Below, in pieces: positions 1 through 64,000 of a stretch of 64,000 bases of DNA (positions are counted from its first letter, which is position 1; every line of letters starts with the position of its first letter). The DNA comes from an uncultured Acidobacteriota bacterium. Its GTDB lineage: Bacteria; Acidobacteriota; Thermoanaerobaculia; UBA5066. The DNA lies in the NCBI GenBank assembly GCA_963779415.1, contig CAVZYA010000002.1, positions 288,001 through 352,000 of the forward strand. The letters run 5' to 3'. The notes below the pieces were generated by a model. The model did no database searches, was not told the DNA's origin, and saw nothing but the letters and a program-made list of their open reading frames with translations. The translations under genes were made by a program, and so were the position numbers.

Positions 1-228
1 GAAGCAGATGCAGGCTATGGGCTTCCGTCTGGATTAGGGCTGGCTAACCCCGTATCTGGACTCCTCCTGTTGGTGAAGCGAGGGTGGTGTCTGATCTTTT
101 CCTTCTCGGAGATGGGGTCAGATCTGCCAATTAGGCGACTGGGGTCATAGGCGACTGGGGTCAGGTCTCATATCTGTAGTATGCGCTCGCTCGGGAAGAT
201 GACGGTCAGCAACTATCTTGGACGTCGA

Positions 229-307
229 CGGTGGCCGAAGGTGGCGTGGGTACATGTGCCGGCGGCGGCGCAGGGGGACTTCGTCGCGCGATATCTGCTG
301 CCGGTTC
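229..307 (+). pseudogene. Internally deleted remnant copy of the DUF2784 gene
   Basis: Matches 2345-2384 joined to 2465-2513 across a GCGGCGG microhomology. Confidence 0.8.
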
Positions 308-442
308 CCGGATGCCGTCTTACACTCCATGGAATGCCGGTCCGACGCTGATCTCCGCTCGCGCTTTCGCCGACGACCAGATCTCGCCCCAAATCGTCCG
401 TCAGTGCCTCCCACGGGAGAACCGGGGCATAGGAAGAATCAA

Positions 443-2113
443 ATGATGCGACCCGTACTGCCATTCCTGATGACATCCCTCCTCCTCGTCCCAGATGTCT
501 CGATTGCCCGGGATGTGACCGAAGGCGCGAAGAAGCCGACCGGAGCCCCCGCGGTCGTGCTTCAGATAGACCCACGGCTGATCGCCGAAGCGGCGGAAGT
601 ATGGGCTTTGATCGCGGCGCCGAAGAACCCCGTCTGGCCCGGCTGGGATGCGACGAGCACCCCGATCCTGTTCTACCTGCCCGGCGAACAGGACGTCCTC
701 ATCAATCATCCCCGACCGCCGGAGGGATTCGCCGATTATCGCGGGCCGGTCCGGTTCCCGGGGGGGCGCATCGTGGTCCGCGGCAAGCCCACGATCCTCA
801 ACTGGGACGGCCAGAACACATCGCGCGACATCGAAGGAATCCCGACCCTGGTCGTTGCCGACGCTCTCTCGAACCTGAGGGCGCAGCTCCGGGGTCTGTT
901 GGAGGATCCGCGACCTGCGGCGGAGAAGGTCAAAGGACTCGGTTTCTCCCAGGTGGCTACGGACCCCTATGATCAGCTCGCTCTCATCGCTCATGAGGCG
1001 TTCCACGTCTTCCAGCAACGGGAGGCTCCGGCGAAGCAGGCCAACGAGATGCTGCTGCTGCACTACCCCGTACTCTCGGTGGAGAACAACGTCGCCTTTG
1101 CACAGGAGGGTCTGGCGCTCGCCGCGGCTCTCCGGTCGGAAGCAGACACGGCATTCCGAGCAGCCGTCGTGCAATGGATGGCGCTTCGACGGCTGCGCAG
1201 ATCCGGGCTCCCGTCCGAGGCGATCGAGTACGAGAACGGAATCGAGTTCGGCGAAGGCCTTGCCAAATACGTCGAATACCGGCTGCTCGAATCGCTCGAA
1301 GGTCGGACCCCCCGCCCGGAAATGTGGTGGGTCCAGGGATTCCACGGCTACGGCGATCTGGCTTCCCGCCGCTCCGAACTCGTCGACAGCATGCTCCGAC
1401 AGATGCGCGGCGAGGTTTCGGTCAACAATGACCCATACGGAACCGCCCCTCTCCGAATGAGACTCTACTACTCAGGCATGGCGATCGCCGCCCTGCTCGA
1501 CCGGCTTTCCACGAACTGGAAGGAGCGAATCCTTGAGCCCGGGGTCTCCCTCACGGATCTCGTGGAGGGGGCCGTCCGCATCACGCCGGACGAGGTCCGG
1601 GCCGCGCTCGAGGAAGCGCGACGGGCAGACGGCTACGACGCGCTCGTCGCCGCGAAGAGACGGCTCGCGTTGGAAGGTCGAGCCCGGATCGACGCGATGC
1701 TCGGTCAGATCGAACAGGGCACAGGTACAGGCATCATCGTGGACTACGGCGCACTCGAATCCTCCCGGGTCGCGATGGCCTTCACACCGTTCGGCATCAC
1801 CGCCGTGGACGAGGATCGGACGATCTACGCGCAGGTTCCGATCCGGGCCCGCTTCGCCGACGGCTCGGAGGTCGCGCAGACCGAGCCGTTGCCTCTCCTC
1901 CATGACAAGAAGCGCAAGCTGATCCGGTTCCGGTTGTCAAGGGAGCTGTCTCCAGAGGAGGTCGCCAAGGCGACCGGCAGCGGGCGAGTTGCCTCACCGG
2001 AGGTCCGCAAACTGAAGCTCGACTTGCCCGAGGCGGCGGTGACTTCCGAAGATGCGTCGGTTCACCTGGAGGGAAGGGATCTTCGGATCGTCCTCAAAGC
2101 TCCTCGAAATTAG
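443..2113 (+). CDS. Secreted putative zinc metallopeptidase (HEXXH, gluzincin-like)
   Basis: ATG at 443 after AGGAAG; signal-peptide-like N-terminus; AHEAFH motif and downstream EGLAKYVE. Confidence 0.65.
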   Translation: MMRPVLPFLMTSLLLVPDVSIARDVTEGAKKPTGAPAVVLQIDPRLIAEAAEVWALIAAPKNPVWPGWDATSTPILFYLPGEQDVLINHPRPPEGFADYRGPVRFPGGRIVVRGKPTILNWDGQNTSRDIEGIPTLVVADALSNLRAQLRGLLEDPRPAAEKVKGLGFSQVATDPYDQLALIAHEAFHVFQQREAPAKQANEMLLLHYPVLSVENNVAFAQEGLALAAALRSEADTAFRAAVVQWMALRRLRRSGLPSEAIEYENGIEFGEGLAKYVEYRLLESLEGRTPRPEMWWVQGFHGYGDLASRRSELVDSMLRQMRGEVSVNNDPYGTAPLRMRLYYSGMAIAALLDRLSTNWKERILEPGVSLTDLVEGAVRITPDEVRAALEEARRADGYDALVAAKRRLALEGRARIDAMLGQIEQGTGTGIIVDYGALESSRVAMAFTPFGITAVDEDRTIYAQVPIRARFADGSEVAQTEPLPLLHDKKRKLIRFRLSRELSPEEVAKATGSGRVASPEVRKLKLDLPEAAVTSEDASVHLEGRDLRIVLKAPRN

Positions 2114-2135
2114 CCAGGCCGGTGCGGCCAAGCCT

Positions 2136-2247
2136 GCCAATATGTGGTTCGAAGAAGCCGCGCGTGGCATGACCCTTCCGCCTGACCTGCCCTGGTGTTG
2201 CTCGCGTTCCTCGCCGCTTTACTCTTGCGCCCGCGCTATCGTCCCTC
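2136..2247 (+). repeat. Highly degenerate attC-like site
   Basis: GCCAAT-N-GTTCGA...CGCTATCGTCC lies between two co-oriented genes and resembles the 3595-3677 site. Confidence 0.3.
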
Positions 2248-2260
2248 CTGGGTCGTCGCC

Positions 2261-2623
2261 ATGTACGCCCTCCTTGCCGACACCGTAGCTATCGTCCACT
2301 TCCTTTACGTCGTCTTCGTGATCGCGGGAGGGGTGCTGGCGAGTCGGTGGCCGAAGGTGGCGTGGGTACACGTTCCGGCGGCGGTCTGGGGCGTGCTGGT
2401 CGAGGTGATGGGGTGGGAGTGCCCGCTGACACCGCTGGAGGACCATCTCAGGATGCTCGGCGGAGCGGCGGCGGCGCAGGAGGACTTCGTCGCGCGATAC
2501 CTGCTCCCGGTTCTCTATCCCGAGCGACTGACGCCCACCGTTCAGCGGGGCCTCGGTGCCTTGGTCGTCGCCGTGAACGTGATCGTCTACGCCTTCGTCA
2601 TCCGGAGGCGCCGGGCGGCATGA
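2261..2623 (+). CDS. DUF2784-family membrane protein
   Basis: ADxxAIVHFLYVVFV...WVHVPAAVWG...CPLTPLE signature. Confidence 0.85.
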   Translation: MYALLADTVAIVHFLYVVFVIAGGVLASRWPKVAWVHVPAAVWGVLVEVMGWECPLTPLEDHLRMLGGAAAAQEDFVARYLLPVLYPERLTPTVQRGLGALVVAVNVIVYAFVIRRRRAA

Positions 2624-2624
2624 G

Positions 2625-2649
2625 CGCGCTGAACGGCGTATCGTTAGTG
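2625..2649 (+). repeat. attC right-half remnant
   Basis: GCTGAACGGCGTATCGTTAG, nearly identical to the right half of 2974-3033, ~20 bp upstream of the next start. Confidence 0.5.
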
Positions 2650-2668
2650 CCTCCGGGGACGTGCACTC

Positions 2669-2960
2669 GTGAACCCTGAATCCTTGCGCCTCGCAGACTG
2701 GTCCGTCTCGGTCCGCGGCTCGTCCCTGAAGCGGCTTCTTCTGGTCACGTCCGGATTCGAGAATTGGCGCCTGACGCCGGACTCGATGAGCTTTGCGGAC
2801 CTCGCCTTTCATCTGATCGAGGCCGACGAGTGGCTCTTCAGGAAGCTGGCTGAACCTACACTGGCACCCATCGTCCCTCTCGCGGTAACCTCGATCACGA
2901 GATTCACCACCGAGGTCAGCTCGTGGCGTGGCTACGGGCGGCAGGCCTCGCTCCCCAGAC
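2669..2960 (+). pseudogene. DinB-like protein, truncated or degenerate 3' part
   Basis: WRLTPDSMSFADLAFHLIEADEW resembles the DinB N-terminal helix pair; the ORF then runs through the attC site. Confidence 0.5.
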
Positions 2961-2973
2961 TCCGGCAGTCGGC

Positions 2974-3033
2974 GTCTAACCTCTCGCCGCGACCGACTCG
3001 CTTCGCTTGCCGCCGAACGGCGTATCGTGAGCC
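2974..3033 (+). repeat. Degenerate attC (59-base-element-like) site
   Basis: 60 bp: R'' GTCTAAC, central ACTCGCTTCGCTTGC, GCCGAAC, degenerate R' GTGAGCC. Confidence 0.6.
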
Positions 3034-3057
3034 GCAGCGGAGAGAGCGGATCGCGAC

Positions 3058-3564
3058 ATGGCTCGGCACCCGCCATACATCTGGATTCTTCTCCTCGCCG
3101 TCTTGCTCGTGAACGGCGCGCTGTCCGTTGCCGTCGTGCGCGTCTTCCGGCTCCCGGCCACCTTCACCGCACCCGCATGGCTCGCCTGGTCTGTCGGCGG
3201 CCTTCTGATTCTGGTCGGCATGGCGACTTACGGTTTCGCTATGCGCCACCTGTCCCTGCGCCGGGCCTTCGGCACCGAGATCTACGCTTCTCCCGCAGAG
3301 TCCGTCCTCGTCACGACAGGTCCATACGCCTGCGTCCGCAACCCTCTCTATCTCGGTGCCACTATCGCCCTGATCGGCTGGATCCTTCTGCTCCGCTCCG
3401 TCATCCTTACGGTCGCAACCGCCCTGATGATCATCCTCTTCGTTTTCGTCGCGAAATGGGAGGAGCGAGAACTCCTGTCGCGGCTCGGCGACAGGTACGA
3501 CGCCTATCGGCGTGCTACGCCCCTCTTCGTTCCACGCCTGCCGGGCCGCACGCGCCGCGGTTGA
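3058..3564 (+). CDS. Isoprenylcysteine carboxylmethyltransferase / PEMT family membrane protein
   Basis: LVTTGPYACVRNPLYLG and EERELLSRLGDRYDAYRRATP motifs. Confidence 0.85.
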   Translation: MARHPPYIWILLLAVLLVNGALSVAVVRVFRLPATFTAPAWLAWSVGGLLILVGMATYGFAMRHLSLRRAFGTEIYASPAESVLVTTGPYACVRNPLYLGATIALIGWILLLRSVILTVATALMIILFVFVAKWEERELLSRLGDRYDAYRRATPLFVPRLPGRTRRG

Positions 3565-3594
3565 GCGGGGTGTCGGGCGGTCGATGCACCTCTC

Positions 3595-3677
3595 GCGTGG
3601 CCGCCCCACTGACCGGGCGTACTCGCCCGTTGCGGCGCCCTCGCTTGCGCTCGGCCGTGAAAACGCTATCGTTACGC
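3595..3677 (+). repeat. Degenerate attC-like site
   Basis: TGACCGGGCG...TCGCTTGCGCTCGG...CGCTATCGTTACGC ends 16 bp before the next start. Confidence 0.45.
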
Positions 3678-3693
3678 GCCGGGGGCGACTTCC

Positions 3694-4146
3694 GTGACTT
3701 CCATCGAGCTTCAGGAGTATCTGCATCGACACTTTCCCCTTTCCAGGGCGATGCAGGTCGCCGTCCTCCGGGTGGATGAAGAGGGTGTGATTCTGAGCGC
3801 GCCTCTTCCACCCAATATCAATCAGACCGAGACCGTCTTCGGAGGAAGCGCCTCCGCGGTTGCCATCCTCGCCGCATGGTCCCTGCTTCACACACGCCTC
3901 CGAAGCCCCGGCGTGGCCCGACGCCTCGTCATTCAACGCCACACCATGAACTTCGATTTTCCGATCTCCGGCACTTTCACGGCGCGCGCTTTCATCACGC
4001 AGCCTGCAGACTGGCCCCATTTCGCGCGAGTGCTCGCGCGGAAGGGCCGTGCCCGAATCACGGTTTCCGCCGTGCTCGAGTACGGCGGGAAGGTCGCCGC
4101 CTCTCTCGAGGGCGCGTTCGTCGCGATGGGCCCCCAGGAGGCCTGA
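3694..4146 (+). CDS. YiiD C-terminal-type thioesterase domain protein
   Basis: LHRHFPLSRAMQV...APLPPNINQTETVFGGS hot-dog fold signature. Confidence 0.85.
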   Translation: MTSIELQEYLHRHFPLSRAMQVAVLRVDEEGVILSAPLPPNINQTETVFGGSASAVAILAAWSLLHTRLRSPGVARRLVIQRHTMNFDFPISGTFTARAFITQPADWPHFARVLARKGRARITVSAVLEYGGKVAASLEGAFVAMGPQEA

Positions 4147-4180
4147 GTCTTCGTGAGGTGCCCTCCGATCGAAACGCGGT

Positions 4181-4399
4181 ATGGCCCGGAAGAACGGGAT
4201 TACTGACGGGTTCGTCACGCTCCGGAGCCCCCGGCACGTCGACATCAGCGCCGACCGTGCCTATGTCGTCGTTCCCGCGGACTACACGTTCAAGAAGAAC
4301 GGAAAGCCGGTCAAGGAGACCGGCTCCACGTTGACCCTGGCTCTTCAGAAGAGCGCGACAGGCTGGCGCATCACGGCATGGGCCTGGGCAAAGCACTAG
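4181..4399 (+). pseudogene. C-terminal fragment of an NTF2/DUF4440-like protein
   Basis: RAYVVVPADYTF...LTLALQKSATGWRITAWAW is an NTF2-like C-terminus; N-terminus missing. Confidence 0.55.
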
Positions 4400-4454
4400 G
4401 CCCCGCAAAGCCAACAGCGTAGACTCGATCCACGGTTCAGCCAGAGGGCTGCTG

Positions 4455-4664
4455 ATGACCGGCAAGGTGGTCAAGGTGGATGCGGCGGCCAAGACCTTTA
4501 CCGTCGTCTCGAAAGGGAAGCAGCTCACCTTCTCCGCCCCGAAGCAGAAGGGCCCTCTCTCCAAAGTCGGGTCTATCGTCGACATCACCTATACACAGCC
4601 GACGCCCGGCGGGCCGCTGCAGTCGATCAACCTGAACTCCTCGAGGTCGAACACCTTCTGGTAG
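4455..4664 (+). CDS. Small OB-fold-like hypothetical protein (possibly 5'-truncated)
   Basis: GKVVKVDAAAKTFTV...KVGSIVDITY pattern; host-like codon usage. Confidence 0.5.
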   Translation: MTGKVVKVDAAAKTFTVVSKGKQLTFSAPKQKGPLSKVGSIVDITYTQPTPGGPLQSINLNSSRSNTFW

Positions 4665-4728
4665 GCGGTCGTCTCGAGTCGAGGCATATCGACGACCCCG
4701 GTGCTTCCCTCCGCGGTTCACGGTCGGT

Positions 4729-4791
4729 TGGCCCCGACTGCAACCTTTGGCCGCTCAAGCAACTTGAAAGCCTCTCTTCCGGCTCTACCTT
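4729..4791 (+). promoter_or_regulatory. Direct-repeat operator plus sigma70 promoter, copy 1
   Basis: TGGCC-N6-GCAAC-N3-TGGCC-N6-GCAAC, then TTGAAA-N16-TACCTT. Confidence 0.6.
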
Positions 4792-4856
4792 CTTAGACGG
4801 CCTTCTCTCGAGGAGGCGGCGTCTGATTCACTGGAATCAGCCAGGAGGAACTTCAC

Positions 4857-5306
4857 ATGTCGAATGCCAAGCCCACTCCCGGCCCCTGTAACCCCGCCTG
4901 CACCAGCGTCATCAAGTTCCTGACCGGCCACGCCCTGCCGCCGAGCATCGGAATCAGCGTCGGGTCCTACGCCAACATCGACCACTACCGCCACCTCAAC
5001 GTCTTTGTCCGGTTCAGCCAGGTCGCGGCTGACGAGCCCCCCGTCGATCTCGGGGTCATGTTCGCGTTCGACGCGGCCGGCGACATGGGGGCACGCCGGT
5101 ACGCCAATCTCGAGGAGAACGCCTCCGGCCCGCAGAGCACAAATTTCATCGAAGTCTCCGGCCAGGGGAGCTGGCACGGCTCTCCGCACAACATCAGCAG
5201 CTACATCGCGCGATTTCCTGTCATGGGGCCCTTCGTCCAAGTCTTCGTCTACAATCGCGCTTCCATCGCGAGAACCGTCACCGTCTGGGGTTATCTCGTG
5301 TCGTGA
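4857..5306 (+). CDS. Hypothetical beta-rich protein
   Basis: AGGAGG RBS, clean 149-aa ORF, GC3-rich codons. Confidence 0.75.
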   Translation: MSNAKPTPGPCNPACTSVIKFLTGHALPPSIGISVGSYANIDHYRHLNVFVRFSQVAADEPPVDLGVMFAFDAAGDMGARRYANLEENASGPQSTNFIEVSGQGSWHGSPHNISSYIARFPVMGPFVQVFVYNRASIARTVTVWGYLVS

Positions 5307-5398
5307 GGGACGGCATGCCGTCATCTCCCGGCCATCGGGACCGCCTTCACTGATCGGCGCCGGGCGCTAAGATCAGCGGCGTGCCGAAGGGGGACGCC

Positions 5399-6343
5399 AT
5401 GGCGGAACTTCACGTGATCTTCGGGTCCGGGCAGGTGGGCACTCCGCTTGCGGCACGGCTTCTCGCCGAAGGGAAGCGTGTGCGCGTGGTACGCAGGTCG
5501 GCCGGGGCCGTCGCCGAAGGGGCCGAGACGCGGCGCGGGGATGCACTGGATCCCATGTTCTGCGCCGAGGCCGCGATGGGGGCCTCCGTCGTCTACCACT
5601 GCATGAACCCGGCCTACTCGACCTCCGTCTGGACCGAACAGGTTCCGCGGTACATGGAGAACCTGATCTCCGCGGCCGGGAAGGCCGGGGCGCGGCTGGT
5701 CGTCCTGGACAACGTCTACATGCTCGGGAAACCCGCTGGCCGCCCGCTGGGCGAGGAGACGCCCATGAACCCCTGCAGCCGGAAGGGGGAGATCCGCGCG
5801 CGGACGGCCGAGCGTCTCTTCGACGCACACCGAAAGGGAGAGGTGCGCGCCGTCGTCGGCCGCGCGTCGGATTTCTACGGCCCCGGAGGCGGGCTGACAT
5901 ACCTCGGGGACTACTTCTGGAAGCCGGCGCTGAAGGGAAAGACGATCCGGATTCCGATCGACCCGGACGCCATTCATACGTACCACTACATCCCGGACGT
6001 CGCGTCTGGCCTCGCCGTCCTCGGCTCCGCCCCCGACGACGCCCTCGGACGACCCTGGATGCTCCCCTGCCGGCCGGCGGAGTCGCTCCGGCGTCTCGCG
6101 GAGCGCCTCGCCCGCCATCTCGGCCACCCGATCAAGGTCTCACGCGTCCCGCCACTCCTTCTCTCCGCGCTGTCACTCGTCGTCCCGCTCGTTCGGGAGC
6201 TGCAGGAGATGGCTTACCAGTGGGACGAGCCGTTCGTCGTGGACGATCGCCGCTTCCGCGAGCGCTTCGGCCTTGCGCCGGCCGATGCGGAAGATGCGGC
6301 GCGGGCGACCGTGGAGTGGGCGCTGGCGGCCTACCCGGCCTGA
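5399..6343 (+). CDS. NAD-dependent epimerase/dehydratase family protein
   Basis: VIFGSGQVG Rossmann motif; RASDFYGPG. Confidence 0.85.
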   Translation: MAELHVIFGSGQVGTPLAARLLAEGKRVRVVRRSAGAVAEGAETRRGDALDPMFCAEAAMGASVVYHCMNPAYSTSVWTEQVPRYMENLISAAGKAGARLVVLDNVYMLGKPAGRPLGEETPMNPCSRKGEIRARTAERLFDAHRKGEVRAVVGRASDFYGPGGGLTYLGDYFWKPALKGKTIRIPIDPDAIHTYHYIPDVASGLAVLGSAPDDALGRPWMLPCRPAESLRRLAERLARHLGHPIKVSRVPPLLLSALSLVVPLVRELQEMAYQWDEPFVVDDRRFRERFGLAPADAEDAARATVEWALAAYPA

Positions 6344-6567
6344 TACGACCGAGACCTTGGCAGCATCCTTTGTCGGCCAAACGTAAGTTGTTGATAAGCA
6401 ACGATTTCGCGCCGCCGACGTTTTCTCGGGTCTCTTTTCCCCCCGCCTCCGGAGTTTTTCCCCGGGGAGATGCGAACTCAAACCCCGGAATTCCCGGCTC
6501 TTGCCCGATGGAAAGGAACCTTGCGCGGGCCTACCTTACACACGTGAGCGAAAACAGGAGGCCGAAC

Positions 6568-6990
6568 ATGAGACAGCACGAAGGCGGAGACAAGGTTCCT
6601 GGCGGGTTCTACTGGAAGCAGAACAACTGGGAGATCGAGGTCGTCAAGGGAGACGAGGGGACGCTTCCGGGAAACGCCGACACCACCTACGTGCGGATCC
6701 CGACGGTGGCGATGCTCCTCGGCGCGCCGGTGATGGGCGGGCTTTTCGTGATCTTCCTCCCCTTCCTCGGCTTCGCGATGCTGGCCAACCACCTCGGCAA
6801 GAAGGCCTTCTCCGGCATGAAGCAGGCGGCCGACGAGATCGGCGCGGCGGTCGGCCCGGCGTGGCAGCCCGGCGAGGCCCGCTTCACCTCCAGGAAAAAG
6901 GCGAAGAAGGGCAAGAAGACCGAGAACGTCAAGGTCGACGAGAAGACGGAAGCCAAGGCCGAAGCCAAGCCCGAAGACGGGAAGAAGTAA
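6568..6990 (+). CDS. Small membrane protein, copy A
   Basis: AGGAGG RBS; VPGGFYW N-terminal domain, hydrophobic APVMGGLFVIFLPFLGF segment, Lys-rich tail. Confidence 0.85.
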   Translation: MRQHEGGDKVPGGFYWKQNNWEIEVVKGDEGTLPGNADTTYVRIPTVAMLLGAPVMGGLFVIFLPFLGFAMLANHLGKKAFSGMKQAADEIGAAVGPAWQPGEARFTSRKKAKKGKKTENVKVDEKTEAKAEAKPEDGKK

Positions 6991-7019
6991 GCCCCCCCGC
7001 ATCCCGGGCGCGGATGCGG

Positions 7020-7050
7020 AGCCGCCCTGCCAACGCGGGGCGGCTTTGTT
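7020..7050 (+). terminator. Rho-independent terminator
   Basis: AGCCGCCC...GGGCGGCT stem followed by TTGTT; preceded by a CCGCATCC/GGATGCGG hairpin. Confidence 0.65.
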
Positions 7051-7108
7051 GTTCAGGCCTTCGAGAGTCGAAGAAGATTCTTTCTGTCCAAGCCTGGCTA
7101 TCTCTTTC

Positions 7109-7172
7109 TGGCCCCTACGGCAACGTTCGGCCGCTCCGGCCACTTGAAACTTCGGCGCAGGGCTCCTAAGCT
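7109..7172 (+). promoter_or_regulatory. Direct-repeat operator plus sigma70 promoter, copy 2
   Basis: TGGCCCCTACGGCAACGTTCGGCCGCTCCGGCCAC, then TTGAAA-N17-TAAGCT. Confidence 0.65.
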
Positions 7173-7379
7173 GGTAGATGCCTTTCATCAAGGGAGACGC
7201 GAGGGGAGGAAGTCCATCTCGGGACGCCCCCGCCGAAACAGGAGCCGGGCGCTGTCCGCCTCGGCGCGCTGGCCCCGGATTCACGCCGCAGCGCTACCGT
7301 CCCGCGCACGTCGGGGAGAAATGAGGCCTGACTCCACGTTTCGCTATTCCTGATGTCATGAAGATCACCTGGAGAACGC

Positions 7380-8231
7380 ATGAGAAAAGCGCGGCACCCT
7401 TCCACGGCGAGCCCCTTCGGGATTCTTCTTCTGCCCCTCGCGGCGCTGCTCTCCAGCGGATGCGTCACGTTCCCCGCCGTTCGGGCCGTCGCGAGCGCCT
7501 CCCAGCAGGCCTCTGCGCCTTTTCGGGAGATCGCCGCCGACATGCCGGCCTCCTGCCTGCGAGCCGAGGCCTACCGCCCGGCCGGCCTGGGTCCCGAGTC
7601 GGCGTGCACCACGCTCGAGAAGGTCAAGCCGTCCCTTCTCGACGTTCAGAACGTTCTCGACAACTACTTCGGCGTCCTGGGGCAGCTGGCGAGCAACCAG
7701 CCGGTCTCTTTCGACAAGCCGTTCGACCAGCTCACGGCTGCCGTAAAGGCCGGCACGAAGGTCCCCGCCGCCCAGATCGACGCCGTCGACAGCCTGGCGA
7801 AGTACCTCGCCGACCTCGCCACCCGGGCCATTCGCGAAGCCACCCTGAAGGACGTCATCGCCGCCCAGAATGGAAACGTCCAGAAGGTGCTCGAGGCCCA
7901 GAAGACGATCGCCGGAAACGACTATCGCCAGCTCCTCGAGAACGAAGACCGGGCCCTTCATTTCCATTTCGACGCGACTCCCCAGGACCGGGCACGGGAG
8001 CCCCTCGCCGTCAAGCTGGCCGAGGACCAGCTGCGGGAGAGGCTGGCCGTTCTGAAGACACGGCTCGCCGCAATCGACACGTACGAGAAGGCGCTCGACC
8101 GGGTCGCACAGGCCCATCAGCGCCTCTACGACCACCGAGACGATCTGAGCGCGAAGGACCTCGCCAGCGCGCTCTACACGGAGGCGAGGACGTTGATCGC
8201 CCTGGCGAACCAGGTCGAGAAGGCCTTCTAG
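7380..8231 (+). CDS. Alpha-helical lipoprotein
   Basis: Hydrophobic signal ending in LSSGC lipobox; helical composition. Confidence 0.8.
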   Translation: MRKARHPSTASPFGILLLPLAALLSSGCVTFPAVRAVASASQQASAPFREIAADMPASCLRAEAYRPAGLGPESACTTLEKVKPSLLDVQNVLDNYFGVLGQLASNQPVSFDKPFDQLTAAVKAGTKVPAAQIDAVDSLAKYLADLATRAIREATLKDVIAAQNGNVQKVLEAQKTIAGNDYRQLLENEDRALHFHFDATPQDRAREPLAVKLAEDQLRERLAVLKTRLAAIDTYEKALDRVAQAHQRLYDHRDDLSAKDLASALYTEARTLIALANQVEKAF

Positions 8232-8255
8232 AAGACCCCGACGTGTGAGGACACC

Positions 8256-8645
8256 ATGCCGACGCTCCCCGCCGATGACGCCCGTGATCTCGCCCGCCAG
8301 TTCGGCGACCTCTCGTATGCCGTTCACGTCTATCTCATCGAGAACTGGAAGAAGCTGAAGCCGAGAGAACGCAGTCTCCTCGAGGCCTATCAGTGGAACC
8401 TCCTCGGTCTCTCGTCCGATCTCGTCGCTCAGGCGGTGACGGTGACGCTGCAGGACCTCGAGGCGACGCTCAAGAAGATCAACGACGCCACGACGAAGGC
8501 CCGGTCCGTCCTCAAGACCATCAAGGACGTCCAGAAGGCCGTCACCATCGTCGCGGCGGCCGCGGGCCTGGCCGCAGCAATCGCGACCGGGAACGCCGGG
8601 GCGATCGTCTCGGGCGTCGAGAACCTCGCGTCCACGCTGAGTTAA
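8256..8645 (+). CDS. Small helical protein with C-terminal hydrophobic hairpin
   Basis: GAGG RBS; amphipathic helices; VTIVAAAAGLAAAIATGNAGAIVSG. Confidence 0.8.
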   Translation: MPTLPADDARDLARQFGDLSYAVHVYLIENWKKLKPRERSLLEAYQWNLLGLSSDLVAQAVTVTLQDLEATLKKINDATTKARSVLKTIKDVQKAVTIVAAAAGLAAAIATGNAGAIVSGVENLASTLS

Positions 8646-8665
8646 GTACCCGTCAAGGAGACACA

Positions 8666-9112
8666 ATGAAAGCCGCATTTGGTGGTCTGATCGCAGTGGT
8701 TCTCCTCGGAATCTACGTTCATCTTCTACGCCTTGCTTACCTCGTCGTGAACTGCATGAACACGCCGGGGTGCACGGTCTACCCCGCCGACTATTTCAAC
8801 GACCAGATGGCACAGGCGTTGTCTCTCATTGGCGGGCTCGTCTCGGCCCTCGTCATCGCCGAGCTGGCGATCACGAAGCCTGGTGAGGCGCCCGCCGCAA
8901 GGGCCCTCGCGGAGAATGCGTCGGATAGGACAAAGGGCATTCTCAAGATCGTTACTGCTTTCTACATGGTCATCTGGATAGTCGCGGGATTAGCGGCCTT
9001 CTTCATCGGCCTCTATCATCCGAAAAGCCTTCCGGCCATCACGACCACTGGCCAAGCGTGGCTCGGCCTCGCCGTGGCGGCTGGGTACGCGTACTTCGGC
9101 CTGAAACCCTAG
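8666..9112 (+). CDS. Four-TM membrane protein
   Basis: AAGGAG RBS, ATG 8666, four hydrophobic segments. Confidence 0.8.
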   Translation: MKAAFGGLIAVVLLGIYVHLLRLAYLVVNCMNTPGCTVYPADYFNDQMAQALSLIGGLVSALVIAELAITKPGEAPAARALAENASDRTKGILKIVTAFYMVIWIVAGLAAFFIGLYHPKSLPAITTTGQAWLGLAVAAGYAYFGLKP

Positions 9113-9179
9113 TAAGAAGGCTACTTCCACGGAAGGAACCAGTACCCGCCGCATCGGACCCCCCTGGGAGGTCAGACCG

Positions 9180-12100
9180 ATGAGAAACGGAAAAGACGCC
9201 GTCTGCTTCACCGCCGGCATGGAGGGGGCGGCTTTTTCCGCCGGCGTCATTCACGCCTATCTCGCCGCGGACCGCGAGCCCCCGAAGGTCGTTGCCGGGA
9301 TCTCGATGGGCGCCTTGTCGGCCGCGGCCATGCAGAAGGCTTATCGCGACTTCCTTTCCCGGAAGAACGAGGGGATGGATACGGAGGCCGCGAGATGGGC
9401 CTGGTACCGAAGGTATCTGACCGAGCTTTCGGACCGGCCACTGGACGTGCTCTGGGAAGGCATTCCCGACCCTTCGGATTTCTTCGCCGAGATGCCTCCT
9501 GTCCGGAATCCCGCGGTGCCCGAGACCCTGCGGGAGGATCAGGAGCGAGCCCGGCGGAGCCGATTCCTGCTGCTGCGGCTCGGCCGCTGGTTGGCCGGAT
9601 TGCGCGTGACCGTCAAACAGGTCTTCGACCTTGCCGTCCAGTACGTCCGGTGGAAGGAGGGATATCCCGAGCCGGGCGTCCTGCCCGGGTTCGCTCCCGG
9701 GACGCGGCGCTTCCTCGGTTTCCTCCGCTCGGCGCTGGCCGCCGCTGCCCGGCTGATCGTCGCCGTCGCCTTTTCGGGTTTCTTTCCCGAACAGCTTTTT
9801 GACAAGGGGCAGGGGCGTCGGCCTCTCTTCGGCAGGAGCCTTTTCCTCGCCTCCTGGCTCGTGATCCTGTTCTTCCCGCTGCTTGCTCTCACCGCCGTTG
9901 GCATCTTTCCGGGAAGGATGTTCTGGGGAATCGGCCTGATCGTCGACGTTGCCATCGTGATCGCGATCGCCCGCCCCTACTTCAAGAAGGAGTGGACCCG
10001 CCGGGTTCTCCTGGACATCGGTATCGGACGGAGTCTGGTCAGCGACTTCCACCTCAGATGGAAGCTGATGAGGCTGTTCGACGTCAAGGAAGACGACCCG
10101 ATCGGCGACGCCCCGATGTCCGCTCTGATCGTCGCGGCCCCTCTTCACACCCTGACCCGGAAGACCGGAGCGTCGGCGGGCCAGCCGCTCGTGGCCTATC
10201 AGGTCTGGGCCGGTTCGAAAGTACCGCTGATCGAAGCCCTCGGGGCAGCACTCGCGCTTCCGGGCATCCTGCAGCCGTTCCCCGCGCGCGCCGCGAACAA
10301 GGACTCCGCAAGGGGTTGGCTGGGACCGGACGTGAACGGTCCCGACAAGGGGACGATCGACCTCGTGGACGGATCCGTCATCCGTCAGAACCCCATTCCG
10401 GCGCTCTTTCGATACCTGAAAGCGAATCCTCGTCTCGAGAAAGACCTTCGGGGAACCGGTCCCGAAGACGCGTCCGTTCACGTCGTCTACAGCGTTCCGG
10501 CCAAGCCCGTGTTTCACAACCCGGAGGGGACGTTTCCGGAGACGAAGGCCAACATCGTCGACGTGGCCCGCTTGAGCTCCCGGCTGGCCCGTCGGCGCGA
10601 CACGCAGGTCGAGGTGGCGCAGACCAATTTCATGAGCAGTCTGGCTGCCCTCGACGGCGGCGGCGGCCCGCGGCGCGGAAACCCCGAGGACCAGATCTGG
10701 GCCGTCTTCGCCGACGAGATCGCCCCGGACGAAGACCTCGGGTTCGAGAATCCCCTCAATCCTCTCCGCTCCGAAGTCCTGAAGCGGGCCGCCGGCGGAT
10801 GCCGTGCCACGCTCGAGCGGCTGTACGGAAAGCGGATCCTCGGGCTCGCGTCTGCGGGAGAGGGCGCGGCGGGCGGGGTGCCTTGCGCCCGCCTGCTCAC
10901 GGAGGTCGCAGCCGGACGGCACTCCGGCGGTGACGTGAGCTTCTTCCCCGGCGTGCCGGAGGTCTGCGGGGCATGCCCGAAGGTCCTCCGCCCGCCGGAG
11001 AGCGAAAAGGCGCTCCCGGCCCTGGACCCGATTCCGACGGTCGACACCGCGCTCGGCCTCCCGCCGGAGATCGTCGCGAACCTCCGCGGCGGGAAACCAC
11101 GAATCATCCTCGTGACGAGCGGCGGCGTCTTTCGGGGGTCGTTCCACATCGGCATGGCGGGCGCGCTCTGGGCCACCGACATCCGCCCCGATCTCATCGT
11201 CGGTGCCTCCGTCGGAACCCTCATGGGAGCCGCTATCGCGAAGATGTTCGACAGCCGCGACCCGGAGACGCTCGAGAAGCTCGTGACGCTCTTTCTGCGC
11301 GTCGACGAGAAGGTGGCCCTTACGAAAACGCTGAAGACGGCTTCCAGGGAGATCGGCGTCCGCGGGCGTTCCGTCGACCTTTCGCCGGCGGAGCTTCGGA
11401 GACTCATCCACGAGGGGAGCCGGGCCGACGCCGGCTTCGCCGCGGTCGGAGCGCCCCCGGCGCTCATCGACGCCATATCCGACCTTCTGATGATTCCCCA
11501 TCGTGAGACGAGCCGGATCGCCGCCGACTTCGTCGCCGGCCACATCACGAAGGCCGTCTATCGCCTGATGGGCCAGCTCAAGCGCGAAACGGTCCGCCGC
11601 CTCGATGTCGAGGACGCCATCATGGGAGTCACCCTCCTGGAGAAGGCCTTCCAGGGCGTCCTGTATGGAGAGTCGATGCCTCCCCCTCTGGCCTATTCCC
11701 GGCGCCAGCCTTTCGCCGGCGCCGGCATCGGTTTCTATTGCACGACGACCGATCTCGGGAGCGAAGCCGCCGTCATCCTCGGCGACGACACGCCTTTTCC
11801 GGGCAGGCCGTGGGATTTCATGGAGTGCTGCCTCGCCTCGAGCGCGTTTCCGGCCGTCTTCTCGCCGCGGCGAGAGAGCGACCTCTTCCCCGGCTCCGGC
11901 CTCTTCAACAGACGGTATGCCGACGGCGGCATGTTCGACAACCTCCCGTTCCTTCCCGCCATCCGGATTCTCGCGACGATCCAGTCCGAGCACCGCGAAC
12001 AGCTCTTCCCGAACGCCCTCGACGGGCTCCGCTCCCGGTGGGAACGCCCGGACCTGATGCTCGTCGGAGCGCTCGACATCAACCCCGAGGAGGCCCCGGA

Positions 12101-12710
12101 CCGCGACGGCCCGTTCGACAGCATTCCGGCGATCGGAAAGCGAGCGGCGACGCTTCGCAACAACGTGAAGATCCGGGCCTTCGAGTGGGCCTCCGAAGCC
12201 GTTCATGGCCAGATCGGGCAGATCGTGAACTCCGGGCACGTCAACGGCCAACACGCTGTCTTCCTGGACACCGTAGTCGACGCCGGGGTCCTCCCGGTCT
12301 TTCCGATGGACAACGATCACCTCAATAAGACCTTCGCGTTCTGTCGCTCGACGGGGCTCCGGGAGGACACCGTCCGGAACTCCATCGCCAACGGTTGTTT
12401 CCAGACGCTCCGCGCCCTCGTCGATGCGAAAGGCCTCGCCGAGACGGCGCTCAGGGGCCTCCGCGAGGGGAACCGGGTGCCAAGCATTTCATGGCAGTCG
12501 TCGGAGTCGCGCGACGGCAACACATGCCCGTTCTTCGCCCTCGGGGCTGGTCAGGAACAATCGGTCCCGAAACCGTTTACCTGTCCCTTCGCCGCCGGAA
12601 ATGAGGGAAAGCTGGTCTTCTCCAGATGCCGCGATGACGGCGGCCACAAGAAGGCCAGGAATGACGCGCGGGGTACGCCCGGAAACGGGGATGTCTCAAC
12701 ACCCTCGTAA
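9180..12710 (+). CDS. Membrane-anchored tandem patatin-like phospholipase (two patatin domains)
   Basis: Domain 1: GISMG and DGS with inserted TM helices. Domain 2: SGGVFRG, GASVG, ASSAFP, DGG. Confidence 0.85.
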   Translation: MRNGKDAVCFTAGMEGAAFSAGVIHAYLAADREPPKVVAGISMGALSAAAMQKAYRDFLSRKNEGMDTEAARWAWYRRYLTELSDRPLDVLWEGIPDPSDFFAEMPPVRNPAVPETLREDQERARRSRFLLLRLGRWLAGLRVTVKQVFDLAVQYVRWKEGYPEPGVLPGFAPGTRRFLGFLRSALAAAARLIVAVAFSGFFPEQLFDKGQGRRPLFGRSLFLASWLVILFFPLLALTAVGIFPGRMFWGIGLIVDVAIVIAIARPYFKKEWTRRVLLDIGIGRSLVSDFHLRWKLMRLFDVKEDDPIGDAPMSALIVAAPLHTLTRKTGASAGQPLVAYQVWAGSKVPLIEALGAALALPGILQPFPARAANKDSARGWLGPDVNGPDKGTIDLVDGSVIRQNPIPALFRYLKANPRLEKDLRGTGPEDASVHVVYSVPAKPVFHNPEGTFPETKANIVDVARLSSRLARRRDTQVEVAQTNFMSSLAALDGGGGPRRGNPEDQIWAVFADEIAPDEDLGFENPLNPLRSEVLKRAAGGCRATLERLYGKRILGLASAGEGAAGGVPCARLLTEVAAGRHSGGDVSFFPGVPEVCGACPKVLRPPESEKALPALDPIPTVDTALGLPPEIVANLRGGKPRIILVTSGGVFRGSFHIGMAGALWATDIRPDLIVGASVGTLMGAAIAKMFDSRDPETLEKLVTLFLRVDEKVALTKTLKTASREIGVRGRSVDLSPAELRRLIHEGSRADAGFAAVGAPPALIDAISDLLMIPHRETSRIAADFVAGHITKAVYRLMGQLKRETVRRLDVEDAIMGVTLLEKAFQGVLYGESMPPPLAYSRRQPFAGAGIGFYCTTTDLGSEAAVILGDDTPFPGRPWDFMECCLASSAFPAVFSPRRESDLFPGSGLFNRRYADGGMFDNLPFLPAIRILATIQSEHREQLFPNALDGLRSRWERPDLMLVGALDINPEEAPDRDGPFDSIPAIGKRAATLRNNVKIRAFEWASEAVHGQIGQIVNSGHVNGQHAVFLDTVVDAGVLPVFPMDNDHLNKTFAFCRSTGLREDTVRNSIANGCFQTLRALVDAKGLAETALRGLREGNRVPSISWQSSESRDGNTCPFFALGAGQEQSVPKPFTCPFAAGNEGKLVFSRCRDDGGHKKARNDARGTPGNGDVSTPS

Positions 12711-12854
12711 CACGAGTTGCAGGATTGTGCCGGCATTCTTTCTGCCTCTCTCTGAGGTTTATAGGAGCCCCGGGAGGCGGGTCGCTCAAGGTAGGAACGG
12801 ACACCTCCCGTGGACCAGTTTTCCGGGGCAAGGTCCGGCAAGGTCGCCTGCCCC

Positions 12855-13458
12855 CCTCCGGAGTTCTTCCCAGGGGAGATGCGAACTCAAACCCCTGAAT
12901 TCCAGGCTTTTGCCCGATGGAACGGACGCCGCCCAGGAGCTACTTTGAAGACGGGAGCGAAAACAGGAGGCAGAACATGAGACAGCACGAAAGCGGAGAA
13001 AAGGTTCCCGGCGGGTTCTACTGGAAGCAGAACAACTGGGAGATCGAGGTCGTCAAGGGAGACGAGGGGACGCTTCCGGGAAACGTCGACACCACCTACG
13101 TGCGGATCCCGACCGTGGCGATGCTCCTCGGCGCGCCGGTGATGGGCGGGCTCTTCGTGATCTTCCTCCCCTTCCTCGGCTTTGCGATGCTGGCCAACCA
13201 CCTCGGCAAGAAGGCCTTCTCCGGCATGAAGCAGGCGGCGGACGAGATCGGCGCGGCGGTCGGCCCGGCGTGGCAGCCCGGCGAGGCCCGCTTCACCTCC
13301 AGGAAGAAGGCGAAGAAGGGAAAGAAGGCGGAGAACGTCAAGGTCGACGAGAAGACGGAAGCCAAGGCCGAAGCCAAGCCCGAAGACGGGAAGAAGTAAG
13401 CCCCCCGCATCCCGGGCGCGGATGCGGCGCCGCCCTGCCAACGCGGGGCGGCTTTGTT
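12855..13458 (+). repeat. ~605-bp direct repeat, copy B
   Basis: Near-identical to 6446-7050. Confidence 0.95.
12977..13399 (+). CDS. Small membrane protein, copy B
   Basis: Differs from 6568-6990 at only a few residues. Confidence 0.85.
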   Translation: MRQHESGEKVPGGFYWKQNNWEIEVVKGDEGTLPGNVDTTYVRIPTVAMLLGAPVMGGLFVIFLPFLGFAMLANHLGKKAFSGMKQAADEIGAAVGPAWQPGEARFTSRKKAKKGKKAENVKVDEKTEAKAEAKPEDGKK

Positions 13459-13519
13459 ATTATTGCGGTGTTTGAGCCGCTGAAGACACCCTCCGCGCCA
13501 GCGCCCGGCGTTTCTCTAG

Positions 13520-13583
13520 TGGCCCTTAAAGCAACTATTGGCCGCTTCGGCCACTTGTAAGTTCCTCCTTCGGCACCTACGTT
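13520..13583 (+). promoter_or_regulatory. Direct-repeat operator plus sigma70 promoter, copy 3
   Basis: TGGCCCTTAAAGCAACTATTGGCCGCTTCGGCCAC, then TTGTAA-N17-TACGTT. Confidence 0.65.
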
Positions 13584-13794
13584 ATTAACCGCCCATTTAT
13601 CAGGGAGGCGCGAGTGGAGCACTCCCGGGTTCGGACCCGCCCGCGGCGGTTCGACCGGCGAACCGTTTGCGCCTGCGTTCGCCCAAGCTCCTCGACCCCC
13701 AGTCCAACGAGCACGATCCCAGCCCGCCTGCGGGAGATTCCATGCCGGACTGCCGTCCTCACGGGACAGGCAGCAAGGAAAGAGCAGGTATTCC

Positions 13795-14958
13795 ATGGCC
13801 ACGCGTAAGAAGTTCCCAGGGCGCCCGGCGGCACGAGCGTCTTCCCGGACCCCAGCTGCCCCTCCCCGCCGTGCTCTCGTTCTCGCCGGAGGGGGCGCCC
13901 GCGGCTCGTATCAAGTCGGAATGCTCGACCACCTCGTCCGAAAGAAGAACCTGGACTTCCAGATCTTCCGCGGCGTCAGCGTCGGCGCCCTGAACGCCGC
14001 CTTTCTGGCCCAGGCTCCGGCCGGCCCCTCACCCGCCGACTCGCTCGCCAACCTCGAGGCGCAGACCAAGGCCCTCCTCGACCTCTGGACCACCGAGATC
14101 ACCGGCAACGCCTCGATCTACCGCGAGCGGCCGGGAGGCTTCGCCGGTCTTGCCCTCGGCGCCGACAGCCTCAACTCCAACGAAGCGCAGAAGAGACTGA
14201 TGGCCGCGCACCTCGACGAGAGGAAGCTCGCGGCCTCCGGCCGCGACTTCAAGGTCGGCTACGTCTCGCTCGTGAGCGGCCTTTACGAGGAGAAGGGGCC
14301 CGACGCTCCGTCGTTCCGCGAGCTGATCCTCGCCTCGTCGTCGATACCCGTCGTTCTCCCCTTCATCCTACGCGACGTACCCGGCGAGCCGAAGGACGTC
14401 CTCGTGGACGGCGGCGTACGGAACATCACGCCGCTCCGGAGCGCGTTTACCGCCAACCCGGCCGCCGATGAGATCTGGGTCCTCCTGACCAGCCGCGTCG
14501 ACCCGAAGCCGAACGGCGACCTTCCCGACTCGGCGGCGAAGGTCGAGACCTTCGACCAGTGGGACGACAACTTCCTCGGTACGAAGGTGAACGGCATCGA
14601 CGTCCTGACGCGCGCCGTGGATCTTCTCACCGACGAGATCTACCTCGGCGACCTCGACACGGCGCTGGACTGGAACACCTTGCTGACGCCCGTGGAGAAG
14701 CTTCTCGTCGCGGCAGGCGCCGGGCCCCTTCCGTCGGCACTCTCGTCCGCCCTGAATGACCTCCGCAAAGCCGCCGCCGACATCGGCAAGCGGGCCGTTC
14801 CGCTCTACGTCATCGCCCCTCGCGAGTGGTACGGCGAGCAGGCCAACGACGCCGACCGTGACAACAGCGCCATGAACTTCTCGCCCGCCGCGATCTCCCG
14901 GGCCATCGCCCACGGCCGCACCGTGGCCGCCAACCGCGCCCTCTGGATCCGGAAATGA
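13795..14958 (+). CDS. Patatin-like phospholipase
   Basis: AGGGARG, GVSVG, ASSSIP, DGG motifs. Confidence 0.92.
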   Translation: MATRKKFPGRPAARASSRTPAAPPRRALVLAGGGARGSYQVGMLDHLVRKKNLDFQIFRGVSVGALNAAFLAQAPAGPSPADSLANLEAQTKALLDLWTTEITGNASIYRERPGGFAGLALGADSLNSNEAQKRLMAAHLDERKLAASGRDFKVGYVSLVSGLYEEKGPDAPSFRELILASSSIPVVLPFILRDVPGEPKDVLVDGGVRNITPLRSAFTANPAADEIWVLLTSRVDPKPNGDLPDSAAKVETFDQWDDNFLGTKVNGIDVLTRAVDLLTDEIYLGDLDTALDWNTLLTPVEKLLVAAGAGPLPSALSSALNDLRKAAADIGKRAVPLYVIAPREWYGEQANDADRDNSAMNFSPAAISRAIAHGRTVAANRALWIRK

Positions 14959-15271
14959 CCATCCCTGCCACCGCCGAGAGACCCTGCCCGTTCTCTATCC
15001 CCTCTCGCGGTTTCCCCTCGGTTCAGCCAACACCTTCCCGAATCGCTTCGAGCCGGCAGCCCTTTCAGCCATGCCGAATCTCATACTCCTCCCGCCGCCA
15101 CTGCCCTTCGGTTGTCCAATTTCTGCCCTACTCATGCAACAAGACCGATGCCCGGCGCACATAACACAGAAATGAGACCTGCCCCGATCTTCTTTAGCGT
15201 CCCTTCCTCTAGCCGAGAACGCCACGATGCTGTCGATTACTTACAGCGCTATGCAACAACAGGAGACGCCG

Positions 15272-15562
15272 ATGAGTTCACCCGATCCTACGCTGAACGC
15301 TTATACCGGGACCCTCGTCCTAGACAATGCCATCCGCGAATCTTACCTAGCGTCTCCAGATACGTCAGGAACTACCAACAACGTCCTAATGATGCTCGAC
15401 CCTTCCCCATCAGGCGACTTCGATCCGGCTGAGGTCACGGCGGCGTACCTTTACTTCACAAACAAAGCTGGTGTTCATACCGGATCGACTATTACTGTAG
15501 TCGGGTTCTACGCTTATCCGCCAAACGGCAACCGACCTGCTATTCATGTCGTCCGAGCCTGA
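15272..15562 (+). CDS. Small hypothetical protein
   Basis: AGGAG RBS before ATG 15272; ends 18 bp before the next gene. Confidence 0.6.
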   Translation: MSSPDPTLNAYTGTLVLDNAIRESYLASPDTSGTTNNVLMMLDPSPSGDFDPAEVTAAYLYFTNKAGVHTGSTITVVGFYAYPPNGNRPAIHVVRA

Positions 15563-15580
15563 TGTTCGTGAGACCTTTCT

Positions 15581-17915
15581 ATGGTTTCATCCATCCGCCT
15601 AGCCATCGCCCTTGCTATCACGCTCTCGGCCTTTCCCCACCACGCTATAGGCCAAACAGCTATCCCTGCCGGCGCCCCACCTGAGCAGTTTCAACTCGAG
15701 AACGGTATCTACGTCGGTCAGCCAAAGGTATACGATGATAGATCTCTTCAACAGTTGCTCACCGCTCTCCGGGCACGCCTAGCCCTACTAACGGGCACAG
15801 ACCAAGCGTCTCTCCTCGCCCGTCTCGGCTCTCTCCAAGGCGCCTCCTCCAGCCAGTCCCAACTGTCCTTACAGGCCACCACATTACCTGTGCCCGGCTC
15901 AACGACCACTATGTCCTCCGGTAGTCCGTCGGTTGTCCAAACAGTAGGTAGCTCCACATCCAACGCGTCTGCCGGACCGTCCTTCACTGGGTCGAATCAG
16001 ACCGTAACCACAAACCCAGGCGCCACCACCCAACTGCAGACTACCGCTCCTGCAGTCACGCCCGGCCCATCCGCTTTGCCATCCAGCACCGCCCCTTCGT
16101 TTCCAAGCGTATTTTCTACTTCCTCCCTCGACACCCTAAACGAGCAAATGCAGCTTAGCTACGAATTGATCAATCTTCAAATGTTACTCCAGGGGTCCCT
16201 GAACGACGAATATGTTGCAGGGACCCATCTTGCCCGGAAGCACACCACCATAGGCTTTCCAATTAGCATACTTACGCCGCCGGACAAACGGTTCCGAAAT
16301 GCCGTTGCAGAAATTGAAGTCACAGTATGCAACCCGGATTTGGTGGATGATTTTTCGCCACCCTCTCTTATGACAATTCTTCCCCGCGAGAAAACATACA
16401 ATGTCGCCAGTATCGTCAGTAAGTCTACATCACTCGGCGTTGGAGCAGTTATCGGCGGGATCATTAACATTGGGGCGTCGTTCTTATCGGGGAGCCAGAA
16501 ATACTATCTGGTGAAAGATCAAGATACAGTAGCACTTCAGCGAAGGCCCCGCCTAGACGTCTGTACACCTTTTCAGCGCGACGGAGAGAGCATACCCAGC
16601 GTTCCCGTAACGTTTGCTTGGCAATTTCGTCCCGTCCTCGGCCAACACATACTTCAGCCGGGCCTGCGGCAGACCTTCGCACAGATATCGTTCGCTGCTG
16701 GGCCTCGGAATCCATCGAAGGTTCGGATTGTTTCGAGGTGGAGACACTATTGCGCCAAAACAGGGGTTGTGGGCGACGACGTCGACGGCTCAGCAGTGCA
16801 GCAGACTGAAACGATCGAGACTTTTTTTGCGGCTCCATATATTCAGGGCGTCTCCACTCTCGACAATCGCGATGGGACAATGACCGTTACGGTGGACGGC
16901 CATTTTCTACCTGGCTCGCGGATTCGCATTGGCGAGAATGTCATTGATGAATCCACGGCGACTTTTCAGAATACGCTTTCCTTTCTTAGATTTACGGCGC
17001 CGTCGCAGGCCATCGCACTAAAGGGTGCCAGCCTCGCCGGGCGGGACGGCGCCGAAAGTGAACTTCTCGCGCCTGAGCAGCAGAGCGCCTATGACGTTCC
17101 TGTCAAGGGGGCCGTGACTCTAAAGACCTTCAGCGATACGCTCATCGAGGTGACGGTACCAATCGACCCCGCGCAACCTAACCTGCCAACAGGCGGTCCT
17201 TATCCGCGGGTAGTGGTTTTGGGATCTAAGAGTTTTGGTTTGAGCGATGCACCTTTTCGGTCCGAGACACAGAGCGGCGTCTCGTTCTTGGCACCAAAGG
17301 AACTCTTAGCCGGGCAGGTGCGATTGTTGAGCAAGCGCCTCTTCCTCGGCAAATCGTTTGCCGAACAATACCAGTATCGCACCCTTAGGAGAAAGCGCCG
17401 TTTCCGGGATAGTCGTTTTGGTTGCCAGCAAGAAGCACACTCGAATAGCCGTCACGGGTAGTAAACTGAAGAGCGCAAAGATCCTATACCCCAAGGGCAT
17501 TCAGCTGGACGTCACGGACGACGAGACGTATGCTGAATTCGACATTCTAGGCGCACCCTCGGACGGGTTGAAACAAATCGTCTTTCAGATTGGTGGCGGC
17601 GCACCTCCCGCTATAGTGCCTCTGCCTGAGGCGAAGTCAGCCGTAGGTAAGCCAACGTTGAATCCGCACGATCCCATTATTGTGGGAGCCGGGGTGACGT
17701 ACTCAATAGGCGGTTCACTCCTTGATTCCCTAACCTGTGTTCGCTATCTTGGAAAGCAACTAGCTTACAGCCTCGCACTCGACAAGAGGTCAATCAACGT
17801 TAAACTGCCTGATGAAATTACTAGCACGCCTGGTATTAGACGGCTGGAGCTGACATTTTCCGACGGATCGACGCAGCCATTATTGATTACAGTCACTCTT
17901 CCGACGCGACAGTGA
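15581..17915 (+). CDS. Large secreted protein with Ser/Thr-rich region and IPT/Ig-like C-terminal domains (frameshift near 17370)
   Basis: Signal peptide; ORFs 15581-17461 and 17358-17915 overlap and join; TVTVDGHFLPGSRIRIG and YSIGGSLL are IPT-like. Confidence 0.65.
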
Positions 17916-18053
17916 GCAAACAGGACGCTTTTCGTGTTGGACGCATTGACAAGCACGCGTGTCTTGGGCAAGGGTTTCTTAGATCGGCGTGTAACCTCTT
18001 TCACCGTAGCATTCTGATTTCCCCCGAACGTCGGCTGGGGTTGAGGAGAAGGT

Positions 18054-19714
18054 ATGCCAGAGTCTGCAACTGTTCACGCCGCGGTCAATTCAATTCAGGC
18101 GGCCAGAATAGCGGCCCGAGTGGCTGACGCCGCCGTGACTGCCGCGGAGAAGGCGACTTCGGCCGAAACTGCGGTCGACGCTGCAAAGACCGCGGCGGTC
18201 GGGCCGCCACCGCCGCCAGCGCAGCTGACGCCGCCAAGGACGCCGGCGATAAGGCGACCCAGACCTTGAGGGCTGCTGACGCCGCCAAGGAGGCCGCCGA
18301 AATCGCACTTCACGCCGTGGATGTTTCCAGGGCCGCCTACGACGCCGCGGTCCGAGCCATGGACGCCGCCACGGCGGCCGAAGTTAGTAACGCCGCTGAC
18401 GCCCAAAGAGCTGTCGAAATTACGAGGTCAGCCTTGTCCGTCAGCGAGTTCGCGGCGAGGGCTGTTGCGGCCTCTACCGACACCGCCCGCGGAGCAGAGG
18501 AGGCCGCGGGCTTAGCTGAGAGAGCCGGCCACGCCGCCGGGAAGGCAGTTGACGCAGCCAAGGCAGCTGATACCGCCAACGACGCCTCGATTAGGGCGGC
18601 GGCGGCCGCAAAGGCAGCTGAGGGCACGCCCGAGGCCGCAGCTACGACCGACGCAGCCAAAGCGGCAGCTGTTGCTGCAAACGAAGCGAACGCTGCAAAG
18701 GTTAATGCCGCCCAGGTGGCAGCGACGGCCGCGAACAGCGCCGCAGCCGGAGCCGCCCAAGCCGTCAGGGCAGCCACTACTGCCGACGACGCAGCGAAAG
18801 AAACCGCCCGGGCTGCGAAGATAAGCCGCTTACCTCCGAAGAACGATACGAGTCCGTTTTACGACAACATCAGCGTCGGTAAACGGACCTCAGGCGGGGA
18901 TATCGTCAGGAAGATATTGTATGGCAGTCACAAATTTGTCATCTACGTGGACGAGGAGGACGAACTCCGATGCAGCTATGACGAGACTACTTGTATTGAC
19001 GGCGACAAGTACGTTGTCGAGGCCTACGATCTTTACTCTGAACTTCACGCCATCGCCTTGAGTAAAGACGCATTCAAGGAGGGCAGGCGTTTGATCGGCG
19101 CTGGCCTTTCATTTGCCTTCGAAACACAGAAGAAAGATGATAGCACCGACTTCTTCAGGAGTGCTCGCTCGTTCATAGATAATAAGGCTGCCCAATATGG
19201 ACAAGGCATATATCTTCTTTTCGCCGCTGGTTTCTTCCTATTGTTGACACCCTTCTTGTACTATCCTTGGTTTCCTGGGCTCGACGCAAGCAACAAACAT
19301 TTTGCTTGGGGTATATTCTTTGGCGGCGTTGGCGCTATGCTGTCTGTGTTGATTCGTTTCAAGAACACCGAGCTTCCGCGTTATGCGGAACCGATAGTTA
19401 TCGGAATAAGCGGCGTGATTAGGATCGCCTTGGGCGCTACCTTTGGCATCGTATTTGTGTTGCTACAGAAGGCTGACTTTCTCTTGGGGGGTCTTACAAA
19501 GAACAACGGGGCTGCGATCGCGTTATTTGCCATAGTTGCAGGTATGAACGAGAAGTTTGTACCTGATCTGCTTTCGCGGGCAGTGCCAGCAGCTGGAGAC
19601 ACACCCGATGGTGCCAAGGATGCCGCAGGCAAGGCGGCTCAGGCGGCGACAGCCGCTGCTAATGTTGCTAACGATGCCGCCAACAGGGCGAAGCAAGCTG
19701 CAAAAGGAGTGTAA
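18054..19714 (+). CDS. Ala-rich coiled-coil protein with C-terminal 4-TM domain (frameshift near 18200)
   Basis: GAGGAG RBS; Ala-rich repeats continue across the frame change; GGVGAMLS...RIALGA...AGMNEKFVPDLL TM module. Confidence 0.7.
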
Positions 19715-19933
19715 ACAGCGGCCGACACTTCAGGCGCGAGGGCTGTCGGATCACTGAGACATGTTATGGGAATGAGGCGGTATAGACTAGCGGCGAGCAA
19801 TAGGTTCCGGTGTTGACGCGGCGCCGGAGTTTTGGTCCTGTTTGTTGACTTTAGCCTCCGTAGGTTGTTTCGGCAGGTTATACTGTACACTGACGGTCGG
19901 CGTCGACTGCGCGGGTCACTTCTCCAAGGTTCG

Positions 19934-19955
19934 TGGCTGGGCGGTAGGATTCGAA
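19934..19955 (-). mobile_element. tRNA-Gln-like 3' fragment (att-site relic)
   Basis: Reverse complement TTCGAATCCTACCGCCCAGCCA = T-loop, T-stem, acceptor strand and CCA, one base short. Confidence 0.5.
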
Positions 19956-19963
19956 ATCGGTCC

Positions 19964-19991
19964 TTGACAGGGGTCGGCGTCGATTCATATT
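19964..19991 (+). promoter_or_regulatory. Putative sigma70 promoter
   Basis: TTGACA-N16-CATATT upstream of 20035. Confidence 0.45.
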
Positions 19992-20034
19992 GGCCCGTAG
20001 GACCAGCCTAATTCCGAAGAGGAGGATCGACGAG

Positions 20035-20646
20035 ATGACGTCGAACAGAATTTTAGTGACCACCGTGGTCTGTCTATGTTTCGCCCTTGCCTCGACGGGG
20101 TGCGGCACCACCGCGCCGATGTCGCCATCTCTCGTCTCGAGCGACGGCGTCGAGGTTCAGAGCATCCTGACGGAGGTCCAGAAGGCGCTGGACGTGAGCG
20201 CCATCAGGCTGAAAGACCTCCCCGTTCCCCCGCTGGAATCGGTGACGCTCACGCTTCAGGCCTCGGTGGCGCGCGACCTCGGCGGCAAGATCGGCTGCCT
20301 GATCATCGCCTTTGGCCACTCGGTCCAGAGTGAGACCACGCAGGAGATGGTCCTTACTTTGACGCCTCCGAGACCCGGTCAGAGGGCCGTGGCGCCTCCG
20401 ACGGCGACCCTGTCGGAGCAGCTCGTCGACGCCATCGTCGGCGCCGTCAAGGGGGTGCAGACGGCTCGTGAGGGTCAGCCGCCGCTGGAGCTGCAGTCCT
20501 TCGAGACGAGCCTGAGCTTCGTCGTCGAGAAGGACACGAGCGGGAAGGGCGACTTCACGATTCAGCCCGTCACCGTGAGCCTCGGCGCCGACTTCAAGGA
20601 CAAGGCGGTCCAGAAGTTGCGGCTGGTCTTCAAGGCGAAGAAGTAG
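20035..20646 (+). CDS. Lipoprotein with two Trypco2-like domains
   Basis: GAGGAGG RBS; LASTGC lipobox; repeated module LESVTLTLQASV...GG...TTQEMVLTLTP and LQSFETSLSFVV...AVQKLRLVF. Confidence 0.65.
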   Translation: MTSNRILVTTVVCLCFALASTGCGTTAPMSPSLVSSDGVEVQSILTEVQKALDVSAIRLKDLPVPPLESVTLTLQASVARDLGGKIGCLIIAFGHSVQSETTQEMVLTLTPPRPGQRAVAPPTATLSEQLVDAIVGAVKGVQTAREGQPPLELQSFETSLSFVVEKDTSGKGDFTIQPVTVSLGADFKDKAVQKLRLVFKAKK

Positions 20647-20839
20647 TCCCCGAAGCTCGGGGAACCGCCTTTGGGAGAATCCCCCGGTTAAGCTCAGCCC
20701 GATGGCGAGCGAAAAGACGGTTCGCGTCGCAGTGAAACCCGGCATGCGGCCGCCATTTGTGCGATGGCGACAGGGCAGTAAAAACAGCTAGAGCTCGCCT
20801 TGCAACGGTAGCAGCGGTCGAGAGCGCTGACTTTCGGCC

Positions 20840-21800
20840 GGACATTAAGAAAGCGGATCGGCGGGCGCGGTTCTCGCGGCGGAAGGAGCGCCGCGGGAAG
20901 ATCTCGGTCGGTGACGCGAAGGCACCCGAGCGTCCGGAGGACATGACGAATCGTCCTTGGCGGCGAGCCGAGGATGGACGGGGCAAGGCCGACGCATGGC
21001 GCCAGCGCGCCATCACGTCCACGAAGAGGAGCCCCCGGCTTCCACACCCGCAGACCGGGCCGTTCCGGGTTCTCTGCCCCGAGCCGCCGCGGAACGGAAG
21101 AAAGGGGATCTCGCAGGTGCGCCGGAACTCGTCCGTCGAGATGCCGGCTATCTCGGCCAGCTGGCGGTCAGCTGGCGGGAGCACCCGACGCTCCAACCAG
21201 GGTCGTCCGGGAGAACCGCGGCGACATCCACTTGACGAACGCCGCGCGACAGGAAATAACGGAAAGAGTCGGCAAGATACCGAACATTTCGCGAGGTCAG
21301 GGTCATCTTCACCGCGAGGCGGGTCCGGAAGTGCTTCGGATAGTCCCGGCGCAGCCGGACGAGGAGCCGTCCAGGAGCTCAAGCTCCCGGGCCCCGGTCG
21401 TCCTGTGCCGGGAGCGACGCCGTCGTGGAGAGATAGTGATGAAAACGTCCCGGCTGACGAGGAGACGGGCCATCTCCTCGTCGAGCCGGGTGCCGTTGGT
21501 GACGATGCGAACGTCGGGTTTCATCTGCCGGGGCGCCCATTTCCGGACGCGGTCCGAGCGCCGGCCGGATGAGCGGCGCTGCCAGCAGGGGCTCGCCGCC
21601 GTAGAGCGTGAGCCGCGGGCCGGTCCAGCCGGGAAGAGACGAGCTGGCGGATAGCTGCGTCCAGCGACTCTCGGGTGACATCGTCCGGGGCACGCTCCCG
21701 CTGCTGGTAGCAGTAGGCACAGCGGAGGTTGCACGCCGTCGTGAGCATCAGCTGACGGTGCGTACGCCGGGGTCAAGCAGCTCTTCGAGGAGAGACAGTC
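20840..21800 (-). pseudogene. Radical SAM (SPASM-like) enzyme, heavily frameshifted
   Basis: CNLRCAYC, LTLYGGEPLL and IVTNGTRLD motifs in different frames; boundaries approximate. Confidence 0.7.
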
Positions 21801-22216
21801 ACGGCATGGACGGGCCATCTGGATCAGCTGCGTCGGCCGGAGAGTCTGGCCGGGGACCGGGTCTCACTTCCCTTACCGGCTTGTGCTTACCGCGGCTGAC
21901 GCGGTTCTCTCCTCCTCCATCTTGCCCAGAGACGACCGAGGAGGATCGCGGCATCGGCCCGGATCGTCCCCCGGGTCGATCGGGCAGGTATTTGCCTTCT
22001 TGGATCCAGCATCCGTATCAGGGACATGTGCATGGTCCGGAACTTCGAATGTCATCTTCCCGGGCTTTGTCGACAATACTCGATCGCTTCTGCCAATCCG
22101 TTTCATGATGGAAGTCAAGCAGCATGCAAGAACTGTCTTGGCGAGGGTGAGGTGACTTCTGCCATCGGAATCTCCTTTCTCGAGCAGGTCGGGCGGAATG
22201 CGTTGAAGGCGTCCCG

Positions 22217-24881
22217 TCACCGCCCTTCGCGGGACGCCGTGGTGATCCAGAGATTTCCCTTCAATTCGGTGATGTCGGTGGCCAAGAAGCGGCCGTCGCG
22301 GGTGAGGCTGAGGTAGCCCCCTCCGTCGCGGTCACCCAGAACGAGCGCCGGCTTCAGCGGCTCTGTCGCTCCGGAGGCGAGGTCGACACGCGCCGGATCT
22401 GAGAACCGGCGTCCCGAACAGGCCGCTCACGAGGAGCGCCGTGTTCCGTCGGGTTCCCAGGCGAGGTGGCGGGCTCTCGGCGCCCGTCGTGACCTGACGG
22501 GGCGCGGCGCCGGGCCGCAGCATCGACGACCCAGACATCCTGGCCTCGGACGGAACGCGATCCGACTTCGCCGTCCGGGGACCAGACAGGGAACCAGTCC
22601 GTCACGTCCCCCTCCGTGAGGCGCCACGGCTCGCCCGCGGGTAGCCCGGCTCGAAGCGGAAGGATCCAGATGTGGTCATGACCGGAGCGATCCGAGACGA
22701 AGGCCAGCCTCGTCCCGTCCGGTGATAGGCGGGATGGACGTGTCTCTTGTCGGGCTCTCCATCAAGGGGTATCGGCGCTCCCCCGGCCAAAGGCACGGCC
22801 CAGAAGTTCGCCAGTGCCCTTTGAACGGCCGGAAGAAGGCGATCCACGTGCCGTCCGGGGAGAAAGCTGGGAGTCGGCGATGCCCGGTCTCAGAGTTCGT
22901 CAGGCGGAGAGGGGGCTTCTTCCCGGCGCGGCCGGCTTCAAGCTCCTCGAGCCAGAGGTCGTACTTCCCGATCCGTTCGACATGTAGACGACGGCACTTC
23001 CGTCCGGGGCGATGGCGGGCGTTTCGACGTCCCGGCTGCTGGCAGATGCGGCAGAACGTTCCCGTCTTCCTGTCGACCACGACCACATCGCGGTCTAGGG
23101 AGCGAGAGTCGAGAAGACGAGACGGCGGCCGTCGCGTGAGAGGGAGGGGTGGTTAGCCGTGGCCGTCCCCGGCAGGACCCGCTCGGGCGAGCCACCGTTC
23201 AGGCGAGACCCGCCAGATCGACTCGCGGAATGACCCTGCAGGGAAGCTGAAGAGGACGGAGGCGCCGTCGGGCTGAAAAAGCCGGCTCCCGTCTGCCTTT
23301 GTGTCGCGGGTCAGCCTGCCGCGCCGGGCCGCCACGAGGCGGGGACGAGCCAGAGATCTCCGAAGGCGGCGTAGCAGAGGAGCGTCCCGTCGGGGACAAC
23401 GCGGGGTCGAAGTGCCTCCAGCCGCCGTCCTCGTCTCCTGTCAGCCGCATCGGCTCGCGACGGATCCGCGAGCGGCGCCACCCAGACACAGGCGAGCCCG
23501 GAAGGACCGCGCCGCGTAAATGCGATGCGCGTACCGTCGGGAGAGACGGCCGGCATGTCCCCGTTCTCGAAGATCAGGCTCGCGCTTCCGCCGAGTCGCG
23601 GGACCTTCCGGACGGAAGACACTGCCGTTCCGCGTCGAGGCGAAGGCGATCGTGCGTGAATCGGGAAACCAGGCCGGCTTCCTGTTCTCTGCAGGGTCGT
23701 CTGTCAGGCGAAGCGGCTCGCCTCCTTCGGGATCGACAACCCAGATCTCCGCCTTTCCCGAGGCATTGGAGCTGTACGCCACGAGAGTCCCGTCGGGGGA
23801 AAACGCGGGCTCCGCTTCCCACCCAGGAGCGCTCGTGAGCTGGCGCGGGGGATCCCAGCTCCTCGCCGCGAATGTGCTCTTTCCGGAAGTTCGCGGCCAC
23901 TTGAAGGAGATCGCGACGGCCGCGAGCACGACGAGCACCGCGGCGGTGACAAGAGCGACCGCGGCAACGATCCGCCGTCGCCGCACGGGCCGGGGCTTTT
24001 CTCCCGACCTCGAGGCCGGCTGCTGGTCGCTCGAAATGCTTCGGAGAGCGAGTCGCGAGATCGTGCGCCGTGTCGAACCGGTCCTCCGGACGTTTCTCGA
24101 GGCACCGGGAGACGATCCCCCCGAGGACCGGAGGGATCGCCGGCGCCACGTGGTCGAGGGGCTCGGGCTCGCCGTGAAGAAGCGCCGAAACGGTGTCCGC
24201 CGGCGAGGCCCCGGCGAAGGGACGCTTCCCGGAGAGCATCTCGTAGAGGACGCAGCCGAGCGCGAAGATGTCGGTGCGGCCGTCGACTTTCTGCCCGCGA
24301 AGCTGCTCCGGAGCCATGTACGAGAGGGTCCCGACGACCTCGCCGTCGGACGAAAGAGCGCCACCGGAGGGGGAGGTCAGCGTGACGGCGTCCTCGGAGA
24401 TCGGCTCGTTGATCTTCGCGAGGCCGAAGTCGAGGACTTTTACGCGGCCGTCCGCCGTGACGAAGACGTTCTCCGGCTTAAGGTCCCGATGGACGATTCC
24501 CGCGGAATGTGCCGACGCGAGACCATCGGCGATCGAGGCCGCCAGCTCCGCGGTCTTGCGCCATGGAAGCGCCTCACCGGACATCCGGTCCCGCAGCGTC
24601 TCGCCGTCCAGAAGCTCCGTGACCGCGTAGAGGCGGCCGTCACTCTGGCCGAAATCGTGGATGCCGAGGATGTTGGGGTGGGAGAGCGCGGCGAGGGCGC
24701 GGGCCTCCGTCTCGAACCGGGCGACGCGACGAGGGTCCTGCGAGAGCGAGTCGGGGAGGATCTTGACCGCGACCTGACGCCCCAGCCTCGTGTCACGGGC
24801 CCGGTAAACCTCCCCCATCCCGCCCGCCCCGAGGGGCGAAAGGACCTCATAAGGGCCGAGTCGGATCCCTGGCGGGAGCAT
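22217..24881 (-). pseudogene. Ser/Thr protein kinase with TM helix and TolB/PD40 repeats, multiply frameshifted after the kinase domain
   Basis: GAGGMGEVY, HRDLKPEN, DFG, YMAPE; P.FSPDG repeats in several frames. Confidence 0.85.
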
Positions 24882-24974
24882 TGTTTTGGCCCTGGTGGCC
24901 CGAGACTGTCTCGAACAAATCTGGTCGGCCGATGGACTTATGTCAAGGCGATCCCGCCGAAAGTCGTGGTTCTG

Positions 24975-25415
24975 TCAGACCGACGACTTCAGCTTCCGGA
25001 GAACCTTCAGGTCCTCGAGGTCTTTCGGCCGCCCTGCCGCTTCCTTCATCCGGATGAGATCGTCGAGAGATGCAAAGGCCGCCGGGGTCCGGCCTAGATG
25101 GCTCTCGACCCGGTTTCTCCAGACATCCTCGAACGTGGCGCCCGCGACGAAGGGGTGCAGATCCGTCTGAAGGATGTACTGGCGGATGAGGACCTTCTTC
25201 TTCAGGAGATCGTCGATCGTGAGATCCGTCACGTCGTAGCCGAAGTCCGAGAGGGCGTCACGCACACGCCGGGCGTTCTCCTCCGATGCTTCGATGAAGA
25301 GATCGACGTCCAGCGTCGCCCGCGCATAGCCATGCACGGGAAACGCCGTCGCGCCGATGACGACGTAACGCGCCTTACGGGCGTTTAAGAATCGAAGAAG
25401 GCTCTCCGTGTCCAT
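24975..25415 (-). CDS. Nucleotidyltransferase family (DUF6036-like) protein
   Basis: VIGATAFPVHGYARATLDVD and KEAAGRPKDLED motifs. Confidence 0.85.
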   Translation of the reverse strand: MDTESLLRFLNARKARYVVIGATAFPVHGYARATLDVDLFIEASEENARRVRDALSDFGYDVTDLTIDDLLKKKVLIRQYILQTDLHPFVAGATFEDVWRNRVESHLGRTPAAFASLDDLIRMKEAAGRPKDLEDLKVLRKLKSSV

Positions 25416-25590
25416 GCGCCCTCAGGGACTCGGCCATCTGCCGCGACCGCGCGAACATCAGCTCGAAGCGCTGCTCGGCGGTCAGGCTCCTCAGAAACGC
25501 CAGCTCGAACTCCAGCTCGCGCTCTTCGTCCTCCTCCGCCTTAGAGAGCTTCAGTGTCGCGTCCGGCCCGGTTTGGATCGCCTTCTCCAC
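25375..25590 (-). CDS. Small partner protein of the nucleotidyltransferase
   Basis: 71 aa, overlaps the downstream gene; FLRSLTAEQRF motif. Confidence 0.65.
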   Translation of the reverse strand: MEKAIQTGPDATLKLSKAEEDEERELEFELAFLRSLTAEQRFELMFARSRQMAESLRAHGHGEPSSILKRP

Positions 25591-25620
25591 GCGTGGGAAT
25601 TCTAGGCTTTTTCGGAAGGC

Positions 25621-26930
25621 TCACGAACGGGCTGCGATGATCTCGGCCGCCTGCCGGCCGATCCGGACGGCGTAGTTCTGGCCGCGGTCCTCGGGGTAGA
25701 TCTGGGCCATGCAGGCGGAGTAGAGGCCGGGGACGGGGGTCTCGATCGGCGGAAGGATCCGGGAGTAGTTCGCCGGGATGATCGGCTGGGCATACTCGCC
25801 CCGCTCGATCGACTTCTTCAGGATCCAGGCCGGCTCGAAGCGAGGGTTGATCCGGACGAGCGCCGGGAGATAGATCCCCCAGAGCGACTCGTCCCGCATC
25901 GTCCACCTCGGATCGTCCGGAAGGACGTAGTTCGACAGGTAGAGGACGTGCCGGCCGCCGTACTTTTCCTTCGGGATGTAATTGGTGTGCTCGATGACGC
26001 CGCCAAAGGGCATCGTGTCGTCGGCGATGTTGGTCCAGTAGTAGGGGTGGAACGACCGGTCCAGCTCCATCACGGGGCAGAGCGCATGCGCGTACCGGAC
26101 CTGGCTCCAGACGTCGCGCGTCTCCTCGGGAAGGTCGGGGGCGATCTTCAGAAGCTCGGGGATCGCGATCGTCGAGAGGACGATGTCGAAGCTCTCCGGT
26201 CCGCCCGAGGAGGTCACCTCGAACCGTCCGCCTGCGGATCGACGGACGATCTTCACCGGGCGGGCCGTCCGGACCTCCCCGCCCCGCTCTTTCACCCGGC
26301 CGAGGACGGCGGCGATCAGGCGGCCGAACGAGCCGCGCATGTAGCCAAGCCGCTCGCCGAGACCCGTCTTGTCGCGTGAGCGGGTCCGGAGAAAGATCTT
26401 TCCCCAGAGCCAGACGAGGCCGATCTCCTCCGCGGCGCGTCCGTATTTCTGCCGGAGCAGGGGCCCCCAGACGACGTCGAAGACCTTTCCGTAGCCGTTC
26501 CTCTTCAACCACCCGGCGGCCGTCTCCCCTTCCAGAGCCTTCCAGTCGGAGTCGTGGCGGAGGCGGAGCGTCGAGAGGACGAACTGAAGCCGCCCCGAGA
26601 GGCCGAGCGGCGAGAACTTCAGGAGAGACGCAGGGGTCCCGAAATCCCAGAGCCTCCCCTGGCTGTAGATCCCCATCTTCGAAGGGAGCCAGTCGATCTC
26701 CTTCTCGAGGCCGAACTCGCGCGCGAAGTCGACGTAGTCGGTGTCGCCCGTGAAGAGGTGGTGGTAGAAGCGCTCGAGGGGTGTCCCGCCGACGTCGAGC
26801 GTCCCGACGAGCCCCCCGGCCTCCGGCCATTTTTCGAAGACCGTCACGGGAAACCCGCTCTGAAGGAGCCGGTCGGCCGCCACGAGGCCCGCGAGGCCCC
26901 CCCCACGACGGCGATCCGGGGGCGCGTCAC
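25621..26930 (-). CDS. NAD(P)/FAD-dependent oxidoreductase (amine oxidase/PPO-like); 1-bp frameshift in G-run near 26900
   Basis: RIAVVGGGLAGL restored by one extra G; ERFYHHLF; IYPEDRGQN. Confidence 0.85.
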
Positions 26931-26974
26931 GGCGGCAGTTTAACCGGCGGGGTGTGCTACCTTGATCTTCCGCT

Positions 26975-29089
26975 GTGACCCTTCTCGCGTCCGTTCTCTT
27001 CGCGCTGGCGCTTCTCTTCGCCGCGCTCGGCGGCGCGGCGGCGGTCGCCCGCGTCTTTCGCGACGAGCCGGACGACGCTCTTCGCAACGACGTCGTCCTC
27101 GGCCTCGCCCTCCCGGCCGGCCTCGTCCTCGCGGCCCTCCCGGGCTGGATGCTCTCCGCCCTCTCGGGGCTCTCCATCGGGACGCGGGAGATCGTCCCCG
27201 TCTCGATCGACCGGGTGGTCCTGCCGCTCGCCGCGATCGCCCTCCTCGGTGCGCTCGCCCTCTGGGGAAAGGAGCTCCTCTCCGCACTCGGCCCGGCGCG
27301 GCGTCTCGTCCTTCCCCTCGCGTTCTTTCTGGCGCTTTTTCTCGGCTTCGTCTGGCTCCGCCTGCCGACCGGGGAGGTCCGGGGGACCGAGAAACCGATG
27401 GACCTGGCCGTCCTTTCGAACCTGATGACGACGAGCGGTCTCCCGCTCGCCGACCCGTGGATGTCGGGCGAGCGGTTCCCCTATTACTACTTCGGGACGT
27501 TTCTCTTCGCCCTCCCGGCCCGCGCGGCGCGCCTGATGCCGGAGATTGCCTACAACCTCATCGCGGCCCTCCTCCCGGCCGTGACCGGTTTCGCCCTCTT
27601 CGCCGCCGTCCGGGCGCGGGGGGGAAAGCGGTCGCTCGCCGTCTTCGGCGGCCTCCTCGCCGTCATCGGCGGGACGCCCGACGGTCTCCGGCAGTGGCTC
27701 TCGGGGCAGGCCCTCCCCGACATCGACTTCTGGGCCTCGTCCCGCCGGGTCCAGAACGCCATCACCGAATGGCCGCTCTTCACCTTCCGCCTCGCCGACC
27801 TCCACCCGCACGCGATGACGCTCCCGATCCTCGTCGCCTTCATGGCGGTGGCGGGGCGGGTCGCGAGCGTGCCGGGCGTCTTCCTCGACGCCGTGACGGC
27901 GGGGGCGGTCCTCTCGGCAAACCCGTGGGACCTGCCGGCGGTCCTCCTGATCCTCGCCGCCGGGAATCTCGCCGAGCGGGAGGTTCGCGCCACCGTGATC
28001 CGTAGCGCCGCGACGCTCGGGATCGCGGCCGTCGTCCTCATCCCCTTCTTCCGCTCGCCACGGCCGCGCCTCCACGGGATCACGTTCTTCCCGAACGCCA
28101 CGACGGCCGCCGAGGCTTTCCTCCACTTCGGCGCTCTCCTCGCCGTCCCGGCCCTCGCTTTCGGCATCGCGGTGGTCCGGTCGCGGACGCGCCCGGACGA
28201 AAAGCTCCTCTTCGCCACCCTTTTCCCCGCGATCGGAATCTTCACGGCCATCGTGACGCGGCGACCCGCCCTCGGCCTAGCCATCGGCTTTCTCCTCGGC
28301 GTCGCGTGGTTGCTCTTCCGGAAGGGGGACGACGGCGCGGACGCCGCCGCGCCTCCGGAAGGTGCCGTCCGGGCGGGCTTTCTCTTCGCCGGCGCGGGGG
28401 CGGCGCTCGCCGTCGTGGCGGACGTCCTCGTCGTGACGGACACGTACGGCGAGCAGCTCCGGCGGATGAACACGATCTTCAAGACCTGGTCCGACGCATG
28501 GCCGCTCCTCGCCCTCGGGACGGCTCTTCTTCTCCCGGTCGTCCTCTCGGCCCGGCGGGCTCGGACGGCGATCCGCGCCGTTCTTTTCCTCGCGCTCGCG
28601 GCAGCGGTCGATCCACCCTGCTTTCCGCCCTCGCCTTCCGGCTCCGGCTGGACGGGGGGATCTCTCGACGGGCTCGCATGGATGTCGCGCGAGGCGCCGG
28701 GGGACCGGCTCGCCGTCGAGTGGCTGAGGCGCCATGCCCGGCCCGACGCCGTCATTGCCGAGGCGACCGGAAACCCGTACTCGGACTTCGGCCGGATCGG
28801 CGTGGCTTCGGGGCGGCCGACGCTCCTCGGCTGGGCGAACCACGAAGGGCTCTGGCGGGCCGAGGCGGGCGACGCCGAGATCCATTCGCGGCAGAACGAC
28901 CTCCAGACGCTCTATCTTTCGATGGACCCTCCTTCCGTCCTCGACGTGATCAAGCGGAGGAAGATCGACTACATCGTCCTCGGGCCGCTGGAGTACAAGG
29001 TCTTCGGGCCGAACGCCCTCCCGACGCGCGGCGGGCTCCGCCGCGTCTTCGACGAGAGCGGAACCGCGATCTACGAGCCGAATCCGTGA
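26975..29089 (+). CDS. DUF2298 (Chlor_Arch_YYY) GT-C-like membrane protein
   Basis: EKPMDLA, DPWMSG, YYYFG, LADLHPH, RMNTIFK, GWANHE motifs. Confidence 0.88.
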   Translation: MTLLASVLFALALLFAALGGAAAVARVFRDEPDDALRNDVVLGLALPAGLVLAALPGWMLSALSGLSIGTREIVPVSIDRVVLPLAAIALLGALALWGKELLSALGPARRLVLPLAFFLALFLGFVWLRLPTGEVRGTEKPMDLAVLSNLMTTSGLPLADPWMSGERFPYYYFGTFLFALPARAARLMPEIAYNLIAALLPAVTGFALFAAVRARGGKRSLAVFGGLLAVIGGTPDGLRQWLSGQALPDIDFWASSRRVQNAITEWPLFTFRLADLHPHAMTLPILVAFMAVAGRVASVPGVFLDAVTAGAVLSANPWDLPAVLLILAAGNLAEREVRATVIRSAATLGIAAVVLIPFFRSPRPRLHGITFFPNATTAAEAFLHFGALLAVPALAFGIAVVRSRTRPDEKLLFATLFPAIGIFTAIVTRRPALGLAIGFLLGVAWLLFRKGDDGADAAAPPEGAVRAGFLFAGAGAALAVVADVLVVTDTYGEQLRRMNTIFKTWSDAWPLLALGTALLLPVVLSARRARTAIRAVLFLALAAAVDPPCFPPSPSGSGWTGGSLDGLAWMSREAPGDRLAVEWLRRHARPDAVIAEATGNPYSDFGRIGVASGRPTLLGWANHEGLWRAEAGDAEIHSRQNDLQTLYLSMDPPSVLDVIKRRKIDYIVLGPLEYKVFGPNALPTRGGLRRVFDESGTAIYEPNP

Positions 29090-30783
29090 CGACGAACCGC
29101 TTCTTCGCCTCGGACTCCGAGAAGCGGGCCTGGCTCGCGCTTCTCGTCCTCGCGACGCTCCTGAGGATCGTCGCGCTCGGAGCCCGCCCGTTCCACCACG
29201 ACGAGTCGATCCACGCCTGGGCCTCGAACCGCCTCGCGTTCGAAGGGGAGTACGTCTACGACCCGGTCTACCACGGGCCGGTCCAGTATTACCTCGTCGC
29301 GGCCGCCCTCCGGATCGAGGGGCTCTTCGCAGACCCGAAGGCGATGGTTCCGGGAGAGGGGGACATGGCGGCGCGGCTCCCCGCGGCGCTCGGCGGCGTC
29401 GCGCTCGTCGCCCTCGCGCTCCTCCTTCGCCCCCGCTTCGGGGAGACGGTCGCGTTCGTCTCCGGCGCCCTCCTCGCCGTCTCGCCGAACTTCCTCTACT
29501 ACACCCGCTTCTGCCGGGAGGACATCTGGAGCCTCCTGGGAACCGCCGGAGGATTTCTCTTCCTCGATTCCTGGGTTCGCGGGAGCCGCCTCCGCGATCT
29601 CGCCTTCTCGTCGCTCTTCTTCTCGGTCGCCTTCGCGTCGAAGGAGAACTTCTACGTCCTTTGCGCCCTGATGGCGCCTTCGATCGTCGCGGCGTGGGCC
29701 GAGCCGGGACGGTGCTTCGACGTCTGGAACCGCCTGCGCCGGCTGATCGACTTTCTGGAGAAGAACGCCGTCGCCGTCGCCGCGGCGATCCTCCTCTTCT
29801 TCAACGTCTCGCTTCTCCTCTACACCGTCTTCCTGACGCACCCCGAGTCGGGCAACCCGGTCCTGACGGCGATCAGCTACTGGTGGGGACAGCACAAGGT
29901 GGAACGGGTCGGCGGGCCGAAGTCGTACTACCTGCCGCGGATCCTTCAGTACGAGTTCGCGATCGTCGTCCCCGCGCTCCTCTTCGTCTTCCGGAAATGG
30001 CGAAGCCTCTCCGCCGTCGAGCGGTTCCTCGCGGGGTGGGGAATCTCCTCCCTCCTGATGTACGCGTGGCTCGGCGAGAAGACACCGTGGCTTCTGCTCC
30101 ATCAGATCCTCCCGTTCGTCCCGCTCGCGGCGAAGGCGTGGGTCGAGGGGTGGGAGAGGAGCCGGACGTGGCGGACGGCGGGGGTTCTCGCGGGCGCCGT
30201 GACGGTCTGGTTCTCTCTCGGCCTCTCGTTCGTCCACCCGGCCCTGACGCCGGCCGTGCCGAAGGCGGAGTCGGTCGTCTACGTCCAGACGGCGCCGGAA
30301 ATGCTCGATCTGCGCGACAGGATCCTCGCCTACGGACGCGTGGGGGAGGTGCCGGCCGCCATCATTGTGGGCGAAGCCGGGTGGCCGATGAGCTGGTACG
30401 TCCGGCGCGCCCCGGTCAACTGGGAGATGCCGCGAGGCGACCTCAGGCCGCCGATCGTCGTCTGCGACGTCAGCCAGGCTCCGAAGGCCGCGGCGGCTCT
30501 CGGGCCAGGCTACGTTCGCGACGCGGACGTGCCGCTCCGTGCATGGTGGATTCCCGAGAGTTCCCTCTCGCCCCTCGTCCCGTCACCGGGCGATCTCCTC
30601 CGGTATCTCGTGACACGGGAGGTCTGGCGCGGCAATCTTCCTCCCGGAATGAACCCCATCGGGGCCGTCTACGTCGCCGTCCTCCGCCGCACGGGGCCCG
30701 CCCCTTCGCCGGTCGGTGGATCGCCGGCCGTGGCGCCGGCTCCTCCACAACCGGCCGGGGTGGAGAAGAAGGCCTCGCCATGA
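29086..30783 (+). CDS. TIGR03663 / flippase-associated Agl23-like membrane protein
   Basis: RPFHHDESIHA, YDPVYHGP, YYTRFCRED, KEN, EKTPW, VYVQT, WPMSWY; GTGA coupling to the upstream gene. Confidence 0.85.
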   Translation: MTTNRFFASDSEKRAWLALLVLATLLRIVALGARPFHHDESIHAWASNRLAFEGEYVYDPVYHGPVQYYLVAAALRIEGLFADPKAMVPGEGDMAARLPAALGGVALVALALLLRPRFGETVAFVSGALLAVSPNFLYYTRFCREDIWSLLGTAGGFLFLDSWVRGSRLRDLAFSSLFFSVAFASKENFYVLCALMAPSIVAAWAEPGRCFDVWNRLRRLIDFLEKNAVAVAAAILLFFNVSLLLYTVFLTHPESGNPVLTAISYWWGQHKVERVGGPKSYYLPRILQYEFAIVVPALLFVFRKWRSLSAVERFLAGWGISSLLMYAWLGEKTPWLLLHQILPFVPLAAKAWVEGWERSRTWRTAGVLAGAVTVWFSLGLSFVHPALTPAVPKAESVVYVQTAPEMLDLRDRILAYGRVGEVPAAIIVGEAGWPMSWYVRRAPVNWEMPRGDLRPPIVVCDVSQAPKAAAALGPGYVRDADVPLRAWWIPESSLSPLVPSPGDLLRYLVTREVWRGNLPPGMNPIGAVYVAVLRRTGPAPSPVGGSPAVAPAPPQPAGVEKKASP

Positions 30784-31808
30784 CGCGCGGACCCGGGCTT
30801 TCCGTCGTCCTCCCGGTCTTCAACGAGATCGAGAATCTTCCCGAACTCAAGCGGCGTCTCGTGGAGGTTCTGGAGCGGTGCGGAAAGAGCTGGGAAATCG
30901 TCTTCGTGGACGACGGGAGCCGCGACGGGTCGTTCGAGAAGATGGCCGCCTTCGCCCGGGAGGAGCCCCGGATCCGCGTCGTCCGCTTCGCGCGCAACTT
31001 CGGCCACCAGATGGCGCTGACGGCCGGGATCGACCACGCGCAGGGGGAATACGTCGCCGTGATGGACGCCGACCTGCAGGACCCCCCCGAGCTTCTCCCC
31101 GAGATGTTGAAAAAGGCGGCCGAGGGGGCCGAGGTCGTCTACGCGCAGCGGACGGCCCGCGAAGGGGAGACGGCTTTCAAGAGAGCGACGGCCGCGGCTT
31201 TCTACCGGCTGATGCGACGCTGGACGAACGTGGAGATTCCGGTCGACACCGGGGACTTCCGGCTGATGGGGCCACGGGCCGTCCATGCCTTCCGGAGCCT
31301 CCGCGAGCGGCACCGGTTCATCCGGGGTTTGACGGCATGGGTCGGCTTCACGCAGACGGCCGTGCCGTACGTCCGCCCGCCGCGGACCCGCGGCGAGACG
31401 AAGTGGCCCCTCCGGAAGATGCTCCGCTTCGCCATCGATGCCCTGACGTCGTTCAGCCACGTCCCGCTGCAGCTCGCCACATGGCTCGGCTTCGTCGTCT
31501 CCGCGTTTTCGTTCTTCTACATCGTCGTCGTCCTCGTCCTGAAGATCCGTGGCGTCAACGTGACCGGCTGGACCACCCTGATGTTCTTCATCCTCTTCCT
31601 CGGAGGGGTGCAGCTCATCGTCGTCGGGGTCCTCGGGGAGTACGTCGGACGGATCTACGAGGAGGTCAAGCGCCGCCCGCTCTACCTCGTGGCCGAGATC
31701 GTGGGGGGGTCCGGGGGGGCCACAGCCCCCCCGGGCAGCGGATCTCCCGGCGACAAAGAGACGCCGGCATCTCCCGACGACGAGCCCCGCCCCTTCCACG
31801 CCTCCTGA
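30780..31808 (+). CDS. GT2 polyprenol-phosphate glycosyltransferase (GtrB-like)
   Basis: VDDGSRD, RNFGHQ, DADLQDPP and two C-terminal TM helices. Confidence 0.92.
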   Translation: MTRGPGLSVVLPVFNEIENLPELKRRLVEVLERCGKSWEIVFVDDGSRDGSFEKMAAFAREEPRIRVVRFARNFGHQMALTAGIDHAQGEYVAVMDADLQDPPELLPEMLKKAAEGAEVVYAQRTAREGETAFKRATAAAFYRLMRRWTNVEIPVDTGDFRLMGPRAVHAFRSLRERHRFIRGLTAWVGFTQTAVPYVRPPRTRGETKWPLRKMLRFAIDALTSFSHVPLQLATWLGFVVSAFSFFYIVVVLVLKIRGVNVTGWTTLMFFILFLGGVQLIVVGVLGEYVGRIYEEVKRRPLYLVAEIVGGSGGATAPPGSGSPGDKETPASPDDEPRPFHAS

Positions 31809-31878
31809 GGCATCCGCCCGATTGAAAACTACCCGGCCGGGGGGTAGGTTTCGGGACGAGATCTCGAGGGAGGATGCA

Positions 31879-33246
31879 ATGAGAACTCTCCGTGGGCTCC
31901 TGGCGCTCCCGGTCGTCCTGACCTTTGTCGCCGGTGCCGCTTCCGCCGATTCCCCGCAACAGACCGCCGGCGCGCCGAGCACCGAGAGCCTCGCCTGCGT
32001 CACCTGTCACGAGCAGAAGACGCCGGGCCTCGTGGCGCAGTGGAAGGAGTCGAAGCACCACGCGCAGGGCGTCGGATGCTGGGAATGCCACAACGCCGAC
32101 CCGAAGAATCCCGCCGCCTTCAGGCACGAAGGGGCGACGATCGTCACCGTCGTCTCGCCGGACGCCTGCGCTCCCTGCCACGGCGAGATCGTCTCGGAGT
32201 TCCAGGCGAGCCACCACGCGAGCGCCGCGAAGTTCATCGGGTCGCTCGACAACGTCCTCGGCGAAATCGTGGAGGGGCGCCTCGCCGCGGTGAACGGCTG
32301 CTGGCAGTGTCACGGTTCGACGCTCTCGTTCCTGAAGAACGCGGACGGCTCGGTGAAGAAGAGCGCGACCGGGGCGCCGCTCCTCGACCCGACGACCTGG
32401 CCGAACACCGGGATCGGCCGCGTGAACCTCGACGGAACGCGCGGCTCCTGCACGGCGTGCCACAGCCGCCACGTCTTCTCCAGGAAGATGGGGCGCCAGC
32501 CGGAGGTCTGCGGCAAGTGTCACCTCGGTCCCGACCACCCGCAGGCCGAGATCTACGAGGAGAGCAAGCACGGGATCGCCTACCGGACCCGGAAGAGCGA
32601 GATGAATCTCGATGCGGACAAGTGGGTCGTCGGCCGCGACTACACGGCGGCGCCCACCTGCGCGACCTGCCACATGTCCGCCACGGCGGCACTCCCCCTG
32701 ACGCACGACGTCGGGGCCCGGCTCTCCTGGACCCTCCGTCCCGTCGTCTCCCAGAAGCTCGAGAACTGGGAGAAGAAGCGGGCCGACATGAAGTCCGTCT
32801 GCACGGCCTGTCACGGGGCTCCCTTCGTCGACGCCTTCTACAAGACGTACGACGACACGATCGACCTCTGGAACACGAAGTTCGCGCTGCCGGCGCAGAA
32901 CATCATGACCGCCCTTCGCGAGGCCGGAAAGCTCACCCCGACGCCCTTCGACGAGGAGATCGAGTGGACGTTCTACCGCCTCTGGCACCACGAGGGGCGG
33001 CGCGCGCGGATGGGAGCGTCGATGCAGGGGCCCGACTTCGTCCAGTGGCACGGCTTCTTCGAAGTGGCCGAGAACTTCTACACGAAGTTCCTGCCGCAGG
33101 CGAAGGAAGCCGCGCATGGCGACCCGAAGGTCCTCGCCGTGATCAAGGCCGTGGAGGACGCTCCGCAGCACGCCTGGCGGAAGGGGCTCTCGCCCGAGGA
33201 ACGGAAGAAGATCGACGAGTTCTACAAGCAGCGGTACGGGAACTGA
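31879..33246 (+). CDS. Octaheme hydroxylamine-oxidoreductase-family cytochrome c
   Basis: Signal peptide; eight CxxCH motifs; CGKCHLGPDHPQAEIYEESKHG; HHEGRRARMG. Confidence 0.88.
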   Translation: MRTLRGLLALPVVLTFVAGAASADSPQQTAGAPSTESLACVTCHEQKTPGLVAQWKESKHHAQGVGCWECHNADPKNPAAFRHEGATIVTVVSPDACAPCHGEIVSEFQASHHASAAKFIGSLDNVLGEIVEGRLAAVNGCWQCHGSTLSFLKNADGSVKKSATGAPLLDPTTWPNTGIGRVNLDGTRGSCTACHSRHVFSRKMGRQPEVCGKCHLGPDHPQAEIYEESKHGIAYRTRKSEMNLDADKWVVGRDYTAAPTCATCHMSATAALPLTHDVGARLSWTLRPVVSQKLENWEKKRADMKSVCTACHGAPFVDAFYKTYDDTIDLWNTKFALPAQNIMTALREAGKLTPTPFDEEIEWTFYRLWHHEGRRARMGASMQGPDFVQWHGFFEVAENFYTKFLPQAKEAAHGDPKVLAVIKAVEDAPQHAWRKGLSPEERKKIDEFYKQRYGN

Positions 33247-33274
33247 CCCCGGCCCGGCCCGCCTCCCGACGAGT

Positions 33275-33310
33275 TGATACCGGTTCTCAGCCGGCAGGTG
33301 TAATCTCTCC
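33275..33310 (+). repeat. Direct repeat, copy A (duplicated desaturase upstream region)
   Basis: TGATACCGGTTCTCAGCCGGCAGG identical at 36898-36921, with further similarity beyond. Confidence 0.8.
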
Positions 33311-33364
33311 TCCCTGTGATGAAAAGGCACTTCTGGCGGTCCCTCTGAACGTCTAGGTGACACC

Positions 33365-36300
33365 ATGCGCGCTGCGATTGCCGCGCTTCGTTACGCGGGA
33401 ACCCTGAGTCTTCTCGCCGCCGGTGCATCGCTCTCCCCGTCTGTTAACGCCGGACAGGGCGCCTGGACGAGCGGCGGGCCCTACGGCGGGAATATTTCCG
33501 CCTTGGCCATCGACCCCTCGAACCCCGCCACGCTCTATGCCGGCACGTCAGGTGGCCGCGTCTTCAAGAGCACCGATGGCGGGAAGAGCTGGACGTTCAA
33601 AGTCGGCCTTACACCCACTTCGGCCATACAAGCAAGTGTCCACGCCCTGGCCATCGATCCCTCGGCCCCGACCACGCTCTACGCCGCGACCGGTTACTTC
33701 GACCCGGACCATTTTCGCTTTGATGGCGGTGTCTATAAGTCCACCGATTCCGGTGGCACCTGGGTTGCCACGGGGTTGGCGGGCGAGTCCGTCGGTGCAT
33801 GTTTATTTTTTTTTTTTTATAGTTTTTTTTTATTAAGTTATTTTTTTTTTTTATTTTGTATTTTTATGTTTTTACGGTGTCTATAAGTCCACCGATTCCG
33901 GTGGCACCTGGGTTGCCACGGGGTTGGCGGGCGAGTCCGTCGGTGCTCTGGCCATCGATCCCGCGACCTCCTCTACGCTCTATGCCGGGACAGGCGGTGT
34001 CTTGAAGTCCACCGACTCCGGCGTCACCTGGGCCGCTGCAAGTACGGGACTCTCGAGCCCGCACATCAGCACTCTGGCCATCAGTCCCGTGGCTCCCGCC
34101 ACGCTCTACGCCGGGACGTCCGACGGCGGCGTCTTCAAGTCGACCGATTCCGGGGGTACCTGGGCAGCCGTAAATACGGGCCTGTTGAACCTGACCGTCT
34201 TCGCCATGGCCATCAATCCCTTGACCCCCTCGACGCTCTATGTCGGGACGACCGACGGCGGCGTCTTCAGGTCCACCGACTCCGGTGGCACCTGGGCCGC
34301 TGCGAACACGGGAATCACGAACCCGGACATCCGCGCCCTGGCCATCAGTCCCGCGGCTCCCACCACGCTCTACGCAGGAACAGCCGACGGCCCGGTCTTC
34401 AGGTCGACCGACTCCGGCGGCTCCTGGGCCGCTGCGGGATTGGCGAGCGAGACCGTCCTCGCCCTGGCCATAAATCCTTCGACCAACTCGACGCTCTATG
34501 CCGGGACATTCCGAGGCGGGGTCTTCAAGTCTACCGACTCCGGAGGCAACTGGGCAGCCGCAAGTACGGGCCTGTTGAACCTGAGCGTCCTCGCCCTGGC
34601 CGTGAATCCCGCGACTCCCTCTACGCTCTACGCCGGCGCGGCTCTTGGGGGGCTGTTCAAGTCGGCCGACTCCGGCCGTACGTGGGCTGCCGCCAATACG
34701 GGACTGTTCGATCCCTACGTCTCGGCCCTTGCCATCAATCCGACGGACCCATCTACGCTCTACGCCGGGTCGATCAACGGCCTGGTCTACAAGTCCACCG
34801 ACTCCGGGGGCAGCTGGGCTCTCACGGGTTTGCAAGGTGACTTTGATTCCGGGGATGTCTGGGCCCTGGCCATCGACCCTGCCAACCCCGCCACGCTCTA
34901 CGCCGGAACACTTTTCGGCGGGGTCGTCAAGTCCACCGACTCCGGCGGCACCTGGGCCGCCGCGCAATTGGCAACGGAGGGCGTCCTCGCCCTGGCCATC
35001 AATCCATCGACCTCCTCTACGCTCTACGCTGGGACGTACGGCGTCGGGGTCTTCAAGTCCACCGACTCCGGCGGCACCTGGGCCGCCGCGGGATTGGAAG
35101 GCCAGGCCATCCTCGCCCTGGCCGTCAATCCCGCGGACCCTTCCACGCTCTACGCCGGGGGCTGGGGCGGCGTCTTCAAGTCCACCGACGGCGGCGGCAC
35201 CTGGGCCGCCGTCAACACGGGGCTCACGAACCTGTCCGTCAGCAGCCTGGCCATCAACCCCTCCAATCCCACGACGCTGTACGCCGGGACCTACGGCGGC
35301 GGGGTCTTCAGGTCCACCGACGCCGGCGGCACCTGGGAGGCCGTCAACACCGGCTTGCCATCCCTTCCCGTCAACGCCGTGGCGCTGGACCCCACCGGGG
35401 CCACGACTCTCTACGCCGGGCTTGACGGCGGCAGCGTTTGGCAGTCGACGGCCGCGGCGCCCAGCATCACCTCCCTCCTCCCCGCAAGCGCCCATTCCCG
35501 GGGCGCCAACGGCGCCTTCTACACGACCGACGTCTCGGTTTCGAATGTGGGCGACGCGAACGCTACGTTCACCCTCAAGTTCCTCGGAAACAACCAGGAC
35601 GGATCGAGCGGCCCGGAAAAGACCTTCAATCTCGGTCCCGGCAAGTCCACGACATTCCTCGATGTCCTCGGCTCCGTCTTCAACCAGACGAGCAACTTCG
35701 GGGCCATCCGGATAACGTCGAACAGTTCGACGCTCGACATCGTCTCCGTGACGTCCACTCCCGGCTTCGGCGGAACTTTCGGCCAGACCATTCCGGCCGT
35801 CTCGGCATCGGACTTGATTCCCGCCGGCTCCTCGCGATCCATCCTCTACATCCGCGAGGGCGACGGCTTCCGTTCCAACCTCATTCTCGCGAACGGCGCC
35901 TCCGTTTCCACCAACGTCGACGTCACGCTCGTCTTGCCGGCGAGCCCTTGGGATTACGCGCGCATAGGAGCGAGCCTGGCGACGAAGACCTACTCCGTTC
36001 CGCCGAACGGAATGACGCAGATCAACCGCGTAGTCCGCGACATGGGCGCCACAGACATCGTGCACCGGCACCCGGCTCGTCGTCTCCAGCTCCACCCCGG
36101 GCGCCGCCTTCACCGCGTTCGTCTCCGTCATCGACGAGACCACCAACGATCCGACGACGGTGACCACCCAGCCGGCGGCAGTCTCCGGATCCGCGCCGTA
36201 CATCTGGCTTCTTCCCGCGAGCGCTCACTCGCCCGGCGCCAACGGTGCTTTCTACACGACGAATGTCGCGGTCGCCAACGTCGGCGCGGGGCCGCTGTCG

Positions 36301-36882
36301 TTCACCATGAAGTTTCTCGGCCACAACCAGGACGGCTCGGGCGGCCCCGAACAGACCTTCAACCTCGAGTCCGGCAAGACGGTCGCCTTTTTCGATATTC
36401 TGGGCTCTGTCTTCAGCCAGAACTCGACCTTCGGGGCCATTCGCATCACGTCGGACGCCCCGACGCTGAACGTTGTCTCCGTGACGTCCACTCCCGGGTT
36501 CGGAGGGTCTTTCGGCCAGACAGTCCCCGCCGTGCCATGGAGCGATCTGATTCCCGCAGGTTCAACGCGCTCCATCCTCCACATCCTGGAGGGCAACGGA
36601 TTCCGCTCCAACCTCATCCTCGCAAGCGGCGCCAGCGTCTCCACGACGGTCGACGCGGTTCTCGTGTCTGCCGACGGGGCAACGCTAGCCGAGAAGAGCT
36701 ACTCGGTTCCTCCCAATGGCATGACACAGGTCAACCGCGTCGTCCGCGACATGGGCGCCTCGGACATCGTGACCGGCGCCCGGCTCGTCGTCTCCAGCTC
36801 CACCCCGGGCGTCGCCTTCACCGCCATCGTCTCGGTCATCGACGAGACGACGAACGACCCCACGACGGTGGAGGCGAAATAG
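33365..36882 (+). CDS. Secreted BNR/Asp-box beta-propeller repeat protein with two homologous C-terminal domains (interrupted at 33799-33874 and ~36064)
   Basis: Signal peptide; many ALAIxPxxPxTLYAGT..GGVFKSTDSGGTW repeats; duplicated LLPASAHS.GANGAFYTT domain. Confidence 0.85.
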
Positions 36883-36897
36883 GCCTCGGGGCGAAGC

Positions 36898-36933
36898 TGA
36901 TACCGGTTCTCAGCCGGCAGGCGTACTCTCTCC
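36898..36933 (+). repeat. Direct repeat, copy B
   Basis: Matches 33275-33310. Confidence 0.8.
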
Positions 36934-36937
36934 GCGC

Positions 36938-37906
36938 ATGAAAGGGGGCTTCTACTGGCGCGCGATCGGCGACCTCAAGCACCGTCTCGGCGAGGCGGTG
37001 CCTCACGAGGTCCTGAAGGCGCTTCACCGGAAGGTCCCCGCGCGGCATTTCGCCGTCTCGCTCCGGCAGCTCGTCCTCTTCGCCGGCGCCTTCGCCCTCG
37101 GGTGGCAGGTGGATGCCCTCTGGGTCCGGGTTTCCTGCGCTCTCGTCATTGGCTTCGTCGTCTTCGACGGGACCGTCCTTCTTCACGAGGTCGTCCACAA
37201 GGCGGTCTTCGACGGCGACCGGCCCCGGGCCTACCGGCTCCTCGGCCTCCTCTACGCCCTTCCTTCGGGGATCTCCCCGACGCAGTTCACCCGCTGGCAC
37301 CTCGACCACCACAACGAGCTGGGGTCGAACACCGACGATCCGAAGCGCGCCCGTCTCTCGCCGAAGAGAAACGCCCGCTGGCTGAAGCTCCTCTACGCGA
37401 CGCCCGCGCTCTTCCCGATCTATTTCCGCGCCGCGCGGGCCGAGACGGCCGCCTACCCGCCGGAAGTAGGGGCGGTGATCCGCCGGGAGCGCTTCGCCGC
37501 GATCGCCCTTCATCTCGCTGCCGCCGCGACGATCTTGTTTTTCGGGGGCTTTTCCCGCTTCCTCTGGCTCTACGCGGTCCCGGTCTTCTTCGTCTTTCCC
37601 CCCGCCTTCACCCTGAACCGTCTCGGACAGCACTACGACATCGTTCCGGGGGAGCCCGCCAAGTGGTCGACGCGGATGGCCCGGTCGCGCTTCTGGGAGT
37701 TCGTCTACCTCTGGTCGAACTACCACCTCGAGCACCACTACTTCCCCGCCGTCCCCTTCTACCGGCTGTCGGCGCTCAACGCCGCGCTCACTCCCTTCTT
37801 CGAGAAAGAAGAGATCCGCCCCCACACCTACAGGGAGCTTCTCTGGTGCTGGTTCGTCCGGAACCGCCCCCCGCACGCCGACTGGGATTCGACTCCGGCC
37901 GCGTGA
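36938..37906 (+). CDS. Fatty acid desaturase family protein
   Basis: His boxes HEVVH, HLDHH, HLEHH. Confidence 0.9.
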   Translation: MKGGFYWRAIGDLKHRLGEAVPHEVLKALHRKVPARHFAVSLRQLVLFAGAFALGWQVDALWVRVSCALVIGFVVFDGTVLLHEVVHKAVFDGDRPRAYRLLGLLYALPSGISPTQFTRWHLDHHNELGSNTDDPKRARLSPKRNARWLKLLYATPALFPIYFRAARAETAAYPPEVGAVIRRERFAAIALHLAAAATILFFGGFSRFLWLYAVPVFFVFPPAFTLNRLGQHYDIVPGEPAKWSTRMARSRFWEFVYLWSNYHLEHHYFPAVPFYRLSALNAALTPFFEKEEIRPHTYRELLWCWFVRNRPPHADWDSTPAA

Positions 37907-37985
37907 TCTCCTCCTGAAACACGGTCGCAGGAAAGCCCGTAACAGGGAGACACGGCCTCGCCACGAGGCCGAGGGGAGGTGTTCG

Positions 37986-39128
37986 ATGAGGTCTTGCGTC
38001 CGTCCCGTTTTCGCCCTCGCGCTGCCGGCCCTTCTCGCGGCCGGCCCCGCCTTCGCCCAGGGGCTGGTCCTCTCGCCCTCCGGCGGTAACCAGCGCGCCA
38101 CCGTCACACAGCAGATCGGCCCCGTGAAGGTCACGATCGACTACTCCAGCCCTCGGGTGGTCCTCCGGGGGCAGGACCGGAAAGGGAAGATCTGGGGGCA
38201 GCTCGTCCCGTACGGCCTCTCCGATCTCGGCTACAACGACTGCACGGCGTGCCCGTGGCGCGCCGGGGCGAACATGAACACGACTTTCGCCGTCACCCAC
38301 GACGTCCAGGTCGAGGGGAAGACGCTCCCCGCCGGGACGTACGGCCTCCACATGATCCCCGGCGAGGCGGAGTGGACCGTCATCTTCTCGAAGGACAGCA
38401 ATTCCTGGGGGAGCTACTGGTACGACCCGAAGGAGGACGCCCTCCGGGTGACCGTCAAGCCGACGAAGTCGGAGTACCACGAGTGGCTGACGTACGAGTT
38501 CACCGATCGCGAGCCCGAGAAGGCGACCGTCGCCCTGAAGTGGGAGGAGCGGGAGGTCCCGATCCAGATCGCGGTCCCGAACGCCAAGGAGCTCTGGGTG
38601 GCCTCGCTCAGGAGCCAGCTCCGCGCCGGTCTCGGGTTCGACGGACGCTACCTTCAGGAGGCCGCCGACTGGTGCATCCAGAACAAGGTGAACCTCCCCC
38701 AGGCTCTGGTCTGGGCCGAGAAGGCGACGACTCCCGGCGTGGGCGGCTCCGAGACCTTCTCGACGCTTTCGACCGTCTGGCGCGCCCAGCTTGCGAACGG
38801 CAAGGACGCCGACGCCGCGAAGACCCTCGAGAAGGCGCTCGCGAGCCCGACCGCCACGCCGATCGCAATCCATTATCTGGGCCGCCAGCTCCAGGCCGAG
38901 GGGAAAAAGGACGAAGCGGTCCGCGTCTACCAGATGAATGCGAAGCGCTTTCCGGGGCAGTGGCCCGTGAACGTCGGCCTCATGCGCGCCTGGGCGGCGA
39001 CCGGCGACAGGAAGAAGGCGCTCGAGTACGCGAAGCTCGCCGTCGTCCAGGCCCCCGATCCGCCGAACAAGATGAACCTCGAGAAGATGGTGAAGCTCCT
39101 CGAGGAGGGAAAAGACATCCCGCAGTGA
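37986..39128 (+). CDS. DUF2911 domain protein with TPR-like C-terminus
   Basis: Signal peptide; IDYSSP, LVPYG, WRAGAN, LPAGTYGL. Confidence 0.88.
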   Translation: MRSCVRPVFALALPALLAAGPAFAQGLVLSPSGGNQRATVTQQIGPVKVTIDYSSPRVVLRGQDRKGKIWGQLVPYGLSDLGYNDCTACPWRAGANMNTTFAVTHDVQVEGKTLPAGTYGLHMIPGEAEWTVIFSKDSNSWGSYWYDPKEDALRVTVKPTKSEYHEWLTYEFTDREPEKATVALKWEEREVPIQIAVPNAKELWVASLRSQLRAGLGFDGRYLQEAADWCIQNKVNLPQALVWAEKATTPGVGGSETFSTLSTVWRAQLANGKDADAAKTLEKALASPTATPIAIHYLGRQLQAEGKKDEAVRVYQMNAKRFPGQWPVNVGLMRAWAATGDRKKALEYAKLAVVQAPDPPNKMNLEKMVKLLEEGKDIPQ

Positions 39129-39209
39129 CCGTCCGGGGGAGCCCGGCTCGAGGGTTCCCCCGTCCTTCCCCGCGCGGAATCGGTCCCCTTCGGCTAATCT
39201 CCGCCGTCA

Positions 39210-41345
39210 ATGGCGACCGAGGCACCCGCCGAGACGGCGGAGAAGTATTTCGGCCTTTCGAAAGAGGATCTCCTTCAGGCCTTCCGGACCGTCTACACGT
39301 CGCGCCGGATCGACGACAAGGAGATCCAGCTCAAGCGGCAGAACCGGATCTTCTTCCAGATCTCCGGGGCGGGGCACGAGGCGGCTCAGGTGGCGCTCGC
39401 CCGGAGCCTCCGCCCCGGGGTCGACTGGCTCTTCGGCTACTACAGGGACCGCGCCCTTTGCCTCGCCCTCGGTGTGACGCCTTTCGACATGTTCCTCGGG
39501 GCGGTGGGTGCCGCGTCGGACCCCTCCTCGGCGGGGCGGCAGATGCCATCGCACTGGTCCTCGCCGGCGCTCCGGATCTTCACACTCTCTTCGCCCACGG
39601 GGACGGAGTGCCTCCCCGGCGTCGGCGCCGCCGAGGCCGGACGTTTCCTCGAGCGCCCCGGGTCGGCCGGCTTTGCTCCGTCGACGTCCGGCGTGGCTGC
39701 CGACGAAGTCGTCGTCGTGACGATCGGGGACGGCGCGACGTCGGAAGGCGAGTTCTGGGAGGCGCTTGACGCTGCCTGCACGAAGAAGCTCCCCGTCGTC
39801 TTCGTCGTGGAAGACAACGGCTACGCGATCTCCGTCCCGGTCGAGGTGAACACGCCGGGCGGGTCGATCTCGAAGCTCGTCCGGGGATACCCCGGCCTCT
39901 TCGTCGCCGAGACGGACGGGTGCGACTTCCTCGATTCGTACGACGCCTTCCGCTGGGCCGTCGCGTACGCGCGAGAGAGAAAGGGGCCCGCCCTCGTTCA
40001 CGCGCACGTCGTCCGTCCCTACTCCCACTCCCTCTCCGACGACGAGCGGCTCTACAAGACCGAGGCCGAGCGGAAGAAGGAAGCCGAGCGGGATCCGGTC
40101 GAGGCGCTCGCGCGGCTCCTCCGCTCGGAGGGGCTCGCCACGGAGGAGGAGCTCTCGGCCGTGAAGGCGGCCTGCGACGCGGAGGTGGACGACGCGGCCG
40201 ACCGCGCGCTCCGCGAACCGCAACCCTCCCCCGAGACGCTCTTTTCGAACGTCACCTCCGACTCCGTCGACCCGACCTCCGCCACCTTCGACACCGAGGA
40301 CCAAAAGGAGACGACGGGAAACGAGACGACGATGGTCGACCTGATCAACACCTGCCTCCGCGACGAGATGGCGCGCGACGGCCGGATCGTCGTCTTCGGC
40401 GAGGACGTGGCGGACGCCTCCCGCGAGGAGGTCCTCTCCGAGTGCAAGGGGAAGGGGGGCGTCTTCAAGGTCACCGCCGGGCTCCAGAAGCTCTACGGAG
40501 GAGCCCGCGTCTTCAACGCCCCTCTCGCCGAGGCGAGCATCGTCGGACGGTCGATCGGCTGGGCGGCACGGGGGCTGAAGCCGGTCGTCGAGATCCAGTT
40601 CTTCGACTACATCTGGCCCGCGATGCAGCAGCTCCGCGACGAGCTGGCGACGATCCGGTGGAGGTCGGCGGGGCGTTTTTCGGCTCCGGTCGTCGTCCGC
40701 TGCGCGATCGGCGGCTACCTTACGGGGGGCGGGCCGTACCACTCACAGTCGGGCGAGGTGACGTTCACCCACATCCCGGGGCTCCGGGTCGTGATGCCGT
40801 CGACCGCCCTCGACGCGTGCGGCCTCCTCAGGACCGCGATCCGGTGCGATGATCCGGTTCTCTTCCTCGAGCACAAGCACCTCTATCGCCAGACACACAA
40901 CAAGGGGACCTACCCGGGGAAGGAGTTCCTCGTCCCGTTCGGAAAGGCAAAGACCGTTCGCGCCGGGAACGCCGCGACGGTCGTGACGTACGGGGCGACG
41001 GTTTTCCGGAGCGTCACGGCGGCCAACCGCCTCGCCGACGAGACGGGGAGCGAGGTGGAGGTGATCGATCTCCGGACGCTCGCCCCGTTCGACTGGGCCT
41101 CGATCGTCGCATCGGTGAAGCGGACGAACCGTCTCCTCGTCGTCCACGAGGACTGGCTCACGCACGGCTTCGGCGCGGAGATCGCGGCGCGCGCCGCCGA
41201 CGAGCTCTTCCCCTTCCTCGACGCACCGGTCCGCCGCGTCGCGGCGAAGGACGTCTTCTGCGGCTACGCTCCGCGGCTCGAGGAGGCGACGCTCCCGCAG
41301 ACGAGCGACATTCACGACGCGCTCGCCGGCCTCCTCGCGTACTAA
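39210..41345 (+). CDS. 2-oxo acid (branched-chain type) dehydrogenase E1, fused alpha/beta subunits
   Basis: GDGATSEG...DNGYAIS TPP motif, [21 protein letters not shown]. Confidence 0.93.
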
Positions 41346-41355
41346 TCTCGCGGGC

Positions 41356-42288
41356 GTGACCCGCCGCGCGGCCGCGGCCGCCCTCCTCGTTCTCGTCGCC
41401 GGCGTTTCGCTCCTCGCCGGGGCGTTTCTCGCCGACCCGATCGGCCTCGCGGGCATCCTCGGCGAGGCGGCGCTCCGGCGGGCCGGGACGCACTCGGAGA
41501 CGTTCCGGGCGCCGGACGGAACGCCTCTTCGCGTTCTCGTGGTCGGGCCCCTCTCGGCCGATCGCCCCGTCGTTCTTCTCCACGGCCTCGGCGCCGACGC
41601 GCTCTACTGGACCGGGACGATGCTCTCCCTGAGGCGCGAGGGGAGGACCGTTCTCGCGCTGGACGCCCCGGGCTCGGGCGGAAGCGCGACCCCCGCGACT
41701 CCGGAAGGGTTTTCGCTTCCGGCGCGTGTCGCCGCGGTGGAGGCGCTCGCCGTCACGCTCCGCCTCGACCGTTTCGATCTCGTCGGCCACTCCCTCGGGG
41801 GCGCGACCGCGGGGCTCTTCGCCCTCGCCCGTCCGGAGCGCGTCGGCCGACTCGTTCTCGTCGACACGGCGGGCTTCACCTCTCCGACCGATGCCGACAT
41901 GGAACGATTCCTCGCGCTCACGCGTCCGCGCGACCGGCAAGGCGCCCGCCGGCTTCTCGATCTTCTCTTCTTCGCAAAGCCGTTCCCGGCTCCCGGGGCC
42001 GTCGCGGACGCGCTCGCCCGCCGGTTCCTCACCCCGAACGTCCAGACGACGATTGCCGAGGCCGGGCGGGCGGACGTCCTCCTCGGCCGCGAGAGGGAGC
42101 TGCCGGAAGGAACGGCGCTCCTCTGGGGAGCCGAGGAGGCGCTCTTTCCCCTCGTCGACGCGGAGGCGGCCGTCACGAAGATCCGCGGCGGAACTCTCGC
42201 CGTCATCCCCGGCGCGGGGCACGACGTCCCGATCGAGAAGCCCGCGGAGTTCCTCCGCGCTCTTCTCGGCGCCCTCTCCCGCCCCTGA
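41356..42288 (+). CDS. Alpha/beta fold hydrolase
   Basis: LLHG, GHSLGG, AGH motifs. Confidence 0.9.
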   Translation: MTRRAAAAALLVLVAGVSLLAGAFLADPIGLAGILGEAALRRAGTHSETFRAPDGTPLRVLVVGPLSADRPVVLLHGLGADALYWTGTMLSLRREGRTVLALDAPGSGGSATPATPEGFSLPARVAAVEALAVTLRLDRFDLVGHSLGGATAGLFALARPERVGRLVLVDTAGFTSPTDADMERFLALTRPRDRQGARRLLDLLFFAKPFPAPGAVADALARRFLTPNVQTTIAEAGRADVLLGRERELPEGTALLWGAEEALFPLVDAEAAVTKIRGGTLAVIPGAGHDVPIEKPAEFLRALLGALSRP

Positions 42289-42297
42289 GCACGCGCC

Positions 42298-43902
42298 CTA
42301 CTGCGGGCCGCCCGGCTCGAAGGTCGTGACGATCGGGATGCTCGTCGAGCGGGCGAAGCGCTCGTCGAACGCTTCCGCGAGGACCCGGCCGTCCATGTCG
42401 CGGGCCATCGGCTCGCCGGCGAGGACGAGAAGCGTCGGCGCGAGGTCGAGGAGCTGCGCCGAGGTGAGTCGAACTCCCGACCGGATCCCCGCGCCCGCGA
42501 GAAGGAGGAATCCGTCGGCCCCCGCGTCCGGGCTGGCGGAGGGGGGCACGGCCCGTACGAACGCACCGACGGCGTCGAGCGGCGGCGGCGGGCCGAAGGA
42601 GACGGGGGAGAAGACGCAGATCGTCCGGTCGCGTCCCTGCCGCTCCAGGAGTTCGTGGAGGAGATCGTCGAGAAACCGATAGTACGCGTCGAGCGCGCGG
42701 GACTTCGGCCCGGCGTCCGGAACGGGGAGCCCCCAGTAATGGGCATCCCCGGCGGCGCCAAAGGGACGTGAGACGAGGGTGGTCCCCGAGAGGACCAGAA
42801 CGAGCACGTTGCTCGGCCCCTGTGGCGGCGTCCCGAGAGCGGCGCCGAGGATCGTCAGGTCCTCCGCCGCGGCCCGGAGCGTCGTCCGGGCCGCGAGCTC
42901 CGTGGAGAGCCCTGCCGGCACGAGGCTCCGGACGAGGGGGCGGTCGAGGTGGGACGGGTCGACACGGAAGAGCTCCAGCCGGTCGTCCCCTTCGGAGGCA
43001 GCCGCCGCGGGCCAGCCGAGGACCGAGGTTTCGTGCCCGAGACGCGCGAGGATCTGCCAGAACGCGAGGCTCCGGCTTTCGGGGGGCGCCGGTCGCGGCC
43101 GCGTGAAGGGGAGCCCGAGCCGAAGCGAGCTTCCCGGCAGAAGCGTCCGGAGGCGAAGCGGTCCGGCAGGCGTCTCGCGCACCTCCTCCGAGACGACGCC
43201 ATGTTTGAAAGGGCGCTTTCCGGTCGCGGCCGTCGTCCAGAGGGCCGCGTGTTCGACCGCCGCGACGCTCGCAAGGGGACCGGCCGCCCCCTTCTTCAGA
43301 AGCTCGGCGAGAGTCGGGAGGGATCCCTCCGACGCCCCCGCCGTCACGCGTTCCCACGAAACCCCTTCCAGCCCGACGATGAGAAGGCTCCGCCGGGCGG
43401 CTGCCGGGAGAGACGGCAGCGTCGCGAGCGCCGCGGGGGGGGCGGCACGCCCCGAAAGGAGCGGCATCGCGAGAAAGAGGACGAAGAAGAGCGCCGGGAG
43501 CGGAGCCGCGTGTCTCGCGTGACCCGGCCTCAGGAAGGCCGAGACGAGCGCCACGAGAGCCCAGAGCCCCGCCACCACCGCGGAAGCGCCGAGGACGCGC
43601 CGCGCGCCCCCGGCGACGAAGGTATAGAAGATCAGACGCTGCGCCTCGGCGAACGCCGCGAAAAGAGCGGCCGCAAGGGCGAAAAGGAAAGCGCCCCCCC
43701 GGACTCCGCCTCGCGAGCGCGCCGGAAGAAAGAGAAAAGGCGTCGCGACGAGGACGCCCCCCGCTGCCGAGAGTAAGCCGAGGGTAAGGGCCCGCGATGG
43801 AGTGAGGAGCCCGGGGTTGAGGCCGAGGAGAAGGTCCGCCCATGCCGCGCCCGCCGCCGCTCCGACGACGAGGGGGTGGAACCGCCGGAGGGCCTCGCTC
43901 AT
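42298..43902 (-). CDS. Membrane-anchored alkaline phosphatase/phosphodiesterase-superfamily protein
   Basis: N-terminal TM helices; WTTAATGKRPFKHGV; DLAPTLL; MDGRVL. Confidence 0.75.
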   Translation of the reverse strand: MSEALRRFHPLVVGAAAGAAWADLLLGLNPGLLTPSRALTLGLLSAAGGVLVATPFLFLPARSRGGVRGGAFLFALAAALFAAFAEAQRLIFYTFVAGGARRVLGASAVVAGLWALVALVSAFLRPGHARHAAPLPALFFVLFLAMPLLSGRAAPPAALATLPSLPAAARRSLLIVGLEGVSWERVTAGASEGSLPTLAELLKKGAAGPLASVAAVEHAALWTTAATGKRPFKHGVVSEEVRETPAGPLRLRTLLPGSSLRLGLPFTRPRPAPPESRSLAFWQILARLGHETSVLGWPAAAASEGDDRLELFRVDPSHLDRPLVRSLVPAGLSTELAARTTLRAAAEDLTILGAALGTPPQGPSNVLVLVLSGTTLVSRPFGAAGDAHYWGLPVPDAGPKSRALDAYYRFLDDLLHELLERQGRDRTICVFSPVSFGPPPPLDAVGAFVRAVPPSASPDAGADGFLLLAGAGIRSGVRLTSAQLLDLAPTLLVLAGEPMARDMDGRVLAEAFDERFARSTSIPIVTTFEPGGPQ

Positions 43903-43935
43903 AATCCGCGCCCGGCGAGTCTCGCCCCCCTCACG

Positions 43936-44742
43936 ATGCCCGTCAACGAAGCTCTGCGCGTCCTCAGGACCGTCCATTACGACGCGACGCACTACTCCCT
44001 CTTTCTCCAGGCGGGAACCATCGGGCCGGAGACGAAGCCGGGGCAGTTTGCGATGCTTCAGGCGGGGGAGGGCCTCCGACCCTATCTCCGGCGCGCCTTC
44101 TCGATCGCCGACGTCACGAAGCTCGCCGGCGTTCCCGCGATGGAGTTCGTCATCAAGGTGGTGGGGATCGGGACGGGGCTCCTGGGGCGCTTCGCCGAAG
44201 GGACTCCGATCCCGGTCCTCGGCCCGCTCGGCGTTCCGTTTCCCACGGAGGACCTCACGTCCGCGGACCGGGTCGCCCTCGTGGCCGGCGGGATCGGCCT
44301 GGCGCCGCTTCTCCTCCTCTCGCGCGAGCTCTCGGCGCGGGGCGTCTCGGCGGACCTCTTCTACGGCGGACGGAACGAGACGGACGTCCTCAAGCGCGCC
44401 GACTTCGCACGCTTCCTCGGACCGCACCGCTGCCGGTACGCGACGGACGACGGCTCGCTCGGCCGGAAGGGGCCGGTCACCGACCTCGTCTTTCACGCCC
44501 TGGAAGGAGGAGTCCGCTGGAAGCGTCTTTTCGCATGCGGCCCTCTCCCGATGTTCCGGACTCTCGCGGCAATCGTCGAGGAAGCGAAGCTGGACGCCTC
44601 CTTCGCCCTCGAATCGGAGATGGCGTGCGGCTTCGGCGTCTGCCTCGGCTGCGTGGCGCCGACGGTGGACGGCCGATTCGCGACCGTCTGCACCGAAGGC
44701 CCCTGCGTCCCTCCGTCGGCCGTCGACTGGAGCCGGGTGTAA
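43936..44742 (+). CDS. pyrK: Dihydroorotate dehydrogenase electron transfer subunit
   Basis: PGQF, GPLG, GGIGLAP, MACGFGVCLGC...C Fe-S motif. Confidence 0.93.
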   Translation: MPVNEALRVLRTVHYDATHYSLFLQAGTIGPETKPGQFAMLQAGEGLRPYLRRAFSIADVTKLAGVPAMEFVIKVVGIGTGLLGRFAEGTPIPVLGPLGVPFPTEDLTSADRVALVAGGIGLAPLLLLSRELSARGVSADLFYGGRNETDVLKRADFARFLGPHRCRYATDDGSLGRKGPVTDLVFHALEGGVRWKRLFACGPLPMFRTLAAIVEEAKLDASFALESEMACGFGVCLGCVAPTVDGRFATVCTEGPCVPPSAVDWSRV

Positions 44743-44747
44743 CGCTC

Positions 44748-45692
44748 ATGGCCGTCGACCTCTCCGTCCGTCTCGGCCGCCTCGCCCTGAAGAACCCGAT
44801 CGCGACGGCGTCGGGGACATTCGGGTACGGGCTCGAGTTCGCCGGGTTCGTCCCGCTCGCGAAGCTCGGCGCGATCTCGGTCAAGGGACTCTCGCTCCGT
44901 CCCTGCTTCGGGAATCCCCCGCCCCGCATCTGCGAGACCGACGCCGGGATGCTGAACGCCATCGGCCTCCAGAACGTCGGAGTCGAGGCGTTCCTCGGCG
45001 AGAAGCTCCCGGAGCTCCAGCGGCTCGGGGCGACGGTCATCGCGAACGTCTGGGGGGACACCGAGGACGATTACGTCGCCGTCGTCGAGCGGATCGGCGC
45101 CGACCGGCGCGTGGCCGCCATCGAGCTGAACGTCTCCTGCCCGAACGTCGTCAAGGGAGGGCTCATCTTCGGAAACAACCCGCAGGCTCTCGGTCTCCTC
45201 GTGGCGCGCGTCCGGGCGGCGACGAAGCTTCCGCTCGTCGTGAAGCTCTCTCCGAACGTCACGGACATCACGGCGACCGCGAAGGCCGCCGTCGATAGCG
45301 GGGCCGAAATCCTCTCCCTCATCAACACGCTCGTCGGCCTCTCGATCGACATCGAGACGCGCCGGCCGAAGATCGGCTTCACGACGGGGGGCCTCTCCGG
45401 CCCGGCCATCCGCCCCATCGCCGTCCGCATGGTCTGGGAGGTGCGAAAGGCGTTGCCGAAGGTGCCGATCTTCGGTGTCGGCGGGATCGAGAGCGTCGAG
45501 CACGTCATCGAGTTCCTGATCGCCGGGGCGGACGCCGTCCAGGTCGGAACGGCCAACTTCCGCGACCCGACGCTCTCGGCGCGGCTCGTGGAAGACCTCG
45601 CCCGGTGGTGCGCCGCGCACGGCATCCGACGCGTGTCGGACCTGACGGGAACGCTCAGGACCCGCCCGCAGCCCGAGCACAAGTTCGCATGA
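44748..45692 (+). CDS. pyrD: Dihydroorotate dehydrogenase (family 1B)
   Basis: ASGTFGYG, NAIGLQN, ELNVSCPN, GGLSGPAI. Confidence 0.95.
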   Translation: MAVDLSVRLGRLALKNPIATASGTFGYGLEFAGFVPLAKLGAISVKGLSLRPCFGNPPPRICETDAGMLNAIGLQNVGVEAFLGEKLPELQRLGATVIANVWGDTEDDYVAVVERIGADRRVAAIELNVSCPNVVKGGLIFGNNPQALGLLVARVRAATKLPLVVKLSPNVTDITATAKAAVDSGAEILSLINTLVGLSIDIETRRPKIGFTTGGLSGPAIRPIAVRMVWEVRKALPKVPIFGVGGIESVEHVIEFLIAGADAVQVGTANFRDPTLSARLVEDLARWCAAHGIRRVSDLTGTLRTRPQPEHKFA

Positions 45693-46423
45693 GCGACATC
45701 CCCCGCTCCCGCCTCGCCGTCGCCCTCGACCTCCCCACGCGCGACGCGCTCCTCGCCGCCGCCCGGACCCTCGCGACCGAGGTGGGCGTTCTGAAGCTCG
45801 GCCTCGAGGCGTTCGTCTCCGAGGGACCGGGGCTCGTTCGCGACGTCACGGCGGCCGGAGCCCGCGTCTTTCTCGACCTGAAGCTCCACGACATTCCGAA
45901 CACCGTCGGGCGCGCCGCTGCCGCGGCCGTCCGGACGGGGGCGTCGATCCTGAACTGTCATGCGGCGGGCGGCCCCGAGATGATGAAGGTCTTCGGTGCC
46001 GAGAGCCGCGAGGCCGCTTCGAAGGCCGGCCTCTCCCTCCCCTCCCTCATCGCGGTCACGGTCCTGACCTCGCTCGATCCGGAGACCCTCTCGAGGATCG
46101 GATTCTCCGGAACGCCGCGCGAAGCCGCGGTCCGGCTCGCGATTCTCGCGAAGGAGTCGGGCCTCGACGGGGTCGTCTGCTCGCCGGAAGAGGCCGCGGC
46201 GATCCGCGCGGCCTGCGGGAAGGATTTTCTCCTCGTCGTCCCCGGCGTCCGCCCCGCCGGCACCGAGACGGGCGACCAGAAGCGCGTGTCGACGCCCGGT
46301 GACGCCATCCGCGCCGGCGCCGACCTCCTCGTCGTGGGCCGCCCCATTCTCGCCGCCACGGACCCCGTCGCCGCGGCGCGGGCCATCGTGGCCGAGATCG
46401 CCGCGGCAATAGCCGACGTCTAG
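45689..46423 (+). CDS. pyrF: Orotidine-5'-phosphate decarboxylase
   Basis: DLKLHDIPNT, VTVLTS, PGVRP, DQKR. Confidence 0.95.
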   Translation: MSDIPRSRLAVALDLPTRDALLAAARTLATEVGVLKLGLEAFVSEGPGLVRDVTAAGARVFLDLKLHDIPNTVGRAAAAAVRTGASILNCHAAGGPEMMKVFGAESREAASKAGLSLPSLIAVTVLTSLDPETLSRIGFSGTPREAAVRLAILAKESGLDGVVCSPEEAAAIRAACGKDFLLVVPGVRPAGTETGDQKRVSTPGDAIRAGADLLVVGRPILAATDPVAAARAIVAEIAAAIADV

Positions 46424-46524
46424 GAGCTGGAAACCTTTCCCCGACGCGCAGGGGCGACTCCCTGCAGGAGCAGACAGCGGAGGTAAGGCCTGGCTCCGCC
46501 CGGCGCAATCCGGCGTGAAGAGCG

Positions 46525-48108
46525 TCACCTCTCGAAAGGAGGCGGGGCTGATCCCGTCGCCGCCGCCTTGTCCGGCAGACCCGAATCCTTCGAGAAGCCG
46601 GCAAAGGAACGACGGAAGGCGCCGTCGCCGGACCAGACGGGAGTCGCCTTGTAGCGCCAGTGGGCCGCGTCGCCACCGTCCGCCTGTTCGTGCATCGCGA
46701 GGGTCCGGATCTGGCTCTCGAAGACGAGGCCGTCCGAGGACCTGACGCAGGTATGGAGGCTCCGGTACCCGTTCTCCTTGGGCTGGGCGATGTAGTCCTT
46801 GAACCGCAGGAGCAACGGCTCGAACCGCTCGTGGATCGCCTTCAGGGCGCGGTAGCAGTCCTTCTCGTCCATGACGATGATCCGGAACGCGACGATGTCG
46901 TGAACCTGGTCGATGGCGAGGCCCTTCGACAGCGTCTTTTTCCAGATTCCCGCCGGGTGCTTGACCCGGTATTGCAGGGCCTTGTGCCGCACGCCTGCCT
47001 CGGCGAGGGCTTTGCGGATCTCCGACTCCCGTTTTCGCAGCCAGGCCTTGTTCGTCGCGGGCAACTTCGCGAGTCGTCGGTTGATTGCTTCGAATGCCTC
47101 GGGCTCGAGGATCCGGAAAGCGGCGTCCTCGAGACGCGACTTCAGCCCGCTTTCTCCCAGCCGCTCGGCCTCGAGGACGTCACGTTCCCAGGTTTCCCTC
47201 GCGGCGGCACGGGCCCCGGCGTCCTTCGGGCCCCGAGTCTCCAGGAATCGGCAGCGCGAAAGGAAGTAACGACGGAGGAGTTTCCTGTGGAAGGCGGCTT
47301 CCTCGTTCGACTCCGGCGCGGCGTGATCTTCCACGGGCACGGGGGGCCTTCCGTCCGCGGCGAGGAGCGATTCCTGCCTCAGTCCGAACAGGGCACGGCG
47401 TTCGGCCTCGACCAGCCGCCTCACCGTCTCCTCGAGCTGCGTTCCGAGGTTCCTGAACCGGTAAGCGAGCCAGCGCATCTCCCAGGCACCGCGCGGAATC
47501 TCGAGCCCGCTCCAGTAGCCCTTCTCCATCTGGTCCACGCCGTGCAACAGCCGGCGCAGGGGCCGGTCTATCAAGAGCTGGTAAGCGACGTAGAGCGAGA
47601 GAAGGATGGATGCGATGGCCGCCGCGATGCTCAGGACCCAGAACCACCAGCGCCGATTCACCAGCGACTGGAACTCGGCGCCGTCCTGCCAGACTTCGAG
47701 CGTTCCGCGGCCGCCGGGGAGGAACTCCGAGACGACCGGGACCCCGCCACGGAGCGAGCCGGGGGGTGGCTCCCGCTGCGGGCCCGTAAGGAGGGAATCC
47801 ACCGGGCGACCTTCGGCATCGAGGAGGAGCGTGTGCAGGTGTCTGTACCCGCGCCTCGTGTGCGCCTCCCCGAAGGCCTGGAGCCGCTCCCGGATGGCCT
47901 CGATGTCCGGCGAAGCCTCGATGTCCGAGGCGAGCGGCGCGGCGGCCTGTCCCATCAGCTCCTCGCGATCCTGGCGGGACCGCTCGACATCGTTCTCCTG
48001 GAAGAAGAAGGTCAACGAGCCGAGAACCAGCGTCACGATCACCGAAGTCGACAGGCCGAGCCGCCAACGGAGAGGCACGCCTCGCGGCGGGGCGTCGTTC
48101 TGGCTCAT
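46525..48108 (-). CDS. Membrane sensor-HAMP / RelA-SpoT (p)ppGpp synthetase fusion
   Basis: Two TM helices, HAMP (PLRRL...EMRWLAYRFRNL), then RVK, DIVAFR, RFKDYIAQPKENGYRSLH, ESQIRT, AAHWRYK. Confidence 0.85.
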   Translation of the reverse strand: MSQNDAPPRGVPLRWRLGLSTSVIVTLVLGSLTFFFQENDVERSRQDREELMGQAAAPLASDIEASPDIEAIRERLQAFGEAHTRRGYRHLHTLLLDAEGRPVDSLLTGPQREPPPGSLRGGVPVVSEFLPGGRGTLEVWQDGAEFQSLVNRRWWFWVLSIAAAIASILLSLYVAYQLLIDRPLRRLLHGVDQMEKGYWSGLEIPRGAWEMRWLAYRFRNLGTQLEETVRRLVEAERRALFGLRQESLLAADGRPPVPVEDHAAPESNEEAAFHRKLLRRYFLSRCRFLETRGPKDAGARAAARETWERDVLEAERLGESGLKSRLEDAAFRILEPEAFEAINRRLAKLPATNKAWLRKRESEIRKALAEAGVRHKALQYRVKHPAGIWKKTLSKGLAIDQVHDIVAFRIIVMDEKDCYRALKAIHERFEPLLLRFKDYIAQPKENGYRSLHTCVRSSDGLVFESQIRTLAMHEQADGGDAAHWRYKATPVWSGDGAFRRSFAGFSKDSGLPDKAAATGSAPPPFER

Positions 48109-48151
48109 CGACGGAAACCCTCATTCATCGATCGTGCCATCCCAGAGCGCG

Positions 48152-48547
48152 CTACTCGACCTTGATCCTCTCGTAGTGCTTCGGAGCGGCTTCGCCCTTC
48201 CCCGCGGCCCGTTCCGCGAGAACGATCTCCTCGTCGAGGAAGTCGCGAAGGGCCTTGAGAATCTCCACGCCCGAGAAAGCCGCGCGCCCGAGCGCGGCGC
48301 GGCCGGCGAGGGAGAAGGTGAATCGCCCGATGAGGTCCGCGGCCGGTTTCAGGAGGCAGTTGTCTCCGCCGCAGGCGAGCCCCGGGATCGGCCCCGCCGC
48401 GGAGGGGGAAGAAGCCTCCGGCTTCGGTGCGTGCGGCTCGGCTTTTTCTCCGGGGCCGAAGTCACGCTCGATCGGGTCGACGTCGGCACTTCGCCGGCGT
48501 GTCCGGCCTGGAGACTTCCTCTTTCGCCCCGCTTTCGCGTCGCTCAT
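48152..48547 (-). CDS. Small hypothetical protein coupled to the ArsA-family ATPase
   Basis: ATGA overlap with the upstream gene; C-terminal ERIKVE. Confidence 0.7.
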   Translation of the reverse strand: MSDAKAGRKRKSPGRTRRRSADVDPIERDFGPGEKAEPHAPKPEASSPSAAGPIPGLACGGDNCLLKPAADLIGRFTFSLAGRAALGRAAFSGVEILKALRDFLDEEIVLAERAAGKGEAAPKHYERIKVE

Positions 48548-49782
48548 CTTTTCCTCCCCGGCTCGGCCACGTGTGCCGCCGGCGCTCCCGCTTCGGACTT
48601 CCCCTTCGCGAACCGGACGACGAGCTTCCCGTCCTCCACCTTCGCGGCCGAAGGGGCGAGCCCGCCGAGCGTCCGCGGGATCGGGATGTGGTGCCGGACG
48701 TTCCCGATCCGGACGATCAGGTCTCCCGAGGCGACCGCCAGTTCCACCTCGTCCTTCTCGACGAACGGCAGCTCCAGCGTCAGGACGTAGACGCCGCCGC
48801 TCTTGGCGAACCGGTAGGGAGGCGTGACGCGGTACGAGGCCGCCGGATTCCGGTCGCCGTAGAGGTCGCTCCCGAGCCGGGCGAGCGCCTCGCGCCCCAC
48901 GACCTGGTCGTCGCGAAGCGGCAACGTCCAGATCGGGACCGGGTCGAAGTAGCGCCGCGCCTCCTCGAGGAACTGCGCCTGCGTCCTTCTCCACTTGTCG
49001 AAGAAAGGGTCCGCCACGTCGTCGGGGAGGAGGCGGTTCACGAGGACGGCGTCGACCGTGAAACCGTAGAGGCCGAAGTACATGAACGCGCGCTGGGTCT
49101 CCCGGATGACGATCTTCTCGGCGTTCGTGACGAGCCGGACTGTCGTCGTCTTCGGGTCCTTCAGGAGGGCGTCGACGCCGTCCAGCTTCTCGGCGAGCGA
49201 CGCGACGTTGTCGAAGTACCGCTCGGGGGGGAGCGGGACGTTGGCGACCTTTTTCGCCATCGGGCGCGCCACCTTCAGGATCGTCCGCTGGATCCGGAAG
49301 AGCTTCTTCATGTACCAGTCGAGCGTCGGCGGCAGGGAGACGAAGCGGAGCGACTCGCCCGTCGGCGCGCAGTCGAGGATCAAAACGTCGTACGCCTTCT
49401 CGCGCGCGTAGCGGTTGACGTAGAGGAGGGCGGAGACCTCTTCCATGCCGGGGAAGATGGCGAGCTCCTCGGCGAGGACCTCCTCGACGCCGGTGACGGC
49501 GAGGAGGGCCGCGATGTACCCGGCGATGTCCTTCCAGTGCCGGCCGATCTCCTCGGTCACGTCGACTTCCTGGATCCAGAGATTCTCCGCGACGGCCACC
49601 GGCTCGCCCCGGTTGCGGTCCGTGAGGCTCACCGGGAGGTCGAAGGCATCCGCGAGGGAGTGCGCGGCGTCCACGGACATGACGAGCGTCCTTGTGCCGC
49701 GCGCGGCCAGCGTCAGCCCCGTCGCCGCGGCGACGGTCGTCTTTCCGACGCCTCCCTTTCCCGTGTAGAGGAGGATCCGCAT
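48544..49782 (-). CDS. ArsA/Get3-family ATPase with HSP20-like C-terminal domain
   Basis: TGKGGVGKTT, DAAHSL, DCAPTG; C-terminal alpha-crystallin-like strands. Confidence 0.9.
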   Translation of the reverse strand: MRILLYTGKGGVGKTTVAAATGLTLAARGTRTLVMSVDAAHSLADAFDLPVSLTDRNRGEPVAVAENLWIQEVDVTEEIGRHWKDIAGYIAALLAVTGVEEVLAEELAIFPGMEEVSALLYVNRYAREKAYDVLILDCAPTGESLRFVSLPPTLDWYMKKLFRIQRTILKVARPMAKKVANVPLPPERYFDNVASLAEKLDGVDALLKDPKTTTVRLVTNAEKIVIRETQRAFMYFGLYGFTVDAVLVNRLLPDDVADPFFDKWRRTQAQFLEEARRYFDPVPIWTLPLRDDQVVGREALARLGSDLYGDRNPAASYRVTPPYRFAKSGGVYVLTLELPFVEKDEVELAVASGDLIVRIGNVRHHIPIPRTLGGLAPSAAKVEDGKLVVRFAKGKSEAGAPAAHVAEPGRKR

Positions 49783-49840
49783 CTTTCCAAGAACGGATGT
49801 TACGTCCCCGGAGTAGCTCTTCCCGTCAAGGAAAGCCTCG

Positions 49841-50836
49841 TCAGGTGGCTCCGAGCTTCTCGCCGAGGCGCCAGCAGAGGGCCGCCAGGAGAAGCCCCGC
49901 ATAGCCGTCCACCGCGTAATGCCAGCCGGTGACGAGCGAGCCGTAGAAGGTGAGCCCTGTGGCTGCGGCGAAAAAGATGAAGAGAGGCCGACTCCGTCTT
50001 CGCGCGAAGAGAGCGAGAAACGCGTGCGCCGCCACGTGGAGACTCGGCATCGCCCCGATGCCGAGGACCGGGAGGATCCGAATCGTCTCGTCCTGCGCCG
50101 CCGCGCCGAGGAGTGCGCGGTAGTGGGTCATGAGGATCTTCTGCGTCGCGGTCTGAAGGGGGAGGTTCTTCGCCGCCTGGGCGTAGTCCGCCGCGTAGAC
50201 GTAGCAGGGGCCAAGGGACGGGACGACGACGTAGATCCAGGCCCCGAGAAGCCAGAGGAGCGCGAAGCCCGCCGCGAAGCGGGCCCGCTCGGGGCGCGAC
50301 GGGGCCGTAAGGAACCACGCCATTCCCGCAACCGTGAGCGGGACGAACGCCGCGTAGTAGACGTCGATCGCCCGGAGGAAGAAGGGCCACGGGAAAAGGC
50401 CGAGCGCGAAAGGTCCCGGATTCAGTCCGAAATGGATCGCGGCGTCGAGGCGGGCCAGCGACCCGTCGAGGAGCTGCGGGTTCAGGAACGGCACGATGAC
50501 CTTGAGCCAGACATGGCCGTAGTAGACGAGGCTCGCGCCCGCCACGAGGCGGACGAGATCGAAGGCCGAGCGGGGACGGAACGTCATCGAGAGGAGCCGG
50601 CCGGCGCGCGGCGTCCCTCCGGACGCCGCGAGAGCGGCCGCTCGCACGGCCACCGCTCCCAGAACGAAGAGCGCCATCGGAATCGCGAAAAGGCGGATCC
50701 CGCGGAGCGTCCCCCACGGGAGAGAGGGGAAGCGGCCGACGGCACGGACGAGGACGAGGACCGCCGCGACGTGGAGAAGGACGAGAATCTCGTAGACGCG
50801 CGGACGGAGCCGGCGCACGAGGCCGGCCGGCGTCAT
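49841..50836 (-). CDS. PAP2-family (IPC-synthase-like) membrane protein
   Basis: PSLGP, AMPSLHVA, WHYAVDG. Confidence 0.85.
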   Translation of the reverse strand: MTPAGLVRRLRPRVYEILVLLHVAAVLVLVRAVGRFPSLPWGTLRGIRLFAIPMALFVLGAVAVRAAALAASGGTPRAGRLLSMTFRPRSAFDLVRLVAGASLVYYGHVWLKVIVPFLNPQLLDGSLARLDAAIHFGLNPGPFALGLFPWPFFLRAIDVYYAAFVPLTVAGMAWFLTAPSRPERARFAAGFALLWLLGAWIYVVVPSLGPCYVYAADYAQAAKNLPLQTATQKILMTHYRALLGAAAQDETIRILPVLGIGAMPSLHVAAHAFLALFARRRSRPLFIFFAAATGLTFYGSLVTGWHYAVDGYAGLLLAALCWRLGEKLGAT

Positions 50837-51846
50837 GCCCGCCGCCCGGGCGGCCGGCCCGCCCATCGCGCCGCGAGAGCGGCCATCACGAAGCCGGCAT
50901 AGCCGTCCACGGCGTAGTGCCAGCCGGTGACGAGCGAGCCGAAGAACGTCAGGGCGGCCGCCGTCGTGTAGAGAAGGAAGAGGGGCCGGCTCCGGCGTCG
51001 CGCGAAGAAAGCCACGTACGCCTGGGCCGCGACATGGAGACTGGGCATGGCCGCGACGCCGAGGACGGGGTCGATGACCATCCCTTCGGCGCCGCTCGTC
51101 CGGAGGCCCCGGACCAGGCGGTACTGCCGGAGGAGCCGTTCCTGCGTGAACGTCTGGAGCGGCATCGACCGCCGGGCCTCGACGAAGTCTCCGGGAAAGG
51201 CGTAGCACGGCCCGAGGCTCGGCACGGCGAGGTAGAGCCATGCCGAGGAGAGCCAGAGAACGGCGAGCCCGGAGGCGAACCGCGTCCGCTCCGCGATCGA
51301 GAGGCCCGTCGCGAACCAGCCGACGGCGATGAGGACCGTCGCGAGAAAGAGGCCGTAGAACGAATCGAGCGCGTGGAGGAGAGCCGGAAACGGAAGAAGC
51401 TCGAGGGCGAACCGGTTCACGTCCAGGCCGAGGTGGAGGGCGGCATCGAGGCGGGCGAGAGCGGCGTCCCGAAGCGACGCGTTCAGGAGCGGGACGGAGA
51501 CCTTGAGCCACGAGTAGCCGTACGCTGCGAGGGAGAGGACGGCGAAGAGGCGGACGAGGTCGACGAGGGGGCCGGGACGGACGAAGGCGCGAAGGAAGCG
51601 GCCGGCGCGACGGCTCCCCCGCCGCGCCGCCACCGCGCCCGTCCGGACGAGGAGCGCCGCGAAGACGAAGAGCGCGAGAAGGCCCGCGGCCGTCCGCGTG
51701 CCGGCCAGAGTTCCGAGGATCGGAAGGTCGATTCGCGCGACGCCCCGGATCAGGGCCACGACGACCACGACCTGCAGGATGACAAGGATCTCGTAGGCGC
51801 GGACGGGACGAAGGAGTCGTCTGCGGCCGCGGCCCGCCGTCACCAC
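50833..51846 (-). CDS. PAP2-family (IPC-synthase-like) membrane protein, paralogue
   Basis: PSLGP, AMPSLHVA, WHYAVDG. Confidence 0.85.
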   Translation of the reverse strand: MVTAGRGRRRLLRPVRAYEILVILQVVVVVALIRGVARIDLPILGTLAGTRTAAGLLALFVFAALLVRTGAVAARRGSRRAGRFLRAFVRPGPLVDLVRLFAVLSLAAYGYSWLKVSVPLLNASLRDAALARLDAALHLGLDVNRFALELLPFPALLHALDSFYGLFLATVLIAVGWFATGLSIAERTRFASGLAVLWLSSAWLYLAVPSLGPCYAFPGDFVEARRSMPLQTFTQERLLRQYRLVRGLRTSGAEGMVIDPVLGVAAMPSLHVAAQAYVAFFARRRSRPLFLLYTTAAALTFFGSLVTGWHYAVDGYAGFVMAALAARWAGRPPGRRA

Positions 51847-52259
51847 CCCCGGAACCTCTCGCGTTCGCGCCGCTCGCGCTTCGAGAGGCGGCCGCCCCCG
51901 TCTCCGCCCTCCGGGGCGAGGAGGCGCTCGAGGCGCCGCGCCTCGATCTGCTCCGGCGTCGGCGGGGGGGTCGTCTCCTCGCGGAGGGTCCGCGCGACGG
52001 CCTTCGGGAGGTGCCTTTCCGCGAGGGCGCGGACGACGAACGTCCGGCGCCCCGCCGCCATCGTGATGGCGAGCGTGTCACCCACACGGATCATCCTGTG
52101 GGGCGGGGCGGTGTGCCCGTTCACGTCCACCTTCCCCCCCTTGCAGGCGCCCGAGGCCTGCGACCGGGTCGGGAAGAGGCACGAGACGTCGAGGAAGACG
52201 TCCAGCCGGACTTCGGCGGGCCCGGCGGTGGTTTGTTCCTTCTTGGATGGCCGTTCCAT
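51840..52259 (-). CDS. hslR: S4-domain RNA-binding protein (Hsp15/HslR-like)
   Basis: VRLDVFL...TRSQA...GKVDVNG; GRLSKRERRE. Confidence 0.8.
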   Translation of the reverse strand: MERPSKKEQTTAGPAEVRLDVFLDVSCLFPTRSQASGACKGGKVDVNGHTAPPHRMIRVGDTLAITMAAGRRTFVVRALAERHLPKAVARTLREETTPPPTPEQIEARRLERLLAPEGGDGGGRLSKRERRERERFRGW

Positions 52260-52341
52260 CACGCACACCGCCATGCGCGGAGGGGACGGACGCGAAGCGT
52301 TCGTCGGGGAACCCGGCGACCGGGTTCCTCCCGGCCCATTC

Positions 52342-52710
52342 TCAAAAGACGAGCTTCTCGACTTTCTTGTCGAAGTTATAGACGTAACTGTACGTGAACA
52401 CCTCGACCGTCTCCTGGTATTTCACCTGGACGTTGATGTAGCCGCCGTTGCGGATGACGTTGACGTCCTGCGGCTTGACCGGCACGCGAATCTCCTGTGC
52501 CTTCATCAGAAGCTCATCCCGAAGCTTGTCGACGGGCTTCAGGCCGCCAAAGTTCGCCGCCTCGTTCATCGCATCGAACATCTCGGCCCCGCGGATGTGA
52601 AGCGGGATGATCTTGATGCCGGCCGTCACGGCCACGAAGAGGAGGCCGAGGCCGATGAGAAGGCCGAACATCCCCTCGCCCCGCTGCCACCGCCTCGACT
52701 CTCCGCGCAT
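52342..52710 (-). CDS. DUF4845-like small membrane protein
   Basis: QRGEG pilin-like N-terminus plus TM helix; downstream of lepB. Confidence 0.65.
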   Translation of the reverse strand: MRGESRRWQRGEGMFGLLIGLGLLFVAVTAGIKIIPLHIRGAEMFDAMNEAANFGGLKPVDKLRDELLMKAQEIRVPVKPQDVNVIRNGGYINVQVKYQETVEVFTYSYVYNFDKKVEKLVF

Positions 52711-52746
52711 CGTTTCCCCTCCCCCGAGCCGGCCGCGGGAACGGCG

Positions 52747-53457
52747 TCACCGGACCCGGCGGCCTGTTCGCCCCCAGCGGGTTCTCTCGAAAAAGTGTAG
52801 CGCGTTATCGAGGAGCCGGCGCAGCCCCGCCCCGCGCCCCCGGATCCCCGCGGCCGCCCCTTCATCGAAGGACCAGTAGATCAGGACGGACCGCCCCTTG
52901 AGATGGCTCCGCGGAACGGGGCCGAAGACGCGCGAGTCGAGCGAGTCGTCACGGTTGTCGCCGAGGGCAAGGTACTCCCCCGAAGTGAGCGTGAGCGGCC
53001 CGAAATGGTCACGGGTCGCGAGGAGCTTCGGCACATCCGGGCTCTTCGGGAGGACGTCCGGATCGCGGTGGACGGCGTACGGCTCTTCCCGGGCCACCCC
53101 GTCCACGAGGAGGCGCTTCGCGGCGATCTCGACGGTTTCCCCCGGCAGTCCGACGAAGCGCTTCACGAGGTCCCGCGACGGCTCGGCCGGCGACCGGAAG
53201 ACGACGACGTCCCCGCGTGCCGGGTCTCGTCTCGGCAGGAGCCGTCCCCAGGGCCCGGCGGAGGCGCCGTAGAGGAACTTGTCGACGACGATGTGGTCTC
53301 CCGGAAGGAGCCCCGGCTCCATCGACCCGCTCGGGATGTTGAAGGCCTCGACGACCCAGGTCCGGAAGAAGAGCGCCACGAGGACGGCCGCGAGCATCGC
53401 CTCGGCGTAGGCGGAAAGCTCGGCCAAAAGCGGCCGGCGCCGGGCGGCGACCGCCAT
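52747..53457 (-). CDS. lepB: Signal peptidase I
   Basis: IPSGSMEP, VKR, GDNRDDSLDSR. Confidence 0.93.
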   Translation of the reverse strand: MAVAARRRPLLAELSAYAEAMLAAVLVALFFRTWVVEAFNIPSGSMEPGLLPGDHIVVDKFLYGASAGPWGRLLPRRDPARGDVVVFRSPAEPSRDLVKRFVGLPGETVEIAAKRLLVDGVAREEPYAVHRDPDVLPKSPDVPKLLATRDHFGPLTLTSGEYLALGDNRDDSLDSRVFGPVPRSHLKGRSVLIYWSFDEGAAAGIRGRGAGLRRLLDNALHFFERTRWGRTGRRVR

Positions 53458-55256
53458 CAGTCGACCTTCAGGACGGCGAGGAAAGCCTCCTGCGGCAGGT
53501 CGACGCGGCCGACCTTCTTCATCCGCTTCTTCCCTTCCTTCTGCTTCTCGAGGAGCTTCCTCTTCCGGGTGATGTCTCCGCCATAGCACTTCGCGAGGAC
53601 GTTCTTCCGGAGCGCCTTGACCGTCTGGCGCGCGATGATCTTCGAGCCGATCCCCGCCTGGATGACGACCTCGAACATCTGCTGCGGGATCATCTCCTTC
53701 ATCTTCTCGCAGAGCGCCCGTCCCTTCGCCGCCGCCTTCTCGCGGTGGACGATGAGGGCGAGCGCGTCGACGGGGTCCCCGTTCAGGAGGATGTCGAGCT
53801 TCACGAGGTCCCCGGGGCGGTAGTCGATGAGCTGGTAGTCGAACGACGCGTAGCCGCGAGAGATCGACTTCAGCTTGTCGTAGAAATCGAGGATCACCTC
53901 GTTCAGGGGAAATTCGTACTTCAGGACCGCCCGGTCGGTCCCGGCGTACTCCAGCGAGACCTGGTTTCCCCGCCGCTCCTCCGCGAGGGCGAGGAGCCCC
54001 CCGAGGAACTCGTCCTTCGTGATGATCGTCGCGAGGATGTACGGTTCGCGGATCTCGTCGACCAGCTGCGGCCCCGGAAGCTTCACCGGGTTCGAAATCA
54101 TCACGGTTTCGCCACGGGTCGTCAGGACTTCGTACGGGACGGAGGGGGCCGTCGTCACGAGCGAAAGGTTGAACTCCCTCTCGAGGCGCTCCTGGACGAT
54201 CTCCATGTGGAGGAGGCCGAGGTAGCCGCATCGGAAGCCGAAGCCGAGGGCCGTCGACGACTCGGGCTCGAACGTGAACGACGCGTCGTTCAGGCGGAGC
54301 TTTTCCATCGCGTCGCGAAGGTTCTCGTAGTCGTCCGACTCGATCGGGAAGAGCGACGCGAAGACCATCGGCCTCACGTCCTGAAAGCCGGGAAGGGCCT
54401 CGGCGGTGGGGCGCTCCGCTTCGGTCATCGTGTCGCCGATCTTCGTGGCGTGGAGGTCCTTGATCCCGGCGATGACGTAACCGACCTCGCCGACGGAGAG
54501 CTCGGGAACGACCTCGGCCTTCGGAGAGAAGATCCCGACCTCCTGCACCTCGAAGGCGAGACCCGCCCCCATCATCCGGATCCGCATCCCCGGCCGGATC
54601 GTGCCTTCGTGGACCCGGACGAGGCAGGTGACGCCACGGTAGATGTCGAACCAGGAGTCGAAGAGGAGGGCCTTCAGGGGCGCGGCGGGATCTCCGGCAG
54701 GGGGCGGGACGAGATGAACGATCTCCTCGAGAAGGTCCCTGACACCCGTTCCGACCTTCCCCGAGGTGAGGACGGCGTGCTTCGCGGGGATCCCGAGCAC
54801 TTCTTCGATTTGCTCGCGGGCCATCTCGGGGACGGCCGACGGGAGGTCGACCTTGTTGATGCAGGGGACGATCGTCAGGTTGTTGTGGATCGCGAGGTAG
54901 GCGTTCGCGAGCGTCTGCGCCTCGACCCCCTGCGTCGAGTCGACGACGAGAACGGCCCCCTCGCACGCGGCGAGCGAGCGGGAGACCTCGTACGTGAAGT
55001 CGACGTGCCCCGGCGTGTCGATCAGGTTCAGGATGTAGTCGTCGCCGTCCTCCGAGCGGTACTTCAGCGTGACGGAGCGGGCCTTGATCGTGATGCCACG
55101 CTCCTTCTCGATCGGGTTGTCGTCGAGCACCTGCGCGTGCATCTCGCGGGCGGAGAGCGCTCCGGTGATCTCGAGGATCCGGTCCGAGAGCGTCGTCTTC
55201 CCGTGGTCGATGTGGGCGACGATCGAGAAATTGCGGATGTGCGAGGGGTCCGTCAT
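53457..55256 (-). CDS. lepA: Elongation factor 4 (LepA)
   Basis: [37 protein letters not shown]. Confidence 0.98.
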
Positions 55257-55334
55257 GGGGTCCCGCGCCCGGCCCGGGGGCCCGGGCGACGCGGGGGCGT
55301 CATTCTAGCGGACGCCCCTCTTGCCCCGGGCCTT

Positions 55335-55994
55335 CTAGCGGCTTCCGAAGATGGCCGTCCCGATCCGGACGAGCGTCGCCCCTTCCTCGATCGCCGCCTC
55401 GAAGTCGTCGCTCATCCCCATCGAGAGGGCCGGAAGGCCGATCTCTCCGGCGAGCCGGCGGAGCGTCGCGAAGTGGGGGCGGGTCTCTCCCGGAGGGGGG
55501 ATCGTCATCAGGCCCGCCAGATCGAGCGCCGGGAGGGACCGGACCACTCCGGCAAGCCCCGGGAGCAATTCCGGGAGGACGCCCGCCTTCGTCGCCTCGC
55601 CGCCGAGGTGGACTTCGAGGAACACCTTCAGCCGCCTTCCGGCGATCTCGGCTCCGCGGGCGAGCCGCTGTGCGATCTCTGCCGCGTCGATCGTCTGGAC
55701 GACGTCGGCGATCTTCGCGGCGCGATTCGCCTTGTTCGACTGGATCGGACCGATGAGATGCCGGACAGCGTCCGCGGGAAGAGCCGGGAACTTCTCTCCG
55801 GCTTCCTGTACCCGGTTCTCGCCGAAGTCGCGGACGCCGGCCGCGTACGCATGGAGAAGATCCTCGAGCGGCTTCGTCTTCCCGACGGCGACGAGCGTGA
55901 TCGAGGCCGGGTCGCGCCGGGCGCGCGCGGCTGCATTCGCGATCCGCTCCCGCACCTTCTCGAGGTTCGTCGCGATCTCCTCCGCACGGTTCAC
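55335..55994 (-). CDS. yggS: PLP homeostasis protein YggS
   Basis: FGENRVQE, IGPIQSNK, LSMGMSDD, VRIGTAIFG. Confidence 0.93.
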   Translation of the reverse strand: MNRAEEIATNLEKVRERIANAAARARRDPASITLVAVGKTKPLEDLLHAYAAGVRDFGENRVQEAGEKFPALPADAVRHLIGPIQSNKANRAAKIADVVQTIDAAEIAQRLARGAEIAGRRLKVFLEVHLGGEATKAGVLPELLPGLAGVVRSLPALDLAGLMTIPPPGETRPHFATLRRLAGEIGLPALSMGMSDDFEAAIEEGATLVRIGTAIFGSR

Positions 55995-56398
55995 GGCTTT
56001 TCCTCCTCGTCGAGCGCGGCGTTCGCGAGGGCGTCGGCCTCACGGTTTTCGCGGCGCGGGACGTGGACCACCTCGAGCCGCCGGAATCGCCGCGCCTTCT
56101 GGCGCGCCGCGGCGAGGTACGGGGCGAGGTGATGCGCCTTCACCCGGTACGTCCCGAGGAACTGCTTGACGACGAGCTCGCTGTCGGCCCGGACCTCGAC
56201 GACGGTCGCTCCCGCCTCGGCCGCCAGGTCGAGCGCCGCGAGAAACCCCTGCCACTCGGCCACGTTGTTCGTCGTCCGGCCGATCGTCCGGCTCGCCGAG
56301 CGGCCCGCCGGAGAGAAGACCCCCCACGCGGCGGGACCGGGGTTTCCACGCGATGCGCCGTCGAAGTAGACGACGAAGGGGGGCTTACTCGCCTCCAT
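55991..56398 (-). CDS. rnhA: Ribonuclease HI family protein
   Basis: DGASRGNPG, TNNVAE, DSELVVKQ, NREADALAN. Confidence 0.88.
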   Translation of the reverse strand: MEASKPPFVVYFDGASRGNPGPAAWGVFSPAGRSASRTIGRTTNNVAEWQGFLAALDLAAEAGATVVEVRADSELVVKQFLGTYRVKAHHLAPYLAAARQKARRFRRLEVVHVPRRENREADALANAALDEEEKP

Positions 56399-57116
56399 CC
56401 CAGTAGAGGATCCGCTTGCAGCTGTCGCAGATGATCGGCTCTTTGGAGAGCCGGATGTCCGAGAGGAGCTGCGGACGGAGGCGGACGTGGCAGGCCGTGC
56501 ACGAGGCTGTCTGCGGCCCGACCATGGCGACGCGGGCGAGCGCCACGCCGCCACGTCTGCCGGCGATCTGCCGGAAGCGGCGAAGCAGCACTTTGTCGAT
56601 CGTCTTCTCGAGCGCGCGCGCCGCCTCCTCGGCGGCCGCGATCTCCTTCGCGAGGGAGGCCTGCTCGGCGCGCCATTCCTTCATCTGTTCCTCGTAGCCC
56701 GCCTCTTCCTCCGGGAAGGAAGCCTCGTGCGCGGCGACCTCGGCCGAGGAGGCCGCGAGGTTCTCCTCGAGTCCGAGGATCTCGTCCTCGCGGGTCCGGA
56801 TCTCGCGTTTGACCGCGTCGAGCTCGTTCAACAGGGCGCCATACTCGCGATTCGTCTTCACCGAGGGGAGCTGCTGCTGGTACTTCTTCAGCTTCTCGGC
56901 GAGGTCCGAGATCTCCTCCTCGAGGACGTTCTTTCGGGCGCCCGCACGCACGTGCTTCTCGTCGGCCTCGTGGCGGCGCCGTCGCGCGTCCTGGAAGGCC
57001 GCCTCGACGTGGGTCAGGTGGTCGGGGGTCCGGGACATCCGCTCCGTCTTCCGCTGGACATCGAGGAGCAGCTCCTGAAGCCGATAGAGCGGTTCCAGGG
57101 GGTGGTCCGGGCTCAT
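56385..57116 (-). CDS. Coiled-coil C4 zinc-ribbon protein (DUF164-like)
   Basis: Coiled coil plus CTACH...CDSCKRILY. Confidence 0.88.
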   Translation of the reverse strand: MSPDHPLEPLYRLQELLLDVQRKTERMSRTPDHLTHVEAAFQDARRRRHEADEKHVRAGARKNVLEEEISDLAEKLKKYQQQLPSVKTNREYGALLNELDAVKREIRTREDEILGLEENLAASSAEVAAHEASFPEEEAGYEEQMKEWRAEQASLAKEIAAAEEAARALEKTIDKVLLRRFRQIAGRRGGVALARVAMVGPQTASCTACHVRLRPQLLSDIRLSKEPIICDSCKRILYWDGGE

Positions 57117-57255
57117 GCGCACCCTCCCTGAAAAAGGAACGGGCGCCGTTCGGCGCCCATCTTCATCCCGCGAGAAAACCGGCGCCGCGCGGCGCCGGAG
57201 GAGATCGTGATTTCGCTTCGCACCCCTTGCTTCTCTCCTCCACCGGCGGGACCGG

Positions 57256-57328
57256 TGGGTCCGCCCGGATTCGAACCGGGGACCTGCCGGTTATGAGCCG
57301 GTGGCTCTGACCGCTGAGCTACGGACCC
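57256..57328 (-). tRNA. tRNA with CAT anticodon (likely tRNA-Ile2; elongator Met not excluded)
   Basis: GGGTCCG acceptor stem, TAGCTCAG D-arm, CTCATAA loop, GGTTCGAATCC T-arm. Confidence 0.92.
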
Positions 57329-57360
57329 AAAAGGGCCGGACTTCGAAGGATAGCAGGGTT

Positions 57361-59103
<1,743 letters not shown>

Positions 59104-59110
59104 CGAATCG

Positions 59111-60937
59111 TCACTCCCTGGCGTCCCCTGTATTGGGACGCCTCAACTCCGATTTGAGTTCCGCCTTGAGGCGAGAGGCCTCGACGGCCAGCCCGTGCTT
59201 TTCTCTCGTGAGCCTCGCATGGGCATCTATGTCTCCGGCAATCTCGGCCTTCTGGATCTCAGGCTGAAGCCGAGCCGCCGACTCCTCCAAGAAACGTATT
59301 TTGAGCTGCAGCAATGGGATATGAAGGCGCCCGAACCCCCTGCCCCCTTGTTCCTTCTCTTCTCCCGAAAACGACTCCTGAAGCAGAAGGCGAGCAACCC
59401 ACGCGCCCGCATCCGCTCCAACATGGGACTCGAGATCAGAAAAATCAAGGGGCTGCCCCGCCTCGGCCCGGGACTTGAGCGCCGTAAATAGTTCTCTGGC
59501 AATGGGATGAGAGAAAATCTCCGATGGAATCCGCGGTATCACCGAGACGGCGTCTTCCCACTCCGCAATCAGAAGTGAAAGGACCCTCTCCTCCCCCTCG
59601 GGGAGCTTCTTCGGAGACGCGTCCCTTGCGGCCGCGGACCCCCCCTCGGGCCTGGTGGGAACCAGGGCCGAAGCCGAGAGGACGCCTAAGGGCACCCCGG
59701 TGCCACGGGAGAGGGCCGACAGCAGCTCGTGGCGAAGAACCGCCTCCCGAGCCTGGGAGACGATCTCGGCGGCCTCCTTGAGGCGTCCGGCTCGAGCCGT
59801 GGGATCTTCCCCGGCGAGAGGGATCCGCGAGAGGAGGGCAGGAACGATCGCGGGGGCCGCACTCACGGCTGCCCGGAGCGCTTCCGGCCCTTTCTCCTGA
59901 AGGAAGGAATCCGGGTCGTGCCCGTCCGGCAGCGCGAGGTGCCTCACGGCGACGCCCCGCGAAAGGAGGAGCGGGAAGGCCTTGTACGACGCCGCGATGC
60001 CGGCGGCGTCTCCGTCGTACCCGACGACGACCGTCGCGGCATGTCGGGCGAGGAGATCGGATTGCGAAGGGGTCAGCGCGGTCCCCATCGACGCGACCGC
60101 GTTCTCGCATCCGGCCCGGGCGAGAGCGATCTGGTCGAAGTACCCCTCGACGAGGATCGCCGTTTCCGACCGGCGGATCGGCTCCTTCGCCCGGTCGAGG
60201 CCGTAGAGGATCTTCCCTTTCGTGAAGCGGTTCGTCTCGGGTGTGTTCAGGTATTTCGGGAGGTCGTCCCCGAGGGCGCGTGCTCCAAATCCGAGCACCT
60301 CGCCGCGTGCGTCGCGGATCTCGATCGTGAGGCGGTTGCGGAACCGGTCGTAGACGCGCCCCGTGTCGGGATGCCGTTGAAGAAGACCCGCCTCGACGAG
60401 AGCCTCCTCGGTGAAACGGGGCGACAGCGACGACTTGAGCGTCTCCCATCCGTCGGGGGCTGCGCCGATGCCGAAGCCGGACGCTTCTTCGATGCCGAGA
60501 CCGCGCCGGGCGAGGAGAGCCACGGCGGCGGCGTGGCGGGGGAGCGCGGCCGAGAAGAACGCCGCGGCCGCGGCGAGCGCCTCGGCGACGCGCGTCTCCT
60601 TCGCGCGGTCGGCCCGCGTCCCTCCCTTCCGGACGGGGAGCGTGATCCCGGCCTGCCGGGCGAGATAGGCGACCGCTTCCGGAAACTCGAGACGCTCGGT
60701 CTCGCGCACGAACGTGATCGCATCCCCCTTCGCCCCGCAGCCGAAGCAGTAATAGAAACCCTTCTCCGGGTGGACGTGGAAGGAAGGCGTCTTCTCCGTG
60801 TGGAACGGGCAGAGACCTTTCCACGAGCGCCCGGTCTTCTTCAGGCCGGTGACGGCTCCGATCAGCGAGACGAGATCGGTCGCCGAAAGGACGTCCCTCT
60901 TGACGTCATCGCTCAAGTCGTAGAAGACGTCAGACAT
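59111..60937 (-). CDS. dnaG: DNA primase
   Basis: [11 protein letters not shown]...[27 protein letters not shown]. Confidence 0.97.
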
Positions 60938-63344
60938 CGAGCACGGCGATCGTGACCGCCGGCCCCCCTTCCCGGGGCTCGCCCGGACGGTGAGCCGCGA
61001 CGCCCGGGTGGTCGTCGAGGAACTCGCGCACCGCGGCGGCGAGCCGCCCCGTCCCGTGGCCGTGGACGATCCGGAGCGATGAGCGCCCGGAGAGGAGGGC
61101 CGCGTTCAGAGCCTGCTCCACCTCGGGGAGCGCCTCGTCGACGCGCTTGCCCACGAGAACGATCTCGGCCGCCGGGGATGTGACCCCGCTCCCCGCCGCG
61201 GCGTGCGGCGGCGGAGCCGAGCGGGACGCGGATCGCGTCACGGCAACGGGCGAGGCGCCTCCAGCCGGCGCGAGGGCTGCCGCGTCCACCTTCATCCGTT
61301 TTCCGCCGAGATCCACCTCCGCCTCGCCGCGAGCCGCGTCGAGCCTGAGAAGCCTCCCCGTTGCCTTCCACGGCCTCACCCGGACCAGCTCTCCGACGGC
61401 GACGGGCCCTCCCGGGCCCTCATCCCCCTTCTCGTCCTCGACGAACTCGAGCGCGGCCTGCCGGGAGGCGTTCGTCACCGTCATGAGCGCCCCGCGTGAC
61501 ACCGCGCGCCCGGCCCGAAGCTCTTCCCTCAGCCGCTCGATCTCGCGGCGCGTCGTCTCCCGGAGCGCCTCGAGCGCCCGGTCGATCCGCTCGCGCGCCT
61601 TCTCGGCGAGTCGCGACTTCTCGGCCGTGAGCGCCGCCTTCTCGCGCGAAAGGAGCTCGAGGCGAGCCTCGGCCTCCGACGCGAGGGCCTGCGCCCGCTC
61701 CCGCTCGGCCCGGGCACCCCGCGTCTCGGCCTCGAGCCGCGCGACCGCCGCGTCCCCGGCCGCCCATGCGGCCCCGAGCCGCTCGCGCGCCGCGTCGAGG
61801 ACGGGGCGGGGGAGTCCCGCCCGCTCCGCGACCGCGAGGGCCCGCGAACGCCCGACCGCTCCGGGGCGGATCGCGTAAGTCGGACGGCCGCTCGCCTCGT
61901 CGAACTCCATCGCGGCCGAGAGGGCGGCGGGCTCGCCGTGTCCCCATTCCTTGACCGCGGCGAGGTGCGTCGTCGCGACGGTGAGCCCCCCGCGTACCGC
62001 CTCGTGCGCGAGAAGGGCAACGGCGAGCGCGCCCCCTTCGTCGGGATCCGTCCCGCTGCCGAGCTCGTCGAGTAGGACGAGGCTCTTCGGCGTCGCGCTC
62101 GCGAGGACGCGCGCCGTGCGGCTCATCGCCGCCTCGAACGACGAGAGGTCGCCGAGGAGGTCCTGCGCGTCGCCGGCGACGACGAGGACATGGTCGAAGA
62201 CGGGAAGGCTCGTTCCGCGCGAGGCCGGCAGGGCGAAGCCGGACTGCGAGAGGAGCGCGAAAAGGCCGATCGTCTTCAGGACGACCGTCTTCCCCCCCGC
62301 GTTCGGGCCCGAGAGGAGAAGGAGCCTCTTTCCATCCGGCATCTCGAGATCGAGCGGCACGGCGTCGGCGGCGCGCTCCGCCGCGTTCTCGCCGAAGACC
62401 TCCTCACGGAGCGGAGCGAGCCGCCGGTCGAGGAGCGGGTGCCGGGCGCCTCGCAGGACGACGCGGTCTCCCTCTTCCGGGAAGACGCCGTCGACGCGCG
62501 AGGACCACTCCGCGCGGGCCTGGAACGCGTCGAGTTCCGTCAGGACCCCGACCGCGGCGAGGAGATCCGCCTTTCGCGCCGCGAACCGGGCCGTGAGCGC
62601 GGTCAGGATGCGATGCACCTCTTCGCGTTCCTCCTCGAGCGCCTCCGCAAGGGCGTTATTCGCCTCCACGGCGGCGAGCGGCTCGACGAAGAGCGTCTGC
62701 CCCGAGCCGGATTTCTCGTGAACGATTCCCGGGAGAGCGTCGCGCCGGTCGGCGCGGAGCGGCAGGCAGTAGCGCCCCCCCTTTTCCGTGACGTACCCCT
62801 CCGACAGAAGGTCCGCTTTCTCCCGCGCCAGCTCCTCCAGCCGCTTCACGACGTCGCGGCGGAGGCGCAGGATGGCGGCCCGGACGGAGTGGAGCCGGAC
62901 GGTGGCCGTGTCCTTCACCCGGCCATCCGCCTCGAAGACGCGGTCCTTTTCCGACGCGAGGTCCGAGAGATCGACGAGGGGAGCGAGGAGCCCGGCCAGC
63001 GCCGGCAGCGCGAGGTCGGGGACCGGAACGGCGCGCCGCGCCCCTTCCGAGCGCTCCACGAGCGTAAAGAGGTCGAGCAGATCCTCCGGAGAGAGAGCGA
63101 GTCCCGACGGGCCGAGCGCGAAAAGGAGCTCGGCCCCTTCGTCGAGGCCGCCGATCGGGACCGGGGGACGCGCGGCGCGGCGGACGATCAGGTCGCGCGT
63201 CACGCTCCGGAGCCGCGCAACCTCCAGCGCCGTGCCCGAGGGCAAGAGGCCGAGGACGCGCTCGCGGCCCCGCTCCGTGGAACAAAAACGCCCGGCGAGC
63301 CGAAGCACGCCGGGCCAGTCGAGTTCGGAGAACGTCTCGTTCAG
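60930..63344 (-). CDS. mutS2: MutS2 with Smr domain (start codon uncertain)
   Basis: SGQTLFVEP, GPNAGGKT, DELGSGTDP, IVHGHGTG. Confidence 0.93.
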   Translation of the reverse strand: MNETFSELDWPGVLRLAGRFCSTERGRERVLGLLPSGTALEVARLRSVTRDLIVRRAARPPVPIGGLDEGAELLFALGPSGLALSPEDLLDLFTLVERSEGARRAVPVPDLALPALAGLLAPLVDLSDLASEKDRVFEADGRVKDTATVRLHSVRAAILRLRRDVVKRLEELAREKADLLSEGYVTEKGGRYCLPLRADRRDALPGIVHEKSGSGQTLFVEPLAAVEANNALAEALEEEREEVHRILTALTARFAARKADLLAAVGVLTELDAFQARAEWSSRVDGVFPEEGDRVVLRGARHPLLDRRLAPLREEVFGENAAERAADAVPLDLEMPDGKRLLLLSGPNAGGKTVVLKTIGLFALLSQSGFALPASRGTSLPVFDHVLVVAGDAQDLLGDLSSFEAAMSRTARVLASATPKSLVLLDELGSGTDPDEGGALAVALLAHEAVRGGLTVATTHLAAVKEWGHGEPAALSAAMEFDEASGRPTYAIRPGAVGRSRALAVAERAGLPRPVLDAARERLGAAWAAGDAAVARLEAETRGARAERERAQALASEAEARLELLSREKAALTAEKSRLAEKARERIDRALEALRETTRREIERLREELRAGRAVSRGALMTVTNASRQAALEFVEDEKGDEGPGGPVAVGELVRVRPWKATGRLLRLDAARGEAEVDLGGKRMKVDAAALAPAGGASPVAVTRSASRSAPPPHAAAGSGVTSPAAEIVLVGKRVDEALPEVEQALNAALLSGRSSLRIVHGHGTGRLAAAVREFLDDHPGVAAHRPGEPREGGPAVTIAVLDV

Positions 63345-63347
63345 CGT

Positions 63348-63554
63348 CTACATCCCCCCGCGGCGCTCTTCGGCGAGCTTCCGGAGCATCTTCTTTCGGG
63401 CGGCGATGGCCTTGCGCTTGCGCTTGGCCGAGGGCTTCTCGTAATGCTGGCGCTTCTTCAGCTCGGAAAGGATGCCGGACTTTTCGCATTTCCGCTTGAA
63501 ACGGCGGAGCGCGTTCTCGAAGGATTCGTCTTCCTTGACAACGATCAGCGGCAT
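63348..63554 (-). CDS. rpsU: 30S ribosomal protein S21
   Basis: [12 protein letters not shown]...HYEKPS. Confidence 0.97.
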
Positions 63555-63760
63555 GTCGTCTCACCCCTCTCCCAGCCGAATTGACCCGCGTCGATAACGG
63601 GCGTAGCCGAACCTCAAATTCTATTCGCGAGAGCGAATCCCGTCAACGGACACCCCGGCCGAATCCGGCTGCCGGGCGGGGGGCCGCCCGGGTGCCTATA
63701 ATCGGCGTTCTGCCCCAGGCGGATTTTCCCCCGGAGGCTCCGAGAGGAGACGCTGACGCC

Positions 63761-64000
63761 ATGCCGGCCGACCCTGCCGCTACAAGACGCCTGATCGAAT
63801 CGCTCTCCACGCATCTCGAGGACCACCTCGCGACATGGAAGTCGTCGCTCGTCGACGCGCGGCGCGACATCGAGGCGCTCCTTGCGGCCATCTCCGACAA
63901 GATCCCCGCCCAGGCCAAGCCGCTCTTCCCCGAGGACGTCGTCTCCATGATGCTGGAGGACGTCATCCCGCCTCCGCCGCCGCCCGAAACCAGGATCGTC
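63761..64000 (+). CDS. Hypothetical protein, 5' part (runs off the window)
   Basis: GAGGAG RBS, ATG 63761, open to the window end. Confidence 0.6.
   Translation, partial: MPADPAATRRLIESLSTHLEDHLATWKSSLVDARRDIEALLAAISDKIPAQAKPLFPEDVVSMMLEDVIPPPPPPETRIV

What the first reader, a model, noticed from the sequence alone, without database searches (positions are those of the whole stretch)
46525..48108. Membrane receptor-type (p)ppGpp synthetase: TM sensor + HAMP fused to an RSH synthetase domain
Seen: the architecture is TM1, a ~100-aa extracytoplasmic loop, TM2, HAMP and a coiled coil, as in a histidine-kinase input module. The output is an RSH synthetase domain with RVK, DIVAFR, RFKD-YIAQPKENGYRSLH and E-SQIRT, ending at AAHWRYK. 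The linker ARETWERDVLEAERLG..KSRLEDAAFRIL resembles the helices joining hydrolase and synthetase in long RSH proteins. No HD catalytic motif, TGS or ACT domain is present. Known: long RSHs are regulated by ribosome/tRNA, typical small alarmone synthetases are cytoplasmic, and RxKD is the Rel/SpoT-type motif. Inference: a long Rel had its hydrolase and ribosome-sensing parts replaced by an envelope sensor, giving a one-component system that makes alarmone from an extracytoplasmic signal. It ends a minus-strand run with lepB, two PAP2 genes and ArsA/Get3, which hints at envelope-stress input. I do not recall this architecture being characterised.
Basis: partly seen in the sequence, partly recalled or inferred. 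Interest (0 to 1): 0.88.

Follow-up and report, generated by a model that had tools for sequence, protein, structure and literature searches.

The report
Membrane receptor-type (p)ppGpp synthetase family
This gene encodes a conserved but uncharacterised membrane protein in which a histidine-kinase-style outside sensor and HAMP module are fused to a Rel-type alarmone synthetase, so it may let an external or membrane signal trigger the stringent response directly.

Summary
ORF 46525..48108 (-) encodes 527 aa with this layout: TM1, a ~117-aa extracytoplasmic domain, TM2, a HAMP-like hairpin, a variable disordered linker, Rel-type helices, and a RelA_SpoT synthetase domain (E 1.2e-36). There is no HD, TGS or ACT domain.

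It is not an assembly chimera. The same full-length architecture occurs in 39 of 401 sampled genomes of the class. The N-terminal module alone finds 109 cluster representatives among 1.84 billion proteins.

The catalytic half resembles long Rel enzymes far more than RelP/RelQ, in both sequence and structure, and it keeps the helices that precede the synthetase domain in long RSHs. Residues aligned to the Rel active site are invariant. HAMP is the most conserved segment (75% mean identity). A homodimer model passes its controls, with contacts only in the TM, sensor and HAMP parts.

The lepB–PAP2–ArsA neighbourhood is kept only within the genus, so it gives no hint about the input signal.

Ten literature searches found no description of this architecture. 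Supplements were closed.

Best reading: a dimeric, signal-gated, synthetase-only RSH, which is a new variant of known kinds. Its product, its ligand and the way the sensor couples to the enzyme are inferred, not shown.

The parts
46525..48108 (-). Whole gene, 527 aa plus stop: membrane receptor-type synthetase-only RSH
   Evidence: ORF list and translation. The N-terminus MSQ..PLRWRLGL is conserved in homologues, which supports the start codon.
48001..48060 (-). TM1 (residues 17-36), preceded by Arg-rich N-terminus (cytoplasmic by positive-inside rule, inference)
   Evidence: Kyte-Doolittle peak up to 1.92. Helix 13-64 in the AF2 model. Part of the predicted dimer interface.
47650..48000 (-). 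Extracytoplasmic sensor domain (residues 37-153): two helices plus three strands, PDC/Cache-like
   Evidence: AF2 domain model with pLDDT 85. VIA-wide best hits are CitA (Z 8.0, rmsd 3.4, 97 aligned), PctA, CdgS9/LapD, TlpB and CusS. Foldseek best hit is CusS at E 0.02, with none at E<=0.001. Mean identity in the family is 47%.
47569..47649 (-). TM2 (residues 154-180)
   Evidence: Kyte-Doolittle peak up to 2.24. Continuous helix 144-195 in the model. Part of the predicted dimer interface.
47383..47568 (-). HAMP-like module (residues 181-242): AS1 ~183-195, connector 196-208, AS2 plus extension 209-242
   Evidence: Secondary structure. Invariant P183, G197, E210 and W213. Matches to Pfam-HAMP-bearing kinases at E down to 7e-9. 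Match to Tsr at E 0.005. Pfam HAMP over its cut-off in family member P0158. ESM features score 0.97 against HAMP clusters. Most conserved segment, at 75% mean identity.
47308..47382 (-). Variable, predicted-disordered linker (residues 243-267)
   Evidence: pLDDT below 50 over residues 243-266. 20% mean identity. The stretch between the motifs that flank it spans 39-72 residues in 102 family proteins.
46999..47307 (-). Long-RSH-type helical region (residues 268-370): helix 268-291, then helices 297-316, 320-334, 336-348 and 354-370. These correspond to the end of the HD domain, the central helix bundle and the first synthetase helices of Rel.
   Evidence: BLASTP to the genome's own long RSH: 38% identity, residues 296-487 against 152-342. 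TIGR00691 match from residue 301 against profile position 132. VIA model range 264/268-481 against RelSeq 129-336 and others. The part 262-300 aligns only with low posterior probability.
46645..46998 (-). RelA_SpoT synthetase domain (residues 371-488) with RVK, D404, R409, RFKD, K444, N446, Y448, H452, E464, Q466 and R468
   Evidence: Pfam E 1.2e-36. Invariant columns. Residue-by-residue alignment to B. subtilis Rel positions 241-328.
46528..46644 (-). Variable basic C-terminal tail (residues 489-527), predicted disordered
   Evidence: pLDDT below 50 over residues 480-524. 16% mean identity.

Best explanation
The gene encodes a homodimeric inner-membrane receptor whose output is a Rel-type, synthetase-only RSH domain.

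Two TM helices per chain flank a small PDC/Cache-like extracytoplasmic domain. TM2 runs into a HAMP hairpin. Behind a flexible linker sit the long-RSH helical region and an intact RelA_SpoT domain. That domain transfers pyrophosphate from ATP to GDP/GTP to make (p)ppGpp.

A signal from outside the cell or from the membrane, of unknown identity, would change the HAMP state and so raise or lower synthetase activity. This would feed the alarmone pool independently of ribosomes. The genome's single long Rel, which carries the only HD_4 hydrolase domain found, would degrade the product.

Shown here: the gene, its architecture, its conservation, the Rel-type catalytic module and the conserved active-site residues. 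A symmetric dimer through the TM, sensor and HAMP parts is predicted by a model that passed its controls.

Inferred: the product, the ligand, and that HAMP gates the enzyme.
For: Architecture.

Conservation of the whole fusion:
- The 120 best of 1233 hits are mostly 490-580 aa with about 90-100% coverage, down to 44% identity, and 118 of the 120 carry PF04607.
- The N-terminal 260 aa alone find 109 representatives at E<=1e-3 (76 at <=1e-10) among 1.84 billion proteins.
- Of the 107 proteins scanned (106 of those hits plus the query), 64 carry RelA_SpoT and only 4 carry HisKA.
- 39 of 401 genomes of the class have it at E<=1e-15.

Catalytic module:
- It is Rel-type.
- R381, K383, K391, D404, R409, K437, D438, K444, Y448, H452, E464, Q466 and R468 are invariant in 30 sequences.
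- They align with B. subtilis Rel R241, K243, K251, D264, R269, K297, D298, K304, Y308, H312, E324, Q326 and R328. The roles of these Rel residues are recalled, not taken from a call.

HAMP:
- It is the most conserved segment, at 75% mean identity against 67% for the synthetase domain. That argues it is more than an anchor.
- Support for the HAMP assignment.

Dimer: ipSAE 0.43 (median of 3 runs) against 0.00 for the best of 3 controls. The runs share at least 78% of contacts and pLDDT is at least 69. This mark was reached by 20 of 30 solved homodimers and 1 of 23 solved monomers. The interface is TM1, 40-61, 78-91, TM2, 184-197 and 208-236. It resembles solved kinase and chemoreceptor dimers, so the pass may reflect that likeness.

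Genome context: the genome has one long RSH with both HD_4 and RelA_SpoT, and no other HD_4 match.
Against: - Pfam HAMP does not hit this protein at E<=1. It hits only 2 of 30 close family members at E<=1 and 1 of 10 diverse members at E<=0.1.
- HAMP and the catalytic module are joined by a variable, low-confidence linker (pLDDT below 50 over residues 243-266, 20% identity). It is not the continuous signalling helix typical of HAMP-kinase or HAMP-cyclase receptors, so mechanical coupling is doubtful.
- The dimer model shows no confident contacts beyond residue 236.
- The sensor fold match is only middling (Z 8.0, Foldseek E 0.02) and no ligand can be named.
- No conserved neighbour gives a functional hint.
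- Distribution is patchy even within the family (genus g2 4 of 19, own genus 1 of 2 besides G000), so the function is dispensable.
- There are no biochemical or expression data.
Confidence: 0.55

Rival explanations
1. It is a membrane-tethered alarmone synthetase that no ligand gates. The TM, sensor and HAMP part only anchors and dimerises the enzyme at the membrane. Activity is then set by expression level, substrate supply or product feedback, as for RelP/RelQ.
For: The flexible, variable linker between HAMP and the catalytic part. No confident dimer contacts in residues 268-490. No identifiable ligand pocket or named sensor family.
Against: HAMP is the most conserved segment (75%) and the extracytoplasmic domain is conserved at 47% with invariant positions. 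A mere anchor would not need a HAMP hairpin or a folded outside domain. Helix 268-291 just after the linker is also conserved, with C286 and R287 nearly invariant and L289 invariant.
Confidence: 0.25
2. The enzyme makes a different product or acts on a different acceptor, such as (p)ppApp, pGpp, or pyrophosphorylation of tRNA as in toxSAS/CapRel-type enzymes. It would then act as a growth-arresting toxin or defence effector.
For: The RelA_SpoT fold is shared with such enzymes. PADLOC candidate family PDC-S33 matches residues 356-474 at E 8e-16. CapRel, Tas1 and FaRel2 appear among the structural matches at Z 7.4-10.2.
Against: It scores far better against long Rel (205 bits, Z 16-18) than against any SAS or toxin-type structure. 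The RFKD motif and the Tyr aligned with Rel Y308 are invariant (their meaning is recalled). No conserved two-gene, antitoxin-like partner occurs in 14 loci.
Confidence: 0.08
3. It is a catalytically silent relic: a pseudo-enzyme that binds nucleotides or serves as a scaffold.
For: No activity data exist. The distribution is patchy, and one relative has the gene split into two frames (L143).
Against: All residues aligned with the Rel active site are invariant in 30 sequences down to 43% identity. The synthetase domain has 67% mean identity.
Confidence: 0.04
4. It is an assembly or gene-calling artefact that joins a sensor gene to a truncated rel gene.
For: None found. Public contigs laid on the stretch are short fragments, and none spans the whole gene.
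Against: The same single open frame occurs in 39 of 401 independently assembled genomes and in over 100 metagenome-derived proteins from several sources. The 14 fetched loci have different flanks.
Confidence: 0.01

Closest known systems
Long bifunctional RSH (Rel; e.g. RelSeq, B. subtilis, S. aureus, T. thermophilus, M. tuberculosis Rel N-terminal domains)
   Same: The helical region before the synthetase domain plus the synthetase domain itself. Identity is 30-36% and VIA Z is 15.8-17.8 over ~200-217 residues (model 264-481 against chain ~129-350). The profile scores E 1e-56. It has an RxKD-type motif (RFKD) and the full set of aligned active-site residues.
   Different: No HD hydrolase catalytic domain and no TGS, helical, ZFD or ACT/RRM C-terminal domains. 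The TIGR00691 score of 205.5 is below the 499.2 cut-off. It is membrane-inserted, with an outside sensor and HAMP in place of ribosome- and tRNA-sensing parts.
Small alarmone synthetases RelQ/RelP (YjbM/YwaC)
   Same: Synthetase-only RSH that coexists with one long Rel in the genome. The synthetase fold is shared (Z 10-13.6 over model 333-484).
   Different: Much weaker sequence match: 38.5 bits against a 320 cut-off for the YjbM model, and E 1e-18 to 1e-13. RelQ/RelP are ~200-aa soluble proteins, and their tetramer state is recalled. This protein has 527 aa, two TM helices, a HAMP module and the long-RSH helices.
HAMP-linked transmembrane receptors with enzymatic outputs (histidine kinases, chemoreceptors, HD-GYP/GGDEF proteins; HAMP-adenylyl cyclases such as mycobacterial Rv3645, recalled)
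   Same: TM1, a PDC-like outside domain, TM2 and HAMP, with a predicted symmetric dimer through these parts. The region ~140-250 matches the TM2-HAMP of such proteins.
   Different: The output is a (p)ppGpp synthetase, which no paper found here describes. HAMP is followed by a variable disordered linker rather than a continuous signalling helix.
[quoted passage not shown]
   Same: An RSH enzyme whose activity is put under the control of a fused signal-sensing domain. The EF-hand is listed for Rsh4 in Table 1 of PMC3153485 (passage seen).
   Different: Eukaryotic and plastid-located, soluble, and with a C-terminal EF-hand rather than an N-terminal transmembrane sensor. No sequence comparison was made here.

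Membership tests
RSH superfamily synthetase domain (Pfam PF04607 RelA_SpoT) | Match to the family model above its curated cut-off | tested here: met
   125.9 bits against a cut-off of 27, E 1.2e-36, residues 381-488.
RSH superfamily synthetase domain (Pfam PF04607 RelA_SpoT) | Conserved active-site residues (RxK, Mg-binding Asp, RxKD, Tyr, ExQxR) | tested here: met
   Invariant in 30 family sequences and aligned one-to-one with B. subtilis Rel 241-328. The roles of the residues are recalled.
RSH superfamily synthetase domain (Pfam PF04607 RelA_SpoT) | Pyrophosphotransfer from ATP to GDP/GTP | not testable with these tools
   Needs an enzyme assay.
Long RSH (Rel/RelA/SpoT; NCBIfam TIGR00691) | HD hydrolase domain N-terminal to the synthetase | tested here: not met
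   No HD or HD_4 hit in the protein. The only HD_4 match in the genome lies in the other, 741-aa RSH frame. At most a helix 268-291 aligns weakly with the end of the HD domain.
Long RSH (Rel/RelA/SpoT; NCBIfam TIGR00691) | C-terminal regulatory domains (TGS, ACT/RRM) and a full-length score over the cut-off | tested here: not met
   No TGS or ACT domain. 205.5 bits against a cut-off of 499.2.
Long RSH (Rel/RelA/SpoT; NCBIfam TIGR00691) | Helical region linking HD and synthetase domains, contiguous with the synthetase domain | tested here: met
   Residues 296-370 align with Rel 152-230. VIA model range starts at 264-275 for long Rels and at 333-340 for SAS.
Small alarmone synthetase, RelQ/RelP type (NCBIfam NF053588) | Match over the equivalog cut-off; small single-domain soluble protein | tested here: not met
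   38.5 bits against a cut-off of 320. 527 aa with two hydrophobic helices and extra domains.
HAMP domain (Pfam PF00672) | Match to the Pfam model | tested here: inconclusive
   No hit in this protein at E<=1. 2 of 30 close relatives hit at E<=1, best 0.006. 1 of 10 diverse relatives (P0158) scores 25.6 bits against a cut-off of 25 at the equivalent place, 181-227.
HAMP domain (Pfam PF00672) | Helix-connector-helix directly after TM2, forming a parallel four-helix bundle in a dimer | tested here: met
   H144-195, connector 196-208, H209-242. Predicted symmetric contacts at 184-197 and 208-236 (prediction only). Homology to HAMP-bearing proteins.
PDC/Cache-like extracytoplasmic sensor domains | Long N-terminal helix plus a central antiparallel sheet with flanking helices | tested here: inconclusive
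   Best hits are CitA (Z 8.0, rmsd 3.4, 97 aligned), CusS, LapD-like and TlpB. Foldseek best E 0.02. Only three strands are predicted. A Z near 8 is common for unmatched models, by the tool's own note.
toxSAS toxin-antitoxin modules | Conserved two- or three-gene operon with an antitoxin (as defined in PMC7229694, passages seen) | tested here: not met
   No gene other than the RSH gene itself is shared across the 14 relatives' loci plus the window.

The most novel reading that the evidence does not exclude
This family is a one-component transmembrane receptor for the stringent response. An extracytoplasmic or membrane cue is read by a PDC-like domain and HAMP and converted directly into (p)ppGpp, without ribosomes or tRNA. 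This would add (p)ppGpp to the second messengers (c-di-GMP, cAMP) that HAMP receptors are known to control. It would be the first HAMP-coupled alarmone synthetase, and its flexible tether would imply a coupling mechanism unlike the rigid signalling helix of kinases and cyclases.
Probability: 0.45. Interest if true: 0.75.

Novelty: new variant of a known kind. Interest (0 to 1): 0.62.

Why it matters
Known (p)ppGpp synthetases are controlled by ribosomes and tRNA, by cytoplasmic partner proteins, by transcription, or by their own product. A synthetase wired to a transmembrane sensor would give a direct route from the cell's surroundings or envelope to the alarmone pool. It would also add a new output class to HAMP receptors.

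The family is compact and conserved. Its catalytic part is close to well-studied Rel enzymes, so it can be tested with standard assays. It occurs in Thermoanaerobaculia (Acidobacteriota), which are mostly known from metagenomes and whose signalling is largely unexplored.

The caveat is that the architecture is visible to annotation pipelines. Some source names read 'ppGpp synthetase/.../HAMP domain-containing protein'. The novelty therefore lies in recognising and characterising the family, not in a new fold or chemistry.

Tried and rejected
**Gene neighbourhood as a clue**
- I fetched ~20 kb around the gene in 14 relatives.
- tblastn of 15 window proteins found window neighbours only in the same-genus locus L130 (1 of 14).
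- All-against-all ORF clustering gave no shared neighbour. The clusters present in many loci were the gene itself and overlapping alternative frames.
- A cluster in 5 loci turned out to be histidine kinases of different architectures. I rejected it as an orthologous partner.

**Genome-contig scan**
- Of the 80 loci kept, 79 matched only from about query residue 216 onward, mostly 280-314, which is the Rel-like half; they look like long RSHs of many phyla. Only L003 matched further upstream (query 108-486; a Thermoanaerobaculia record), so it was taken as a family member.
- It was therefore of no use for the family's range, but it supplied long-RSH sequences for the tree.

**Sampling and the tree**
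- A phylum-wide PF04607 search (149 of 151 genomes matched) was meant to supply SAS outgroups. It listed almost only long RSHs, so the tree stayed unrooted and no claim about ancestry is made from it.
- sample genomes. Three of them (G024, G049, G152) are flagged unpublished and enter only the tallies as non-holders of the gene.

**Promoters and terminators:** the scan of 46200-48700 found 0 of each.

**Public runs**
- No RNA holder was listed. Only small shares (<=0.15) were found, in 11 soil, sediment and subsurface metagenome runs.
- The laid contigs are short pieces (<=466 nt on the stretch), and none spans the gene.
- This says nothing about expression or habitat.

**Sensor and defence searches**
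- Foldseek for the sensor domain gave no match at E<=0.001.
- The PADLOC hit PDC-S33 covers only the shared synthetase fold.

**Literature**
- Ten searches (one search failed on syntax) found no paper that describes a HAMP- or TM-linked RSH synthetase.
- Hits for 'HAMP' were 'hampered' or 'Hampton' or unrelated.
- In PMC3153485 and PMC7229694 I saw only passages from 'find': 0 occurrences of HAMP or transmembrane in either main text.
- Their supplementary tables of RSH subfamilies were closed and may already list this family under some subgroup name.

The taxonomic labels of distant family members could therefore not be read, and the range outside the class is unresolved. One ESM Atlas cluster of 148 members scored 0.99, labelled mostly Pseudomonadota among 34 members with a known phylum. 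That is a lead only.
Full report
**1. The observation**

The window holds an open frame at 46525..48108 on the minus strand.

A Kyte-Doolittle scan gives exactly two hydrophobic stretches, at residues 17-36 and 154-180. Arg-rich segments precede the first and follow the second. By the positive-inside rule (inference), the 117 residues between them lie outside the cytoplasm.

Pfam finds one domain, RelA_SpoT, at 381-488 (E 1.2e-36). It finds no HD, TGS or ACT domain.

**2. The gene and the fusion are real**

- The word-indexed protein search returned 1233 hits at E<=1e-3 among 8000 scored candidates. The best 120 are mostly 490-580 aa, cover about 90-100% of the query down to 44% identity, and 118 of them carry PF04607.
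- The first 260 residues alone (sensor plus HAMP, no catalytic part) were scored against all 1.84 billion cluster representatives with no length filter. This gave 109 hits at E<=1e-3, 76 at <=1e-10 and 36 at <=1e-30.
- I scanned 106 of those hits plus the query, 107 proteins in all. Of these, 64 carry RelA_SpoT, 17 carry HAMP and only 4 carry HisKA/HATPase_c. The kinases sit in the weak tail of the list. The rest are short, probably partial, gene calls.
- The sensor module is therefore essentially dedicated to this output.
- In a sample of 401 genomes of the same class, 39 hold the module at E<=1e-15, in single open frames of about 520-700 aa. A chimeric assembly is excluded.

**3. Distribution**

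- In the class sample the gene is found in two families only: f1 20 of 37 and f7 18 of 64, not counting G000. It is in 0 of 299 genomes of the 21 other families.
- Within the window's own family it is patchy: own genus 1 of 2 besides G000, genus g2 4 of 19, genus g231 10 of 10.
- In a phylum-wide sample of 401 genomes only three (G000, G246, G165) have a full-length match. The other 44 matching genomes match only residues ~120-256, at E 7e-9 to 1e-3.
- Source names point to Thermoanaerobaculia and Acidobacteria, with a few 'Deltaproteobacteria' and 'Gammaproteobacteria bacterium' labels on metagenome bins.
The ESM Atlas row is only a lead.
- Three genomes in these samples are flagged unpublished (G024, G049, G152). 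They enter only the tallies, as non-holders of the gene.

**4. The N-terminal half**

- AlphaFold2 on a 30-sequence alignment (mean pLDDT 78) gives helix 13-64, helix 69-85, strands 91-97, 119-126 and 134-141, helix 144-195, a connector 196-208 and helix 209-242.
- The outside domain folded alone (pLDDT 85) matches extracytoplasmic PDC/Cache-type sensor domains best: CitA Z 8.0 (rmsd 3.4, 97 aligned), then PctA, the LapD-like CdgS9, TlpB, CusS, WalK and CpxA.
- Foldseek gives CusS at E 0.02 and nothing at E<=0.001. Z values near 8 are common for unmatched models, so the fold class is likely but not proven, and no ligand can be named.
- Pfam HAMP does not hit this protein and hits only 2 of 30 close relatives at E<=1. 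Five other results support the HAMP call:
  - One diverse member (P0158, 1 of 10 scanned) has Pfam HAMP over its cut-off at 181-227, with RelA_SpoT at 378-488.
  - Histidine kinases and an HD-GYP-type protein of the phylum match residues ~140-250 at E down to 7e-9. In the three I scanned, the Pfam HAMP domain lies inside the matched stretch; for example L086 has HAMP at 335-386 within 302-406.
  - The family profile matches TM2 plus HAMP of the chemoreceptor Tsr (195-311) at E 0.005.
  - Language-model features of residues 30-245 are nearest to HAMP-bearing sensor clusters, score 0.97.
  - The helix-connector-helix layout follows TM2 directly, with invariant P183, G197, E210 and W213.
- HAMP is the most conserved part of the protein at 75% mean identity. 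The synthetase domain has 67% and the outside domain 47%.

**5. The C-terminal half**

- NCBIfam's long-RSH model TIGR00691 matches residues 301-488 to profile positions 132-318 with 205.5 bits. This is below its full-length cut-off of 499.2. The RelQ-type model NF053588 gives 38.5 bits.
- The genome's own long RSH (730 aa, L001) aligns at 38% identity, residues 296-487 against 152-342.
- The family profile finds Rel and RelA N-terminal structures at E 1e-56 to 1e-47, starting at chain positions ~94-160. It finds RelP/RelQ structures at 1e-18 to 1e-13, covering only the synthetase core.
- Structure comparison agrees. Long Rels give Z 15.8-17.8 over ~200-217 residues, model range 264/275-481 against chain ~129-350. 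SAS structures give Z 10-13.6 over model 333-484 only.
- So the roughly 70 residues before the synthetase core are the helices that in long RSHs lie between the hydrolase and synthetase domains. The name 'central three-helix bundle' is recalled, not from a call.
- Helix 268-291 may be a relic of the last HD-domain helix, but that stretch aligns with low posterior probability.
- The residues invariant in the family (R381, K383, K391, D404, R409, K437, D438, K444, Y448, H452, E464, Q466, R468) align one-to-one with B. subtilis Rel R241, K243, K251, D264, R269, K297, D298, K304, Y308, H312, E324, Q326 and R328. That these are the ATP-, Mg- and guanine-contacting and catalytic residues, and that RxKD marks Rel/SpoT-type enzymes, is recalled knowledge.
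- A tree of this region holds 73 family members and 80 long RSHs (the own-genome Rel plus 79 from many phyla). It puts the family on one side of a branch with SH-aLRT 100. It is unrooted, for lack of SAS sequences, so it shows a single family but not its ancestry.

**6. Coupling between the two halves**

- Between the HAMP output helix (to ~242) and helix 268 lies a stretch with pLDDT below 50 and 20% mean identity. The stretch between the motifs that flank it varies from 39 to 72 residues in 102 family proteins.
- A homodimer prediction for residues 12-490 passed its mark. ipSAE is 0.43 (median of three runs) against 0.00 for the best of three controls. The runs share at least 78% of contacts and pLDDT is at least 69. 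The mark was reached by 20 of 30 solved homodimers and 1 of 23 solved monomers.
- Confident contacts lie along TM1, 40-61, 78-91, TM2, 184-197 and 208-236, and none lie beyond residue 236.
- This looks like known kinase and chemoreceptor dimers, so the pass may be partly memory of those. It supports a dimer but does not show one.
- The flexible tether argues against a rigid helical relay to the enzyme. How, or whether, HAMP controls the synthetase is the weakest link in the reading.

**7. Context**

- The gene is the last of a minus-strand run: lepA, lepB (Peptidase_S26), a 122-aa ORF, an S4-domain gene, two PAP2_3 genes, ArsA with an HSP20-like domain, and a 132-aa ORF. pyrF and pyrD converge on it from the other side.
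- This order is kept only in the same-genus genome G420. Even there, ~3 kb is inserted just upstream of the RSH gene.
- The other 13 relatives' loci share none of these genes within about 9 kb, and no other gene is shared among them. Histidine kinases of unrelated architectures lie nearby in five loci.
- The envelope-stress hint from synteny is therefore not supported, and a toxin-antitoxin-like arrangement is absent.
- The genome has two RelA_SpoT genes, this one and a long RSH. It has a single HD_4 hydrolase domain, inside the long RSH.

**8. Interpretation**

The best-supported reading is a dimeric membrane receptor whose output is a Rel-type, synthetase-only RSH that makes (p)ppGpp. The long Rel would act as the hydrolase that removes the product.

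My estimates:
- About 0.97 that the architecture is real and conserved.
- About 0.75 that the product is (p)ppGpp.
- About 0.6 that the sensor and HAMP gate activity.
- 0.55 for the whole statement.

The main rival is a membrane-tethered enzyme that no ligand controls. Minor rivals are a different product, a dead enzyme and an artefact.

**9. Comparison and novelty**

- It is not a long RSH, because the HD and C-terminal domains are missing. It is not a RelP/RelQ-type SAS. It works like a HAMP receptor with a new output.
- Passages seen in the two RSH classification papers do not mention HAMP or transmembrane segments. These are PMC3153485 (30 subgroups) and PMC7229694 (30 SAS, 11 SAH and 13 long-RSH subfamilies).
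- Ten full-text searches found no description.
- Supplementary subfamily tables were closed and might list the family under some name. Some source annotations already read 'ppGpp synthetase ... HAMP domain-containing protein'.
- I rate it a new variant of a known kind: uncharacterised, testable, and of real but not extreme interest (0.62).

Noticed in passing
window 48152-48550 (-): A 132-aa ORF sits directly after the ArsA-HSP20 gene and 43 bp upstream of the RSH gene. It has no Pfam hit, but it is conserved at 66% identity at the same place in the same-genus genome.
   Followed up: partly
L130 (G420) about 6871-9849: In the same-genus genome, about 3 kb is inserted between the homologue of the 132-aa ORF and the RSH gene. 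The RSH gene is therefore not obligatorily co-transcribed with the ArsA run. The content of the insert was not annotated.
   Followed up: partly
L143 (G564) 9282-10960: The relative's copy of the gene is split into two frames of 327 and 233 aa, matching query residues ~1-238 and ~300-487. This is either a frameshift or pseudogene, or an assembly error.
   Followed up: no
L137, L139, L143 (family f7 genomes): A histidine kinase gene lies directly next to the RSH gene in three loci, but with different architectures: PAS-HK-receiver, HAMP-HK and PAS-HK. This may be chance in kinase-rich genomes.
   Followed up: partly
window 49841-51846 (-): Two tandem paralogous PAP2_3 membrane phosphatase genes. 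Both are kept in the same-genus genome.
   Followed up: no
window 13795-19714 (+): The GC fraction drops to 0.54-0.59 at 16-20 kb, against ~0.65-0.72 elsewhere. Two long ORFs (626 and 482 aa) without any Pfam hit lie there, downstream of a patatin-like phospholipase gene. This may be foreign DNA.
   Followed up: partly
window 42298-44496 (-): The longest open frame is 732 aa. Its C-terminal 400 aa carry a type I phosphodiesterase/nucleotide pyrophosphatase domain, and hydrophobic stretches lie further upstream in the frame. It sits just beyond the pyr genes.
   Followed up: no
P0001 residues 356-474: The synthetase domain matches the PADLOC candidate defence family PDC-S33 at E 8e-16. This shows that a RelA_SpoT-fold protein is among candidate defence genes. 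The score is far below that against long Rel.
   Followed up: no
window 57254-57328 (-): A single tRNA-Met (CAT) gene. It is the only Rfam or ARAGORN hit in the window.
   Followed up: no
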